Under the pieces are notes generated by a model. It worked only from the letters and a program-made list of their open reading frames with translations, was not told where the DNA came from and did no database searches. Shown one piece after another: positions 1 to 27,692 of a stretch of 27,692 nt of DNA (its first letter is position 1; the number at the start of each line of letters is the position of its first letter). A program made the position numbers and the translations under genes. Source of the stretch: Ruminococcus sp. UBA1394 (GTDB lineage: Bacteria > Bacillota > Clostridia > Oscillospirales > Ruminococcaceae). The stretch is from contig DBQM01000057.1 of assembly GCA_002305725.1 (NCBI GenBank), positions 1 through 27,692 of the forward strand. The letters are read 5' to 3'.

Positions 1-27
1 ATTATATTGTAACAGGAGTTGATGCAG

Positions 28-972
28 ATGCCCTTAGTACCAACGAAAAACAATTCAAATCAAACTAAAACAGAGAAATCCGAAAAACAAGAAGTGGCTT
101 TTATGGTTTCAAAACCCAAATTCAAACTTTCTGACTTAATTCTGTCTGAAAAAAATTTGGACGAATTAAACACAGTTATCAAAGCTAAGGAATGCTGGAT
201 TAAGGTTTTTGTAGAATGGAATCTCCAGTCTGTAATGAAACAAAGAAAGAGTTTGTTTATAAATTTATACGGAGATCCCGGAACAGGAAAAACAATGGCT
301 GCCCATGCAATTGCAAATGAACTCAATAAAGAGATGATTTGTGTTAACTATGCTGACATTGAATCTAAATACGTGGGAGAAACCAGTAAAAATCTGACTT
401 CCCTATTTAAGACCGCTTCCACAAAAGATATCATCATTTTTTTTGATGAAGCGGATGCCTTGCTCAGTAAGCGTGTAACCAATATGTCAAGTTCTACGGA
501 TGTCAGTGTAAATCAGACTCGCTCTGTACTACTTACTTTACTGAATGATTTTGATGGTATGGTGATATTTGCCACAAATTTCATCAGCAATTATGATCCG
601 GCTTTCATGCGTAGAATACAGTACCATATAAAATTTGAACTGCCTGATACAGAATTGAGAAAAAGGTTATGGAGTATGTACATACCAAAAGAAATGCCTA
701 CGAATGCCGATATTCTCGAAATTGCTAAGAAATATGACGGAATTAGTGGCAGTGATATTTCAAATGCCGTATTAAAAGCTGCTTTAAAAGCAGCAAAAAA
801 TCATGCTTTTCTTGTAAAACAATCGGATTTTGAAGAAGCAATCACTGAAATTATAAAAAGCAAAAAGGCAAACAAAAATATTGATGACAGTGATGTGAAA
901 ATCACAAAAACAGAGGTTGTTCCGGAATCAGAGGTTCCGAAAGACATAGTAGCAAAATCAAATAATATGTAA
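28..972 (+). CDS. Classical AAA-family ATPase. Walker A GDPGTGKT, pore-loop-like YVGE, Walker B IIFFDEADAL, sensor-1 ATN, Arg-finger FMRR. It has a short N-terminus with no obvious substrate domain.
   Basis: ORF track 19..972. AGGAG at 14-18 favours the ATG at 28. AAA motifs were read directly from the translation. Confidence 0.75.
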   Translation: MPLVPTKNNSNQTKTEKSEKQEVAFMVSKPKFKLSDLILSEKNLDELNTVIKAKECWIKVFVEWNLQSVMKQRKSLFINLYGDPGTGKTMAAHAIANELNKEMICVNYADIESKYVGETSKNLTSLFKTASTKDIIIFFDEADALLSKRVTNMSSSTDVSVNQTRSVLLTLLNDFDGMVIFATNFISNYDPAFMRRIQYHIKFELPDTELRKRLWSMYIPKEMPTNADILEIAKKYDGISGSDISNAVLKAALKAAKNHAFLVKQSDFEEAITEIIKSKKANKNIDDSDVKITKTEVVPESEVPKDIVAKSNNM

Positions 973-988
973 AATGGAGGAGTTAATC

Positions 989-1357
989 ATGATTTTATTT
1001 TCAGTATTGGCAACAATCGGTGCAGCGGTTGTACTATCTTTGCTTGATAAGTTTTATGATGATATTATCAAGTGGCTCAAGGTTATTGGTCAGGTAGCAA
1101 AAAAAGCTGTGCAGGGGGTGCTTATAGGATGTAAAACTTTTATCAATGCTGGACGTGCTGCTTTTCGCACTGCCGGAAAAGAAATTTCAAGGAATTACTC
1201 AAAAGTCGGCGATCAGTGGCAAGTTACAGAGGTTGAAAGAAATGTTTCTGCTGACAAAATACCTGATGAAATTTATCAGCAGGCTGAACAGACAACAGAT
1301 GATCTGCTTGAACTAACGGCGGATATTGAAGCACAGCTTCTTAAAAATTATCAGTGA
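989..1357 (+). CDS. Small protein with an N-terminal hydrophobic/amphipathic segment. Paralog of the 1803-2249 product.
   Basis: GGAGGAG at 977-983 precedes ATG 989. It is translationally coupled to the AAA ATPase gene. It shares ...NYSK..D....T.V....S.D(K/E)IP(D/A)(E/D)I with ORF 1803-2249. Confidence 0.55.
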   Translation: MILFSVLATIGAAVVLSLLDKFYDDIIKWLKVIGQVAKKAVQGVLIGCKTFINAGRAAFRTAGKEISRNYSKVGDQWQVTEVERNVSADKIPDEIYQQAEQTTDDLLELTADIEAQLLKNYQ

Positions 1358-1365
1358 GGTGCAGT

Positions 1366-1797
1366 ATGGCAAAAGTAAATATATTTGAAAACTTTGGTTC
1401 TTTTCTGGAACAGGGTAAATCCAGTACCAAGAAATCAGATTCTTCTCCGCTGACATGGGAAAAATTCATTGAGAAAACTGGAAAAGATATCGACAAGCGT
1501 CTTATAGCTCATGCTAAAAAAGAAGGACTTGTCTATGTCGGTGGTAAATGTCGTTTTACAGTAACAGCTTCTGAACAGGACGAAAACAAGTTTGTCTTGA
1601 ATGTAGATGCAGAACTGTATTACAAGGATCAGTTTAAAGCTGAAAATAACTTTCAGATCTATCCCCTGCATACCGAAAGGAACTTCGAGGGCTTTGCATT
1701 GGATGATGATGAAACAAAAAATCAGCTTGAAAAGCTCAAAACAGAACAGTATGAATTTAATGTGGAAACACCACAGTTTAAAAATGAAAAGGAGTAA
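1366..1797 (+). CDS. Hypothetical protein of about 143 aa. Soluble and acidic.
   Basis: RBS-like TGAGGTG sits 6 nt before ATG 1366. It overlaps the stop of the upstream gene, so it is operon-internal. Confidence 0.5.
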   Translation: MAKVNIFENFGSFLEQGKSSTKKSDSSPLTWEKFIEKTGKDIDKRLIAHAKKEGLVYVGGKCRFTVTASEQDENKFVLNVDAELYYKDQFKAENNFQIYPLHTERNFEGFALDDDETKNQLEKLKTEQYEFNVETPQFKNEKE

Positions 1798-1802
1798 TTA
1801 TC

Positions 1803-2249
1803 ATGGGATTTTTCAAAAAACTAGGTAGCCTTCTTGACAAAGCATTTGAAAAGATTGCAAAACTTACTAAGAAATTAGTAAAATTCATGGTAAATGGATT
1901 GAGAAAAGTTGCAATGACTATCGGCAAATTCTTTACACTGCTGACACAGTGGATAGACAAGGCTATGAATTACGTTGCAGCAACTTTTGGGGTTATTGTA
2001 TCCGGCGTTCAGACGTTTTTAAAGAAAGTCGGCGATGAATATCAGGAACTTTCATACAACTACTCTAAGCAGTCGGATGGTTCTTACATAAAGAATACGG
2101 TTGTAAAACAGACGTTTGTATCGGAAGACGAAATTCCGGCTGATATAAAGGAAAAAGCTTTGATGATGGAAGAAGGAAACATGATAGATATGTCCACTAC
2201 AACTGCCTCAAAGCAGGAATATGCTTGTAATACTCTAAATATTGCATAA
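1803..2249 (+). CDS. Small amphipathic protein (MGFFKKLGSLLDKAFEKIAKL...). Paralog of the 989-1357 product, with an insertion.
   Basis: AAAGGAG RBS before ATG 1803. Shares the paralog motif with the 989-1357 product. Confidence 0.6.
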   Translation: MGFFKKLGSLLDKAFEKIAKLTKKLVKFMVNGLRKVAMTIGKFFTLLTQWIDKAMNYVAATFGVIVSGVQTFLKKVGDEYQELSYNYSKQSDGSYIKNTVVKQTFVSEDEIPADIKEKALMMEEGNMIDMSTTTASKQEYACNTLNIA

Positions 2250-2266
2250 GGATGGAAGGAAACGTC

Positions 2267-3529
2267 ATGGTTTATATTATTATCTTATTAATTCTTGCAG
2301 GCGCTTTATGGTTTTTTGGTAAAAAAGCCAAAGGTTTTTATAAGGGTCATGAATTTACAATAAAATATATACTACTTTCTTTTTTGTTTGTAACAGTATC
2401 GGCGACTCTTTATGACAGCAGCTCTAATGAAGATTCTTATTATAACAGTTATTATTATGAAAATAATAATGATCTTAATACTGGTCTAATCGTGTCACTT
2501 TGTATTGTTGTTGCTTTATATATAGTTATGCGTTTACTTTGTAAACCGAACATTAATAAATTTTATGATAACAACAGATATACAATAAATTCAATATTTA
2601 TAAGTTCTATAGTTGTATTATTATTATCAGCCTTTATTAAAAGTGTTGCTGTTACTATTATTTGTACTATAGCAGCTGCTGTTATATGCATTTATATAAG
2701 GATATCTTACCAGTCAAGAGTTATTGGTTATATATCTAAATATATTTACAATATTGCTAATGGAATCGATAAGCAAAACTTATTAACTGAAGCTCATTTT
2801 TTCTCACAACCTGAAGCCAAAAGATTGTTGAATCAAGGTTATAAAATTAATGATATGTCGCCTTTGGATTTCATGAGAGCAATTTTAAGAGACAACGTAA
2901 TTAATGGAATAAAAAAAGAATTCATAGAGGGACTTGAGGAAAGTGAAAATAAAGATATAGGAAGAATTTTCTTCTACTACGAATATATACACTATCTCCC
3001 TTACCTTGAAGAACAAGGTATTAATTTAATAGACTGTATTGACGATTTCGGCATTATAAACAGCTCTTATTGGTACATCGAAGATGTGGCATTTTTCAGC
3101 AATGTTCTGTTGGAAGATGCAATATCAGTGGCTGAACTGTCCATAAGAGACACTCCAAAGTTATCAGATGTACCATTTTCACTGTATTATTTTATTAACC
3201 ATATGTATGGCTTGAATTTTTTAAATTCTTATGTAACTGAATATGATTTAGATGGTCTTAAAAATAAACCTGAACTTTTTAAGGATGACTTTGATGCATT
3301 ATATAATTCATTTGGTAAAGCAATGCTTGATGTAATGACAAAGAATAACCGGATAATTAAAACGCCCAGTGGAAATGAAGAGAACGAATTTTTATATTCT
3401 TATAATCATGAAGATGAGGATGGAATAATTAAAGAAGAATATGGTCAGCAGTTTGAAGCTCATAGAGTTCCAATGGATGTTGATATTTCACAAGGACAGC
3501 TGGATGAATTGGCAGGTTGCCCTGCTTAA
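2267..3529 (+). CDS. Polytopic membrane protein. About 4 predicted hydrophobic helices in the first ~150 aa and a ~260-aa C-terminal soluble domain of unknown function.
   Basis: ORF track 2252..3529. GGAAGGA RBS favours ATG 2267, with ATG 2252 as alternative. Long hydrophobic stretches at the N-terminus. Confidence 0.6.
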   Translation: MVYIIILLILAGALWFFGKKAKGFYKGHEFTIKYILLSFLFVTVSATLYDSSSNEDSYYNSYYYENNNDLNTGLIVSLCIVVALYIVMRLLCKPNINKFYDNNRYTINSIFISSIVVLLLSAFIKSVAVTIICTIAAAVICIYIRISYQSRVIGYISKYIYNIANGIDKQNLLTEAHFFSQPEAKRLLNQGYKINDMSPLDFMRAILRDNVINGIKKEFIEGLEESENKDIGRIFFYYEYIHYLPYLEEQGINLIDCIDDFGIINSSYWYIEDVAFFSNVLLEDAISVAELSIRDTPKLSDVPFSLYYFINHMYGLNFLNSYVTEYDLDGLKNKPELFKDDFDALYNSFGKAMLDVMTKNNRIIKTPSGNEENEFLYSYNHEDEDGIIKEEYGQQFEAHRVPMDVDISQGQLDELAGCPA

Positions 3530-3564
3530 TGTTTCCAGATGGTTATAAAAAGTTAACTACAAAA

Positions 3565-3597
3565 ATCTCAGTTACATAATGTGACTGAGATTTTTTA
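3565..3597 (+). terminator. Intrinsic terminator closing the 28-3529 operon.
   Basis: Stem atctcagttac/gtgactgagat with loop ataat, followed by TTTTTT. Confidence 0.6.
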
Positions 3598-3604
3598 AAT
3601 ATCT

Positions 3605-3633
3605 TGATTTCAGTGCTTGCATCTGTTATAATA
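3605..3633 (+). promoter_or_regulatory. Sigma-70-like promoter TTGATT-17-TATAAT for the 3671 gene.
   Basis: Hexamers at 3605-3610 and 3628-3633 with a 17-nt spacer. GGAG sits 10 nt before ATG 3671. Confidence 0.5.
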
Positions 3634-3670
3634 AGTATAGATAAAAAGGAAATAATGGAGAAAAAAATAT

Positions 3671-4336
3671 ATGTCTCTCTTTTCTAACCTTTTCAAGCCA
3701 AAATCTGTCAGTGAAACTGAATCTGTCATAAATCTTCTGAAATGCTGGGAGAAAGAGCATTTTCCTTATAGTGGATACAGTTACACTTCATATACAAGAA
3801 CTAAAATAAATATAAGCAGATATACAGTGTATAAAAGTGAAACAGGAGAAAAAATACAGCTTTCTGATATTGAGTTGCCGCAGACAGAAAAATCAAATGT
3901 CAAGCGTATTGTAAAGGCAGTCGTTGATTGGTGGGAGAATGATAAAAGTTCAACCCTGCCTTATTTTATAGCAGAATACCGCAATAATGTCGCTACTGAA
4001 GTACAAAGGTTCAAAGCAAACTGCATAAAGCTTGATAAGCTTAGCGATGAACTGAAAAAGGACATTCTTTTCTCTGAGATAGAGCGTCTGTTTCAGGCAA
4101 AGCTCAAGGTTCTATATAATGAATTGCTTTTCTGCAAGTTTGAGAATCTTAGAAATGTAAAATATTTTCAGACGATACATAGTAAATTATTGTCGCTCTG
4201 CAATGATATGAAAATTCTGAATACGGCTTTTGCGGATTATATGTATGCCCTTTCCAGAACGGAGTATGAAGATAATAAGCAGGATTTGGAACGAATCCGT
4301 ATCAGTGTAGAAGCAATGTCTGCGGTTGTTGAATAA
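3671..4336 (+). CDS. Hypothetical protein, 221 aa.
   Basis: Own promoter and RBS. Terminator follows immediately. Confidence 0.6.
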   Translation: MSLFSNLFKPKSVSETESVINLLKCWEKEHFPYSGYSYTSYTRTKINISRYTVYKSETGEKIQLSDIELPQTEKSNVKRIVKAVVDWWENDKSSTLPYFIAEYRNNVATEVQRFKANCIKLDKLSDELKKDILFSEIERLFQAKLKVLYNELLFCKFENLRNVKYFQTIHSKLLSLCNDMKILNTAFADYMYALSRTEYEDNKQDLERIRISVEAMSAVVE

Positions 4337-4357
4337 TATGCCAAATAATAAAAATAT

Positions 4358-4398
4358 GCTGCTCATATCCCATATTGTGGGTATGAGCAGCTTTTCTT
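4358..4398 (+). terminator. Intrinsic terminator.
   Basis: Stem gctgctcata/tatgagcagc, then TTTTCTT. Confidence 0.6.
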
Positions 4399-4420
4399 AA
4401 TGATTTTTTCAAAAATGCTA

Positions 4421-4449
4421 TTGCATTTCTCTGCGAATCGTGTTATAAT
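4421..4449 (+). promoter_or_regulatory. Strong promoter TTGCAT-17-TgtTATAAT (extended -10).
   Basis: -35 at 4421-4426, TG at 4442-4443, -10 at 4444-4449. Confidence 0.55.
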
Positions 4450-4456
4450 ATATGTG

Positions 4457-4703
4457 TCAGTTAGCGTATCAAACCCACAACATATGGACAGTACTCATAT
4501 TCATTAGGTGTCGCAACACCAAACAAACCTGAGATTTCAATTTTTCTGTCATAGACATCTAAGGGAATTCACCCTAATAAATTTTATAAAATCGCATAAT
4601 TGTGTAGGGGTGGATCGCCTCCACCAATTGAATATGCGTATTTTTAAAGGTTACAAAAAGGTCGCAAATACGGTAAATAACGTATTTGCGGCTTTTTTGT
4701 TTT
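4457..4703 (+). ncRNA. Candidate small non-coding RNA of about 245 nt. It is bounded by the 4421-4449 promoter and an intrinsic terminator. It contains an internal GGTGGA-tcgcc-TCCACC hairpin.
   Basis: No RBS-preceded ORF lies between promoter and terminator. The track ORF 4508-4744 has no RBS and reads through the terminator. The terminator is cgcaaatacg/cgtatttgcg plus gcTTTTTTGTTTT at 4663-4703. Confidence 0.3.
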
Positions 4704-4793
4704 ATCAGAAATATGCACTTTTGTTCAGTGAGGGGTCAGAGTAAAGGGATTCTGACGAATTTTCTGTCGCAAAATTCTGGAATCCTCTTGTTA

Positions 4794-5046
4794 AAAAACA
4801 ATGCGACAATGCGACAAGGTGATTTTGGTTTGAGTGCGGTTATGTTAAAGTTTGTGGATTTTGGGGGAGATTGCAGCAATTTGCAGTGCTTCAAAAAACA
4901 TATATACAATTCTCTCTTATAAAGAAACAGTGCGACAATGCGACAAGATGAATTTGTTTTAATTGCGATTTTGTTAAAGCTTGTGACTTTGGGGCAGATT
5001 GCGGTATATTGCGGCGTTTTAAAGTATGTATATAACCGTCTTCTGT
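4794..5046. repeat. Two diverged direct repeats of about 128 bp. Each begins with a doubled TGCGACAA and contains doubled TTGCAG (copy 1) or TTGCGG (copy 2).
   Basis: Copy 1 is about 4794-4916 and copy 2 about 4924-5046, roughly 70-75% identical, with a 129-bp period. Related GTCGCAA motifs in the opposite orientation lie at about 4510, 4657 and 4765. Confidence 0.7.
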
Positions 5047-5164
5047 CAGGGAAGTGTGTAGCATCAGTTCTTTGAAGTAAAATTCGCAAAAATAAAAATA
5101 CGCAGGTACAGCGAGAGGTAATCTGAAATACCGTAACAAACAGCCTCCATAAATATATATTATA

Positions 5165-5210
5165 ATTCCGATAAGGTGAATCTTTCAGCCTTATCGGAAT
5201 TTTTGTTTTT
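5165..5210 (+). terminator. Strong intrinsic terminator-like hairpin immediately upstream of the amidoligase RBS.
   Basis: 12-bp perfect stem attccgataagg/ccttatcggaat (5165-5176 / 5189-5200), then TTTTTGTTTTT. Confidence 0.6.
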
Positions 5211-5225
5211 GGGAGGTACTTGAAA

Positions 5226-6320
5226 ATGGAAGAAGAGAGAATCTGTACTCACTGCGGAGAGGAAATCAGTGAGGGAGAAGGAACAACGGTAAACGGAGAT
5301 TTGCTGTGTAATGAATGTGTTGATGAACACTGCATAACATGCGACCACTGCGGAGAAGTCATTTACACAGATGATTGTATCACCGATGACAACACCTGGC
5401 TCTGTCAGGACTGCTTTGAAGATTACTACCGCAGATGCGAAAGCTGCGACAGAATCATTCATGACAATGACGTGAACTGGCATAGTGACCTGCCGTACTG
5501 TGACAGCTGCTATGATGACCTTGATTCAGACGACGAGATTGAGGAGTATAGCTACAAGCCTACGCCATTGTTCAGAGGTGACGGTAAACGATACTTTGGA
5601 GTAGAGCTTGAGATTGACTGCGGTGGAAAGGATAATGATTATGCTTACAGACTGAAAAATATCGGCAACAGTCAGCTTGAAAACATCTACATAAAGTCGG
5701 ATGGAAGCCTTGATGAGGGTCTGGAAATAGTTTCCCATCCAATGACTCTTGAATATCACATGAACGAAATGAACTGGGAGGGTCTGATGAAAGAAGCAAT
5801 AAACCTTGGCTATCGTTCTCACCAGACATCAACCTGCGGACTCCATATCCATGTAAATCGTAATGCTTTTGGGGATAACCAGTCGGAGCAGGAAGAGGTC
5901 ATCAGCAAGATACTCTTCTTCGTTGAGAAAAACTGGAATGAGGTCTTTAAATTCAGCAGAAGAAACAGCTATAACATGAACAGATGGTCAGCAAGATACG
6001 GTTTTGAAAAGACAGGCAAGGAAATCCTTGATAAGGCTAAGAACAGCAGTAATGGCAGGTATGTTGCTGTAAACCTTAACAACTATCATACCATTGAATT
6101 CAGACTGTTCAGAGGCACATTAAAATACAATACATTCATAGCCACATTGCAGATGGTAAATAAAATCTGTGATGTGGCTATTTCTATGTCTGAGAGTGAG
6201 ATTGATGAAATGAGCTGGTCAGAGTTTGTAAGTTCCGTTGAAGAACCTGAGTTAGTGCAGTATCTGAAAGAGCGTAAGCTCTATGTTAATGAGGAAGTGA
6301 ACACTGAGGAGGAAATGTGA
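5226..6320 (+). CDS. Putative amidoligase (glutamine-synthetase-like 'Amidoligase_2'-type) with N-terminal zinc ribbons formed by several CxxC pairs.
   Basis: GGGAGG sits 9 nt before ATG 5226. CxxC pairs: CTHCGEE..CNEC, CITCDHCGE, CQDC..CESCD..CDSC. These are followed by FGVELEI, GLEIVSHP and CGLHIHV, which resemble amidoligase family motifs. A class-II GATase lies downstream in the same operon. Confidence 0.65.
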   Translation: MEEERICTHCGEEISEGEGTTVNGDLLCNECVDEHCITCDHCGEVIYTDDCITDDNTWLCQDCFEDYYRRCESCDRIIHDNDVNWHSDLPYCDSCYDDLDSDDEIEEYSYKPTPLFRGDGKRYFGVELEIDCGGKDNDYAYRLKNIGNSQLENIYIKSDGSLDEGLEIVSHPMTLEYHMNEMNWEGLMKEAINLGYRSHQTSTCGLHIHVNRNAFGDNQSEQEEVISKILFFVEKNWNEVFKFSRRNSYNMNRWSARYGFEKTGKEILDKAKNSSNGRYVAVNLNNYHTIEFRLFRGTLKYNTFIATLQMVNKICDVAISMSESEIDEMSWSEFVSSVEEPELVQYLKERKLYVNEEVNTEEEM

Positions 6321-6544
6321 TGAACAAAGAAAAGGTAAAATCTTTAAAGGAACGTTATCCGGCAGGTACAAGAATAAAGCTTGATTACATGGATGATATT
6401 CAGGCAGTTACGGCGGGTACAAAAGGTACAGTTGACCATGTTGACGATATGGGTACAATCCATATGAAATGGGATAACGGCAGTAGTCTTGGAATATGTC
6501 CTGATACTGACCGTTTTCACGTTGTAGGAAAGGCAGGTGAATAA
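6320..6544 (+). CDS. Small conserved protein, DUF4314-like (YPAGTR..L..MDD.Q....GT.GTV..VDD.GTIH..WDNGSSL).
   Basis: GAGGAGG sits 8 nt before ATG 6320, overlapping the upstream stop. The pattern matches, from memory, a small protein family common in Firmicutes conjugative elements. Confidence 0.5.
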   Translation: MNKEKVKSLKERYPAGTRIKLDYMDDIQAVTAGTKGTVDHVDDMGTIHMKWDNGSSLGICPDTDRFHVVGKAGE

Positions 6545-6546
6545 CT

Positions 6547-7485
6547 ATGTGCGCAATCTACGGATTCTTAAACTACGGCAGAAAAGTTAAAAACAGGGTT
6601 CTGAAAAACATTCTCAGAGAACTGTCAATAGCGGCTGAATGCAGAGGTACTGATGCCACAGGGATAAGCTATGTAAATAATGGTGAAATCGTAACATTCA
6701 AACAGCCGAAACCTGCACATAAAATGAAACTGTTCTTTCCGAAAGATACAGTAGCAGTAATCGGACATAACAGGCTTACAACCCAGGGCAGTGAAAAGAA
6801 AAACTGCAACAATCATCCGTTTGAGGGTAAAACTCCACAGCACAGTTTTGCCTTTGCACATAATGGTGTGCTGTACAATGATAAGGAGATAAGACGTGAA
6901 AAGAAATTACCCAAAACACAAATCGAAACGGACAGTTATGTTGCAGCTCAGCTTCTGGAACAGGCTGAAAATGTCGATATGGATGCTGTTAAAAATATGG
7001 CTGAAATAGTGGAAGGAAGCTTTGTTTTCACGATTCTCCGTGATGACAATACGCTGTTTCTCGTAAAGGGAAGTAACCCGATTACACTGTATCATTTCCC
7101 GGAACAGGGACTGTATATCTACGCATCAACAAAAGAGATTCTGAAAACTGCTTTGAAGAATGCAAAGTTTAAAGAACCCTATGAAGAGATAAAAATTGAT
7201 ACTGGCGATATATTGCAGATAAATTCCGACGGTGAAATTTTCTGTGATACTTTTGAAACTTTAAGCCGCTATAGCTTTGACTGGCATGACTGGTACGGTC
7301 TGTATTCATGTGAGGAATCGGAAGATGATTTGCTTGCAATATGCAATTGCTTCGGAGTAGACAGGGAAGATGTGGAATTTCTTTATTCCTGTGGCTATAC
7401 ACCGGACGAGATAGAGGAAATGCTCTTTGATACAGACCTTTTTGAGGAAACGTTAAATGAAGCAAAAGCGCTGTTAAAGTGTTAA
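6547..7485 (+). CDS. Class-II (Ntn-type) glutamine amidotransferase-like protein with an N-terminal nucleophile Cys2 (MCAIYGF...).
   Basis: AGGTGA RBS. The Met-Cys-Ala-Ile-Tyr-Gly start is typical of Gn_AT_II / Ntn hydrolases. It lies in the same operon as the amidoligase. Confidence 0.7.
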   Translation: MCAIYGFLNYGRKVKNRVLKNILRELSIAAECRGTDATGISYVNNGEIVTFKQPKPAHKMKLFFPKDTVAVIGHNRLTTQGSEKKNCNNHPFEGKTPQHSFAFAHNGVLYNDKEIRREKKLPKTQIETDSYVAAQLLEQAENVDMDAVKNMAEIVEGSFVFTILRDDNTLFLVKGSNPITLYHFPEQGLYIYASTKEILKTALKNAKFKEPYEEIKIDTGDILQINSDGEIFCDTFETLSRYSFDWHDWYGLYSCEESEDDLLAICNCFGVDREDVEFLYSCGYTPDEIEEMLFDTDLFEETLNEAKALLKC

Positions 7486-7514
7486 GCATAAAAAATGAAA
7501 TGGAGGAAATCAAC

Positions 7515-7628
7515 ATGAAAGAATTTTTAGCAGGACTTATTCTGACACTGGTTGTCGGAGGCGTTGGAATCGCAATCGAAATGCAGCAGGAGAAAGAGGT
7601 GAAATATATCGATGCCAATAGCAATTGA
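7515..7628 (+). CDS. Small hydrophobic peptide, 37 aa (MKEFLAGLILTLVVGGVGIAIEMQQEKEVKYIDANSN).
   Basis: TGGAGGAAA RBS 5-6 nt upstream. Not in the ORF track because it is under 60 aa. Shares FLAG and AIEM motifs with the next peptide. Confidence 0.35.
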   Translation: MKEFLAGLILTLVVGGVGIAIEMQQEKEVKYIDANSN

Positions 7629-7692
7629 GATGTTTCTTGCAGGTGTTGCGTGTGGTATGGAGATTCTGGCACTTGTTAAGAATAAGAAGTAA
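7612..7692 (+). CDS. Small hydrophobic peptide, 26 aa (MPIAIEMFLAGVACGMEILALVKNKK).
   Basis: GAGGTGA RBS 9 nt upstream. Overlaps the end of the previous peptide in another frame. Confidence 0.3.
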   Translation: MPIAIEMFLAGVACGMEILALVKNKK

Positions 7693-7697
7693 AACTG

Positions 7698-7731
7698 TGA
7701 GGCTTGGCGTATGCTGAGCCTCATTTTTTTG
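7698..7731 (+). terminator. Intrinsic terminator closing the amidoligase operon.
   Basis: Stem tgaggct/agcctca, then TTTTTTT. Confidence 0.6.
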
Positions 7732-7744
7732 GAGGGAATTGAAA

Positions 7745-8038
7745 ATGATTAAAGTTACAAATTTAAGAGAAACTGACATGATTAAGCCTTTAATGCTGAG
7801 AGCCTATATCGCAAAGACAATCACAGCTCTCATGGAAGGGTATAGTGTTGATACTCTTGATGATATCGGGTGTTTTATTGTACTGGAAAAGTACGAATTT
7901 GTTGAGTTTCAGATTAATGAAATGGAGTTTATCGAAGTTCTTGAAATCGGAGGAAAAAACTATCTTCATGGTGTAAGAATTATCGGTGACAGCTATGGTG
8001 AGGATGTTTTTCTGCCAGTTGAGGTGATAAAGGTATGA
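7745..8038 (+). CDS. Hypothetical small protein of about 97 aa, translationally coupled (ATGA overlap) to serine recombinase 1.
   Basis: GGAGGG sits 8 nt before ATG 7745. The stop overlaps ATG 8035. Confidence 0.5.
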   Translation: MIKVTNLRETDMIKPLMLRAYIAKTITALMEGYSVDTLDDIGCFIVLEKYEFVEFQINEMEFIEVLEIGGKNYLHGVRIIGDSYGEDVFLPVEVIKV

Positions 8039-9609
8039 GCAGTCTGATAATACCAAAAGTAGCTCTCTATGCCCGTTTCAGTTCTGATAATCAGAGAACG
8101 GAGAGTATAGATGCTCAGATAAGAGCAATGACAGAATACTGCCGACAGCAACATTGGCAGATTGTCGCTACATATACAGATGAAGCTAAAAGTGCTACAA
8201 CTGATAACAGACCTCAGTTTCAGCAAATGGTGTCTGATTCTTCAAAAGGATTATTCAGTATCGTGCTTGTACACAAATTGGACAGATTCAGCCGTAACAG
8301 GTACGATTCGGCAATGTATAAAAGCAGGCTTAAAAAGAATAACGTAAGAATTGCAAGCGTACTTGAAAGAATTGATGATACTCCCGAAAGTGTCATGATG
8401 GAAGCAATGCTTGAAGGTATGGCTGAATATTATTCGAAGAATCTGAGCCGTGAGGTTATGAAGGGTATGAATGAAACTGCGTTACAGGCAAAGCATACAG
8501 GCGGTTGTTGTCCGCTTGGGTATGATTTGAATAGTGACAGAAGGCTTGTAATAAATTCTCATGAAGCCGAGTCGGTCAGAATAATTTTTGATATGTATGA
8601 CAATGGCTATGGATATTCAGAAATAATTGATTTTCTGAATGAACACGGGTACAAGACAAAGAGAGGTTGTACATTCGGTAAAAATAGTTTGTATGAAATA
8701 CTGGGCAACGAGAAATATACGGGCGTATATATTTTCAATAAGGCTTCTGCTAAAAATTCCGGGACTAATAAAAGGAATAATCATTCATACAAGGCATATG
8801 ATTCAGTTGTCAGAGTGGAAAACGGCTGTCCACAGATAATCAGCAAGGAACTTTTTGAACGTGTTCAGAAAAGAAGAATGGCAAACAAGCATATAGCCGG
8901 AAGTTATCACAGCCGTGAGTTTTACCTTTTGTCAGGGCAGATTTTTTGTGGGATATGCGGTAAACGTTTACAGGGCAATTTGAGATTTTCCGGAAGAAAC
9001 AAGAGCAGACTGGCTACATACCGCTGTAATACTCATCGTTCTGAATGTTCATGTAAAGAAATCAATAAGGATTATCTGGACCAGTATATTACAGAACTCC
9101 TGCAGGAGAAAATATTCAACAGCAAGGCTATGCACAGAATTGTAAACAGGCTGAACAGTTACATCAAAAAATATAACAGGCAGTATGATGATACCTATGC
9201 CAATGTACAGGCTGAGTATGATGAAGTATGCAAAAGCCTTGGCAATCTTACAGAAGCAATCGAAAAAGGCGTTATTACCGAATCAATTGTAAACCGTGCA
9301 GAAGCACTCGAAAAGCAGAAAACAGAAATACAGACAAAGCTTAACGATATGCATCAGTTTATACCGTTGAAATATGAGGATTTTTCTCCGTTGATTGACG
9401 AGTTTAAAGGACTGAAAAGAAACACTGAGGAGTTCAGGACATTCGTTCAGAGATATGTTATAAAAATCACTGCGTTTTCTGAACATCTTGAAATTGAACT
9501 TAACACTGGTCTGGGAATGGCTGAGGAGATTAATGAAGTGGTGAGTATTTCACGTGAAAATCTTTATGAAATGTATGGGAGCCGTGTCCGTAAACAGAAG
9601 TGGGAATGA
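8035..9609 (+). CDS. Large serine recombinase (resolvase catalytic domain, recombinase domain, zinc ribbon, coiled coil).
   Basis: N-terminus ALYARFSSDNQRTESIDAQ with a catalytic Ser. VLVHKLDRFSRN. Zinc ribbon CGICGKRL...YRCNTH...C.C. 524 aa. Confidence 0.9.
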   Translation: MSSLIIPKVALYARFSSDNQRTESIDAQIRAMTEYCRQQHWQIVATYTDEAKSATTDNRPQFQQMVSDSSKGLFSIVLVHKLDRFSRNRYDSAMYKSRLKKNNVRIASVLERIDDTPESVMMEAMLEGMAEYYSKNLSREVMKGMNETALQAKHTGGCCPLGYDLNSDRRLVINSHEAESVRIIFDMYDNGYGYSEIIDFLNEHGYKTKRGCTFGKNSLYEILGNEKYTGVYIFNKASAKNSGTNKRNNHSYKAYDSVVRVENGCPQIISKELFERVQKRRMANKHIAGSYHSREFYLLSGQIFCGICGKRLQGNLRFSGRNKSRLATYRCNTHRSECSCKEINKDYLDQYITELLQEKIFNSKAMHRIVNRLNSYIKKYNRQYDDTYANVQAEYDEVCKSLGNLTEAIEKGVITESIVNRAEALEKQKTEIQTKLNDMHQFIPLKYEDFSPLIDEFKGLKRNTEEFRTFVQRYVIKITAFSEHLEIELNTGLGMAEEINEVVSISRENLYEMYGSRVRKQKWE

Positions 9610-9614
9610 TTTAA

Positions 9615-9833
9615 ATGTTTGAAAATAACAAAGGCAGATACCTGACAAGAGGCGTTAACAATGAGATACCGCTTGCCCTGCAAATCTTTATGTGGAACAG
9701 AATTGATGAATTGCCTGAAAAAAGAGACTATCTGCAAATTTTTGATCTCTCGGTTACAGAGTCAGGACTGCAGAAAATCGTACACAGACAGGAACAACCG
9801 GAGTATCGTGTGGAATATGTGATTACAGAGTAG
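9615..9833 (+). CDS. Hypothetical 72-aa protein downstream of recombinase 1.
   Basis: ORF track only. Weak RBS. Confidence 0.35.
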   Translation: MFENNKGRYLTRGVNNEIPLALQIFMWNRIDELPEKRDYLQIFDLSVTESGLQKIVHRQEQPEYRVEYVITE

Positions 9834-9922
9834 ATTTCTCCGAAAGCTGTCACAGCTAAGATTTATGTCATTGATGATGGTGAGCATTGCACTATGCTGC
9901 TTGCTGAAGAATACTGATGCTG

Positions 9923-9957
9923 AAAACTCCAGCTGCTGAAAAGTGGCTGGAGTTTTA
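9923..9957. terminator. Bidirectional intrinsic terminator between convergent genes.
   Basis: AAAACTCCAGC / GCTGGAGTTTT stem, with an A-run on one side and a T-run on the other. Confidence 0.6.
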
Positions 9958-10007
9958 GTCTTATAAAAAATGCGGAATAGATAAACTGAATATGTATAAT
10001 TATATAC

Positions 10008-11534
10008 TTATATGTCGATATATTCCAGCTCAACGAACATTTCACTTTGTTCGCTGATAATGTTGCCTAATCGGTATTGTTCACATTCTTTTCCGCTATA
10101 TACATAATTGAGTTTGAATACAGCATCAAAAGTGTGCTTGTCAGCATTATCCTTGGAATCAAGCAAAGAAACTACATAATGCCAGATGCCTAACAAAAAT
10201 GGCTCAAATTCAAGTTCTTCAATATCACATAATTGTTCTTTGGTCAAATGAGTACCATCAGAACAAACGTAGAATTTCTGGCTATCTTGTATACTGCTGT
10301 CATTTTTGATAAATTCGATTATTTCAACAACAAGATCTTCATTTTTTTTCGGTGAGTTAAAATATTTTCTTCGGATTTTAATTACTTCACTCAAAATTTT
10401 ATGATAATGATTTTTCACCATTGCGGAGAAGTTATCAATTTGTTTTCTGTCATTCAGTCCTTCAGTTTTATAAATGGTTTTAAGAACTTCAAATTGGTTG
10501 TGGTGAAATCGTGCATAACTTTTATCAGGGGTTATTTTACAATCATTTTCTATGGTGAGATTTATTAAATCCAGAAATAATTTTTCAATTGCGTTTTTAT
10601 TTCTTTTGGGATGAATGGTCTGAATATTTTCCGTCAGAAACTTAAAGAAAATACTTCTGGATAATGTTATATCCTCTTTTTCCAATATAGAAATAATATC
10701 AGTACGGATATCCAGTTCTGACGGATAATAATCTAGTATTCTATTACATATTTCAGGGCTTGAATTCTCATTTTTTGAGGCTGATAACTTGGAAATTGAA
10801 TATCTGAGATGATTTGTTGCTCCCTTATTTGGTTCTGCCTTCATATGGTTATATTCAAGGTTGATATTCAGTTGCTTATAGTTAATATCAACTGATATTT
10901 TCTGATTTTTTTCAATTTTTGTTTGAAGTCGCTGTGAAGATATCAGGTAGTGCCAAACTCCTAATATAAATGCTTCAAACTCAAAATCTATCATGTTTCT
11001 GATATCGGATTTAGTTCTTGATGAGCCATTGGAGCAAATATAAAATTTCTGGTGCTCTTCAATACTGTTATCGTTAAGTATAAGGTACAGTGCTTTCCGG
11101 ACAAGTGTATCGTTTCTGAGAGATTTGTTATCATCAAAATATCTTTCGGCAAATTGAACCGCCTTTATATAAATTTTTTGGTACTGGTTTTTTACTTCGT
11201 AGTCAAATTCGTCTACAATTTCGCTGTCATTGAAAATATATACAACACTGTTTTTTTTATAGAACTTTCCAAGTCTGAAATCACCAGAAGCGTTTTTTAT
11301 TGACCCTAAGATTCGATTTGTATTATTATCCATCAGTCCCTCAAAATTACCGAGCGTATTATTCAAATGATTCGTCAATTGATTCAGGTCATAAAACATA
11401 TGTGCTTGTGACAGCTTTCCGATATTATTGTAGTTGTCACCGGGATTAAGTGGATTTTTCCTTGTATCTAAAAGTAAATTAAAAAATATACTGGCTGTGA
11501 ATTGCATATTTTTGCATGGCAGATTTATTGGCAT
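10008..11534 (-). CDS. Hypothetical 508-aa protein with an internal tandem domain duplication. Repeated motif QKFY[IV]CS[ND]G..TK...[DE]FEFE[AP]F[IL]LG[VI]WHY[LV][IV]S.
   Basis: AGGAG RBS 9 nt upstream on the minus strand. It is the only minus-strand gene. The two repeat units lie at about aa 150-210 and 400-470. Confidence 0.7.
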   Translation of the reverse strand: MPINLPCKNMQFTASIFFNLLLDTRKNPLNPGDNYNNIGKLSQAHMFYDLNQLTNHLNNTLGNFEGLMDNNTNRILGSIKNASGDFRLGKFYKKNSVVYIFNDSEIVDEFDYEVKNQYQKIYIKAVQFAERYFDDNKSLRNDTLVRKALYLILNDNSIEEHQKFYICSNGSSRTKSDIRNMIDFEFEAFILGVWHYLISSQRLQTKIEKNQKISVDINYKQLNINLEYNHMKAEPNKGATNHLRYSISKLSASKNENSSPEICNRILDYYPSELDIRTDIISILEKEDITLSRSIFFKFLTENIQTIHPKRNKNAIEKLFLDLINLTIENDCKITPDKSYARFHHNQFEVLKTIYKTEGLNDRKQIDNFSAMVKNHYHKILSEVIKIRRKYFNSPKKNEDLVVEIIEFIKNDSSIQDSQKFYVCSDGTHLTKEQLCDIEELEFEPFLLGIWHYVVSLLDSKDNADKHTFDAVFKLNYVYSGKECEQYRLGNIISEQSEMFVELEYIDI

Positions 11535-11585
11535 ATTTTGTTTCTCCTGTGCAGATTGTTTTGAATTTTTGTTGCTTTACTTGTT

Positions 11586-11667
11586 TCTGTAAAAAAATTA
11601 CTCGGATTATCCGGGTTACTCTTATATGAAGCTCTGGATTACGCTATGATGTAGTTATAAGATGATG
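11586..11667. repeat. Direct repeat copy 1 (about 85 bp). Contains the 11-bp palindrome CGGATTATCCG and CTCTGGATTACGC.
   Basis: About 85% identical to 11741-11825. Confidence 0.65.
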
Positions 11668-11740
11668 AAAAGCTCATCGGAATATATTATAGCCACATGA
11701 TGGCTGAATGTCATGGATTCGGATATTACTGATTTTCAGG

Positions 11741-11825
11741 TAAGTGAAAAAATTACTCAGATTATCCGGGTTATTATTACATGAAGCTCCGGATTACGCT
11801 ATGATATAGTTAGATGGTAAAATAA
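11741..11825. repeat. Direct repeat copy 2 (about 85 bp). The palindrome is degraded to CAGATTATCCG.
   Basis: Aligned by eye to copy 1. Spacing is about 157 bp. Confidence 0.65.
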
Positions 11826-12082
11826 TCATCGATTTCATTATATCATTACAACGTTGTTATGTCAATAAGTAGTGATGTAATGTCGGCATCTTGACAATTG
11901 AATAGTTCTGAAACACGAGAGCAATGCTCAGAGTGAGCAGCTGTCAGGGACGTATCTGTATTCGGACAAAGGTCTTGGTAAGTTCTTTCCGAAACAGTGG
12001 TTCAGTTATCTGCTGCAGCGCATTTCAGAACGTAAAACTTCATCCACCATATTTTTTTATTATCAAGAAAGGAGTCATTTAT

Positions 12083-12511
12083 ATGGCTAAATATTTAAAC
12101 AAGAACAATTATTCAAAGGTAGCATACGGAACTGAAGGTTACACAGATCTCTCCGGATTTGAAGAGGTTACCGCAGAAGCGGGCAGCAAAGGTGAAATAG
12201 GCGTTATCAGGATAGATGACTGTGTCAGAATCAGATTAAGTAAAAATCTGTTCTCACAGCTTGAAGTGCCGGACTGCGTTAAAGTTCTGCTTGGTGACAA
12301 AAAAATTGCAATCAGGTCCGTACCTGCCGGTACACCGGGGGCTTATGAACTCGGCAAAGGTGCAGTTATTTATTCAACACCTCTCGGAGAGAAGATAATT
12401 AAAGCAGCCTCAGATGTTGAATTTAAGGAAAATGCTACCACAAGAATAGGTACAATCGACCAGATACAGGAAGATGAAAATGGTTTGGTGACCGTAATTC
12501 TCAGTATCTGA
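12083..12511 (+). CDS. Hypothetical protein of 142 aa.
   Basis: Strong AAAGGAG RBS before ATG 12083. The upstream part of track ORF 11924.. lacks an RBS and looks non-coding. Confidence 0.6.
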   Translation: MAKYLNKNNYSKVAYGTEGYTDLSGFEEVTAEAGSKGEIGVIRIDDCVRIRLSKNLFSQLEVPDCVKVLLGDKKIAIRSVPAGTPGAYELGKGAVIYSTPLGEKIIKAASDVEFKENATTRIGTIDQIQEDENGLVTVILSI

Positions 12512-12587
12512 TAAGCTCATTCGTGGTGCGTCGTTGTTATAACCGGCGCACCAAAAACAAATCTTATATTTTTTGGAGGAAATTGTT

Positions 12588-12977
12588 ATGGAAAATGAAT
12601 TTATTGAAATAATGAACGATAATAGCAGTGACAAAGGCAAAAAAGGTAAGGGCAGAAAGCTTACAGCTAAAAATTCAACCTTTAATCTTGATGATGGTAA
12701 ATACAAAGCCATCATTACAAACGCTTTCTGGTATAAATCCGAGGACGGCAGAGACAGAGTAATGATGGCATATGAGTTTGAGGACGGAACAGAGTTCAAA
12801 AATTCAGTTGACGGCGACTGGATCGATGAATATCCATTTTCTGTTATTATTTCACAGGCAGATATTGAATATGTTGAAGATTTTATTGGTCTTAAAGTAG
12901 AGTTTGAAATACTTAACCATGAAGGAGATTATGGAGTAACCTTCTCAAATATCAGAAAGATAACTCTTGACGAATAA
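12588..12977 (+). CDS. Hypothetical acidic protein of 129 aa.
   Basis: GGAGGAAA RBS before ATG 12588. Confidence 0.6.
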   Translation: MENEFIEIMNDNSSDKGKKGKGRKLTAKNSTFNLDDGKYKAIITNAFWYKSEDGRDRVMMAYEFEDGTEFKNSVDGDWIDEYPFSVIISQADIEYVEDFIGLKVEFEILNHEGDYGVTFSNIRKITLDE

Positions 12978-12986
12978 GCTTATACA

Positions 12987-13021
12987 CCGGAATCCTGTTA
13001 ATCAGGATTCCGGAATTTTTA
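12987..13021 (+). terminator. Intrinsic terminator.
   Basis: ccggaatcctg / caggattccgg stem with loop ttaat, then AATTTTT. Confidence 0.65.
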
Positions 13022-13036
13022 AAGGTGTTGGTTTAT

Positions 13037-14770
13037 ATGGGTATAAAGAAACCTCCGGAAATTTCGGAGTTTAAGGATACTTCAGCTGAGGAGTCAATAA
13101 ACGAGATAAAAAAGGGCATTGTTGAATTCGGCATGAAATCACTGGACAAAAACGACATAAAGTATCTGTCACAGACAGAGCTGCACTTTCCTGTAGTTTC
13201 TGTTCAGGATAAACATCATCTGATTGCTGTAAGCACAAAACGTTTTAGAGGTCTTGTATGGCTCTGTAGCTGGTTTGAGGTTGAGTCAGCGTACAGGGAC
13301 AAGAATAACGTGTACCGTGTAAGGCTGAGAATAAATGACAGAGCTGTTGAGGTCGATTACGATACATTATATCCGAAGGACATCACCAAACTTTCAAGAT
13401 ATGGTCTTATTATTAATTTTGACCATGCTGAAAGTCTGAGCAGATATATTTTCAGAATGATTGCAAAACTTGAAGTAAAGGAACAGTCCAACGGCATGGG
13501 CTTTATGATGCAGGGCGGACAACTGACATTCAGGGCATATGATGAAGAACCGCAGATACTCCAGTATACTGAAGGCATAACGTTGTCAGAGTACGTGGAA
13601 GGGCTAAACAGTCTGCTTACAAATACGGCTGTAATGTTCGCACTGTGCTGCAGCTGTGCTTCGCTTTTTCTTGCGTATTTAAGTATGAAATGCAGCATAG
13701 CACTGCAGTCATTCATAATTTCTTTCTACGGCAAGAGCACAACAGGCAAGAGCACATCACAGGCTTTAATGACATCAGTATTCACGAAGCCGGACGACAA
13801 GAAGATATACATTCCTTTTTTTGGCACACTTAATGCTATAGTGCGGAACCTGTCTCAGAAATATGGAATTCCCCAGCTGTTTGACGAGGCAACTGTTTCA
13901 TCGGGTCTGAATATGGAAAATCTGCTTTACACTATAACACTCGAGCAGGATAAGAGCAGATGCCGTAGTAATACAATGTTGGAAAAATCTGACACGTGGA
14001 AGCTGATTGCAATAACTTCCTCTGAAAACAGATTGCTTGCAGATAATCGTATGCATAACAAGGGGCTTGACGCTCGTCTGCTGAGTTTTGAACTGAAATT
14101 TACCGACAGCCGTGAACACAGTGACTTGATACATGAGTTCTGCGGCAAAAATTATGGCATTCTGGGCAAATCATTATCAGAATATCTTTTAGGTTCAGAG
14201 CCTGAAAAGATTGCTGAAATTTACGAAGAATGCAAGGAATTTATGAGAAATGCAATTGATGATGAATTGCGTTTCGACCTTACAGAAAGGCTTGTAAACG
14301 AGTATGCGCTCATTCTGATGTCTGCAAGGATTCTCAGTGATTTTGGCGTTAACATGGACACAGAGGGCATAACAGCCATTCTGACAGCAAATCACAATGA
14401 AACACGTGAGAGGACTGATATTGCTGACAAGTACTATCAGCATCTCGTAGCGTACGCAGTTACCCACCCATACATGGAAGGAATCAAGAAGGATGAAGCA
14501 AATAACTCTGTTGCATTTGTTGATGAGCTTTTCCTGAAAATTCTTGAAAATCACGGGGCTTCAAATCCCGACCTGGTCATAAGGGAACTTGATGCAGGAG
14601 GATATATTTTCAGACGTAAGAAAAACTCAATCAAGAACAGGCTTCGTTTCAACGATACACTTGTAAGTTGTTATGAAATTGTTCTGCCGAAGGACGATTC
14701 TGAATCCGATGACGGCTGTATGACGCTTGAATACGTACTTACACATTTTGAGGGGCTTGATGAATCATGA
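13037..14770 (+). CDS. P-loop NTPase of the SF3-helicase / DUF927 / VirE-like type. Likely a replication initiator or helicase. Walker A FYGKSTTGKST, Walker B LFDEA, motif C ITSSEN.
   Basis: AAAGGTG RBS before ATG 13037. Motifs read from the translation. Sits in a replication module with PolA downstream. Confidence 0.65.
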   Translation: MGIKKPPEISEFKDTSAEESINEIKKGIVEFGMKSLDKNDIKYLSQTELHFPVVSVQDKHHLIAVSTKRFRGLVWLCSWFEVESAYRDKNNVYRVRLRINDRAVEVDYDTLYPKDITKLSRYGLIINFDHAESLSRYIFRMIAKLEVKEQSNGMGFMMQGGQLTFRAYDEEPQILQYTEGITLSEYVEGLNSLLTNTAVMFALCCSCASLFLAYLSMKCSIALQSFIISFYGKSTTGKSTSQALMTSVFTKPDDKKIYIPFFGTLNAIVRNLSQKYGIPQLFDEATVSSGLNMENLLYTITLEQDKSRCRSNTMLEKSDTWKLIAITSSENRLLADNRMHNKGLDARLLSFELKFTDSREHSDLIHEFCGKNYGILGKSLSEYLLGSEPEKIAEIYEECKEFMRNAIDDELRFDLTERLVNEYALILMSARILSDFGVNMDTEGITAILTANHNETRERTDIADKYYQHLVAYAVTHPYMEGIKKDEANNSVAFVDELFLKILENHGASNPDLVIRELDAGGYIFRRKKNSIKNRLRFNDTLVSCYEIVLPKDDSESDDGCMTLEYVLTHFEGLDES

Positions 14771-14955
14771 AAGTAAAAGATTTTGAATTTAAAAGGGATT
14801 TCCTTAAACATATAAACTTTAAGAACGGTTATCATGTCTACACAGGCATGAAAACTGTATCAGATAAATCGGGGGAAGAACTTCCCGAAAGTGTAATAAA
14901 GCTGCTCTACAGAATATATGCAGAGTCAGTTAATAATGAAGAAACCGAAGTATAA
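14767..14955 (+). CDS. Hypothetical 62-aa protein, coupled (ATGA) to the helicase gene.
   Basis: ORF track only. Overlapping start/stop. Confidence 0.35.
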   Translation: MKVKDFEFKRDFLKHINFKNGYHVYTGMKTVSDKSGEELPESVIKLLYRIYAESVNNEETEV

Positions 14956-14970
14956 TAACACGAATATTTT

Positions 14971-15015
14971 GTCTGAAGGTGAGGAATCGCCTTCAGACTA
15001 TATATAAATTTTTGA
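14971..15015 (+). terminator. Weak terminator-like hairpin.
   Basis: gtctgaagg / ccttcagac stem. The T-run is displaced by about 10 nt. Confidence 0.3.
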
Positions 15016-15030
15016 AAGGGATTTGATAGT

Positions 15031-16554
15031 ATGGCAAATATAAACAGTACAAAATACGCTAAAACATACCGCAGAATCAGTTCACACAATCAGGTCGGTA
15101 ATAACAGTTTAAATGCTCAGGAACAAGCAATCAAGCAATATGCAAAAGAGCATAATATAAAAATTGTTGGTGACTATGTGGATGTTGCTAAGAGTGGTAC
15201 ATCAGTTAAAAACAGAAGCGGATATCAGCAGATGATGAGTGATCTTGAGAAAAATCCTAAAGTGCAGTTTATACTGGTGCATAATCTGGATCGTCTCCAC
15301 AGAAACACACGTGAGCAGCTTAACATGATATATGAGCTTAAAGCCAGAGGCATAGGCATACTTACAGTAGGCGGACTTAACACACTGGACGAGGAATGTA
15401 TGTCAGAAATACTTGATGAATCCTGTCAGGCTGAGAAGTACTCTCGCAGGCTAAGCAAGGAAACAATGAAAGGGCTCAAAATCAATGCTGAGCAGATGTT
15501 ACACAATGGAGGGATTCCGCCGTATGGATATACAGTAGGACCGGATAAAAAACTCCATATTGATGAGTCAAAGGCTCCGGCAGTCAAAAGGATTTTTGAA
15601 ATGTATGCGGCTGGCATGAACTATCAGCAGATTATCAGGTGGCTTGATGATAACGGCTATAAAAATACAAAAGGCGGTTCATTTGTCAAGACTGCCATTA
15701 AAAGTATTCTTGAAAATGAAAAATACTGCGGTACTTATTTCTGGAACAAAAGGTCAGCTAAAGACTATCGTGGCATGAGAAACAACCATAAGCTGAAAGA
15801 TGACTACTACCGTGTTCCGGATGCGATTCCGGCTATTGTAAGTAAAGAATTATTCAATAAGGCTCAGGAAAGGCTTAAAGATAGTAAAAATAAAATCAGA
15901 AATCATAACGGTAAAAATTACTATCCTATGAACGGGAAGATATTCTGCAAAAAGTGCGGAAACAAGCTCAGTGGTCAGGTTCAGTACAGTAAAACCAACA
16001 AAAACAATGAGCCTGTGAAACAGTACAAATTTAGTTGTAAGTGTCCGGCAGTTAAGACAGTTAATGAGAAGTATCTTGATGATATGGTTATTTATGGGCT
16101 CAGAGAGTGCATATTTTCCTCTGCAAACATTAAAGAGATATTACAAAGGCTTAATGAATACAGCCAGTCTCAGAACAAGGAAATTGACCTCCAGATAAGT
16201 CTGTTAAATTCCGAGAAGGCAGAGCTTGAAAAAAGGCGTAAGAACCTTATGGATATTGTCAGCAAGGGGGAATACATACAGTCTATTGTTGATGAAATCA
16301 GGGACAAAGACGTGCAGATTGAAAAAATTTACAACAGAATCCGTGAATACGAGGCGTCAAAGAAAGTTTTCACAAAGGAAGACCTTGATTTCATAAGGAG
16401 CAAGTTTACAAGCTATGTCAGAGAGGAACGCAATGAAGATACTCTTGCTTTTCTTAATGATACTGTAGACAGGATAGAAATTGACGATAAAATCAGCGTG
16501 ATGCTGAAAAAGAACATCAGCGTGGACCGTGACACCAAGAAGATTTTCGGCTGA
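15031..16554 (+). CDS. Large serine recombinase (second copy, divergent).
   Basis: YRRISSHNQ catalytic Ser region, LVHNLDRLHRN, zinc ribbon CKKCGNKL...C.C, coiled-coil C-terminus. 507 aa. Confidence 0.9.
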   Translation: MANINSTKYAKTYRRISSHNQVGNNSLNAQEQAIKQYAKEHNIKIVGDYVDVAKSGTSVKNRSGYQQMMSDLEKNPKVQFILVHNLDRLHRNTREQLNMIYELKARGIGILTVGGLNTLDEECMSEILDESCQAEKYSRRLSKETMKGLKINAEQMLHNGGIPPYGYTVGPDKKLHIDESKAPAVKRIFEMYAAGMNYQQIIRWLDDNGYKNTKGGSFVKTAIKSILENEKYCGTYFWNKRSAKDYRGMRNNHKLKDDYYRVPDAIPAIVSKELFNKAQERLKDSKNKIRNHNGKNYYPMNGKIFCKKCGNKLSGQVQYSKTNKNNEPVKQYKFSCKCPAVKTVNEKYLDDMVIYGLRECIFSSANIKEILQRLNEYSQSQNKEIDLQISLLNSEKAELEKRRKNLMDIVSKGEYIQSIVDEIRDKDVQIEKIYNRIREYEASKKVFTKEDLDFIRSKFTSYVREERNEDTLAFLNDTVDRIEIDDKISVMLKKNISVDRDTKKIFG

Positions 16555-16563
16555 TAAAACAAG

Positions 16564-16600
16564 GGAGCAGCTGCACGGTGGCTGCTCCAAAATTTATTTT
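16564..16600 (+). terminator. Terminator-like hairpin.
   Basis: ggagcagc / gctgctcc stem followed by an A/T-rich tail. Confidence 0.45.
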
Positions 16601-16617
16601 ATAAGGAGTTTTTTATT

Positions 16618-18582
16618 ATGAAACAGATTACAATCGATATTGAAACAGCATCAGATGAAAACATAAATACCTGTGGCGTTTACAGATACGCTGAATCGGA
16701 ATACTATGATTTACTGCTTGTTTCCTATTCAATTGACAATGGTCCGATAGCTACCTGTGATATTGCAAATGGTGAAAAACTGCCTGATGATGTACTGAAA
16801 GCACTTACAGATAGATCTGTCAGCAAGAAGGGATTTAACGTTAATTTTGAAAGGATATCTCTTTCGGTTTATCTTCGTAAAAATTACCCTGATTTACTGG
16901 ACTTTGATGATGCTGTCGGCAACTATATTGACCCAGTGTCATGGCAGTGTGATATGATTCATGGAAGATATCTTGGCATGATGTCAAGTCTTGAAGATAT
17001 GGCAAAGCTTTTAAGGCTCAAGGAAAAGAAAATGTCAGAGGGCAAGGAGCTTATAAAGACGTTCTGTATACTTCAGGAGAATAAAAAAGGAGAATTACAG
17101 TTTCTTGAAAAATCGGATGCTCCAAAACAGTGGAAAAAATTCAAAGAGTATAACAGACGTGATGTTGAAGTTGAAATGAAAATACAGCGTTATCTTTCTG
17201 AAATTCCAGTACCTGAATTCATTTGGAATGAATTTTACATTGACCAGCGTGTAAATGACAAGGGAATCCTCGTGGATACAGGTTTTGTGGCAAAGGCTGT
17301 GGAACTTGATAAGAAGGTAAAGGATGAACTTTTACCCAGACTAAAAGAATTAACGCAGCTTGATAACCCGAACTCTCCGGCTCAGATGAAAGAATGGCTT
17401 ATGTGCAGAGGAATCGAAGCTGAATCCCTTGACAAGAAGTCAGTCCAGAAAATATCTGAAACAGTTTCAGATGATGTTAAGGAAGTCCTAAGACTGTATC
17501 AGCAACTGTCCAAATCCTCGGTGAGCAAATACAGTGCGATGCTTAATGCAGTCTGCAAAGATAACAGGGCAAGAGGAATGTTCAGCTTTTACGGAGCAAA
17601 CAAAACAGGCAGATTTGCCGGACGTCTTATACAGCTGCAGAATCTTCCTCAGAATCATCTTGACAACCTTGCAGAGCTGAAAGGTCTGATAAGGGCAGGG
17701 GAGTTTGAGGCTGTAAAAGAGAGCAATGAAGATGCTCCTGACGTGCTTTCTCAACTCATACGCACAGCATTTATACCTCCGGAGGGTAAGAAGTATATAG
17801 TAGCTGACTTTTCGGCAATTGAGGCTCGTGTCATTGCATGGCTCGCAGATGAAAAATGGAGAATACAGGCATTTGCAAACGGTGAGGACATATACTGTGC
17901 CTCTGCTTCAAAGATGTTCGGTGTTCCTGTTGAGAAGAATGGAGTAAACGGATATTTAAGACAGAAAGGAAAGATTGCTGAACTTGCCTGTGGCTACGGC
18001 GGTTCAATCGGTGCAATCAAGGCTATGGGAGGTACAGAACTAAAGCTTACTGATGATGAACTTTACTCACTTGTTGACGACTGGAGAAAATCTTCTCCTA
18101 ACATAGTAAAATTCTGGGGAGATGTGCAGTCAGTGGCTGAAAAGGTCATTACAGACAGAAGCAGTATGACTCTGGGCAGATTAAAGTTTTCTTATGAATC
18201 CGGAATCTTTTTTATAGAGCTGCCTTCAGAACGCAGACTTGCATATGTAAGACCAAAGGTTGAAAAGAATGAGGACGGCAAGAGAATAATCACCTATGAG
18301 GGCGTTGGTGAAAGCAGGAAATGGTTAAGGCTTGAGACATATGGTCCTAAACTCGTTGAGAATATAACCCAGGGGATTGCCAGAGACCTGTTAATGTACT
18401 CAATGACAACAATGCAGAATACGGCTATAGTGGGTCATGTACACGATGAAATTATTGTGGAGTGTGATATGGACGTTACTGTCCAGCAGGTGTGCAGTCT
18501 TATGGAAAAGACTCCTGACTGGGCTGATGGTTTGCTACTCCGTGCTGATGGGTATGAGTGTGAGTTTTATATGAAGAAATAA
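16618..18582 (+). CDS. Family-A DNA polymerase with an N-terminal 3'-5' proofreading exonuclease and no 5' nuclease domain.
   Basis: Exo I DIETAS. Motif A DFSAIEARV. Motif B RQKGKIAELACGYGGS. Motif C VHDE. AAGGAG RBS 9 nt upstream. Confidence 0.85.
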   Translation: MKQITIDIETASDENINTCGVYRYAESEYYDLLLVSYSIDNGPIATCDIANGEKLPDDVLKALTDRSVSKKGFNVNFERISLSVYLRKNYPDLLDFDDAVGNYIDPVSWQCDMIHGRYLGMMSSLEDMAKLLRLKEKKMSEGKELIKTFCILQENKKGELQFLEKSDAPKQWKKFKEYNRRDVEVEMKIQRYLSEIPVPEFIWNEFYIDQRVNDKGILVDTGFVAKAVELDKKVKDELLPRLKELTQLDNPNSPAQMKEWLMCRGIEAESLDKKSVQKISETVSDDVKEVLRLYQQLSKSSVSKYSAMLNAVCKDNRARGMFSFYGANKTGRFAGRLIQLQNLPQNHLDNLAELKGLIRAGEFEAVKESNEDAPDVLSQLIRTAFIPPEGKKYIVADFSAIEARVIAWLADEKWRIQAFANGEDIYCASASKMFGVPVEKNGVNGYLRQKGKIAELACGYGGSIGAIKAMGGTELKLTDDELYSLVDDWRKSSPNIVKFWGDVQSVAEKVITDRSSMTLGRLKFSYESGIFFIELPSERRLAYVRPKVEKNEDGKRIITYEGVGESRKWLRLETYGPKLVENITQGIARDLLMYSMTTMQNTAIVGHVHDEIIVECDMDVTVQQVCSLMEKTPDWADGLLLRADGYECEFYMKK

Positions 18583-18588
18583 ATTAAG

Positions 18589-18629
18589 GCGGAACAACTT
18601 TTAAAAGGGTTGTTCTGCTATTTTTTTTG
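18589..18629 (+). terminator. Intrinsic terminator after PolA.
   Basis: gcggaacaac / gttgttctgc stem (one G.U pair), then TATTTTTTTT. Confidence 0.6.
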
Positions 18630-18712
18630 ATATTGGTATGTAAAAATAACTAAAGTATATAGTACTATCTTAGTATGAATCAACAAGAAGTTGCGAATTT
18701 GGTTTAATATCA

Positions 18713-18741
18713 TTGACAAACTTCAAAAATAGATGTATACT
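18713..18741 (+). promoter_or_regulatory. Consensus-like promoter TTGACA-17-TATACT.
   Basis: -35 at 18713-18718, -10 at 18736-18741. Confidence 0.55.
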
Positions 18742-18768
18742 AAAGGTAGAATCAATAATATTCGGGAG

Positions 18769-18999
18769 GTGTCTGATATAAAAATAAGTTACAAGAAATT
18801 GTGGATACTGCTGATTGAAAAAGAAATATCTCCTGCAACGCTGCGAAAGGATCTGAATATCGCAACAGGTACTATGACAAAGCTGCGTAAAAATGAGGAA
18901 GTGGCTCTGTCCGTACTTCTGCGGATTTGCGAGTATCTGGATTGTAATATAGGGGATATATGTGATGCGGTTCAAACAGATATAGGCGGGAACTTATAA
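18769..18999 (+). CDS. Small HTH transcriptional regulator (XRE / Cro-CI type, YozG/HTH_26-like). The start codon is uncertain.
   Basis: Motif KKLWILLIEKEISPATLRKDLNIATGTMTKLRKNEEVALSVLLRICEYLDCNIGDI. The track start ATG 18733 lies inside the predicted promoter, so an in-frame downstream start (GTG 18769) is more likely. Confidence 0.6.
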   Translation: MSDIKISYKKLWILLIEKEISPATLRKDLNIATGTMTKLRKNEEVALSVLLRICEYLDCNIGDICDAVQTDIGGNL

Positions 19000-19045
19000 C
19001 TCCGTTAATGCTTTTTACTAAATATGAAGATAGGAGTGAATATGT

Positions 19046-19303
19046 ATGAAATGGCAACCCATAAGAAATAAAGATTACAGTTCTCGTGATACTTACTGTA
19101 AAGGTGAATGTCCAATATTTATTGAAAGTGCAACACTTTCTATTCACCTTAATGGCAAACAAAGAAGCAAGTACGATTTGCAGTCTACCTTTACTCCTCA
19201 CATTAAAGAATGTAGTTTGTTGAAAGAAAAAAATGATAAGGATACATCATGTATGCTGTCATGTCCAATTTTCGAAGCATATAAGAATAGTCATGATTAT
19301 TAA
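19046..19303 (+). CDS. Hypothetical 85-aa protein with a duplicated C-x3-C-P-I-F motif.
   Basis: AGGAG sits 9 nt before ATG 19046. YCKGECPIFIE and SCMLSCPIFEA. Confidence 0.5.
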   Translation: MKWQPIRNKDYSSRDTYCKGECPIFIESATLSIHLNGKQRSKYDLQSTFTPHIKECSLLKEKNDKDTSCMLSCPIFEAYKNSHDY

Positions 19304-19330
19304 GCGGCAGTGCAGAAAGAAGTGAGAGTT

Positions 19331-20059
19331 ATGCCATTTTGTATATACTGTGGTCATCAGTTAGCTGACGATGCAAAATTCTGTTCTGAGTGTGGAAAAA
19401 CAACAAATATATCCAATCAAAACACTCAGAGAAAAACAGTCTATGACGGCGAGATACATAAATGTCCAAATTGCGGAGAAATATTAAATTCATTTGCTTC
19501 AAATTGTGCTTCTTGTGGATACGAATTGCGTGATGCAAAGAATTCAAATGCTATTAGAGAGTTTGCTTTAAAATTAGAACAAATAGAGAATAGTCGAAAT
19601 GTTAGTGCTAATGGCTTTTCAGGGTTAAAAAATAAAATAAACCAACTTTCAAGTGTTAATCCTATGGATGAGCAAAAAATATCTTTAATAAGAAGTTTTG
19701 TTATTCCAAATACCAAAGAAGATATTTATGAATTTATGATTCTTGCGTCATCCAATATCGATTTAAAACTATATGGGTTTGCCTATAGTAGCAGTCAATT
19801 CCAAGGTATGATGGCAACATCTCAAAGAGCCATTTCTGATGCTTGGCTTGCAAAATTTGAACAAGCGTATCGAAAAGCTCAACTTCTATTTATTGAAAGT
19901 CAAGAACTCTTGAGTATCGAGGAACTTTATGAACGTAAGATGAAAGAAATACAAAAGAAAAAAAGGCAACTCCCAATGTTTTTTATATTTGGTTTCGGAG
20001 GAGCGTTGCTATTGGTGTTACTAATTTGGATACTTGTATTTTTAACAGATGCAATGTGA
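19331..20059 (+). CDS. Membrane-anchored protein with two zinc ribbons (CIYCG..CSECG and CPNCG..CASCG) and a C-terminal transmembrane helix.
   Basis: Four CxxC pairs near the N-terminus. C-terminal hydrophobic stretch FFIFGFGGALLLVLLIWILVFL. Confidence 0.6.
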   Translation: MPFCIYCGHQLADDAKFCSECGKTTNISNQNTQRKTVYDGEIHKCPNCGEILNSFASNCASCGYELRDAKNSNAIREFALKLEQIENSRNVSANGFSGLKNKINQLSSVNPMDEQKISLIRSFVIPNTKEDIYEFMILASSNIDLKLYGFAYSSSQFQGMMATSQRAISDAWLAKFEQAYRKAQLLFIESQELLSIEELYERKMKEIQKKKRQLPMFFIFGFGGALLLVLLIWILVFLTDAM

Positions 20060-20076
20060 TTTGAAAGGAGTTTATT

Positions 20077-21447
20077 ATGGCTTTATTCAATAAAAACAAC
20101 CGCAAAGGTGGATTCATGGACGAAATCCGCTGTGATGAACCATCATATCTTATCTGGAAATGGCATCCTTCTGGCGTTCAGTCAGGTACAGGTAATCGTG
20201 AAACCGCTATCCGCTGGGGTTCGTCACTAAGAGTCAAAGATGGCGAAGTAGCTGTATTTGTTTACAAGCAAAAAAATGGAATCATGCAGGATTTCATTGA
20301 AGGTCCTTTTGACCAGATTATAAAAACTGCAAATTTCCCTGTTCTTGCAAGTATTGTCGGTCTTGCTTATGAGGGTGGTACTCCATTTCAGGCAGAAGTA
20401 TATTTTATCAATATTGCTCGAATTATTCAGGTAAAATTTGCTGTACCGTTCTTTGATGTATATGACCCGAGATTTGCAGATTTTGGTGTACCTGTTGCTG
20501 TTAGGGGTACTGTAAGCTTTCAAATTTCTGATTACAGAGAATTTATTAAACTACATAGGCTCAGCAGTTTTAATCTTGATGATTTTCAGAAGCAGATTCG
20601 TGACGCTGTCAGCCGATATGTAAAAGATACTGTTGCTAATGTTCCTGCGGCTAATAATATTCCTGTCATTCAAATTGAAAGTAAGACTGCATTGATTAAC
20701 GATACGATAGAGTATGACATAAGTGAACGTTTGAAAGAAACATTCGGCGTTACTGTTTCAGGTGTTGATATCGGGGTAATTGAGATTGATAAAACAAGTG
20801 ACGGATATGCCAGACTCATGGCTGTTACTCAGAATGTTACTACTGCTACAGTTGAAGCACAAACTGCTGCAAACATCAAAAATATTCATGATAAGCAGCG
20901 TATTGAAGCTGAAAATTATGAGGAAACCCTGCGGATTCAGCGTGAAGAAGCACAGTATGCACAGCATAAGCAGACACAGAGTGCAAACTTTGCTGCATTC
21001 CAGACAGAAAAACAGGCTGAGGTCGGTATTGCCGGTGCAAATGCGTTAGGGCAAATGGGCGCTAATGGTGCTGGGAGTGTGGATTTAGGAGGTAGTGGAG
21101 CAGGCTTTAATCCTGCTGCAATGATGGCAGGCATGGCTCTTGGCGGTGCTGTCGGCCAGAATATGGCAGGCATGATGAATAATATGATGTCTGGAATGAG
21201 TCAACAAACTACTTCGGGAACAACACCTCCGCCTGTTCCAACAGCTACATATCATGTTGCAGTTAATGGTCAGGCTACCGGACCGTTTGATATAAATACA
21301 TTAAAAAATATGGCGTTAGCAGGACAGTTTATTTCTGATAGCCTGGTATGGAAATTAGGAATGGCTGAATGGGTTAAAGCAGGAGTTGTTGAGGATCTGA
21401 AAGAAGTGCTTTATAACACTATGCCGCCTGTACCATCAATGGAATAA
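20077..21447 (+). CDS. SPFH/band-7 family protein (COG4260-like) with a low-complexity Gly/Ala/Met linker and a C-terminal DUF4339/GYF-like domain.
   Basis: AAAGGAG RBS. N-terminus GGFMDEIRCDEPSYLIWKWHP resembles the COG4260 start. C-terminus YHVAVNGQATGPFDINTLKNMALAGQFISDSLVWKLGMAEWVKAG. Confidence 0.6.
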   Translation: MALFNKNNRKGGFMDEIRCDEPSYLIWKWHPSGVQSGTGNRETAIRWGSSLRVKDGEVAVFVYKQKNGIMQDFIEGPFDQIIKTANFPVLASIVGLAYEGGTPFQAEVYFINIARIIQVKFAVPFFDVYDPRFADFGVPVAVRGTVSFQISDYREFIKLHRLSSFNLDDFQKQIRDAVSRYVKDTVANVPAANNIPVIQIESKTALINDTIEYDISERLKETFGVTVSGVDIGVIEIDKTSDGYARLMAVTQNVTTATVEAQTAANIKNIHDKQRIEAENYEETLRIQREEAQYAQHKQTQSANFAAFQTEKQAEVGIAGANALGQMGANGAGSVDLGGSGAGFNPAAMMAGMALGGAVGQNMAGMMNNMMSGMSQQTTSGTTPPPVPTATYHVAVNGQATGPFDINTLKNMALAGQFISDSLVWKLGMAEWVKAGVVEDLKEVLYNTMPPVPSME

Positions 21448-21462
21448 TAAAGGAGAACAAAA

Positions 21463-21582
21463 ATGATCAAATGCTCAAAATGCAATGCAGAATTATCAGA
21501 TGATACAAAATTCTGCTCATATTGTGGCACTAAGATTGAGACACCTCCATCTGGTGCAAAAATCCTCCCATTCTTTATATAG
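21463..21582 (+). CDS. 39-aa zinc-ribbon peptide (CSKC...CSYCG).
   Basis: AAAGGAG sits 7 nt before ATG 21463. Same C..C....DDxKFCS.CG pattern as the N-terminus of the 19331 product. Confidence 0.45.
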   Translation: MIKCSKCNAELSDDTKFCSYCGTKIETPPSGAKILPFFI

Positions 21583-21626
21583 TGATAAAATATAGCTGTT
21601 TTTGATATAGAAATGAAGGTGTACAT

Positions 21627-24600
21627 ATGTTGAAACCCGGATTGTATGAACAGGTAATCAATAAAGAACTGTCGAATAAAATAGACGAATCCAGACAACT
21701 TGTAGATAAACGTAATATAGATAAAGCCGAGGCTCCGCAGGTTCTTTCAGGATATCTGAGTGAGATAATTGAAAAGGGTCTTGAGCATTTCGGAAATGAT
21801 GAAATTGAAAAGAAACTGGATCTTGCCAATAAAATTGTAAAGACAATTACAGAATCAACCGGTGATGATGAGTTTGACGGTATGAGCGTTGATGAACGTG
21901 CTGAACAACTTCTTGCAGTTGCTGATATGCAGAATAACGCCGATTCAGTAAACAGAAAAATTAGAATTTCACGTCCGGAAACTTCGATGGCAGCAAGTTC
22001 TCTCTTTACCGGAGCAGTACATGAGCCACAGATGATGACTGAACTTAAAAAAGAAATTCTGTCTTCTGACCAGATAGATATGCTTGTTTCTTTCATTAAG
22101 TGGAGCGGACTTGTTCTGATACTTGATGAACTTGAAGAATTCACGCAAAAGGGCGGAAAACTGCGTGTTATCACAACATCATACATGGGTGCCACTGATG
22201 CAAAAGCTGTTGAGGAACTGAGCAGACTTCCGAATACAGAGATAAAGGTTTCCTATGATACACAGCGAACAAGGCTTCATGCAAAATCATACGTTTTCTA
22301 TCGTGATACAGGTTTTACGACGGCTTATGTCGGCTCTTCAAATCTTTCCAATGCGGCAATGTCAAGCGGTCTGGAGTGGAATCTGAAAATTACAGCTCAC
22401 GACCAGCCACATACTATACGCAAGATAAATGCGACTTTTGAAAACTACTGGAACAGTACCGATTTTTCGCTTTATTCAGCGAATGACAGAGAACATCTTT
22501 TGCGGGCACTGAAAGCTGAGAAGTATCATTCTGATAATAATGATTACAGCTTTGATATACGTCCGTTTTCCTATCAGCAGGAAATTCTTGATAAGCTGAC
22601 GGCGGAGCGTACTATCAGAAAGCATTATAAAAATCTTGTGGTTGCCGCAACAGGTACGGGAAAAACGGTTATCTCTGCATTTGACTATAAACGCTTTAAA
22701 ACTGAAAATTCAGGTCATGCAAGGCTTTTATTTGTTGCCCACAGAAAAGAAATTCTCAATCAGAGCATTAAATGTTTTCGTGGCGTTCTGCATAACGCAA
22801 ATTTCGGTGAGCTTTTCTATGGCGGAATTACACCGGATAGTTTTGATGAACTTTTCATTTCTATTGATACATTTAATTCTCAGGAGTTGTACAAAAAGAC
22901 TTCTCCTGATTTCTATGATTTTATTATAGTTGACGAGTTCCACCATGCTGCAGCACCTGCATATCAGAGATTGCTTGAATACTATAAACCAAAGATTCTG
23001 CTTGGACTTACTGCAACCCCTGAACGTATGGACGGTAGGGATATTCTCAAGTATTTTGATAACCGCATCGCAGCAGAGATACGTCTTCCGGAGGCAATAG
23101 ACAGAAAGCTTCTTTGTCCGTTCCATTACTTCGGAATATCTGATGAAGTGGATCTGCGTAACGTAAAATGGTCAAGAGGGGGATACGATAAAACAGCATT
23201 ATCTAAAGTTTACACAGGAAATGATATGCGTGTTATTTTGATTCTGAAACAGCTGAATAAATATGTTGCTGACATGGAAAATGTCAAGGGGCTGGGTTTT
23301 TGTGTATCAAAGGAACACGCTGCATATATGGCTCTGCGTTTCAATGAAAGAGGTGTTTCGTCTATTGCACTGACTGCTGACAGTTCAAAGCAGGACAGAG
23401 AAAGTGCACAGTCAAGGCTGGTAAGCGGTGAAATCAAGTTCATTTTTACTGTGGACTTGTATAATGAAGGCGTGGATATTCCGGCAGTCAATACGGTAAT
23501 GTTCCTGCGTCCGACAGAATCTCTGACAGTATTTTTACAACAGCTTGGACGTGGTCTGAGACTTGCCGAGGGTAAGGATTGTCTGACGGTGCTGGATTTT
23601 ATTGGACAGGCACATAAAAAATATAACTTTGAATCCAGGTTTGCGGCACTTCTTGGAAATACAAAGAAAAGTGTGAAAGAAGAAATTGAACGAGGATTTC
23701 CTCTTCTTCCAAAGGGTTGTTATATCAAGCTTGAAAAGCAGGCACAGCGTTATATTCTTGATAATATACGTCAGTCTGTAGGAAGTAAAAACGCCATTGT
23801 CAGACGTCTGGAAACCTTTGAAGAAGATTCGGGAAGGAAACTGACACTTGCTAATTTCCTTGATTATTATAATCTTGATATAAGCTCTATATATGCAACA
23901 AAATACAGCTTTGCAAGACTTTGTGTACAGGCGGGCGTTAAGGCAGATTTCAGCGAATCTCTTGAAGAAATCATCACAAAGGCACTTCCAAGACTTTCAT
24001 ATATTGACTCTCACAGGTGGATAGAATTTATAATTGATTATCTGCCGGGAGTATATGACTTTACTGACAGAGATTTTAATGGCGTACAGCAGAAAATGTG
24101 GCAGATGCTTCAGTATACGATATGGCAGAAATCATGGGAGGACTGCGGTTTTACAGATTTGCTTGATGGATTCAGAAAAATCGCAGATTCTCCGGTTATG
24201 CTTGCTGAGATTATGGAACTGCTTTATTACAAATACGATAAGATAGACTTTATTTCTGAGCCTGTACAGGTAAATTATGATTGTCCTTTAGATGTTCATT
24301 GCAGTTATACAAGAGATCAGATACTTGTGGCACTGGACTTCATGAAACCAAATACGGTTCGTGAAGGAACAAAATATCTTGATGACAAGAAAACAGACCT
24401 GCATTTTATAACGCTCAACAAATCAGATAAAGAATATTCTCCCACAACCATGTACAATGATTACTCTATTAATGACACGCTGTTCCACTGGCAGAGCCAG
24501 AGTACAACAACTCCTCAAAGCAATACAGGACAGAGATATATTCACCACAGGCAAAAAAGCTGTTATGAAATGTTGTTTGTTCGTGAGTACAAAAATTCAA

Positions 24601-24746
24601 GGCTTGGTGCAGCACCATATACGTTTCTTGGGCTTGCTGATTTCGTAAGTAGTGAAGGATCAAAGCCTATGGATATTGTGTGGAAGCTAAGAAAACCAAT
24701 TCCCGCTAAATATATCAGAAAGACAAGTCAGATGGTGGTTGTTTAA
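21627..24746 (+). CDS. 1039-aa fusion of an N-terminal PLD-family (HxK) nuclease domain, an SF2 DEAH helicase (ResIII-like) and a C-terminal DUF3427-like domain.
   Basis: HKD motif RLHAKSYVF...GSSNLS. Helicase motif I AATGTGKT, motif II IIVDEFHH, motif III LGLTATPER. A long conserved C-terminal region follows. Confidence 0.8.
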   Translation: MLKPGLYEQVINKELSNKIDESRQLVDKRNIDKAEAPQVLSGYLSEIIEKGLEHFGNDEIEKKLDLANKIVKTITESTGDDEFDGMSVDERAEQLLAVADMQNNADSVNRKIRISRPETSMAASSLFTGAVHEPQMMTELKKEILSSDQIDMLVSFIKWSGLVLILDELEEFTQKGGKLRVITTSYMGATDAKAVEELSRLPNTEIKVSYDTQRTRLHAKSYVFYRDTGFTTAYVGSSNLSNAAMSSGLEWNLKITAHDQPHTIRKINATFENYWNSTDFSLYSANDREHLLRALKAEKYHSDNNDYSFDIRPFSYQQEILDKLTAERTIRKHYKNLVVAATGTGKTVISAFDYKRFKTENSGHARLLFVAHRKEILNQSIKCFRGVLHNANFGELFYGGITPDSFDELFISIDTFNSQELYKKTSPDFYDFIIVDEFHHAAAPAYQRLLEYYKPKILLGLTATPERMDGRDILKYFDNRIAAEIRLPEAIDRKLLCPFHYFGISDEVDLRNVKWSRGGYDKTALSKVYTGNDMRVILILKQLNKYVADMENVKGLGFCVSKEHAAYMALRFNERGVSSIALTADSSKQDRESAQSRLVSGEIKFIFTVDLYNEGVDIPAVNTVMFLRPTESLTVFLQQLGRGLRLAEGKDCLTVLDFIGQAHKKYNFESRFAALLGNTKKSVKEEIERGFPLLPKGCYIKLEKQAQRYILDNIRQSVGSKNAIVRRLETFEEDSGRKLTLANFLDYYNLDISSIYATKYSFARLCVQAGVKADFSESLEEIITKALPRLSYIDSHRWIEFIIDYLPGVYDFTDRDFNGVQQKMWQMLQYTIWQKSWEDCGFTDLLDGFRKIADSPVMLAEIMELLYYKYDKIDFISEPVQVNYDCPLDVHCSYTRDQILVALDFMKPNTVREGTKYLDDKKTDLHFITLNKSDKEYSPTTMYNDYSINDTLFHWQSQSTTTPQSNTGQRYIHHRQKSCYEMLFVREYKNSRLGAAPYTFLGLADFVSSEGSKPMDIVWKLRKPIPAKYIRKTSQMVVV

Positions 24747-24795
24747 GCGAATGACGCATTTTTAATGTATGGAAATTTGAAAATATGAATGAACA

Positions 24796-24885
24796 ATTGC
24801 CCTGCACGGGCAGTGGCACTGCGTGCAGCAATGTCCCTGTTCCTCACTGACGTTCGTCACAGTGCCAGCCCCTTACGGGGCAATG
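24796..24885. other. GC-rich (about 60%) island with three nested or adjacent hairpins, in surroundings of about 30% GC.
   Basis: ctgcacg...cgtgcag (24802-24828) encloses cagtg.cactg. cactgacgttcgtcacagtg (24845-24864). gccccttacggggc (24868-24881). The outer pair attgccc/gggcaat spans the lot. Confidence 0.5.
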
Positions 24886-25349
24886 TTAATTAATATATTC
24901 TTATTTTATTGATTTTTTTGAAAGTATATCTGTATAATAATATCATTAAATTATTATATATTATTTTAAAAATATTATAAATATAATAGTCATGGATAAT
25001 AAAGTGAGAATTAAAAAGTATTTTGGAATTAAGAAACCCTTATGGATTTAAATTGTTTTTGTTGTAGATTCGATAAATTCAGCCATAAGGGTGATTTTTT
25101 CTTTGGGGGTAAAATGCTGATACAGTCAATAGCATTACTTTTAGAAATATGACAAATATGGTAGTGGTGACCTTCGGAACTGTTATTTTTACATTGAATT
25201 AATCCGGATTTGTGAAAACTGTAGGTTTCGGTCTGAACTGTCTGACTCAATTGTTATAAATGAAGATTTTCATTCTAACTTCCAAAAAATAGTAGCATTT
25301 TGAGATGAAGTGTGATAAACTAAAAATGCTGCAGCGGAAGGAAAAGAAA

Positions 25350-26882
25350 ATGATTGAAATTAAAAAAGCAGCCTTGTATGCAAGGTTTTCTTCGGACAAT
25401 CAGAGAACAGAATCTATTGATGCACAGGTCAGGGCAATGAAAGATTTCTGTACTCAGAATAAATGGAAAATTGTAGAAACTTATGTTGATGAGGCTTATT
25501 CGGCTACCAATGACCGCAGACCCAGTTTTCAGCGTATGATTGAAGACAGCGGAAAAGGAGTGTTTGATATAGTTCTCGTGCATAAGCTGGACAGGTTCAG
25601 TCGCAACAGATATGATTCTGCGATTTATAAGAATAAGCTTAAACATAACGGTGTACGCTTGTACAGTGTTCTTGAAAGACTTGATGATTCGCCTGAGTCA
25701 ATTATTCTTGAGTCAATGCTTGAATCAATAGGGGAGTACTATTCTTCAAATATTGCAAGAGAGGTTATGAAGGGTTTAAAGGAAAATGCGTTTCATTGTA
25801 AACATACAGGTGGATCCGCGCCTTTAGGGTATGATGTCGGAGAGGATAAGAAGCTTGTAATCAACGAGCGTGAAGCCGAGTCTGTCAGGATAATCTATGA
25901 TATGTATATAAACGGATACAGTTATCGTAACATAGCTGAATATCTTAATTCAAAGGGGTATGTCACTAAAAAAGGAAATAAATTCAAACCGAATTCTGTA
26001 TCATTCTATGAGATACTGAACAATCTGAAATACACAGGTACTTATGTATACAACCGTTCTTCTTCAAAGGACTATAGTCACAGACGGAATAGTCACCGCT
26101 ATAAGCCAGAAGAAGAAATAATAAAAATTACAGGAGGATGTCCAGCTATCATATCCAAAGAAACTTTTCAGAAAGCGGCTGAAAGAAGAAAATCAGTAAC
26201 TGCTAAGGGGCAGTTAGGCTCAAAGCATTTCTATCTGTGTTCGGGTATTGTTGTTTGCGGAGAATGCGGCAAGAAAATGTTCGGAAGAAAACGCTTCGGG
26301 AAATATGCGTTCAACGTATACTGCTGTACATCATACAAAGCTGACTGCTGTAATATAAAGGAGGTTGATAGTGACAGATTGGATGAACATACCGTGAAGT
26401 TACTGGAACGGGAAATGTTTAATGAATCAGCAATGAAAAAACGAATTGCCGGGCTTAATAAACGTATCGAAAGGTATAATTGCAGGATTCCGGCTATGAG
26501 AAAATCTTTGAACAGGGAGCTTGATAAAATTAATACAGAACTCATAAAACTTCATAGTAAAAAAGAAAAATCTATTGAAACTTATGAAAAGATAAACACT
26601 CTGGAGTTAAGGAAAAATGATTTGGAATATGCAATTGATAATCTTCATGAAATAGAGTCTGTCAGTTATTCTGATTACAGTAATCTGATAAATCGGTTTT
26701 ATGAATTAAAAGAGGATAATCTGCGTTTCCGTACGTTTGTTCAGGACTATATCACAAGTATTACGGTATACAGGGATAAGGTTGTTTTTTGTCTGAATTA
26801 CGGTTTGGGAATCCTTGATGATGTTACGAAAAAATATACATTTGAAAGGAAATTGTTTAAGACGCCAACTCAAAAAATGTGA
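25350..26882 (+). CDS. Large serine recombinase (third copy), a close paralog of the 8035-9609 recombinase.
   Basis: GGAAGG RBS before ATG 25350. ALYARFSSDNQRTESIDAQVRAM... nearly identical in motifs to recombinase 1. Zinc ribbon CGECGKKM...C.C. Confidence 0.9.
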   Translation: MIEIKKAALYARFSSDNQRTESIDAQVRAMKDFCTQNKWKIVETYVDEAYSATNDRRPSFQRMIEDSGKGVFDIVLVHKLDRFSRNRYDSAIYKNKLKHNGVRLYSVLERLDDSPESIILESMLESIGEYYSSNIAREVMKGLKENAFHCKHTGGSAPLGYDVGEDKKLVINEREAESVRIIYDMYINGYSYRNIAEYLNSKGYVTKKGNKFKPNSVSFYEILNNLKYTGTYVYNRSSSKDYSHRRNSHRYKPEEEIIKITGGCPAIISKETFQKAAERRKSVTAKGQLGSKHFYLCSGIVVCGECGKKMFGRKRFGKYAFNVYCCTSYKADCCNIKEVDSDRLDEHTVKLLEREMFNESAMKKRIAGLNKRIERYNCRIPAMRKSLNRELDKINTELIKLHSKKEKSIETYEKINTLELRKNDLEYAIDNLHEIESVSYSDYSNLINRFYELKEDNLRFRTFVQDYITSITVYRDKVVFCLNYGLGILDDVTKKYTFERKLFKTPTQKM

Positions 26883-26908
26883 TGGTTGGTAGTATAGGAG
26901 GAAACTAT

Positions 26909-27607
26909 ATGGGAGATATAAGTGTAATGGCGAGAAGACTTTCTGACGGCAGTGTCCAGTACGGCTGGTCTGGTAATGGAGGATATTGTCAGAATACAGG
27001 AATGAGGTTAATGTCGTGGTATAATGATCCGGAAAAGGTTGATTATCTTTTTGGACTCGGACAGACAGGAAGAATAGGAAAACCCGGAAGCGAAAATGGA
27101 AACGGAGACTGGTATGATTCGCATGAACTAACAGGGTATCCGTTCTGGCAGGGGACAAGTGAAAGGCAGATTTTCAGTAAAATAGCATTCGTTGATTACG
27201 GTTATTTTTATGATACCGATAACAAGTGGTATTATGTTGTACCGGACCCGTTCAGGATAAAAATTCCACTTGAATTTATCACAGAGTATCTTAACGAAAA
27301 TGATTGTGACTTTGAATTCGATTACCTTGATGAGATAAGATATAGTCTGGTGATACATATATTCTGGTTTTACTATAACGAGAATCCTGAGTTCAGAGAA
27401 TATATTGCGGAAAATCTCGATATTTCTGCAAAGGAAATACTTGTCACCCTGCTCAAAGATAAGTTTCCTGTTGGATGTCTGTATGACAAGTACAATCAAG
27501 TATACAGATATTTTGATGACTGGGTTGTAGTAGGCAGAGCAGACGGTAAGTTTACTTTCAAAGTGAGGAAAAAAGAGGAAAAGCATATCGAAACTATTGA
27601 ATGGTAA
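26909..27607 (+). CDS. Hypothetical 232-aa protein downstream of recombinase 3.
   Basis: TAGGAGGA RBS before ATG 26909. Aromatic-rich with no recognised motifs. Confidence 0.55.
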   Translation: MGDISVMARRLSDGSVQYGWSGNGGYCQNTGMRLMSWYNDPEKVDYLFGLGQTGRIGKPGSENGNGDWYDSHELTGYPFWQGTSERQIFSKIAFVDYGYFYDTDNKWYYVVPDPFRIKIPLEFITEYLNENDCDFEFDYLDEIRYSLVIHIFWFYYNENPEFREYIAENLDISAKEILVTLLKDKFPVGCLYDKYNQVYRYFDDWVVVGRADGKFTFKVRKKEEKHIETIEW

Positions 27608-27618
27608 TTGTGCAGATT

Positions 27619-27653
27619 CAAGACCACAGCAGAATAGAACTGTTGTGGTCTTG
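27619..27653. repeat. Inverted repeat caagaccacagcag / ctgttgtggtcttg.
   Basis: 10/13 bp of the stem pair. No T-run follows. Confidence 0.4.
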
Positions 27654-27692
27654 CCAATTAATCAGCCATTGTTGGTTTGTCAATGATGCGTT

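Follow-up and report, generated by a model that had tools for sequence, protein, structure and literature searches.

A mobile AAA ATPase operon of Ruminococcus as a candidate toxin-antitoxin-like module with predicted membrane proteins

What does an AAA ATPase do in a compact operon whose four other products have no homologs of known function? The question arises at the left end of a 27,692-nucleotide stretch of Ruminococcus DNA (hereafter, the window), where the ATPase gene is followed by the genes for proteins P2 to P5 (Table 1). The original prediction offered membrane remodelling, abortive infection and secretion-like functions without choosing among them; of these, a role in genetic conflict is favored, secretion less so, while remodelling of the ESCRT/Psp kind finds no support from homology.

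All five plus-strand reading frames are present where they had been placed, and their lengths equal the independent gene calls of public assemblies. Contrary to the description of overlapping junctions, none of their stops and starts overlap: the gaps are 16, 8, 5 and 17 nt, and what had been described as translational coupling may be no more than close spacing of the genes. Between the window and a related locus, L006, dN/dS is 0.08, 0.12, 0.10, 0.22 and 0.31 in operon order, a sign of purifying selection on all five; thus, all five are real genes. No positive selection is apparent, dN/dS staying below 0.5 in every pairwise comparison made. The operon does have its own terminator, a 16-bp stem with a U run at 3561-3597 (initially given as 3565-3597), and 0 of 200 shuffles folded as stably (z = -4.77). 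The transcription unit that follows lies outside the conserved module: its orphan gene is found only in the window-type loci L001-L004 and is absent from L006, L015, L016, L026 and L029.

Table 1. Features of the operon and of the adjoining transcription unit, in window coordinates.
Feature	Position	Strand	Description
Ribosome-binding-like sites before starts	14-18; 977-981; 1355-1360; 1790-1794	+	AGGAG; GGAGG; GAGGTG; AGGAG
AAA ATPase, 314 aa	28-972	+	Classical clade, IetA-like, no N-domain (Pfam, PADLOC, PHROG, NCBIfam, PDB)
Common element, AAA tail copy	895-951	+	AAA residues 290-308, VKITKTEVVPESEVPKDIV
P2, 122 aa, P4 paralog	989-1357	+	TM helix 1-19, amphipathic helical region, common element, acidic C-terminal helix
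Common element, P2 copy	1220-1276	+	P2 residues 78-96, QVTEVERNVSADKIPDEIY; aligned on invariant Pro92
P3, 143 aa, soluble alpha+beta	1366-1797	+	Amphipathic FFxxL-type N-terminus, variable disordered linker, globular core 28-135
P4, 148 aa	1803-2249	+	Cationic, strongly amphipathic N-terminal helix MGFFKKLGSLLDKAFEKIAKL replaces TM helix of P2; then core and common element
Common element, P4 copy	2094-2150	+	P4 residues 98-116, NTVVKQTFVSEDEIPADIK
P5, 420 aa	2267-3529 (alternative start 2252)	+	4-5 TM, Tyr/Asn/Asp-rich loop, ~277-aa acidic soluble domain, C-terminus ...ELAGCPA
Intrinsic terminator closing the operon	3561-3597 (stem 3561-3595)	+	-22.1 kcal/mol, z about -4.8
Separate transcription unit	3604-4391	+	Promoter-like site 3604-3632, 221-aa orphan gene 3671-4336, terminator 4358-4391

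The first gene encodes, as predicted, a classical AAA ATPase without an N-domain (Pfam AAA, 1.6e-29; AAA_lid_3, 1.1e-7): the AAA domain begins at residue 80, and ~79 residues precede it, of which residues 1-25 are of low complexity. Every hallmark of the classical clade is there (Walker A/B, pore loop, sensor-1 Asn, SRH arginines and AAA_lid_3). The motifs read GTGKT (Walker A), K-Y/F-V-G-E (pore loop) and FFDEAD (Walker B), with sensor-1 N184 and R195/R196; residues G85-T89, K114-E118 (Y or F at 115), D140/E141, N184 and R195/R196 do not vary among seven relatives with identities as low as 47%. By its motifs, the ATPase belongs to the classical AAA proteins that thread their substrates, with its catalytic machinery intact. 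Its best PDB matches are the D2 domains of VAT, Cdc48 and p97 (2e-43), with CdvC/Vps4 also among the top matches (1.5e-33; PDB 4lcb, 7.7e-26); PADLOC IetA models match at 1.1e-37 to 2e-16 and phrog_3757 at 7e-63. The best NCBIfam match, IteA, is weak, with PAN and CdvC (122 and 116 bits) and Cdc48 close behind; because it scores 133 bits, well short of the curated cut-off (510), the AAA is probably not an IetA ortholog. A close relative of the AAA is the lone moron at the end of the Moraxella prophage Mcat5, and another relative (34% identity) adjoins a SNF2/DrmD-like helicase.

The partners resemble much less. In agreement with the earlier failure to match the locus to any named system, PADLOC, Pfam, NCBIfam, PHROGs and PDB profiles are blank for P2-P5, save for weak matches of P4 to tape-measure PHROGs (9e-5, 5e-4), the only ones it has. 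P2 and P4 are indeed paralogs (BLASTP E = 6e-6), aligning as a family with invariant W, G, F, Y, P and I residues; the acidic amphipathic C-terminal helix of P2 is conserved, and the N-terminal helix of P4 has a hydrophobic moment of 2.13. P2 finds no match in Pfam, PADLOC, PHROG or PDB searches, and with the P2/P4 profile no PDB entry reaches significance (a designed helical bundle comes closest, at E = 0.022). P3 forms a small family, 55 clusters among billions of proteins; its fold is predicted with confidence and resembles none that is known, and its sequence falls in no known family. The earlier description of P5, four TM segments plus a large soluble domain, is right in that the protein is polytopic and the domain large, but the hydrophobic segments may be counted as four or five, and residues 105-143 form a single 39-residue hydrophobic stretch. 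Relatives of P5 make up only 17 representative clusters among 1.84 billion proteins; these have no Pfam domain of their own, and one hit with glutamine-synthetase domains (P0071) looks chimeric. P5 has no other sequence or fold relatives, and its AF2 model (pLDDT 41) gave no usable fold. Each partner is predicted to be membrane-bound or membrane-associated, P2 by its TM helix, P3 and P4 by amphipathic N-terminal helices and P5 as a polytopic protein; we call P2-P5 membrane effectors solely because of this hydrophobicity and amphipathicity.

What ties the ATPase to its partners? An element of ~19 residues, newly recognized here, recurs in P2, in P4 and at the C-terminal end of the AAA; it combines a β-strand with the pattern SE-x-E-[VI]-P-x-D-I. 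The tail copy is kept in every operon version, with a variant, VSEEY..SQ[IL], in L018, L020 and the Moraxella phage Mcat5. The core pattern arose in all three proteins at once in 0 of 20000 shuffles, so the likeness is not due to chance.

The description of the locus as a single conserved, co-directional gene cluster is upheld by the gene order: AAA-P2-P3-P4-P5 is intact in 30 of 30 metagenome loci (related loci long enough to show it) as well as in genome, Logan and IMG/VR loci, and the homologs are not scattered. AAA, P2 and P3 make up the conserved core; the one or two membrane proteins encoded after it vary (here, they are P4 and P5). P5, the operon's fastest-evolving gene (64% identity to L006, vs 90% for the AAA), is replaced or shortened in L018, L020 and L021, and R. 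callidus-type loci have divergent P5 and P3 N-terminal alleles beside 99-100% identical AAA and P4. The unit is larger than five genes: relatives add a divergent Xre repressor gene, promoter/operators and often a gene for a 66-aa Cys-rich protein (U66), all upstream of the AAA and beyond the window edge. U66 ends 19 nt before the AAA start; the promoter, a 12/12 consensus with an extended -10, lies beside the divergent Xre and between the two arms of a perfect 12-nt inverted repeat. In the window, the left contig end cuts off this region. At the upstream end, the window, L002, L003 and L004 part from L001 and L005 ~13 nt before the ribosome-binding site, and window bases 1-14 differ from those of U66-bearing relatives, which argues for a junction just upstream; that the window itself lacks the Xre and promoter region, or has something else in its place, counts against a conflict role.

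Named hosts are all Ruminococcus, Oscillospiraceae or related Clostridia of gut and rumen, and the module is patchy and strain-variable, found on mobile elements, both integrative elements and IMG/VR “viral” contigs. The proposal that it is mobile-element cargo is upheld: the module lies on serine-recombinase elements, and it has restriction genes nearby. In Firmicutes, such recombinases are markers of defence loci (PMC12632615). Type I RM genes lie upstream of the module in L026, type IIG RM downstream in L002, a kinase-STAND-TPR protein upstream in L001 and a type IV restriction enzyme at 21627-24746 of the window (1e-233); the contexts of L006 and L016 contain no defence genes, which again speaks against conflict. 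In L029, the operon fills a variable slot after PolA/WYL, on a backbone (DUF927, serine recombinase, PolA) like that of the window, in which the slot after PolA holds other cargo and the module precedes an amidoligase; in L059, it follows a recombinase; and in R. callidus, a chromosomal copy sits between cellulosome genes with no recognizable element. The same module in unrelated flanks is therefore an autonomous unit.

Which known system comes closest? IetAS (Gao_Iet), a plasmid toxin-antitoxin and anti-phage system, pairs the AAA antitoxin IetA with a subtilisin-like protease toxin, IetS. IetA gives the best PADLOC and NCBIfam match of the module's AAA, the two are alike in being single-domain classical AAA proteins whose gene comes first in a small mobile operon, and the 34%-identity relative next to a SNF2/DrmD-like helicase recalls the ietHAS variant (PMC13069673). 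However, the IetS protease is absent: Pfam finds no peptidase family in the operon proteins or their neighbors, and PADLOC gives no IetS match. The partners are instead four orphan, predicted membrane-associated proteins, and the AAA carries the element common to partners. A distant AAA relative (L034; MT835507, 34% identity) lies beside ZorA-like and ZorB-like genes, neighbors that suggest reuse of this AAA lineage with membrane machinery in conflict loci. The module itself is not Zorya, since MotA/MotB-type proteins are missing from the window and P2-P5 draw no PADLOC match, nor is it CBASS Cap6/Cap7: TRIP13 models (3e-17) match more weakly than IetA, the operon has no HORMA or cyclase match, and the P3 model has no significant match among known folds. 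Msp1/ATAD1 offers another likeness, being a single-ring classical AAA with aromatic pore loops and a proposed action on membrane-anchored proteins from the cytoplasmic face; yet Msp1 has its own TM anchor, whereas the module's AAA is soluble and any tethering would go through the common tail element.

What, then, is the module for? The reading that we favor, if at somewhat less than even chances, is that it may be a self-contained, horizontally mobile, Xre-repressed toxin-antitoxin-like module for abortive infection, phage defence or element addiction. Several observations point this way: synteny is conserved, with purifying selection on five genes; the AAA's nearest named relative is IetA, which serves as antitoxin in a protease/AAA pair that also protects against phage (PMC13069673); the contexts (RM genes, serine recombinases) are typical of defence cargo; the module is autonomous across unrelated flanks; the Xre-flanked perfect promoter suits a harmful product; constraint declines along a gradient, with P5 as a variable membrane partner; and the element in the AAA tail, P2 and P4 is beyond chance. 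None of the operon components is a recognizable toxin.

How might such a module work? An AAA hexamer would be recruited to the inner membrane face via the common element, for which P3 or the P5 cytoplasmic domain is, at a guess, the likely common receptor. There, it would spend ATP on extracting or unfolding the membrane-active P2/P4 and/or P5, keeping them harmless in parallel to what IetA does with IetS; that the AAA is an inhibitor rather than an activator is likewise a guess. Infection or element loss would upset this balance and let the membrane proteins come together; by damaging the membrane, they would then halt either the cell or the phage. As for the trigger, P5, which evolves fast, or the N-terminal part of P3 could act as a sensor, or ATPase activity could drop. 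Taken to its most specific form, which follows Msp1 or Vps4 logic and which we consider unlikely as a whole, the module would be an immune or addiction switch of a kind not recognized before: a soluble classical AAA unfoldase, tethered to the membrane by the short element that its own substrates also carry, continuously extracts paralogous pore-forming or membrane-perturbing proteins, P3 and P5 dock and sense, and halted extraction is the kill signal.

Could P2, P4 and P5, seated in the cytoplasmic membrane, instead block the entry of phage or element DNA, with the AAA assembling or recycling their complex? Non-abortive superinfection exclusion of this kind, which we hold to be less probable again, would fit carriage on integrative elements and “viral” contigs, the predicted membrane association of every partner and the AAA moron of prophage Mcat5. 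Tape-measure proteins form the injection channel, but P4 matches them only weakly, probably on account of its amphipathic helical make-up. Moreover, exclusion proteins are not known to depend on an ATPase, a perfect promoter under tight Xre control suits a harmful product over a constitutive shield, and the R. callidus copy lies outside any recognizable element.

ATP-driven membrane remodelling or repair, for which we see rather little chance, would have P2/P4 polymerize on damaged membrane via their N-terminal TM or amphipathic helices and the AAA disassemble them via acidic C-terminal helices. This is modeled on Vps4/CdvC-ESCRT-III and PspA/Vipp1, which likewise combine a classical AAA with small paralogous helical proteins that have an N-terminal membrane helix and acidic C-terminal helices. 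The CdvC/Vps4 matches of the AAA and the acidic helix of P2 are in keeping with it, and the N-termini of P4 and P3 (MGFFKKLG..., MGINFFEKLG...) resemble helix α0 of PspA/Vipp1. Bacterial AAA partners of PspA/Snf7 have also been described (PMC11237479). However, neither P2 nor P4 matches Pfam Snf7 or PspA_IM30 at E <= 0.1, hhalign gives the P2/P4 profile a 0.4% probability against E. coli PspA with 7 N-terminal residues aligned, these proteins have 122-148 aa vs ~220 aa in the PspA/Snf7 family, and the AAA has no MIT domain (Pfam); a mobile, island-borne and narrow distribution is also unlike that of a stress-repair system.

A part in the life cycle of the element (export or release, lysis timing or a membrane complex), together with the neighboring amidoligase and glutamine amidotransferase, seems improbable to much the same degree. 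This pair adjoins or lies near the operon in the window, L015, L026, L031/L037 and L032/L059, and the module travels with the DUF927, PolA and serine recombinase backbone; but its position within the element is not fixed (L029 vs the window vs L059), the window's own slot after PolA is filled by other cargo, the R. callidus and L006 copies have neither element genes nor amidoligase, and Pfam finds no transfer, lysis or secretion domain. Host housekeeping, as a proteostasis, sporulation or cell-division complex, is effectively refuted, its sole support being general AAA similarity to FtsH, SpoVK and PAN/Mpa: scores fall below the curated cut-offs (FtsH 103 vs 600, SpoVK 30 vs 423, PAN 122 vs 500 and pup_AAA 70 vs 505), and the module is patchy, strain-variable and mobile-element-borne, with the few P3 and P5 clusters given above.

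Whatever its function, the unit brings to light four families without any annotation: P2/P4, P3, P5 and the 66-aa Cys-rich protein. If the toxin-antitoxin-like reading is true, it would be a new defence or addiction system for Ruminococcus/Oscillospiraceae, dominant fibre-degrading bacteria of gut and rumen in which phage defence has hardly been studied. It would widen the AAA-as-antitoxin idea of IetA from a protease toxin to membrane toxins, and the tail element would provide a testable handle on how an AAA protein that lacks an N-domain finds its clients.

The operon at the left end of the window comprises five plus-strand genes, AAA, P2, P3, P4 and P5, whose reading frames lie where the original prediction had placed them and whose sizes (314, 122, 143, 148 and 420 aa) match independent public-assembly gene calls; a Shine-Dalgarno-like sequence precedes every start. 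The genes are tightly packed, with gaps of 16, 8, 5 and 17 nt; the overlaps that had been proposed do not exist, and translational coupling is a possibility. The expected terminator is present as a 16-bp hairpin with a U run (-22.1 kcal/mol, z = -4.8 against shuffles). Pairwise dN/dS values between the window and L006, its closest divergent copy, are 0.08 (AAA), 0.12 (P2), 0.10 (P3), 0.22 (P4) and 0.31 (P5); thus, all five genes are real, and constraint declines along the operon, being strongest on the ATPase and weakest on the membrane protein. The 221-aa orphan gene that follows is found behind the operon in window-type loci only and is missing from other operon versions; this gene and P2-P5 returned only sub-threshold noise from Pfam, PADLOC, PHROGs and NCBIfam. 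Further downstream, ~800 nt (4400-5200) with terminator-like hairpins on both strands contain no long ORF and have no Rfam match; Rfam and tRNA scans of the whole window found nothing.

Positions of the operon genes, their upstream companions in the related locus L001, and other features of the window
Feature	Sequence	Coordinates	Strand	Remarks
AAA	window	28-972	+
P2	window	989-1357	+
P3	window	1366-1797	+
P4	window	1803-2249	+
P5	window	2267-3529	+
Operon terminator	window	3561-3597
221-aa orphan gene	window	3671-4336	+	own promoter-like site and terminator, after operon terminator
Terminator-like hairpin	window	4358-4391	+
Terminator-like hairpin	window	4690-4663	-
Amidoligase_2 gene, then class II glutamine amidotransferase	window	5220-7485
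Three large serine recombinases	window	8035-9609, 15031-16554, 25305-26882
508-aa orphan	window	10008-11534	-	30-31% GC patch, AT skew reversed
DUF927 primase-helicase	window	13025-14770
Family A DNA polymerase	window	16618-18582
Double zinc-ribbon protein (249 aa), then SPFH/Band-7 + GYF_2 protein (456 aa)	window	19310-21447
Type IV methyl-directed restriction enzyme, 1039 aa	window	21627-24746		PLD + helicase + DUF3427; PADLOC 1e-233
52-aa Cys-rich protein	L001	7628-7786		weakly TraR/DksA-like zinc ribbon; upstream module part in relatives
Sigma-70 promoter	L001	8110-8181
66-aa protein	L001	8207-8407		CxxC...C...C; upstream module part in relatives

How far does this arrangement extend beyond the window? 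The neighborhood proves conserved: a genome scan with AAA recovers AAA-P2-P3-P4-P5 in a R. flavefaciens MAG, the complete genome of R. callidus ATCC 27760, an uncultured Ruminococcus and an Oscillospiraceae MAG. A Clostridiales MAG, Ca. Gallispira and a rumen MAG have shorter operon versions, in which P2-like and P3-like genes and another membrane protein accompany AAA. Gene order is kept in all 30 metagenome loci (30/30) found with a P3 profile, as far as their contigs reach, and likewise in look-ups of distant P3 homologs. Because the order is kept across loci and the shorter versions carry a different membrane protein, the conserved core is AAA, P2 and P3, and the membrane partners behind it vary.

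The first gene encodes, as proposed, a classical AAA ATPase (Pfam AAA 1.6e-29, AAA_lid_3 1.1e-7) devoid of an N-domain: the AAA domain begins at residue 80, the initial ~25 residues being of low complexity. Among solved structures, VAT, Cdc48 and p97 come nearest, through their D2 domains (2e-43). The nearest named families are IetA/IteA (PADLOC 1.1e-37; NCBIfam 133 bits), with PAN (122 bits) and CdvC/Vps4 (116 bits) close behind IteA in NCBIfam, all of these bit scores falling a long way short of the curated cut-offs of 500-650 bits. A match to phrog_3757, whose function is unknown, reaches 7e-63. Relatives down to 47% identity show no variation in Walker A, the K-Y/F-V-G-E pore loop, Walker B, sensor 1 or the RR arginine pair; the stretch that follows Walker B, LSKRVTNMSSSTDVSVNQTRSV, is likewise invariant, an unusual degree of conservation. 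In Moraxella phage Mcat5, AAA is solitary and accompanied by a WYL regulator; partner genes were looked for in Mcat5 and not found, and the ORFs with which its record begins encode unrelated HicB-like and HTH proteins. At 34% identity, a relative in L034 (MT835507.1, 1703-10951) lies between a SNF2/DrmD-like helicase (PADLOC PDC-M27C) and a 414-aa protein, after which come ZorA-like and ZorB-like genes; L034 is a Zorya-like locus carrying an IetA-like ATPase.

Two of the small proteins had been called paralogs, and P2 and P4 are such a pair (BLASTP 6e-6 and family alignment). P2 begins with a TM helix, in place of which P4 has a strongly amphipathic cationic helix (hydrophobic moment 2.13). 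Homology of P2/P4 to the 414-aa protein of L034 and to PspA was rejected on comparison, and profiles of P2/P4, P3 and P5 have no significant match among PDB sequences. A feature that escaped the original prediction is an element of ~19 residues common to the C-terminal tail of AAA (VKITKTEVVPESEVPKDIV), P2 (QVTEVERNVSADKIPDEIY) and P4 (NTVVKQTFVSEDEIPADIK): an alternating beta-strand-like stretch leads into S/P-E-x-E-[VI]-P-x-[DE]-[IV]. In 20000 shuffles the core pattern never arose in all three proteins at once, and in any one protein it arose in at most 1% of them; the element is present in every operon version. A tail variant, VSEEY..SQ[IL], occurs in the more distant operons of L018 and L020 and also in the solitary AAA of Mcat5.

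P3 is soluble, and its family, which has no Pfam domain, is small: 5.8 billion proteins yield just 55 clusters at 90% identity. An AF2 model built from 42 sequences is confident for core residues 28-135 (pLDDT near 90), in which a helix, three long strands, a helix and a strand are predicted in this order. Because the P3 N-terminus (MGINFFEKLGRQLDK in L015, MAGFFERLANMID in R. callidus) resembles that of P4, its sequence suggests a short membrane-binding helix and a variable linker ahead of the core. P5 had been described as a 4-TM protein with a large soluble domain; the latter stands, as an acidic C-terminal domain of 277 residues, and the hydrophobic segments number four or five. To judge from its first loop, rich in lysine, and its second, acidic and rich in Tyr and Asn, the N-terminus of P5 would lie outside the cell; the hydrophobic segments in P5 relatives number 3, 3 and 7, odd counts that would favor a cytoplasmic C-terminal domain. 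Only 17 representative clusters of P5 relatives emerged from exhaustive HMMER (1.84 billion representatives), and none of the 10 scanned has a known domain of its own; one relative, P0071, has glutamine-synthetase domains and is apparently chimeric. A word-indexed search with the P5 alignment, dominated by TM-segment words, returned three proteins, and an AF2 model of P5 from a four-sequence alignment failed (pLDDT 41). At the P5 C-terminus (window 3500-3529), an acidic tail is conserved, ...VP(M/L)D...(D/E)-L-x-G-C-(P/A)-x, with an invariant-looking Cys two residues before the end. Among R. callidus-type loci from human-gut metagenomes (L040-L058), AAA and P4 are 99-100% identical and P2 is nearly identical, and there are divergent alleles of P5 (~80% nucleotide identity) and of the N-terminal third of P3 (~87%), a pattern that suggests recombination or diversifying pressure.

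The operon unit is cut by the window edge. In L001 (in which AAA is identical), L006-L008, L026, L029 and L036/L037, a divergent gene for an Xre-family repressor lies upstream, and the gene for the 66-aa four-cysteine protein usually ends 19 nt before the AAA start; neither this protein nor the 52-aa one has an above-threshold family match. Between the Xre and 66-aa genes of L001 sits a perfect 12/12 consensus sigma-70 promoter (TTGACA, 17 nt, TATAAT, extended -10 TG), flanked by the two arms of a perfect 12-nt inverted repeat (TGGTGAATAGTG / CACTATTCACCA), probably the Xre operators. The window (1-14), L002, L003 (1-65) and L004 (1-70) have a common upstream sequence (…GTAAGGGACTTACCCGACAATTATATTGTAACA), which stands in place of the 66-aa gene of L001/L005 from ~13 nt upstream of the AAA RBS. 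Since all four contigs end within 71 nt of the divergence point, the latter may be a repeat, an IS end or a recombinase/recombination junction; the window copy may be without the Xre gene and promoter. Searches of the window, the fetched loci and IMG/VR did not turn up the sequence upstream of the junction, and a simply circular contig was rejected by a check.

The surroundings are those of mobile-element cargo, as had been anticipated: the window is a mobile element with recombinase and replication genes, and its serine recombinases, DUF927 protein and family A polymerase are an integrative-element backbone seen also in L029 and L031. Megablast of window positions 1-8000 against phage and plasmid collections gave no match. 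The operon adjoins a type I RM system in L026, a type IIG RM enzyme in L002 and a kinase-STAND-TPR protein in L001. Directly upstream of the type IV restriction gene of the window, the zinc-ribbon and SPFH/Band-7 pair, which has no PADLOC match, may be further membrane-associated cargo; the 508-aa orphan, with no Pfam or PADLOC match, is probably separately acquired cargo. The Amidoligase_2 protein (phrog_16683, 8e-127) has an N-terminal zinc-ribbon/LIM-like region, and its gene pair with the glutamine amidotransferase also lies next to the operon, or close to it, in L015, L026, L031/L037 and L032/L059.

What might such a module do? It is autonomous, mobile, tightly repressed and located among defense genes, and AAA, its sole recognizable protein, is nearest to the ATPase that serves as antitoxin in IetAS; this toxin-antitoxin pair has anti-phage activity, by a mechanism not yet known (PMC13069673). 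On these grounds we tentatively favor a toxin-antitoxin-like or abortive-infection module. Its anatomy, conservation and context are observed; toxicity, the role of the shared element and the direction of control are what we infer: the element would dock AAA at the membrane, AAA would restrain membrane-active partners via ATP-driven extraction or unfolding, and P5 and P3 would form a variable surface for sensing or docking. The operon could instead be a superinfection-exclusion device that acts without abortive infection. A Vps4/ESCRT-III-like or Psp-like remodeling system has an attractive logic but no homology behind it. A role in the life cycle of the mobile element itself sits poorly with the variable position of the module (in L029, with the same backbone, the operon occupies another slot, after PolA and a WYL gene) and with its presence without any element genes: L006 and the R. 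callidus copies have ordinary chromosomal surroundings, the Xre gene alone being attached. A housekeeping complex is effectively excluded.

The architecture is absent from the libraries searched, PADLOC included, in keeping with the original view that it matches no named system, and a literature search for a system of this architecture found no description. The kind of AAA involved, and AAA ATPases as components of toxin-antitoxin or defense systems, were already known; neither the shared tail element nor any of the four partner families had been known before.

Follow-up and report, generated by a model that had tools for sequence, protein, structure and literature searches.

A zinc-ribbon amidoligase and a class-II glutamine amidotransferase-like enzyme encoded as a pair in an SCC-like element of Ruminococcus sp. 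UBA1394

The window analyzed here is a stretch of 27,692 nucleotides from Ruminococcus sp. UBA1394 (contig DBQM01000057.1), and the locus described occupies approximately positions 5132–7731, with all of its features on the + strand. Three co-directional, translationally coupled genes encode, in order, an amidoligase (5226–6320), a small DUF4314 protein (6320–6544) and a class-II glutamine amidotransferase-like enzyme (GAT-II, 6547–7485), all present where the initial annotation had placed them. The Pfam check that it had proposed (Amidoligase_2, GATase_6 and DUF4314) was run, and all three products scored above the curated cut-offs. Its assignment of the genes to a single operon agrees with their overlapping or abutting ends and with the presence of one conserved promoter-like element on the 5′ side and one terminator on the 3′ side; its three-gene extent is enlarged here by micro membrane ORFs (7515–7692) and a hairpin (5164–5201) that had been overlooked. 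The operon ends in an intrinsic-terminator-like hairpin with a T-run (7697–7731), to which the terminator scan assigned 12 pairs, 6 of them G-C, followed by TTTTTTT, and the ribosome-binding site (RBS) of the next downstream gene lies directly 3′ of it. That this is a coupled, self-contained operon and a backbone part of an SCC-like integrative element is well supported.

The promoter-like element (5132–5166) consists of a −35-like CGTAACAA (5132–5139) and an extended −10 TATATATTATAAT (5154–5166), and a consensus scan for promoters returned GTAACA-17-TATATT at 5133–5161. It is kept directly 5′ of the amidoligase gene in more than 20 window-type loci, regardless of the upstream cargo, and we infer that it works as a promoter. 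A conserved hairpin and then TTTGTTTTT follow (5164–5210), the 13-bp arms of the hairpin (5164–5176 and 5189–5201) being a perfect 13-nt inverted repeat. The RNA fold has an energy of −24.3 kcal/mol (z = −4.6), and the alignment fold contains 14 pairs, 8 of them with compensatory double changes, around a loop of variable length. The hairpin is terminator- or attenuator-like; it begins within the predicted −10 and would occupy the 5′ end of the transcript. An analogous GC-rich hairpin lies between DUF960 and the amidoligase gene in the other locus architecture. A riboswitch or other known RNA in the leader was considered and rejected: within the window, none of the Rfam families scored up to its gathering threshold, and matches in 4300–5300, which takes in an 800-nt leader and the 5′ hairpin, were at chance level only.

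The amidoligase has 364 residues. Its start is likely ATG 5226, not TTG 5220, because the former lies 9 nt after GGGAGG (5211–5216), which reads as an RBS and of which GGAGG is kept in relatives; the stop codon is at 6318–6320. The N-terminal region holds a zinc-ribbon array (residues 7–95, nt 5244–5510) of three Cys4 units, with 12 invariant cysteines arranged as three CxxC...CxxC units, and after a conserved linker IEEYSYKPTPLF (about nt 5535–5579) comes the catalytic domain of glutamine synthetase (GS) fold (about residues 120–350, nt 5583–6275). The match to Amidoligase_2 (PF12224) scores 28.1 bits (cut-off 22) and covers residues 160–311 only (profile positions 70–241 of 245); relatives score 30–45 bits against the same profile. 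Fold evidence independent of the HMMs likewise places a GS-like catalytic fold in the protein, and 5226–6320 is thus more than a zinc-ribbon protein lacking such a fold, the outcome that the initial annotation had named as contrary to its proposal. E127-x-E129, H207-x-H209, E291, R293 and R296 are invariant among 18 homologues and are tentatively equated with GS ligands by motif pattern. The prediction that the protein is an ATP-dependent carboxylate-amine ligase of the GS fold is well supported.

The zinc ribbons had been called an extra N-terminal feature. A GS-like enzyme carrying ribbons is indeed found, but the ribbons are a hallmark of the whole amidoligase clade (about 9,800 representatives at 50% identity) and are not extra. 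The likely role of the array is to pick out a target that is macromolecular or polymeric. Domain fusions were tried and abandoned as a clue to the substrate: the 10 long proteins among the 150 best family representatives showed Amidoligase_2 alone, plus one BspA leucine-rich-repeat fusion, and an AMID-GAT fusion was found neither among these 10 nor among the listed matches of either family. Sequence searches for solved structures gave none for the catalytic domain and LIM-like matches to the zinc ribbons only.

The GAT-II gene begins with an ATG 2 nt after the DUF4314 stop codon and encodes 312 residues starting with MCAIYG. An Ntn domain (residues 2–235, nt 6550–7251) is followed by a disordered linker (residues 241–259) and a conserved four-helix C-terminal module (residues 261–311, nt 7327–7479). 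The protein scores 52 bits against GATase_6 (cut-off 27) and has the Ntn alpha-beta-beta-alpha fold, and M1 and the nucleophile C2 are invariant in 24 GAT-II sequences. R76, T79, N106-G107 and D129 are invariant as well, and with C2 they make up a complete glutamine pocket and oxyanion hole; the earlier description of an Ntn-type, Cys2 class-II enzyme is borne out by these features. In GlmS and PurF, the equivalent pocket residues bind glutamine by its free alpha-amino and alpha-carboxyl groups. Since they are invariant here, the substrate should be free glutamine or a gamma-glutamyl-X compound and not an internal protein residue.

Residues 1–183 align with the N-terminus of GlmS in NCBIfam, and the score is far below every NCBIfam equivalog cut-off for the housekeeping enzymes. 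No fused acceptor or synthase domain of the PurF, GlmS, AsnB or GltS type was found, and only the linker and the 50-residue helical module lie past residue 235. From the missing synthase domain and the sub-threshold NCBIfam scores, it follows that this is a stand-alone GAT-II domain protein (amidohydrolase), like EgtC. The characterized stand-alone class-II GATs, EgtC and yeast Dug3, are gamma-glutamyl hydrolases.

Among 83 loci analyzed, 68 related loci had enough sequence for gene order to be counted. The amidoligase and GAT-II genes are adjacent in 67 of these 68; the exceptions, L004 and L005, derive from deletion or rearrangement, and L005 had too little sequence to be one of the 68. The two families are equal in size, each with approximately 4,500 clusters at 90% identity, and the genes occur together far more than expected by chance. 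The pair is near-obligate and DUF4314 is facultative, lying between the enzymes in 10 loci and missing from 58. The translational coupling of DUF4314 between the enzymes, as first described, therefore holds for this locus, where its ATG (6320) shares one base with the amidoligase stop codon (TGATG; the mechanical ORF starts at GTG 6317), but DUF4314 is not a core part of the system. The 74-residue protein matches the full-length profile PF14192 with 102.6 bits (cut-off 27), and an identical product was already in the database; a sequence search for a solved structure returned none. In other settings DUF4314 stands beside ArdA-type anti-restriction genes or is coupled to a gene for a 339-residue unknown protein. 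The latter was examined as a cryptic amidoligase or GAT and rejected (hhalign probability 0.1% for both).

DUF4314 could be imagined as a tag in a pupylation-like system, joined to lysines via a C-terminal Glu, with GAT-II acting as a Dop-like deamidase or de-tagger. The C-terminus is indeed ...GKAGE in the protein of the window and GGE in one relative. However, the C-termini vary (AGE, EGK, EAE, GGE, GDV) and show no conserved Gly-Gly-Gln/Glu, the gene is coupled elsewhere to unrelated genes, and GAT-II keeps D129, whose role in binding a free alpha-amino group makes it ill-suited to the C-terminal Gln or Glu of a protein. The variable C-termini and the occurrence in so few loci largely refute a Pup-like tag, and we regard this reading as extremely improbable.

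On the 3′ side of the enzyme genes, micro ORF 1 (7515–7628, RBS GGAGGA at 7503–7508) encodes 37 residues, MKEFLAGLILTLVVGGVGIAIEMQQEKEVKYIDANSN, with one hydrophobic helix and a polar tail. It is overlapped by micro ORF 2 (7612–7692), whose 26 residues, MPIAIEMFLAGVACGMEILALVKNKK, form a hydrophobic helix with a basic tail. Of the 68 loci, 30 (26 of them window-type) have a small hydrophobic ORF 3′ of GAT-II, recognizable homologues of micro ORF 1 being present in most of these, and a 33-residue gene is called at its position in a 92%-identical relative. In about 20 window-type loci, a further ORF agrees with micro ORF 2 in its overlap, length and basic tail and has an RBS of its own. Small hydrophobic ORFs thus recur within or just 3′ of the enzyme pair, and only their proximity suggests that the enzymes may act on the cytoplasmic side of the membrane.

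The amidoligase and GAT-II might instead modify these cassette-encoded hydrophobic peptides, for example at acidic tails, to yield a membrane-active toxin, an exclusion factor or a signal. Such a role would fit the recurrence, in both architectures, of single-helix ORFs with charged tails and diverging sequences, many of the tails ending in acidic residues. We nevertheless consider it quite unlikely, as many loci lack a small ORF in either place, between the enzymes or after them (none follows GAT-II in 38 of 68), neither a conserved modification motif nor a leader-like region is found in the peptides, and the GAT-II pocket needs a free alpha-amino acid moiety, unlike an internal peptide residue.

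In SCC-like and mobilizable elements of Ruminococcaceae, the cassette lies between variable defence-gene cargo and a serine recombinase, with recombinases, the Cch helicase and MobC-like and primase-like genes nearby. The association with mobile elements that had been proposed for this DNA is upheld by the large serine recombinase, DUF960 and SCCmec-type Cch helicase genes adjoining the cassette and by the existence of phage relatives. The phage homologues were found by a protein-level search; at the DNA level, essentially no relatives were found among annotated phages and plasmids. A known anti-phage defence system was also considered and rejected, since the PADLOC defence-system models gave no match for any of the three proteins.

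For a planctomycete phage (PMC10945688) and OM43 phages (PMC10580990), a role in auxiliary metabolism was put forward without direct enzymology; applied to this locus, the pair would boost host metabolism of nitrogen, glutamine or gamma-glutamyl peptides. We judge this to be very unlikely here. The clade-wide zinc ribbons and the leucine-rich-repeat fusion point to a macromolecular partner, the similarity to all housekeeping enzymes is far under the NCBIfam cut-offs, and the pair sits in the backbone of the element by a recombinase, behind a terminator-like gate and amid defence genes.

The characterized GS-fold ligases (GS, glutamate-cysteine ligase, PuuA, GmaS and PafA) activate the gamma-carboxylate of glutamate, and glutamate is assumed from the superfamily to be the substrate of the present ligase also. 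The reading that we favor, tentatively and with somewhat less than an even chance of being correct, is that the ligase forms a gamma-glutamyl amide bond, the very bond that the Ntn enzyme cleaves. The ligase would activate the gamma-carboxylate as an acyl phosphate and couple it to an amine on the target, and the Ntn enzyme would hydrolyze gamma-glutamyl amides via Cys2, so that the group is removed or recycled. The pair would then work as writer and eraser, or to protect and deprotect, by the logic of EgtA/EgtC and PuuA/PuuD, and the benefit would go to the mobile element (by way of establishment, competition or surface modification) and not to the housekeeping metabolism of the host. Gamma-glutamylcyclotransferase likewise cleaves gamma-glutamyl amides. 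Other phages list an amidoligase together with this enzyme, which replaces or accompanies GAT-II, and one of them also lists a glutathione-synthase-like gene (PMC11318856; PMC10945688). The association was not seen in the 83 loci analyzed here and is known from other subfamilies in those papers. Two considerations count against the favored reading. There is no third enzyme between the two steps, and a ligase and a hydrolase alone would run a futile cycle; moreover, a glutaminase/synthetase complex would also be compatible with the tight 1:1 translational coupling and with a C-terminal module of GAT-II that resembles a docking element.

Such a complex is the essence of the main rival, glutamine-dependent amidation, in which GAT-II would dock on the amidoligase and supply ammonia to convert an activated carboxylate into a carboxamide. 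We rate it as a possible but rather unlikely explanation, and give the same doubtful standing to its proposed substrates, a cell-wall precursor or the Glu, Asp or C-terminus of a protein or peptide, for which the amidation of lipid II by MurT/GatD would be the closest analogue. For phage phiEco32, a suggestion of cell-wall modification is credited to Iyer et al. 2009 in two later papers (PMC10580990; PMC11318856), and it speaks for amidation. Amidation would also account for the intact Cys2 and glutamine pocket of GAT-II and for the near-obligate adjacency, overlap and equal family sizes of the enzymes; the tethered helical module could be a docking element, and the micro membrane ORFs would suit a membrane-bound, lipid-linked substrate. 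On the other hand, AMID-GAT fusions are absent from the proteins surveyed above, and a sealed ammonia tunnel would be ill-served by a flexible 20-residue tether. We know of no GS-fold ligase that receives ammonia from a GAT partner, and in the two-subunit amidotransferases known to us the GAT subunits are class-I, not class-II. No class-I triad subunit of the MurT/GatD or PabA/B type is found here, the GAT being class-II. Finally, ammonia supply cannot explain why gamma-glutamylcyclotransferase occurs in place of or alongside GAT-II in other phages.

The position of the pair in the backbone next to a recombinase, in elements that shuttle defence systems, indicates that its function probably bears on the establishment or competition of the element. 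Carried one step further, the favored chemistry could constitute an establishment or competition device: reversible gamma-glutamylation (or amidation) of a macromolecular host target, selected by the variable zinc ribbons, reversed by the Ntn eraser and controlled by the hairpin gate. We put this forward as an unlikely proposal, and the candidate targets, for example a lysine of a protein or, at the membrane, a lipid-linked precursor of the cell wall, as similarly speculative. If true, it would add a new bacterial glutamylation-type writer/eraser pair common to SCC-like elements, mobilizable islands and phages.

The pair is among the larger uncharacterized enzyme systems on mobile elements of gut and rumen Firmicutes, and it occurs also in phages of mycobacteria, methylotrophs and others. 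The locus is compact and complete, with a putative promoter and gate, two enzymes and two micro proteins, its enzyme motifs are clear, and strains available in culture, among them R. flavefaciens FD-1 and R. callidus ATCC 27760, contain relatives; the 2009 prediction has therefore become directly testable. Were the chemistry shown, thousands of genes that now bear the annotation 'amidoligase family protein' or 'class II glutamine amidotransferase' would gain a function.

Among known systems, the closest is the one that Iyer, Abhiman, Burroughs and Aravind reportedly predicted in 2009, a pairing of an amidoligase (Amidoligase_2) with a class-II GAT in mobile elements and phages. The present locus is a further case of that computationally predicted system, having the same two Pfam families adjacent and the same kind of residence, and the gene order is that of Marvin gp105/gp106 and of a freshwater podovirus. 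It differs in its setting, which is SCC-like integrative and mobilizable elements of Ruminococcaceae and not lytic phages, in the micro membrane ORFs and sometimes DUF4314, and from some phage versions in lacking ATP-grasp and gamma-glutamylcyclotransferase genes. The statement of the initial annotation that the pairing is biochemically uncharacterized still stands, as no experimental paper was found in the literature searched and later papers just cite Iyer et al. 2009. Like SCCmec, the element has a backbone with large serine recombinases, DUF960, a DUF927 helicase of the Cch type (5dgk, E = 2e-26) and a gene for a family-A polymerase, although 5 kb separates its two recombinase genes and those of SCCmec are adjacent. 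To our knowledge, the amidoligase/GAT-II pair has not been described in staphylococcal SCC.

MurT/GatD resembles the pair in having adjacent genes for an ATP-dependent ligase and a glutaminase, and in Gram-positive bacteria it modifies a carboxyl group of D-glutamate at the face of the membrane; its folds are those of a Mur ligase and a class-I GAT, in contrast to the GS-like fold and class-II GAT here. PafA of pupylation is, likewise, a GS-fold ligase that uses the glutamate gamma-carboxylate of a macromolecule, whereas Dop, the eraser of that system, is paralogous to PafA and not an Ntn enzyme, and the conserved tag protein is missing here. In the PuuA/PuuD-type pathways (putrescine, isopropylamine, aniline), a GS-fold ligase attaches a gamma-glutamyl group to an amine, from which it is taken off at a later step by a GAT-like hydrolase, but these hydrolases are class-I (triad) GAT-like, and their operons hold enzymes oxidizing the intermediate, of which there are none here. 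Compared with EgtA/EgtC of mycobacterial ergothioneine synthesis, the window contains no EgtB, EgtD or EgtE domain, GAT-II is 14% identical to EgtC, the ligase bears zinc ribbons and the context is a mobile element. What the two systems share is a GS-fold gamma-glutamyl ligase (by the favored reading, in the present case) together with a stand-alone class-II Ntn enzyme, which in EgtC is a gamma-glutamyl amidohydrolase.

Three co-directional ORFs were found on the forward strand of the window at the coordinates of the initial annotation. The amidoligase gene (5226–6320) likely starts at ATG 5226, with GGGAGG at 5211–5216, 9 nt before the ATG, and its stop codon (6318–6320) overlaps by one base (TGATG) the ATG at 6320 of the DUF4314 gene (6320–6544). 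The gene of the stand-alone class-II glutamine amidotransferase (GAT-II, 6547–7485) starts at ATG 6547, two bases past the DUF4314 stop, and its product begins with MCAIYG, so that DUF4314 is translationally coupled between the two enzymes here, as had been described. The Pfam families named in the initial annotation all score above curated cut-offs: Amidoligase_2 (28.1 bits, cut-off 22 bits), DUF4314 (102.6 bits, cut-off 27 bits) and GATase_6 (52 bits, cut-off 27 bits); GATase_7 and GATase_4 are likewise above cut-off for GAT-II. Residues 1–183 of GAT-II align with the N-terminus of GlmS, and since the NCBIfam score is far under the equivalog cut-offs, GlmS, PurF and AsnB were ruled out as its identity.

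Because the match to Amidoligase_2 is both marginal and incomplete, the glutamine synthetase (GS)-like fold was tested directly, against the possibility of a protein with zinc ribbons only. The model, built from an alignment of 18 sequences, has a mean pLDDT of 81, and E127-x-E129, D159-G-S, E167, H199, H207-x-H209, R278, E291, R293 and R296 are invariant. At the level of this model, the GS-like fold is established, and by motif pattern the invariant residues are of catalytic type. The same alignment has 12 invariant cysteines in three CxxC-(17 or 18)-CxxC units, which match LIM domains weakly. The catalytic domain alone, used as query, gave 9,795 representatives at 50% identity. Among the best 150 of them, some 70% have at least five CxxC motifs, variable in number, N-terminal to the catalytic domain. 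The zinc ribbons, earlier called extra, are thus present but mark the whole amidoligase clade. BspA-type leucine-rich repeats are the sole other fusion partner seen among the ten long representatives scanned. A linker at amidoligase residues 104–118 (window about 5535–5579), modeled with pLDDT below 50, carries the nearly invariant motif IEEYxYKPxPxFxG (Y108, Y110, K111, P112, P114, F116, G118) and could be either a mobile part of the active site or a site of self-modification.

For GAT-II (model pLDDT 85), all 24 aligned sequences share C2, R76, T79, Q80, G81, N106, G107 and D129. With the GATase matches, the modeled fold and catalytic-type residues establish the predicted Ntn-type (Cys2) class-II amidotransferase. 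Its glutamine pocket needs a free alpha-amino acid moiety. Past residue 235, the alignment and the model contain no acceptor domain; a disordered linker (241–259) leads to a conserved four-helix module (261–311).

Homologs form 4,530 (amidoligase) and 4,567 (GAT-II) clusters at 90% identity. Scanning one genome per species gave at least 535 loci, almost all of them from Ruminococcus or other members of the Oscillospiraceae, with more than one cassette copy in several genomes. We analyzed 80 of these loci, plus three contigs encoding a 92%-identical relative, and 68 loci had at least 1.3 kb of sequence downstream of the amidoligase. The pairing is near-obligate, GAT-II being directly 3' of the amidoligase in 67 of the 68. 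In the sole exception, locus L004 (2024–3226), the amidoligase has another C-terminus in place of the usual one, with no GAT-II after it. In locus L005 (1486–2790), too short to count among the 68, a deletion removes DUF4314, GAT-II and the micro ORFs described below, and leaves an in-frame fusion of the amidoligase with the C-terminal portion of a recombinase-coupled 99-aa protein. Both are decay variants.

DUF4314 lies between the enzymes in the window, but as a cassette part it is facultative, with only 10/68 loci having it there; in many of the others the enzyme genes overlap each other. Elsewhere it keeps the coupled middle position, with an ArdA-domain protein on one side and an unrelated 339-aa protein on the other, and further copies are found with PcfJ in long runs of small genes. 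DUF4314 acts like an accessory gene in its own right within the establishment region. A role as Pup-like tag was rejected on its distribution and on its variable C-termini. Loci L087 (4347–7295) and L092 (4335–7313) come from conjugative elements, of Tissierella and of metagenomic relatives, and in them DUF4314 is coupled between 553–557-aa ArdA-domain and unannotated 339-aa proteins; an orphan Dam-type methylase and YodL are found near such loci.

The pair occurs in two architectures. The first, seen in the window, R. flavefaciens FD-1 and others, consists of variable cargo, amidoligase, optional DUF4314, GAT-II, micro ORFs, an optional 180-aa gene (absent in the window), the 99-aa protein translationally coupled to a large serine recombinase, DUF960, two small ORFs, a DUF927 helicase, a second serine recombinase and a family-A polymerase. 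In the second, divergent MobC-like and 160-aa genes are followed by DUF960, amidoligase, an optional membrane peptide, GAT-II and a serine or tyrosine recombinase, often with a large P-loop protein and a primase-like gene close by. The window backbone (7745–18582), whose gene order is shared by R. flavefaciens FD-1 and other genomes, includes the large serine recombinase (8035–9609), DUF960 (9615–9833), the helicase (13025–14770), the second recombinase (15031–16554) and the polymerase (16618–18582), which may be a CcPol-like primase-polymerase. The host element is SCC-like, given the match of its DUF927 protein to the Cch helicase of SCCmec (5dgk, E = 2e-26). These recombinases and the Cch-type helicase, together with relatives in phages, bear out the mobile-element association of the initial annotation.

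Cargo upstream of the cassette varies and is rich in defense genes, among them Kiwa with an LlaJI-type system, type I and type IIG restriction-modification, and helicase or HerA-like genes; the cassette itself matched no PADLOC model. In the window, the cargo (19–3529) comprises an IetA-like AAA ATPase (PADLOC, 129 bits) and four unannotated ORFs. This set recurs 5' of the cassette in locus L030 and partly in L024 and L057, and hence may be an uncharacterized defense system related to Ietat. Beyond the backbone, an HTH gene (18733–18999) precedes two genes (19310–21447), one for a protein with a double zinc ribbon and one for an SPFH/Band-7 protein that has a GYF_2 domain; in locus L021 all three recur 3' of the cassette (68%, 43% and 85% identity). 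A PLD-nuclease/helicase/DUF3427 protein follows (21627–24746; type IV methyl-directed restriction enzyme model, 776 bits), and then a third large serine recombinase (25305–26882), which suggests a second, tandem element.

Two overlapping micro ORFs, each with its own RBS and one hydrophobic helix, extend the operon past 7485, where the initial annotation ended: the first (7515–7628) encodes 37 aa and the second (7612–7692) 26 aa with a basic tail. A terminator-like hairpin (7697–7731) ends the operon. Such micro membrane ORFs are recurrent: a small hydrophobic ORF follows GAT-II in 30/68 loci, 26 of them with the window's architecture, and about 20 of these 26 keep the overlapping pair, with diverged sequences. 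The two enzymes of the second architecture often have a single-helix peptide of 48–67 aa between them. Modification of the micro peptides by the enzymes is a possible, weakly supported function.

Upstream, loci of the window's architecture have in common the promoter-like boxes CGTAxCAAC (-35-like) and TATATTATAAT (extended -10), together with a 13-bp hairpin, a T-run and an RBS. This promoter-like and hairpin region (window 5132–5216; fold −24.3 kcal/mol, z = −4.6) recurs in over 20 loci whose upstream cargo is unrelated, and it matched no Rfam family. The alignment fold has 14 pairs, 8 with compensatory double changes, and its variable loop length argues for a nucleic-acid hairpin over a fixed-spacing operator. 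At the corresponding position of the second architecture, immediately behind the stop codon of DUF960, is a different, GC-rich hairpin with a U-tract. Possibly the 5' hairpin is an attenuator gating the operon. The cassette is also preceded by a long non-coding leader (4340–5130) with a terminator (4358–4391), a bidirectional hairpin (4653–4700) and a direct repeat with 81% identity between its copies (4785–4865 and 4914–4994, 129-nt spacing) and TGCGACAATGCGACAAG within it; these may represent binding sites or the boundary of an element.

We tentatively favor a reading in which amidoligase and GAT-II would be a ligase/hydrolase pair acting on one gamma-glutamyl amide, because to our knowledge characterized GS-fold ligases activate the glutamate gamma-carboxylate, and characterized stand-alone class-II proteins (EgtC, Dug3) hydrolyze gamma-glutamyl amides. 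The main rival, which we consider somewhat less likely, is that a glutaminase/ligase complex like MurT/GatD carries out glutamine-dependent amidation; the tight coupling of the two genes and the docking-like module of GAT-II speak for it, but we know of no precedent for a GS-fold acceptor or for a class-II amidotransferase as a separate subunit. Other phages list an amidoligase together with a gamma-glutamylcyclotransferase, one of them with a glutathione-synthase-like gene as well (PMC11318856; PMC10945688), a pairing that ammonia supply cannot explain. Plain auxiliary metabolism is possible too, and weakly supported.

Mycobacteriophage Marvin (gp105/gp106, both Pfam matches under curated cut-offs) and a freshwater podovirus have an amidoligase followed by a GAT-II-like gene, whereas a C. 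difficile phage-plasmid has an RlaP-type nucleotidyltransferase in place of GAT-II. Several phage genome papers mention the pair and all credit its predicted role to Iyer et al. 2009; one attributes growth effects, at the phage level only, to these genes. The literature searched contained no enzymatic or genetic test of the pair, in line with its earlier description as biochemically uncharacterized. Given these citations and the NCBI names already in use ("amidoligase family protein", "class II glutamine amidotransferase"), the system is a known, predicted and unstudied one, correctly recognized before. New here are the placement in an SCC-like backbone, the finding that DUF4314 is facultative, the micro membrane ORFs, the putative gated 5' hairpin and the argument for gamma-glutamyl chemistry. 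The annotation will not surprise a specialist, yet the locus brings a long-standing question within direct experimental reach.

What the first reader, a model, noticed from the sequence alone, without database searches (positions are those of the whole stretch)
21627..24746. Single-polypeptide PLD nuclease, DEAH helicase and DUF3427-like protein as a candidate stand-alone defence enzyme
The HKD nuclease motif, a complete SF2 helicase core (GTGKT, DEFH, TATPER) and a long conserved C-terminal domain are fused in one 1039-aa protein. It lies at the end of a regulator-led cargo cluster on a mobile element. PLD plus helicase combinations occur in restriction-like and anti-phage systems such as DISARM's DrmC/helicases and Mokosh. 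I cannot place this exact architecture in a characterised system.
Basis: partly seen in the sequence, partly recalled or inferred. Interest (0 to 1): 0.65.

Follow-up and report, generated by a model that had tools for sequence, protein, structure and literature searches.

The report
SauUSI-type methylated-DNA restriction enzyme
This 1039-residue protein is an uncharacterised relative of SauUSI, a well-studied single-protein bacterial enzyme that uses ATP to track along and cut foreign DNA carrying methylated cytosine, so it is an ordinary member of a known defence family and not a new system.

Summary
An intact 1039-aa ORF (21627-24746, +) encodes, in order, a PLD nuclease, an SF2 helicase-like ATPase and a DUF3427 domain. 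It is the architecture of SauUSI, the ATP-dependent Type IV (modification-dependent) restriction endonuclease of Staphylococcus aureus (PDB 7CLG).

- **Family match.** PADLOC matches a Type IV methyl-directed REase model nearly end to end (E 1.2e-233). SauUSI is the best solved-structure match by sequence (3.6e-90) and by fold (Foldseek 1.3e-37 over 926 columns).
- **Functional residues.** All four mutagenesis-proven SauUSI catalytic residues are conserved, as are the helicase motifs.
- **Type IV context.** No methyltransferase lies in the window or near 76 homologues. Homologues travel singly in varied defence islands.

One difference stands out. This widespread "long form" (Bacteria and Archaea) has a conserved, acidic ~100-aa helical insertion before the PLD core that SauUSI lacks. 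Overall identity to SauUSI is only ~30%, and the TRD is ~21% identical, so sequence specificity is unknown.

Verdict: new member of a known kind, low interest.

The parts
21627..24746 (+). Complete gene for a 1039-aa SauUSI-family Type IV restriction endonuclease (stop codon included)
   Evidence: ORF. PADLOC mREase_IV PDLC03659, E 1.2e-233, aa 115-1028 on profile positions 15-934 of 945. PDB 7clg_A, E 3.6e-90. Foldseek 7clg_B, E 1.3e-37 over 926 columns.
21615..21621 (+). Ribosome-binding site GAAGGTG, 5 nt before the ATG
   Evidence: Read directly from the sequence.
21627..21683 (+). aa 1-19: N-terminal motif (LKPGLYEQVINK) shared with SauUSI residues 7-24
   Evidence: Alignment A1. G5 and Y7 are invariant across phyla.
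21684..22001 (+). aa 20-125: acidic (pI 4.55), mostly helical insertion. 94 of its residues have no counterpart in SauUSI. Specific to the long-form subfamily; function unknown
   Evidence: Gap in SauUSI in alignment A1. Conserved in 11 distant relatives from Bacteria and Archaea. Always N-terminal in 597 representative clusters. AF2 gives helices 36-53, 60-78 and 88-99 at low confidence. No Pfam hit.
22002..22496 (+). aa 126-290: PLD-family nuclease domain. Catalytic H218 (22278-22280), K220 (22284-22286), N239 (22341-22343), E250 (22374-22376)
   Evidence: Pfam PLDc_2 and RE_NgoFVII. The four residues align with SauUSI H119/K121/N139/E150 and are invariant in 47 sequences. Their alanine mutants inactivate SauUSI (PMC3141236).
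22497..22556 (+). aa 291-310: linker between nuclease and ATPase (aligns with the disordered SauUSI linker, 201-220)
   Evidence: Alignment. AF2 pLDDT below 50 at 298-309. The SauUSI linker 192-220 is unresolved in the crystal.
22557..23726 (+). aa 311-700: SF2 helicase-like translocase ATPase. Motif I GTGKT 343-347 (22653-22667), motif II DEFH 436-439 (22932-22943), motif III TATP 462-465 (23010-23021), motif VI QQLGRGLR 638-645 (23538-23561)
   Evidence: Pfam ResIII and Helicase_C. Motif positions. Motifs invariant across both subfamilies. 39% identity to SauUSI 221-598.
23727..24293 (+). aa 701-889: all-helical coupler domain linking ATPase to TRD
   Evidence: AF2 helices 700-870, pLDDT 83-92 from residue 720. 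Colinear with the SauUSI coupler, 599-804 (domain defined in PMC7913695).
24294..24743 (+). aa 890-1039: SRA-fold target-recognition domain (the conserved part of DUF3427). Pocket residues Y917 (24375-24377), F927/I928 (24405-24410), D945 (24459-24461), W955 (24489-24491). Variable 'wedge' position T915
24797..24885 (+). GC-rich structured element about 50 nt after the stop codon; it contains a terminator-like hairpin at 24868-24881. Probable transcript end of the cluster; role not established
   Evidence: RNA fold -43.2 kcal/mol, z = -3.56, 0 of 200 shuffles fold as well. Terminator-like hit. No Rfam family. Found only in this element.

Best explanation
The gene encodes a single-polypeptide, ATP-dependent Type IV (modification-dependent) restriction endonuclease of the SauUSI family. 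The mechanism below is transferred from SauUSI and is therefore inferred.
1. The C-terminal SRA-fold domain flips a modified cytosine (most likely 5-methyl- or 5-hydroxymethylcytosine) out of incoming DNA into a pocket formed by Y917, F927, I928, D945 and W955.
2. Through the helical coupler, this switches on the SF2 ATPase, which translocates along double-stranded DNA and extrudes loops.
3. The N-terminal PLD nuclease domains (H218/K220/N239/E250), presumably paired in a homodimer, then cut and progressively shred the modified DNA.
4. The host's own DNA is spared because it lacks the modification, so no partner methyltransferase is needed.

The gene is mobile-element cargo and acts on its own. 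What is shown here: domain order, fold, conservation of catalytic, motor and pocket residues, absence of a methyltransferase, and modular single-gene distribution in defence islands. What is inferred: ATP-dependent translocation, dimerisation, and which modification and sequence context it reads. The protein belongs to a widespread long-form sister subfamily (PADLOC PDLC03659). That subfamily carries an extra conserved, acidic ~100-aa helical insertion in front of the PLD core, whose role is unknown.
For: - **PADLOC.** The mREase_IV model PDLC03659 matches at E 1.2e-233 nearly end to end, and the SauUSI model PDLC03658 at 8.8e-95. SauUSI itself matches these two models reciprocally.
- **Solved structures.** SauUSI (7CLG) is the best match by sequence (3.6e-90), by BLASTP (32% over aa 132-768, 1e-92, plus the TRD at 5e-5) and by fold (Foldseek 1.3e-37 over 926 columns; the next hit is RadD at 1.5e-12).
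- **Colinearity.** The protein is colinear with SauUSI domain by domain: PLD 24%, ATPase 39%, coupler 19%, TRD 21% identity.
- **Functional residues.** SauUSI H119/K121/N139/E150 correspond to H218/K220/N239/E250, invariant in 47 sequences; their mutation kills SauUSI. Helicase motifs I, II, III and VI are intact.
- **Pocket.** Y831/F841/I842/D858/W868 of SauUSI are conserved as Y917/F927/I928/D945/W955 (residue roles from PMC7913695).
- **No methyltransferase.** No MTase motif occurs in any frame of the window, and 0 of 76 homologue loci have a C5-MTase-like ORF within 6 kb. There are no MTase Pfam hits among the window's 20 large ORFs.
- **Defence-island context.** Close homologues sit in varied defence islands next to Wadjet, IetA/S-like genes, SRA_ScoMcrA and RE_HaeIII, without a constant partner.
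- **NUDIX linkage.** The family shows the MutT/NUDIX gene linkage reported for SauUSI (14 of 76 loci directly adjacent; PMC3141236).
Against: - No member of the long-form subfamily turned up as experimentally characterised in the paper searches.
- Identity to SauUSI is only about 30% overall and about 21% in the TRD, so the modification type and sequence context could differ.
- The residue that fills the gap left by the flipped base (SauUSI M829) is T915 here and varies across the family.
- The 94-residue insertion absent from SauUSI could change regulation or assembly.
- The full-length AF2 model is only moderate (pLDDT 67, pTM 0.39). Inter-domain geometry and dimerisation are therefore untested.
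- The NUDIX neighbour common in the family is missing in this window.
Confidence: 0.85

Rival explanations
1. It has the same SauUSI-like machinery but a different target. The SRA-like domain reads another modification (for example glucosylated or otherwise hypermodified cytosine only, N4-methylcytosine or a modified purine), or the same modification in a very different sequence context. In that case its biological range differs from SauUSI.
Against: The residues modelled in SauUSI to hydrogen-bond the cytosine (D858), contact the methyl group (Y831) and stack on the base (W868) are invariant in both subfamilies. This argues for a 5-substituted cytosine.
Confidence: 0.25
2. It is the restriction/translocase subunit of a classical Type I, Type III or NgoAVII/CglI-like restriction-modification system. 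It would need a separate methyltransferase or specificity partner and would cut unmodified DNA.
For: The Pfam ResIII domain is present. NCBIfam EcoAI-type HsdR matches at 5.5e-41, and PADLOC REase_I and REase_III give weak hits. The RE_NgoFVII PLD model hits at 4.7e-9. S. aureus copies are still sometimes annotated 'type III restriction endonuclease subunit R'.
Against: The HsdR score is 140.8 bits against a cut-off of 550, and it covers only the motor. No methyltransferase or specificity gene occurs in the window or beside 76 homologues. The protein carries its own SRA-type reader. The nuclease is PLD, not PD-(D/E)XK.
Confidence: 0.04
3. It is a component of, or an analogue of, a newer PLD-plus-helicase anti-phage system (DISARM DrmC with its helicases, Mokosh, or the 'PLD-helicase' anti-phage protein). 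Its mechanism would be independent of modification.
For: PADLOC DrmC matches at 2e-6 and PLD_Helicase at 0.0041. NCBIfam phospholipD_antiphage matches at 7.8e-4.
Against: These hits are marginal and cover the PLD domain only (17.9 bits against a cut-off of 1100 for NF042964). No DrmA/B/M or Mokosh model is hit in the window. The near full-length Type IV match is more than 200 orders of magnitude better.
Confidence: 0.03
4. The enzyme works as part of a multi-gene system with the upstream genes of its cluster: the HTH regulator, an 85-aa protein, the double-zinc-ribbon membrane protein, the SPFH/GYF protein and a 39-aa zinc-ribbon peptide.
For: The genes lie on the same strand with 15-46 nt spacing. 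No terminator-like site was predicted between the genes, and a promoter-like site (11 of 12) lies only at the head of the cluster. The same cluster recurs in two other samples.
Against: Those two contigs carry the identical REase or SPFH protein, so they are the same element and not independent evidence. Homologues at 69-84% identity have entirely different neighbours and never the zinc-ribbon/SPFH pair. None of the upstream proteins matches a PADLOC model. SauUSI works alone when moved to E. coli (PMC3141236).
Confidence: 0.07

Closest known systems
SauUSI (Staphylococcus aureus USA300 SAUSA300_2431; PDB 7CLG; PADLOC mREase_IV PDLC03658)
   Same: Same domain order in one polypeptide: PLD nuclease, linker, SF2 ATPase, helical coupler, SRA-fold TRD. 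Same catalytic tetrad, helicase motifs and five of six base-pocket residues. No cognate methyltransferase. The wider family shows the same frequent linkage to a MutT/NUDIX gene.
   Different: About 30% identity overall (about 21% in the TRD). A 94-residue acidic helical insertion before the PLD core is absent from SauUSI. The wedge residue is T915 instead of M829. There is no NUDIX neighbour in this window. The gene is carried on a serine-recombinase mobile element, whereas SauUSI is a conserved chromosomal gene of staphylococci. No experimental data exist for this subfamily.
Long-form SauUSI-like proteins annotated 'DUF3427 domain-containing protein' / PADLOC mREase_IV PDLC03659
   Same: This is the group the protein belongs to. 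Relatives run 38-84% identical over the full length, insertion included, in Bacillota, Bacteroidota, Actinomycetota, Pseudomonadota, Cyanobacteria, Verrucomicrobiota, Nitrospirota, Myxococcota and Methanomicrobiales.
   Different: Nothing substantive. The window protein is a typical member. The closest named relatives are from Ruminiclostridium (77%) and from Fibrobacter and Fibrobacteraceae MAGs (74%); a Ruminococcus MAG locus is 70% identical.
DUF3427-PD-(D/E)XK fusions (McaZI, BwiMMI, EfaL9I, YenY4I; PMC6765204)
   Same: They share the DUF3427/SRA-like reader and restrict 5hmC phage T4gt.
   Different: They have no helicase/ATPase, a PD-(D/E)XK rather than PLD nuclease, are often found next to methyltransferases, and are much smaller.
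NgoAVII / CglI (R2H2 PLD-nuclease plus SF2 ATPase restriction enzymes)
   Same: A PLD nuclease combined with an SF2 translocase; the Pfam RE_NgoFVII PLD model hits aa 141-263.
   Different: Nuclease and ATPase are separate subunits.
DISARM DrmC and Mokosh
   Same: They contain PLD-family domains and operate alongside helicases in anti-phage defence.
   Different: They are multi-gene systems. There is only a marginal PLD-domain match to DrmC (2e-6) and none to Mokosh models. They have no SRA reader.

Membership tests
SauUSI-family Type IV restriction endonuclease | N-terminal PLD-family nuclease with the catalytic H-x-K ... N ... E residues (SauUSI H119, K121, N139, E150) | tested here: met
   Pfam PLDc_2 at 2.3e-11. 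H218/K220/N239/E250 align with the SauUSI residues and are invariant in 47 sequences.
SauUSI-family Type IV restriction endonuclease | Central SF2 (DExH) helicase-like ATPase with intact motifs I, II, III and VI | tested here: met
   ResIII 3.2e-35 and Helicase_C 3.5e-13. GTGKT 343, DEFH 436, TATP 462, QQLGRGLR 638. 39% identity to the SauUSI ATPase.
SauUSI-family Type IV restriction endonuclease | Alpha-helical coupler domain between ATPase and TRD | tested here: met
   AF2 gives an all-helical region at 700-870 with pLDDT 83-92 from residue 720. It is colinear with SauUSI 599-804. The Foldseek alignment to 7CLG spans 926 columns. Sequence similarity in the distal half is weak (19%).
SauUSI-family Type IV restriction endonuclease | C-terminal SRA-fold target-recognition domain (DUF3427) with a conserved flipped-base pocket | tested here: met
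SauUSI-family Type IV restriction endonuclease | All domains in one polypeptide, with no cognate DNA methyltransferase | tested here: met
   Single ORF. No MTase Pfam hits among the 20 window ORFs. No MTase motif in any frame of the window, and 0 of 76 homologue loci with a C5-MTase-like ORF (motif-based, so of limited sensitivity). The rest of the host genome is not available.
SauUSI-family Type IV restriction endonuclease | ATP-dependent cleavage of 5mC/5hmC-containing DNA and restriction of modified plasmids or phage | not testable with these tools
   This needs biochemistry or plating assays. It is inferred only from residue and fold conservation.
SauUSI-family Type IV restriction endonuclease | Homodimer held together by the PLD nuclease domains | not tested
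   No multimer prediction was available. A single HxK per chain implies that two chains are needed to form a PLD active site (general PLD-nuclease knowledge; SauUSI dimer in PMC7913695).
SauUSI-family Type IV restriction endonuclease | Accessory, not defining: adjacent MutT/NUDIX hydrolase gene | tested here: not met
   It is absent from the window, where 558 nt of non-coding DNA follow the gene. It is present next to 14 of 76 homologues. It is dispensable for SauUSI restriction (PMC3312211), so its absence does not affect membership.
Type I restriction enzyme HsdR (EcoAI family) | Whole-protein match above the NCBIfam cut-off, with HsdM/HsdS partners | tested here: not met
   NF046051 scores 140.8 bits against a cut-off of 550, covering the motor region only. 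No HsdM or HsdS is present in the window.
DISARM (DrmC with DrmA/DrmB/DrmM) | Small PLD protein within an operon with a DrmA helicase, DrmB (DUF1998) and a methyltransferase | tested here: not met
   Only a PLD-domain hit to DrmC at 2e-6. No Drm partners appear among the window proteins scanned.
Mokosh / PLD-helicase anti-phage proteins | Match to the MkoA/MkoB or PLD_Helicase / NF042964 models | tested here: not met
   No Mokosh model appears among the 25 PADLOC families shown of 26 found. PLD_Helicase scores 0.0041. NF042964 scores 17.9 bits against a cut-off of 1100.

The most novel reading that the evidence does not exclude
The long-form subfamily is not simply 'SauUSI with extra residues'. 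One possibility is that its conserved, acidic, about 100-aa N-terminal helical insertion is a regulatory module. It is absent from SauUSI and present from Actinomycetota to methanogenic archaea. It could act as an autoinhibitory DNA mimic over the PLD active site, or as a docking surface. The other possibility is that its divergent SRA domain, with a different wedge residue, reads a different set of modified bases or sequence contexts. Either would make this the first view of a mechanistically distinct and much more widespread branch of ATP-dependent Type IV enzymes.
Probability: 0.2. Interest if true: 0.4.

Novelty: new member of a known kind. Interest (0 to 1): 0.15.

Why it matters
Its importance is mostly practical. 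SauUSI-type enzymes are major barriers to transforming bacteria with DNA prepared in Dcm+ E. coli. A mobile-element-borne copy in an anaerobic gut or rumen Clostridia-like organism predicts that genetic work on that host, or on any recipient of the element, needs cytosine-methylation-free DNA. It also shows that this Type IV enzyme moves as a single-gene cargo among defence islands, often next to Wadjet. The only scientifically open points are the role of the conserved N-terminal insertion that SauUSI lacks, and the specificity of the divergent reader domain. Neither changes the classification.

Tried and rejected
1. **Near-identical plasmids or phages.** I searched 15.8 kb of the window against the plasmid and phage collections by megablast to name the element. 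There was no match.
2. **RNA families.** An Rfam scan of the whole window found no family. The GC-rich hairpin after the gene therefore stays unassigned.
3. **NUDIX linkage as a possible novelty.** I considered the adjacent NUDIX gene as a new finding, with the idea that 5-methyl-dCTP sanitation protects the host. I quantified the linkage (14 of 76 directly adjacent). It had already been reported for SauUSI-like genes in 2011 and shown to be dispensable in 2012, and it is absent from this window.
4. **Multi-gene system with the upstream genes.** I tested whether the zinc-ribbon and SPFH/GYF genes form a system with the enzyme. I rejected this because homologues at 69-84% identity never have them and no PADLOC model matches them.
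5. **N-terminal module in other architectures.** I searched the N-terminal 140 aa against 1.84 billion representative proteins. It occurs only at the N-terminus of this family or of truncated fragments of it.
6. **Full-length AF2 model.** It was only moderate (pTM 0.39), so I drew no conclusions from inter-domain geometry. The TRD was re-predicted alone for the fold test.
7. **Characterised long-form member.** Paper searches for one found nothing.
Full report
**Observation.** The window contains an intact ORF at 21627-24746 on the + strand, with an ATG start and 1039 codons. A GAAGGTG ribosome-binding site lies 5 nt upstream of the ATG. Pfam places four domains in order, all above their curated cut-offs:
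- a PLD nuclease domain (PLDc_2 aa 147-275; RE_NgoFVII PLD 141-263)
- ResIII (311-467)
- Helicase_C (543-646)
- DUF3427 (870-1028)

One small correction applies. The canonical HxK(x)4D string is absent. The site is the nuclease-type HxK...GSSN...E arrangement.

**What it is.** PADLOC matches the protein nearly end to end to a "Type IV methyl-directed restriction enzyme" model (PDLC03659, E 1.2e-233, aa 115-1028 on profile positions 15-934 of 945). It also matches a second model of the same name (PDLC03658, 8.8e-95). That second model is SauUSI itself. The S. aureus protein P0147 (953 aa) covers it 1-953/953 and cross-hits PDLC03659 at 8.1e-82.

Among all solved structures, SauUSI (PDB 7CLG) is by far the best match:
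- by sequence, 3.6e-90
- by BLASTP, 32% identity over aa 132-768 at 1e-92, plus the C-terminal domain at 5e-5
- by fold, the AlphaFold model hits 7clg_B at E 1.3e-37 over 926 aligned columns, with the next hit (RadD) at 1.5e-12

In an alignment of 34 long-form (window-type) sequences, the window protein among them, and 13 staphylococcal-type sequences, the protein is colinear with SauUSI domain by domain. Identities are PLD 24%, linker 15%, ATPase 39%, coupler 19% and TRD 21%.

**Functional residues.** Xu et al. showed that H119A, K121A, N139A and E150A inactivate SauUSI (PMC3141236). These four residues align with H218, K220, N239 and E250 and are invariant in all 47 sequences. The helicase motifs are also invariant.

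Tumuluri et al. described the SauUSI C-terminal domain as an SRA fold. In their model it flips 5-methylcytosine into a pocket lined by Y831, F841, I842 and W868, with D858 hydrogen-bonding the base and M829 filling the gap (PMC7913695). Here Y917, F927, I928, D945 and W955 occupy those positions and are invariant or nearly so. Only the gap-filling residue differs (T915), and that position also varies among staphylococci.

**Type IV character and stand-alone status.**
- None of the 20 large ORFs of the window has a methyltransferase domain.
- No frame of the window contains the C5 or N6/N4 methyltransferase motifs, and none of 76 homologue loci has a C5-methyltransferase-like ORF within 6 kb.
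- Homologues at 69-84% identity lie in quite different neighbourhoods. These include Wadjet JetABCD (three cases), IetA/IetS-like genes, Fic/VbhA, RE_HaeIII and an SRA_ScoMcrA gene, and one sits on a tyrosine-integrase mobilisable element. No partner is constant.
- The one recurrent neighbour is a ~130-aa MutT/NudG-like NUDIX gene. It is directly adjacent and co-oriented in 14 of 76 loci and lies within 3 kb in 18. This linkage is already published for SauUSI-like genes (at least 60 cases, PMC3141236). The S. aureus NUDIX gene is dispensable for restriction (PMC3312211).
- In this window the NUDIX gene is missing. The gene is followed by 558 nt of non-coding DNA and then a serine recombinase gene.

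**How it most likely works.** This is inferred by homology with SauUSI (PMC7913695; bioRxiv 10.1101/2025.10.16.682607).
1. The SRA domain recognises a modified cytosine.
2. This activates the ATPase, which translocates on dsDNA and extrudes loops.
3. The dimerised PLD domains then cut and, over repeated cycles, shred the modified DNA.

Host DNA escapes because it is unmodified. This work shows the architecture, the folds, the conserved residues, the lack of a methyltransferase and the modular distribution. It does not show the activity, the dimer or the exact specificity.

**What is different from SauUSI.** The extra length is not a simple N-terminal extension. The first ~19 residues (LKPGLYEQVINK...) align with SauUSI residues 7-24. 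About 94 residues follow (aa 20-125) that have no SauUSI counterpart, before the PLD core resumes at SSLFTGA. Four properties of this insertion were established:
- It is acidic (pI 4.55).
- It is predicted helical, but at low confidence.
- It has no Pfam match.
- It is conserved in length and motif pattern in relatives from Bacillota, Bacteroidota, Actinomycetota, Cyanobacteria, Pseudomonadota, Nitrospirota, Myxococcota and Methanomicrobiales.

A search of 1.84 billion representative proteins with the first 140 residues (aa 1-140, which contain the insertion) finds it only at the N-terminus of this family or of its truncated fragments (597 clusters at E<=1e-3). The long form is therefore the widespread version and staphylococcal SauUSI the shorter one. 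I found no paper that characterises a long-form member.

**Context in the window.** The gene is last in a tightly spaced same-strand cluster, with gaps of 15-46 nt:
- an HTH_26 gene (18733-18999)
- an 85-aa ORF
- a double-zinc-ribbon membrane protein (about 19310-20059)
- an SPFH/GYF protein (20077-21447)
- a 39-aa zinc-ribbon ORF (21463-21582)
- the restriction gene

A terminator-like hairpin (18588-18619) and a promoter-like site (18713-18741, 11 of 12) precede the cluster. A GC-rich structured element (24797-24885, z = -3.56) follows it. This cluster recurs only on contigs that carry the identical proteins, so it is one element sampled several times.

The contig also has three large serine recombinases, a DUF927/Cch-type helicase, a family-A polymerase and an IetA-like ATPase.

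**Rivals.**
- A Type I or Type III restriction subunit is excluded. The sub-threshold HsdR score (140.8 against 550 bits) covers only the motor, there are no methyltransferase or specificity partners, and the protein has its own SRA reader.
- DISARM, Mokosh and PLD-helicase models match marginally or not at all.
- A multi-gene system with the upstream SPFH and zinc-ribbon genes is unlikely, because more distant homologues never keep them.
- The most serious residual uncertainty is specificity. The reader domain is divergent enough that the modification or sequence context could differ from S-5mC-NG-S.

**Verdict.** This is a new, uncharacterised member of a known and well-understood kind, the SauUSI-type ATP-dependent Type IV restriction endonucleases. 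It belongs to the widespread long-form sister subfamily. Interest is low (0.15).

Noticed in passing
L002 11117-11485; L003 11681-12115; L005 12318-12707; L088 7098-7499; also L007, L012, L018, L023, L024, L031, L038, L046, L048, L052, L063, L067, L085: A ~130-aa MutT/NudG-like NUDIX gene lies directly next to homologues of the restriction gene, co-oriented, upstream or downstream. This holds for 14 of 76 loci across several phyla (18 of 76 within 3 kb). The best NCBIfam matches are a Nudix hydrolase, the pyrimidine (deoxy)NTP diphosphatase NudG and MutT, all below their cut-offs. The linkage was already noted by Xu et al. 2011, and the gene's role is still unknown. One untested idea is that it removes 5-methyl-dCTP from the nucleotide pool so that host DNA never becomes a target. 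The gene is absent from this window.
   Followed up: yes
window 19310-20059 and 20077-21447: A double-zinc-ribbon protein with a C-terminal membrane segment is followed 17 nt later by an SPFH (Band_7_1) protein with a C-terminal GYF_2 domain. They sit between an HTH gene and the restriction gene. Neither has a PADLOC match. The pair does not accompany more distant homologues of the restriction gene. It may be an independent cargo module of unknown function.
   Followed up: partly
window 21463-21582: A 39-aa ORF (MIKCSKCNAELSDDTKFCSYCGTKIE...) with a CxxC...CxxC zinc-ribbon pattern and a strong AAAGGAG ribosome-binding site lies between the SPFH gene and the restriction gene. It was not called as a gene in the public contigs and has no PADLOC match.
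   Followed up: partly
window 24797-24885: A GC-rich ~90-nt island in very AT-rich intergenic DNA folds into a long imperfect hairpin (-43.2 kcal/mol, z = -3.56, no shuffle folds as well). It has no Rfam family. Among the 90 loci fetched up to that search, it was found only in the near-identical contig L001. It could be a terminator, a small RNA or a recombinase-related site.
   Followed up: partly
window 19-972: An AAA+ ATPase that matches the PADLOC IetA models (8.7e-38) is cut off by the start of the contig. The ORFs that follow (974-4336) have no Pfam match, and no S8 protease (IetS) was seen. A relative of the restriction gene (P0023) sits beside an AAA plus Peptidase_S8 pair in another genome (L089).
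   Followed up: no
window 8035-9609, 15031-16554, 25305-26882; 13025-14770; 16618-18582: There are three large serine recombinases on one 27.7-kb contig, together with a DUF927/Cch-type helicase (weak Cch HTH_56 match) and a family-A DNA polymerase. From my own knowledge, this resembles the recombinase and replication modules of staphylococcal SCC elements. It suggests nested or composite integrative elements. Element boundaries were not mapped, and there is no near-identical plasmid or phage record.
   Followed up: partly
window 5220-6320 and 6547-7485: An Amidoligase_2 protein with an N-terminal zinc-finger-like (LIM) match lies next to a class-II glutamine amidotransferase domain protein. 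This looks like another cargo pair of unclear function on the same element.
   Followed up: no
window 10008-11534 (- strand): This 508-aa ORF is the only large ORF on the minus strand. It lies in the most AT-rich part of the window (GC about 0.31, reversed AT skew) and has no Pfam or PADLOC match.
   Followed up: no
L002 11486-18047; L086 10935-17307; L089 1-6368: Three of the six close homologues looked up on other contigs lie immediately beside a complete Wadjet (JetABCD) operon. Two also have a 754/755-aa DEAD/SWI2_SNF2 helicase gene just upstream. This may be a recurrent defence-island arrangement in gut and rumen Clostridia.
   Followed up: no
window 18588-18619 and 18713-18741: A strong terminator-like hairpin (14 bp stem plus a T-run) after the polymerase gene is followed by an 11-of-12 sigma-70-like promoter. 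The promoter's -10 box overlaps the annotated ATG of the HTH_26 gene (18733). The regulator may therefore be translated from a leaderless mRNA or from a later start codon.
   Followed up: no
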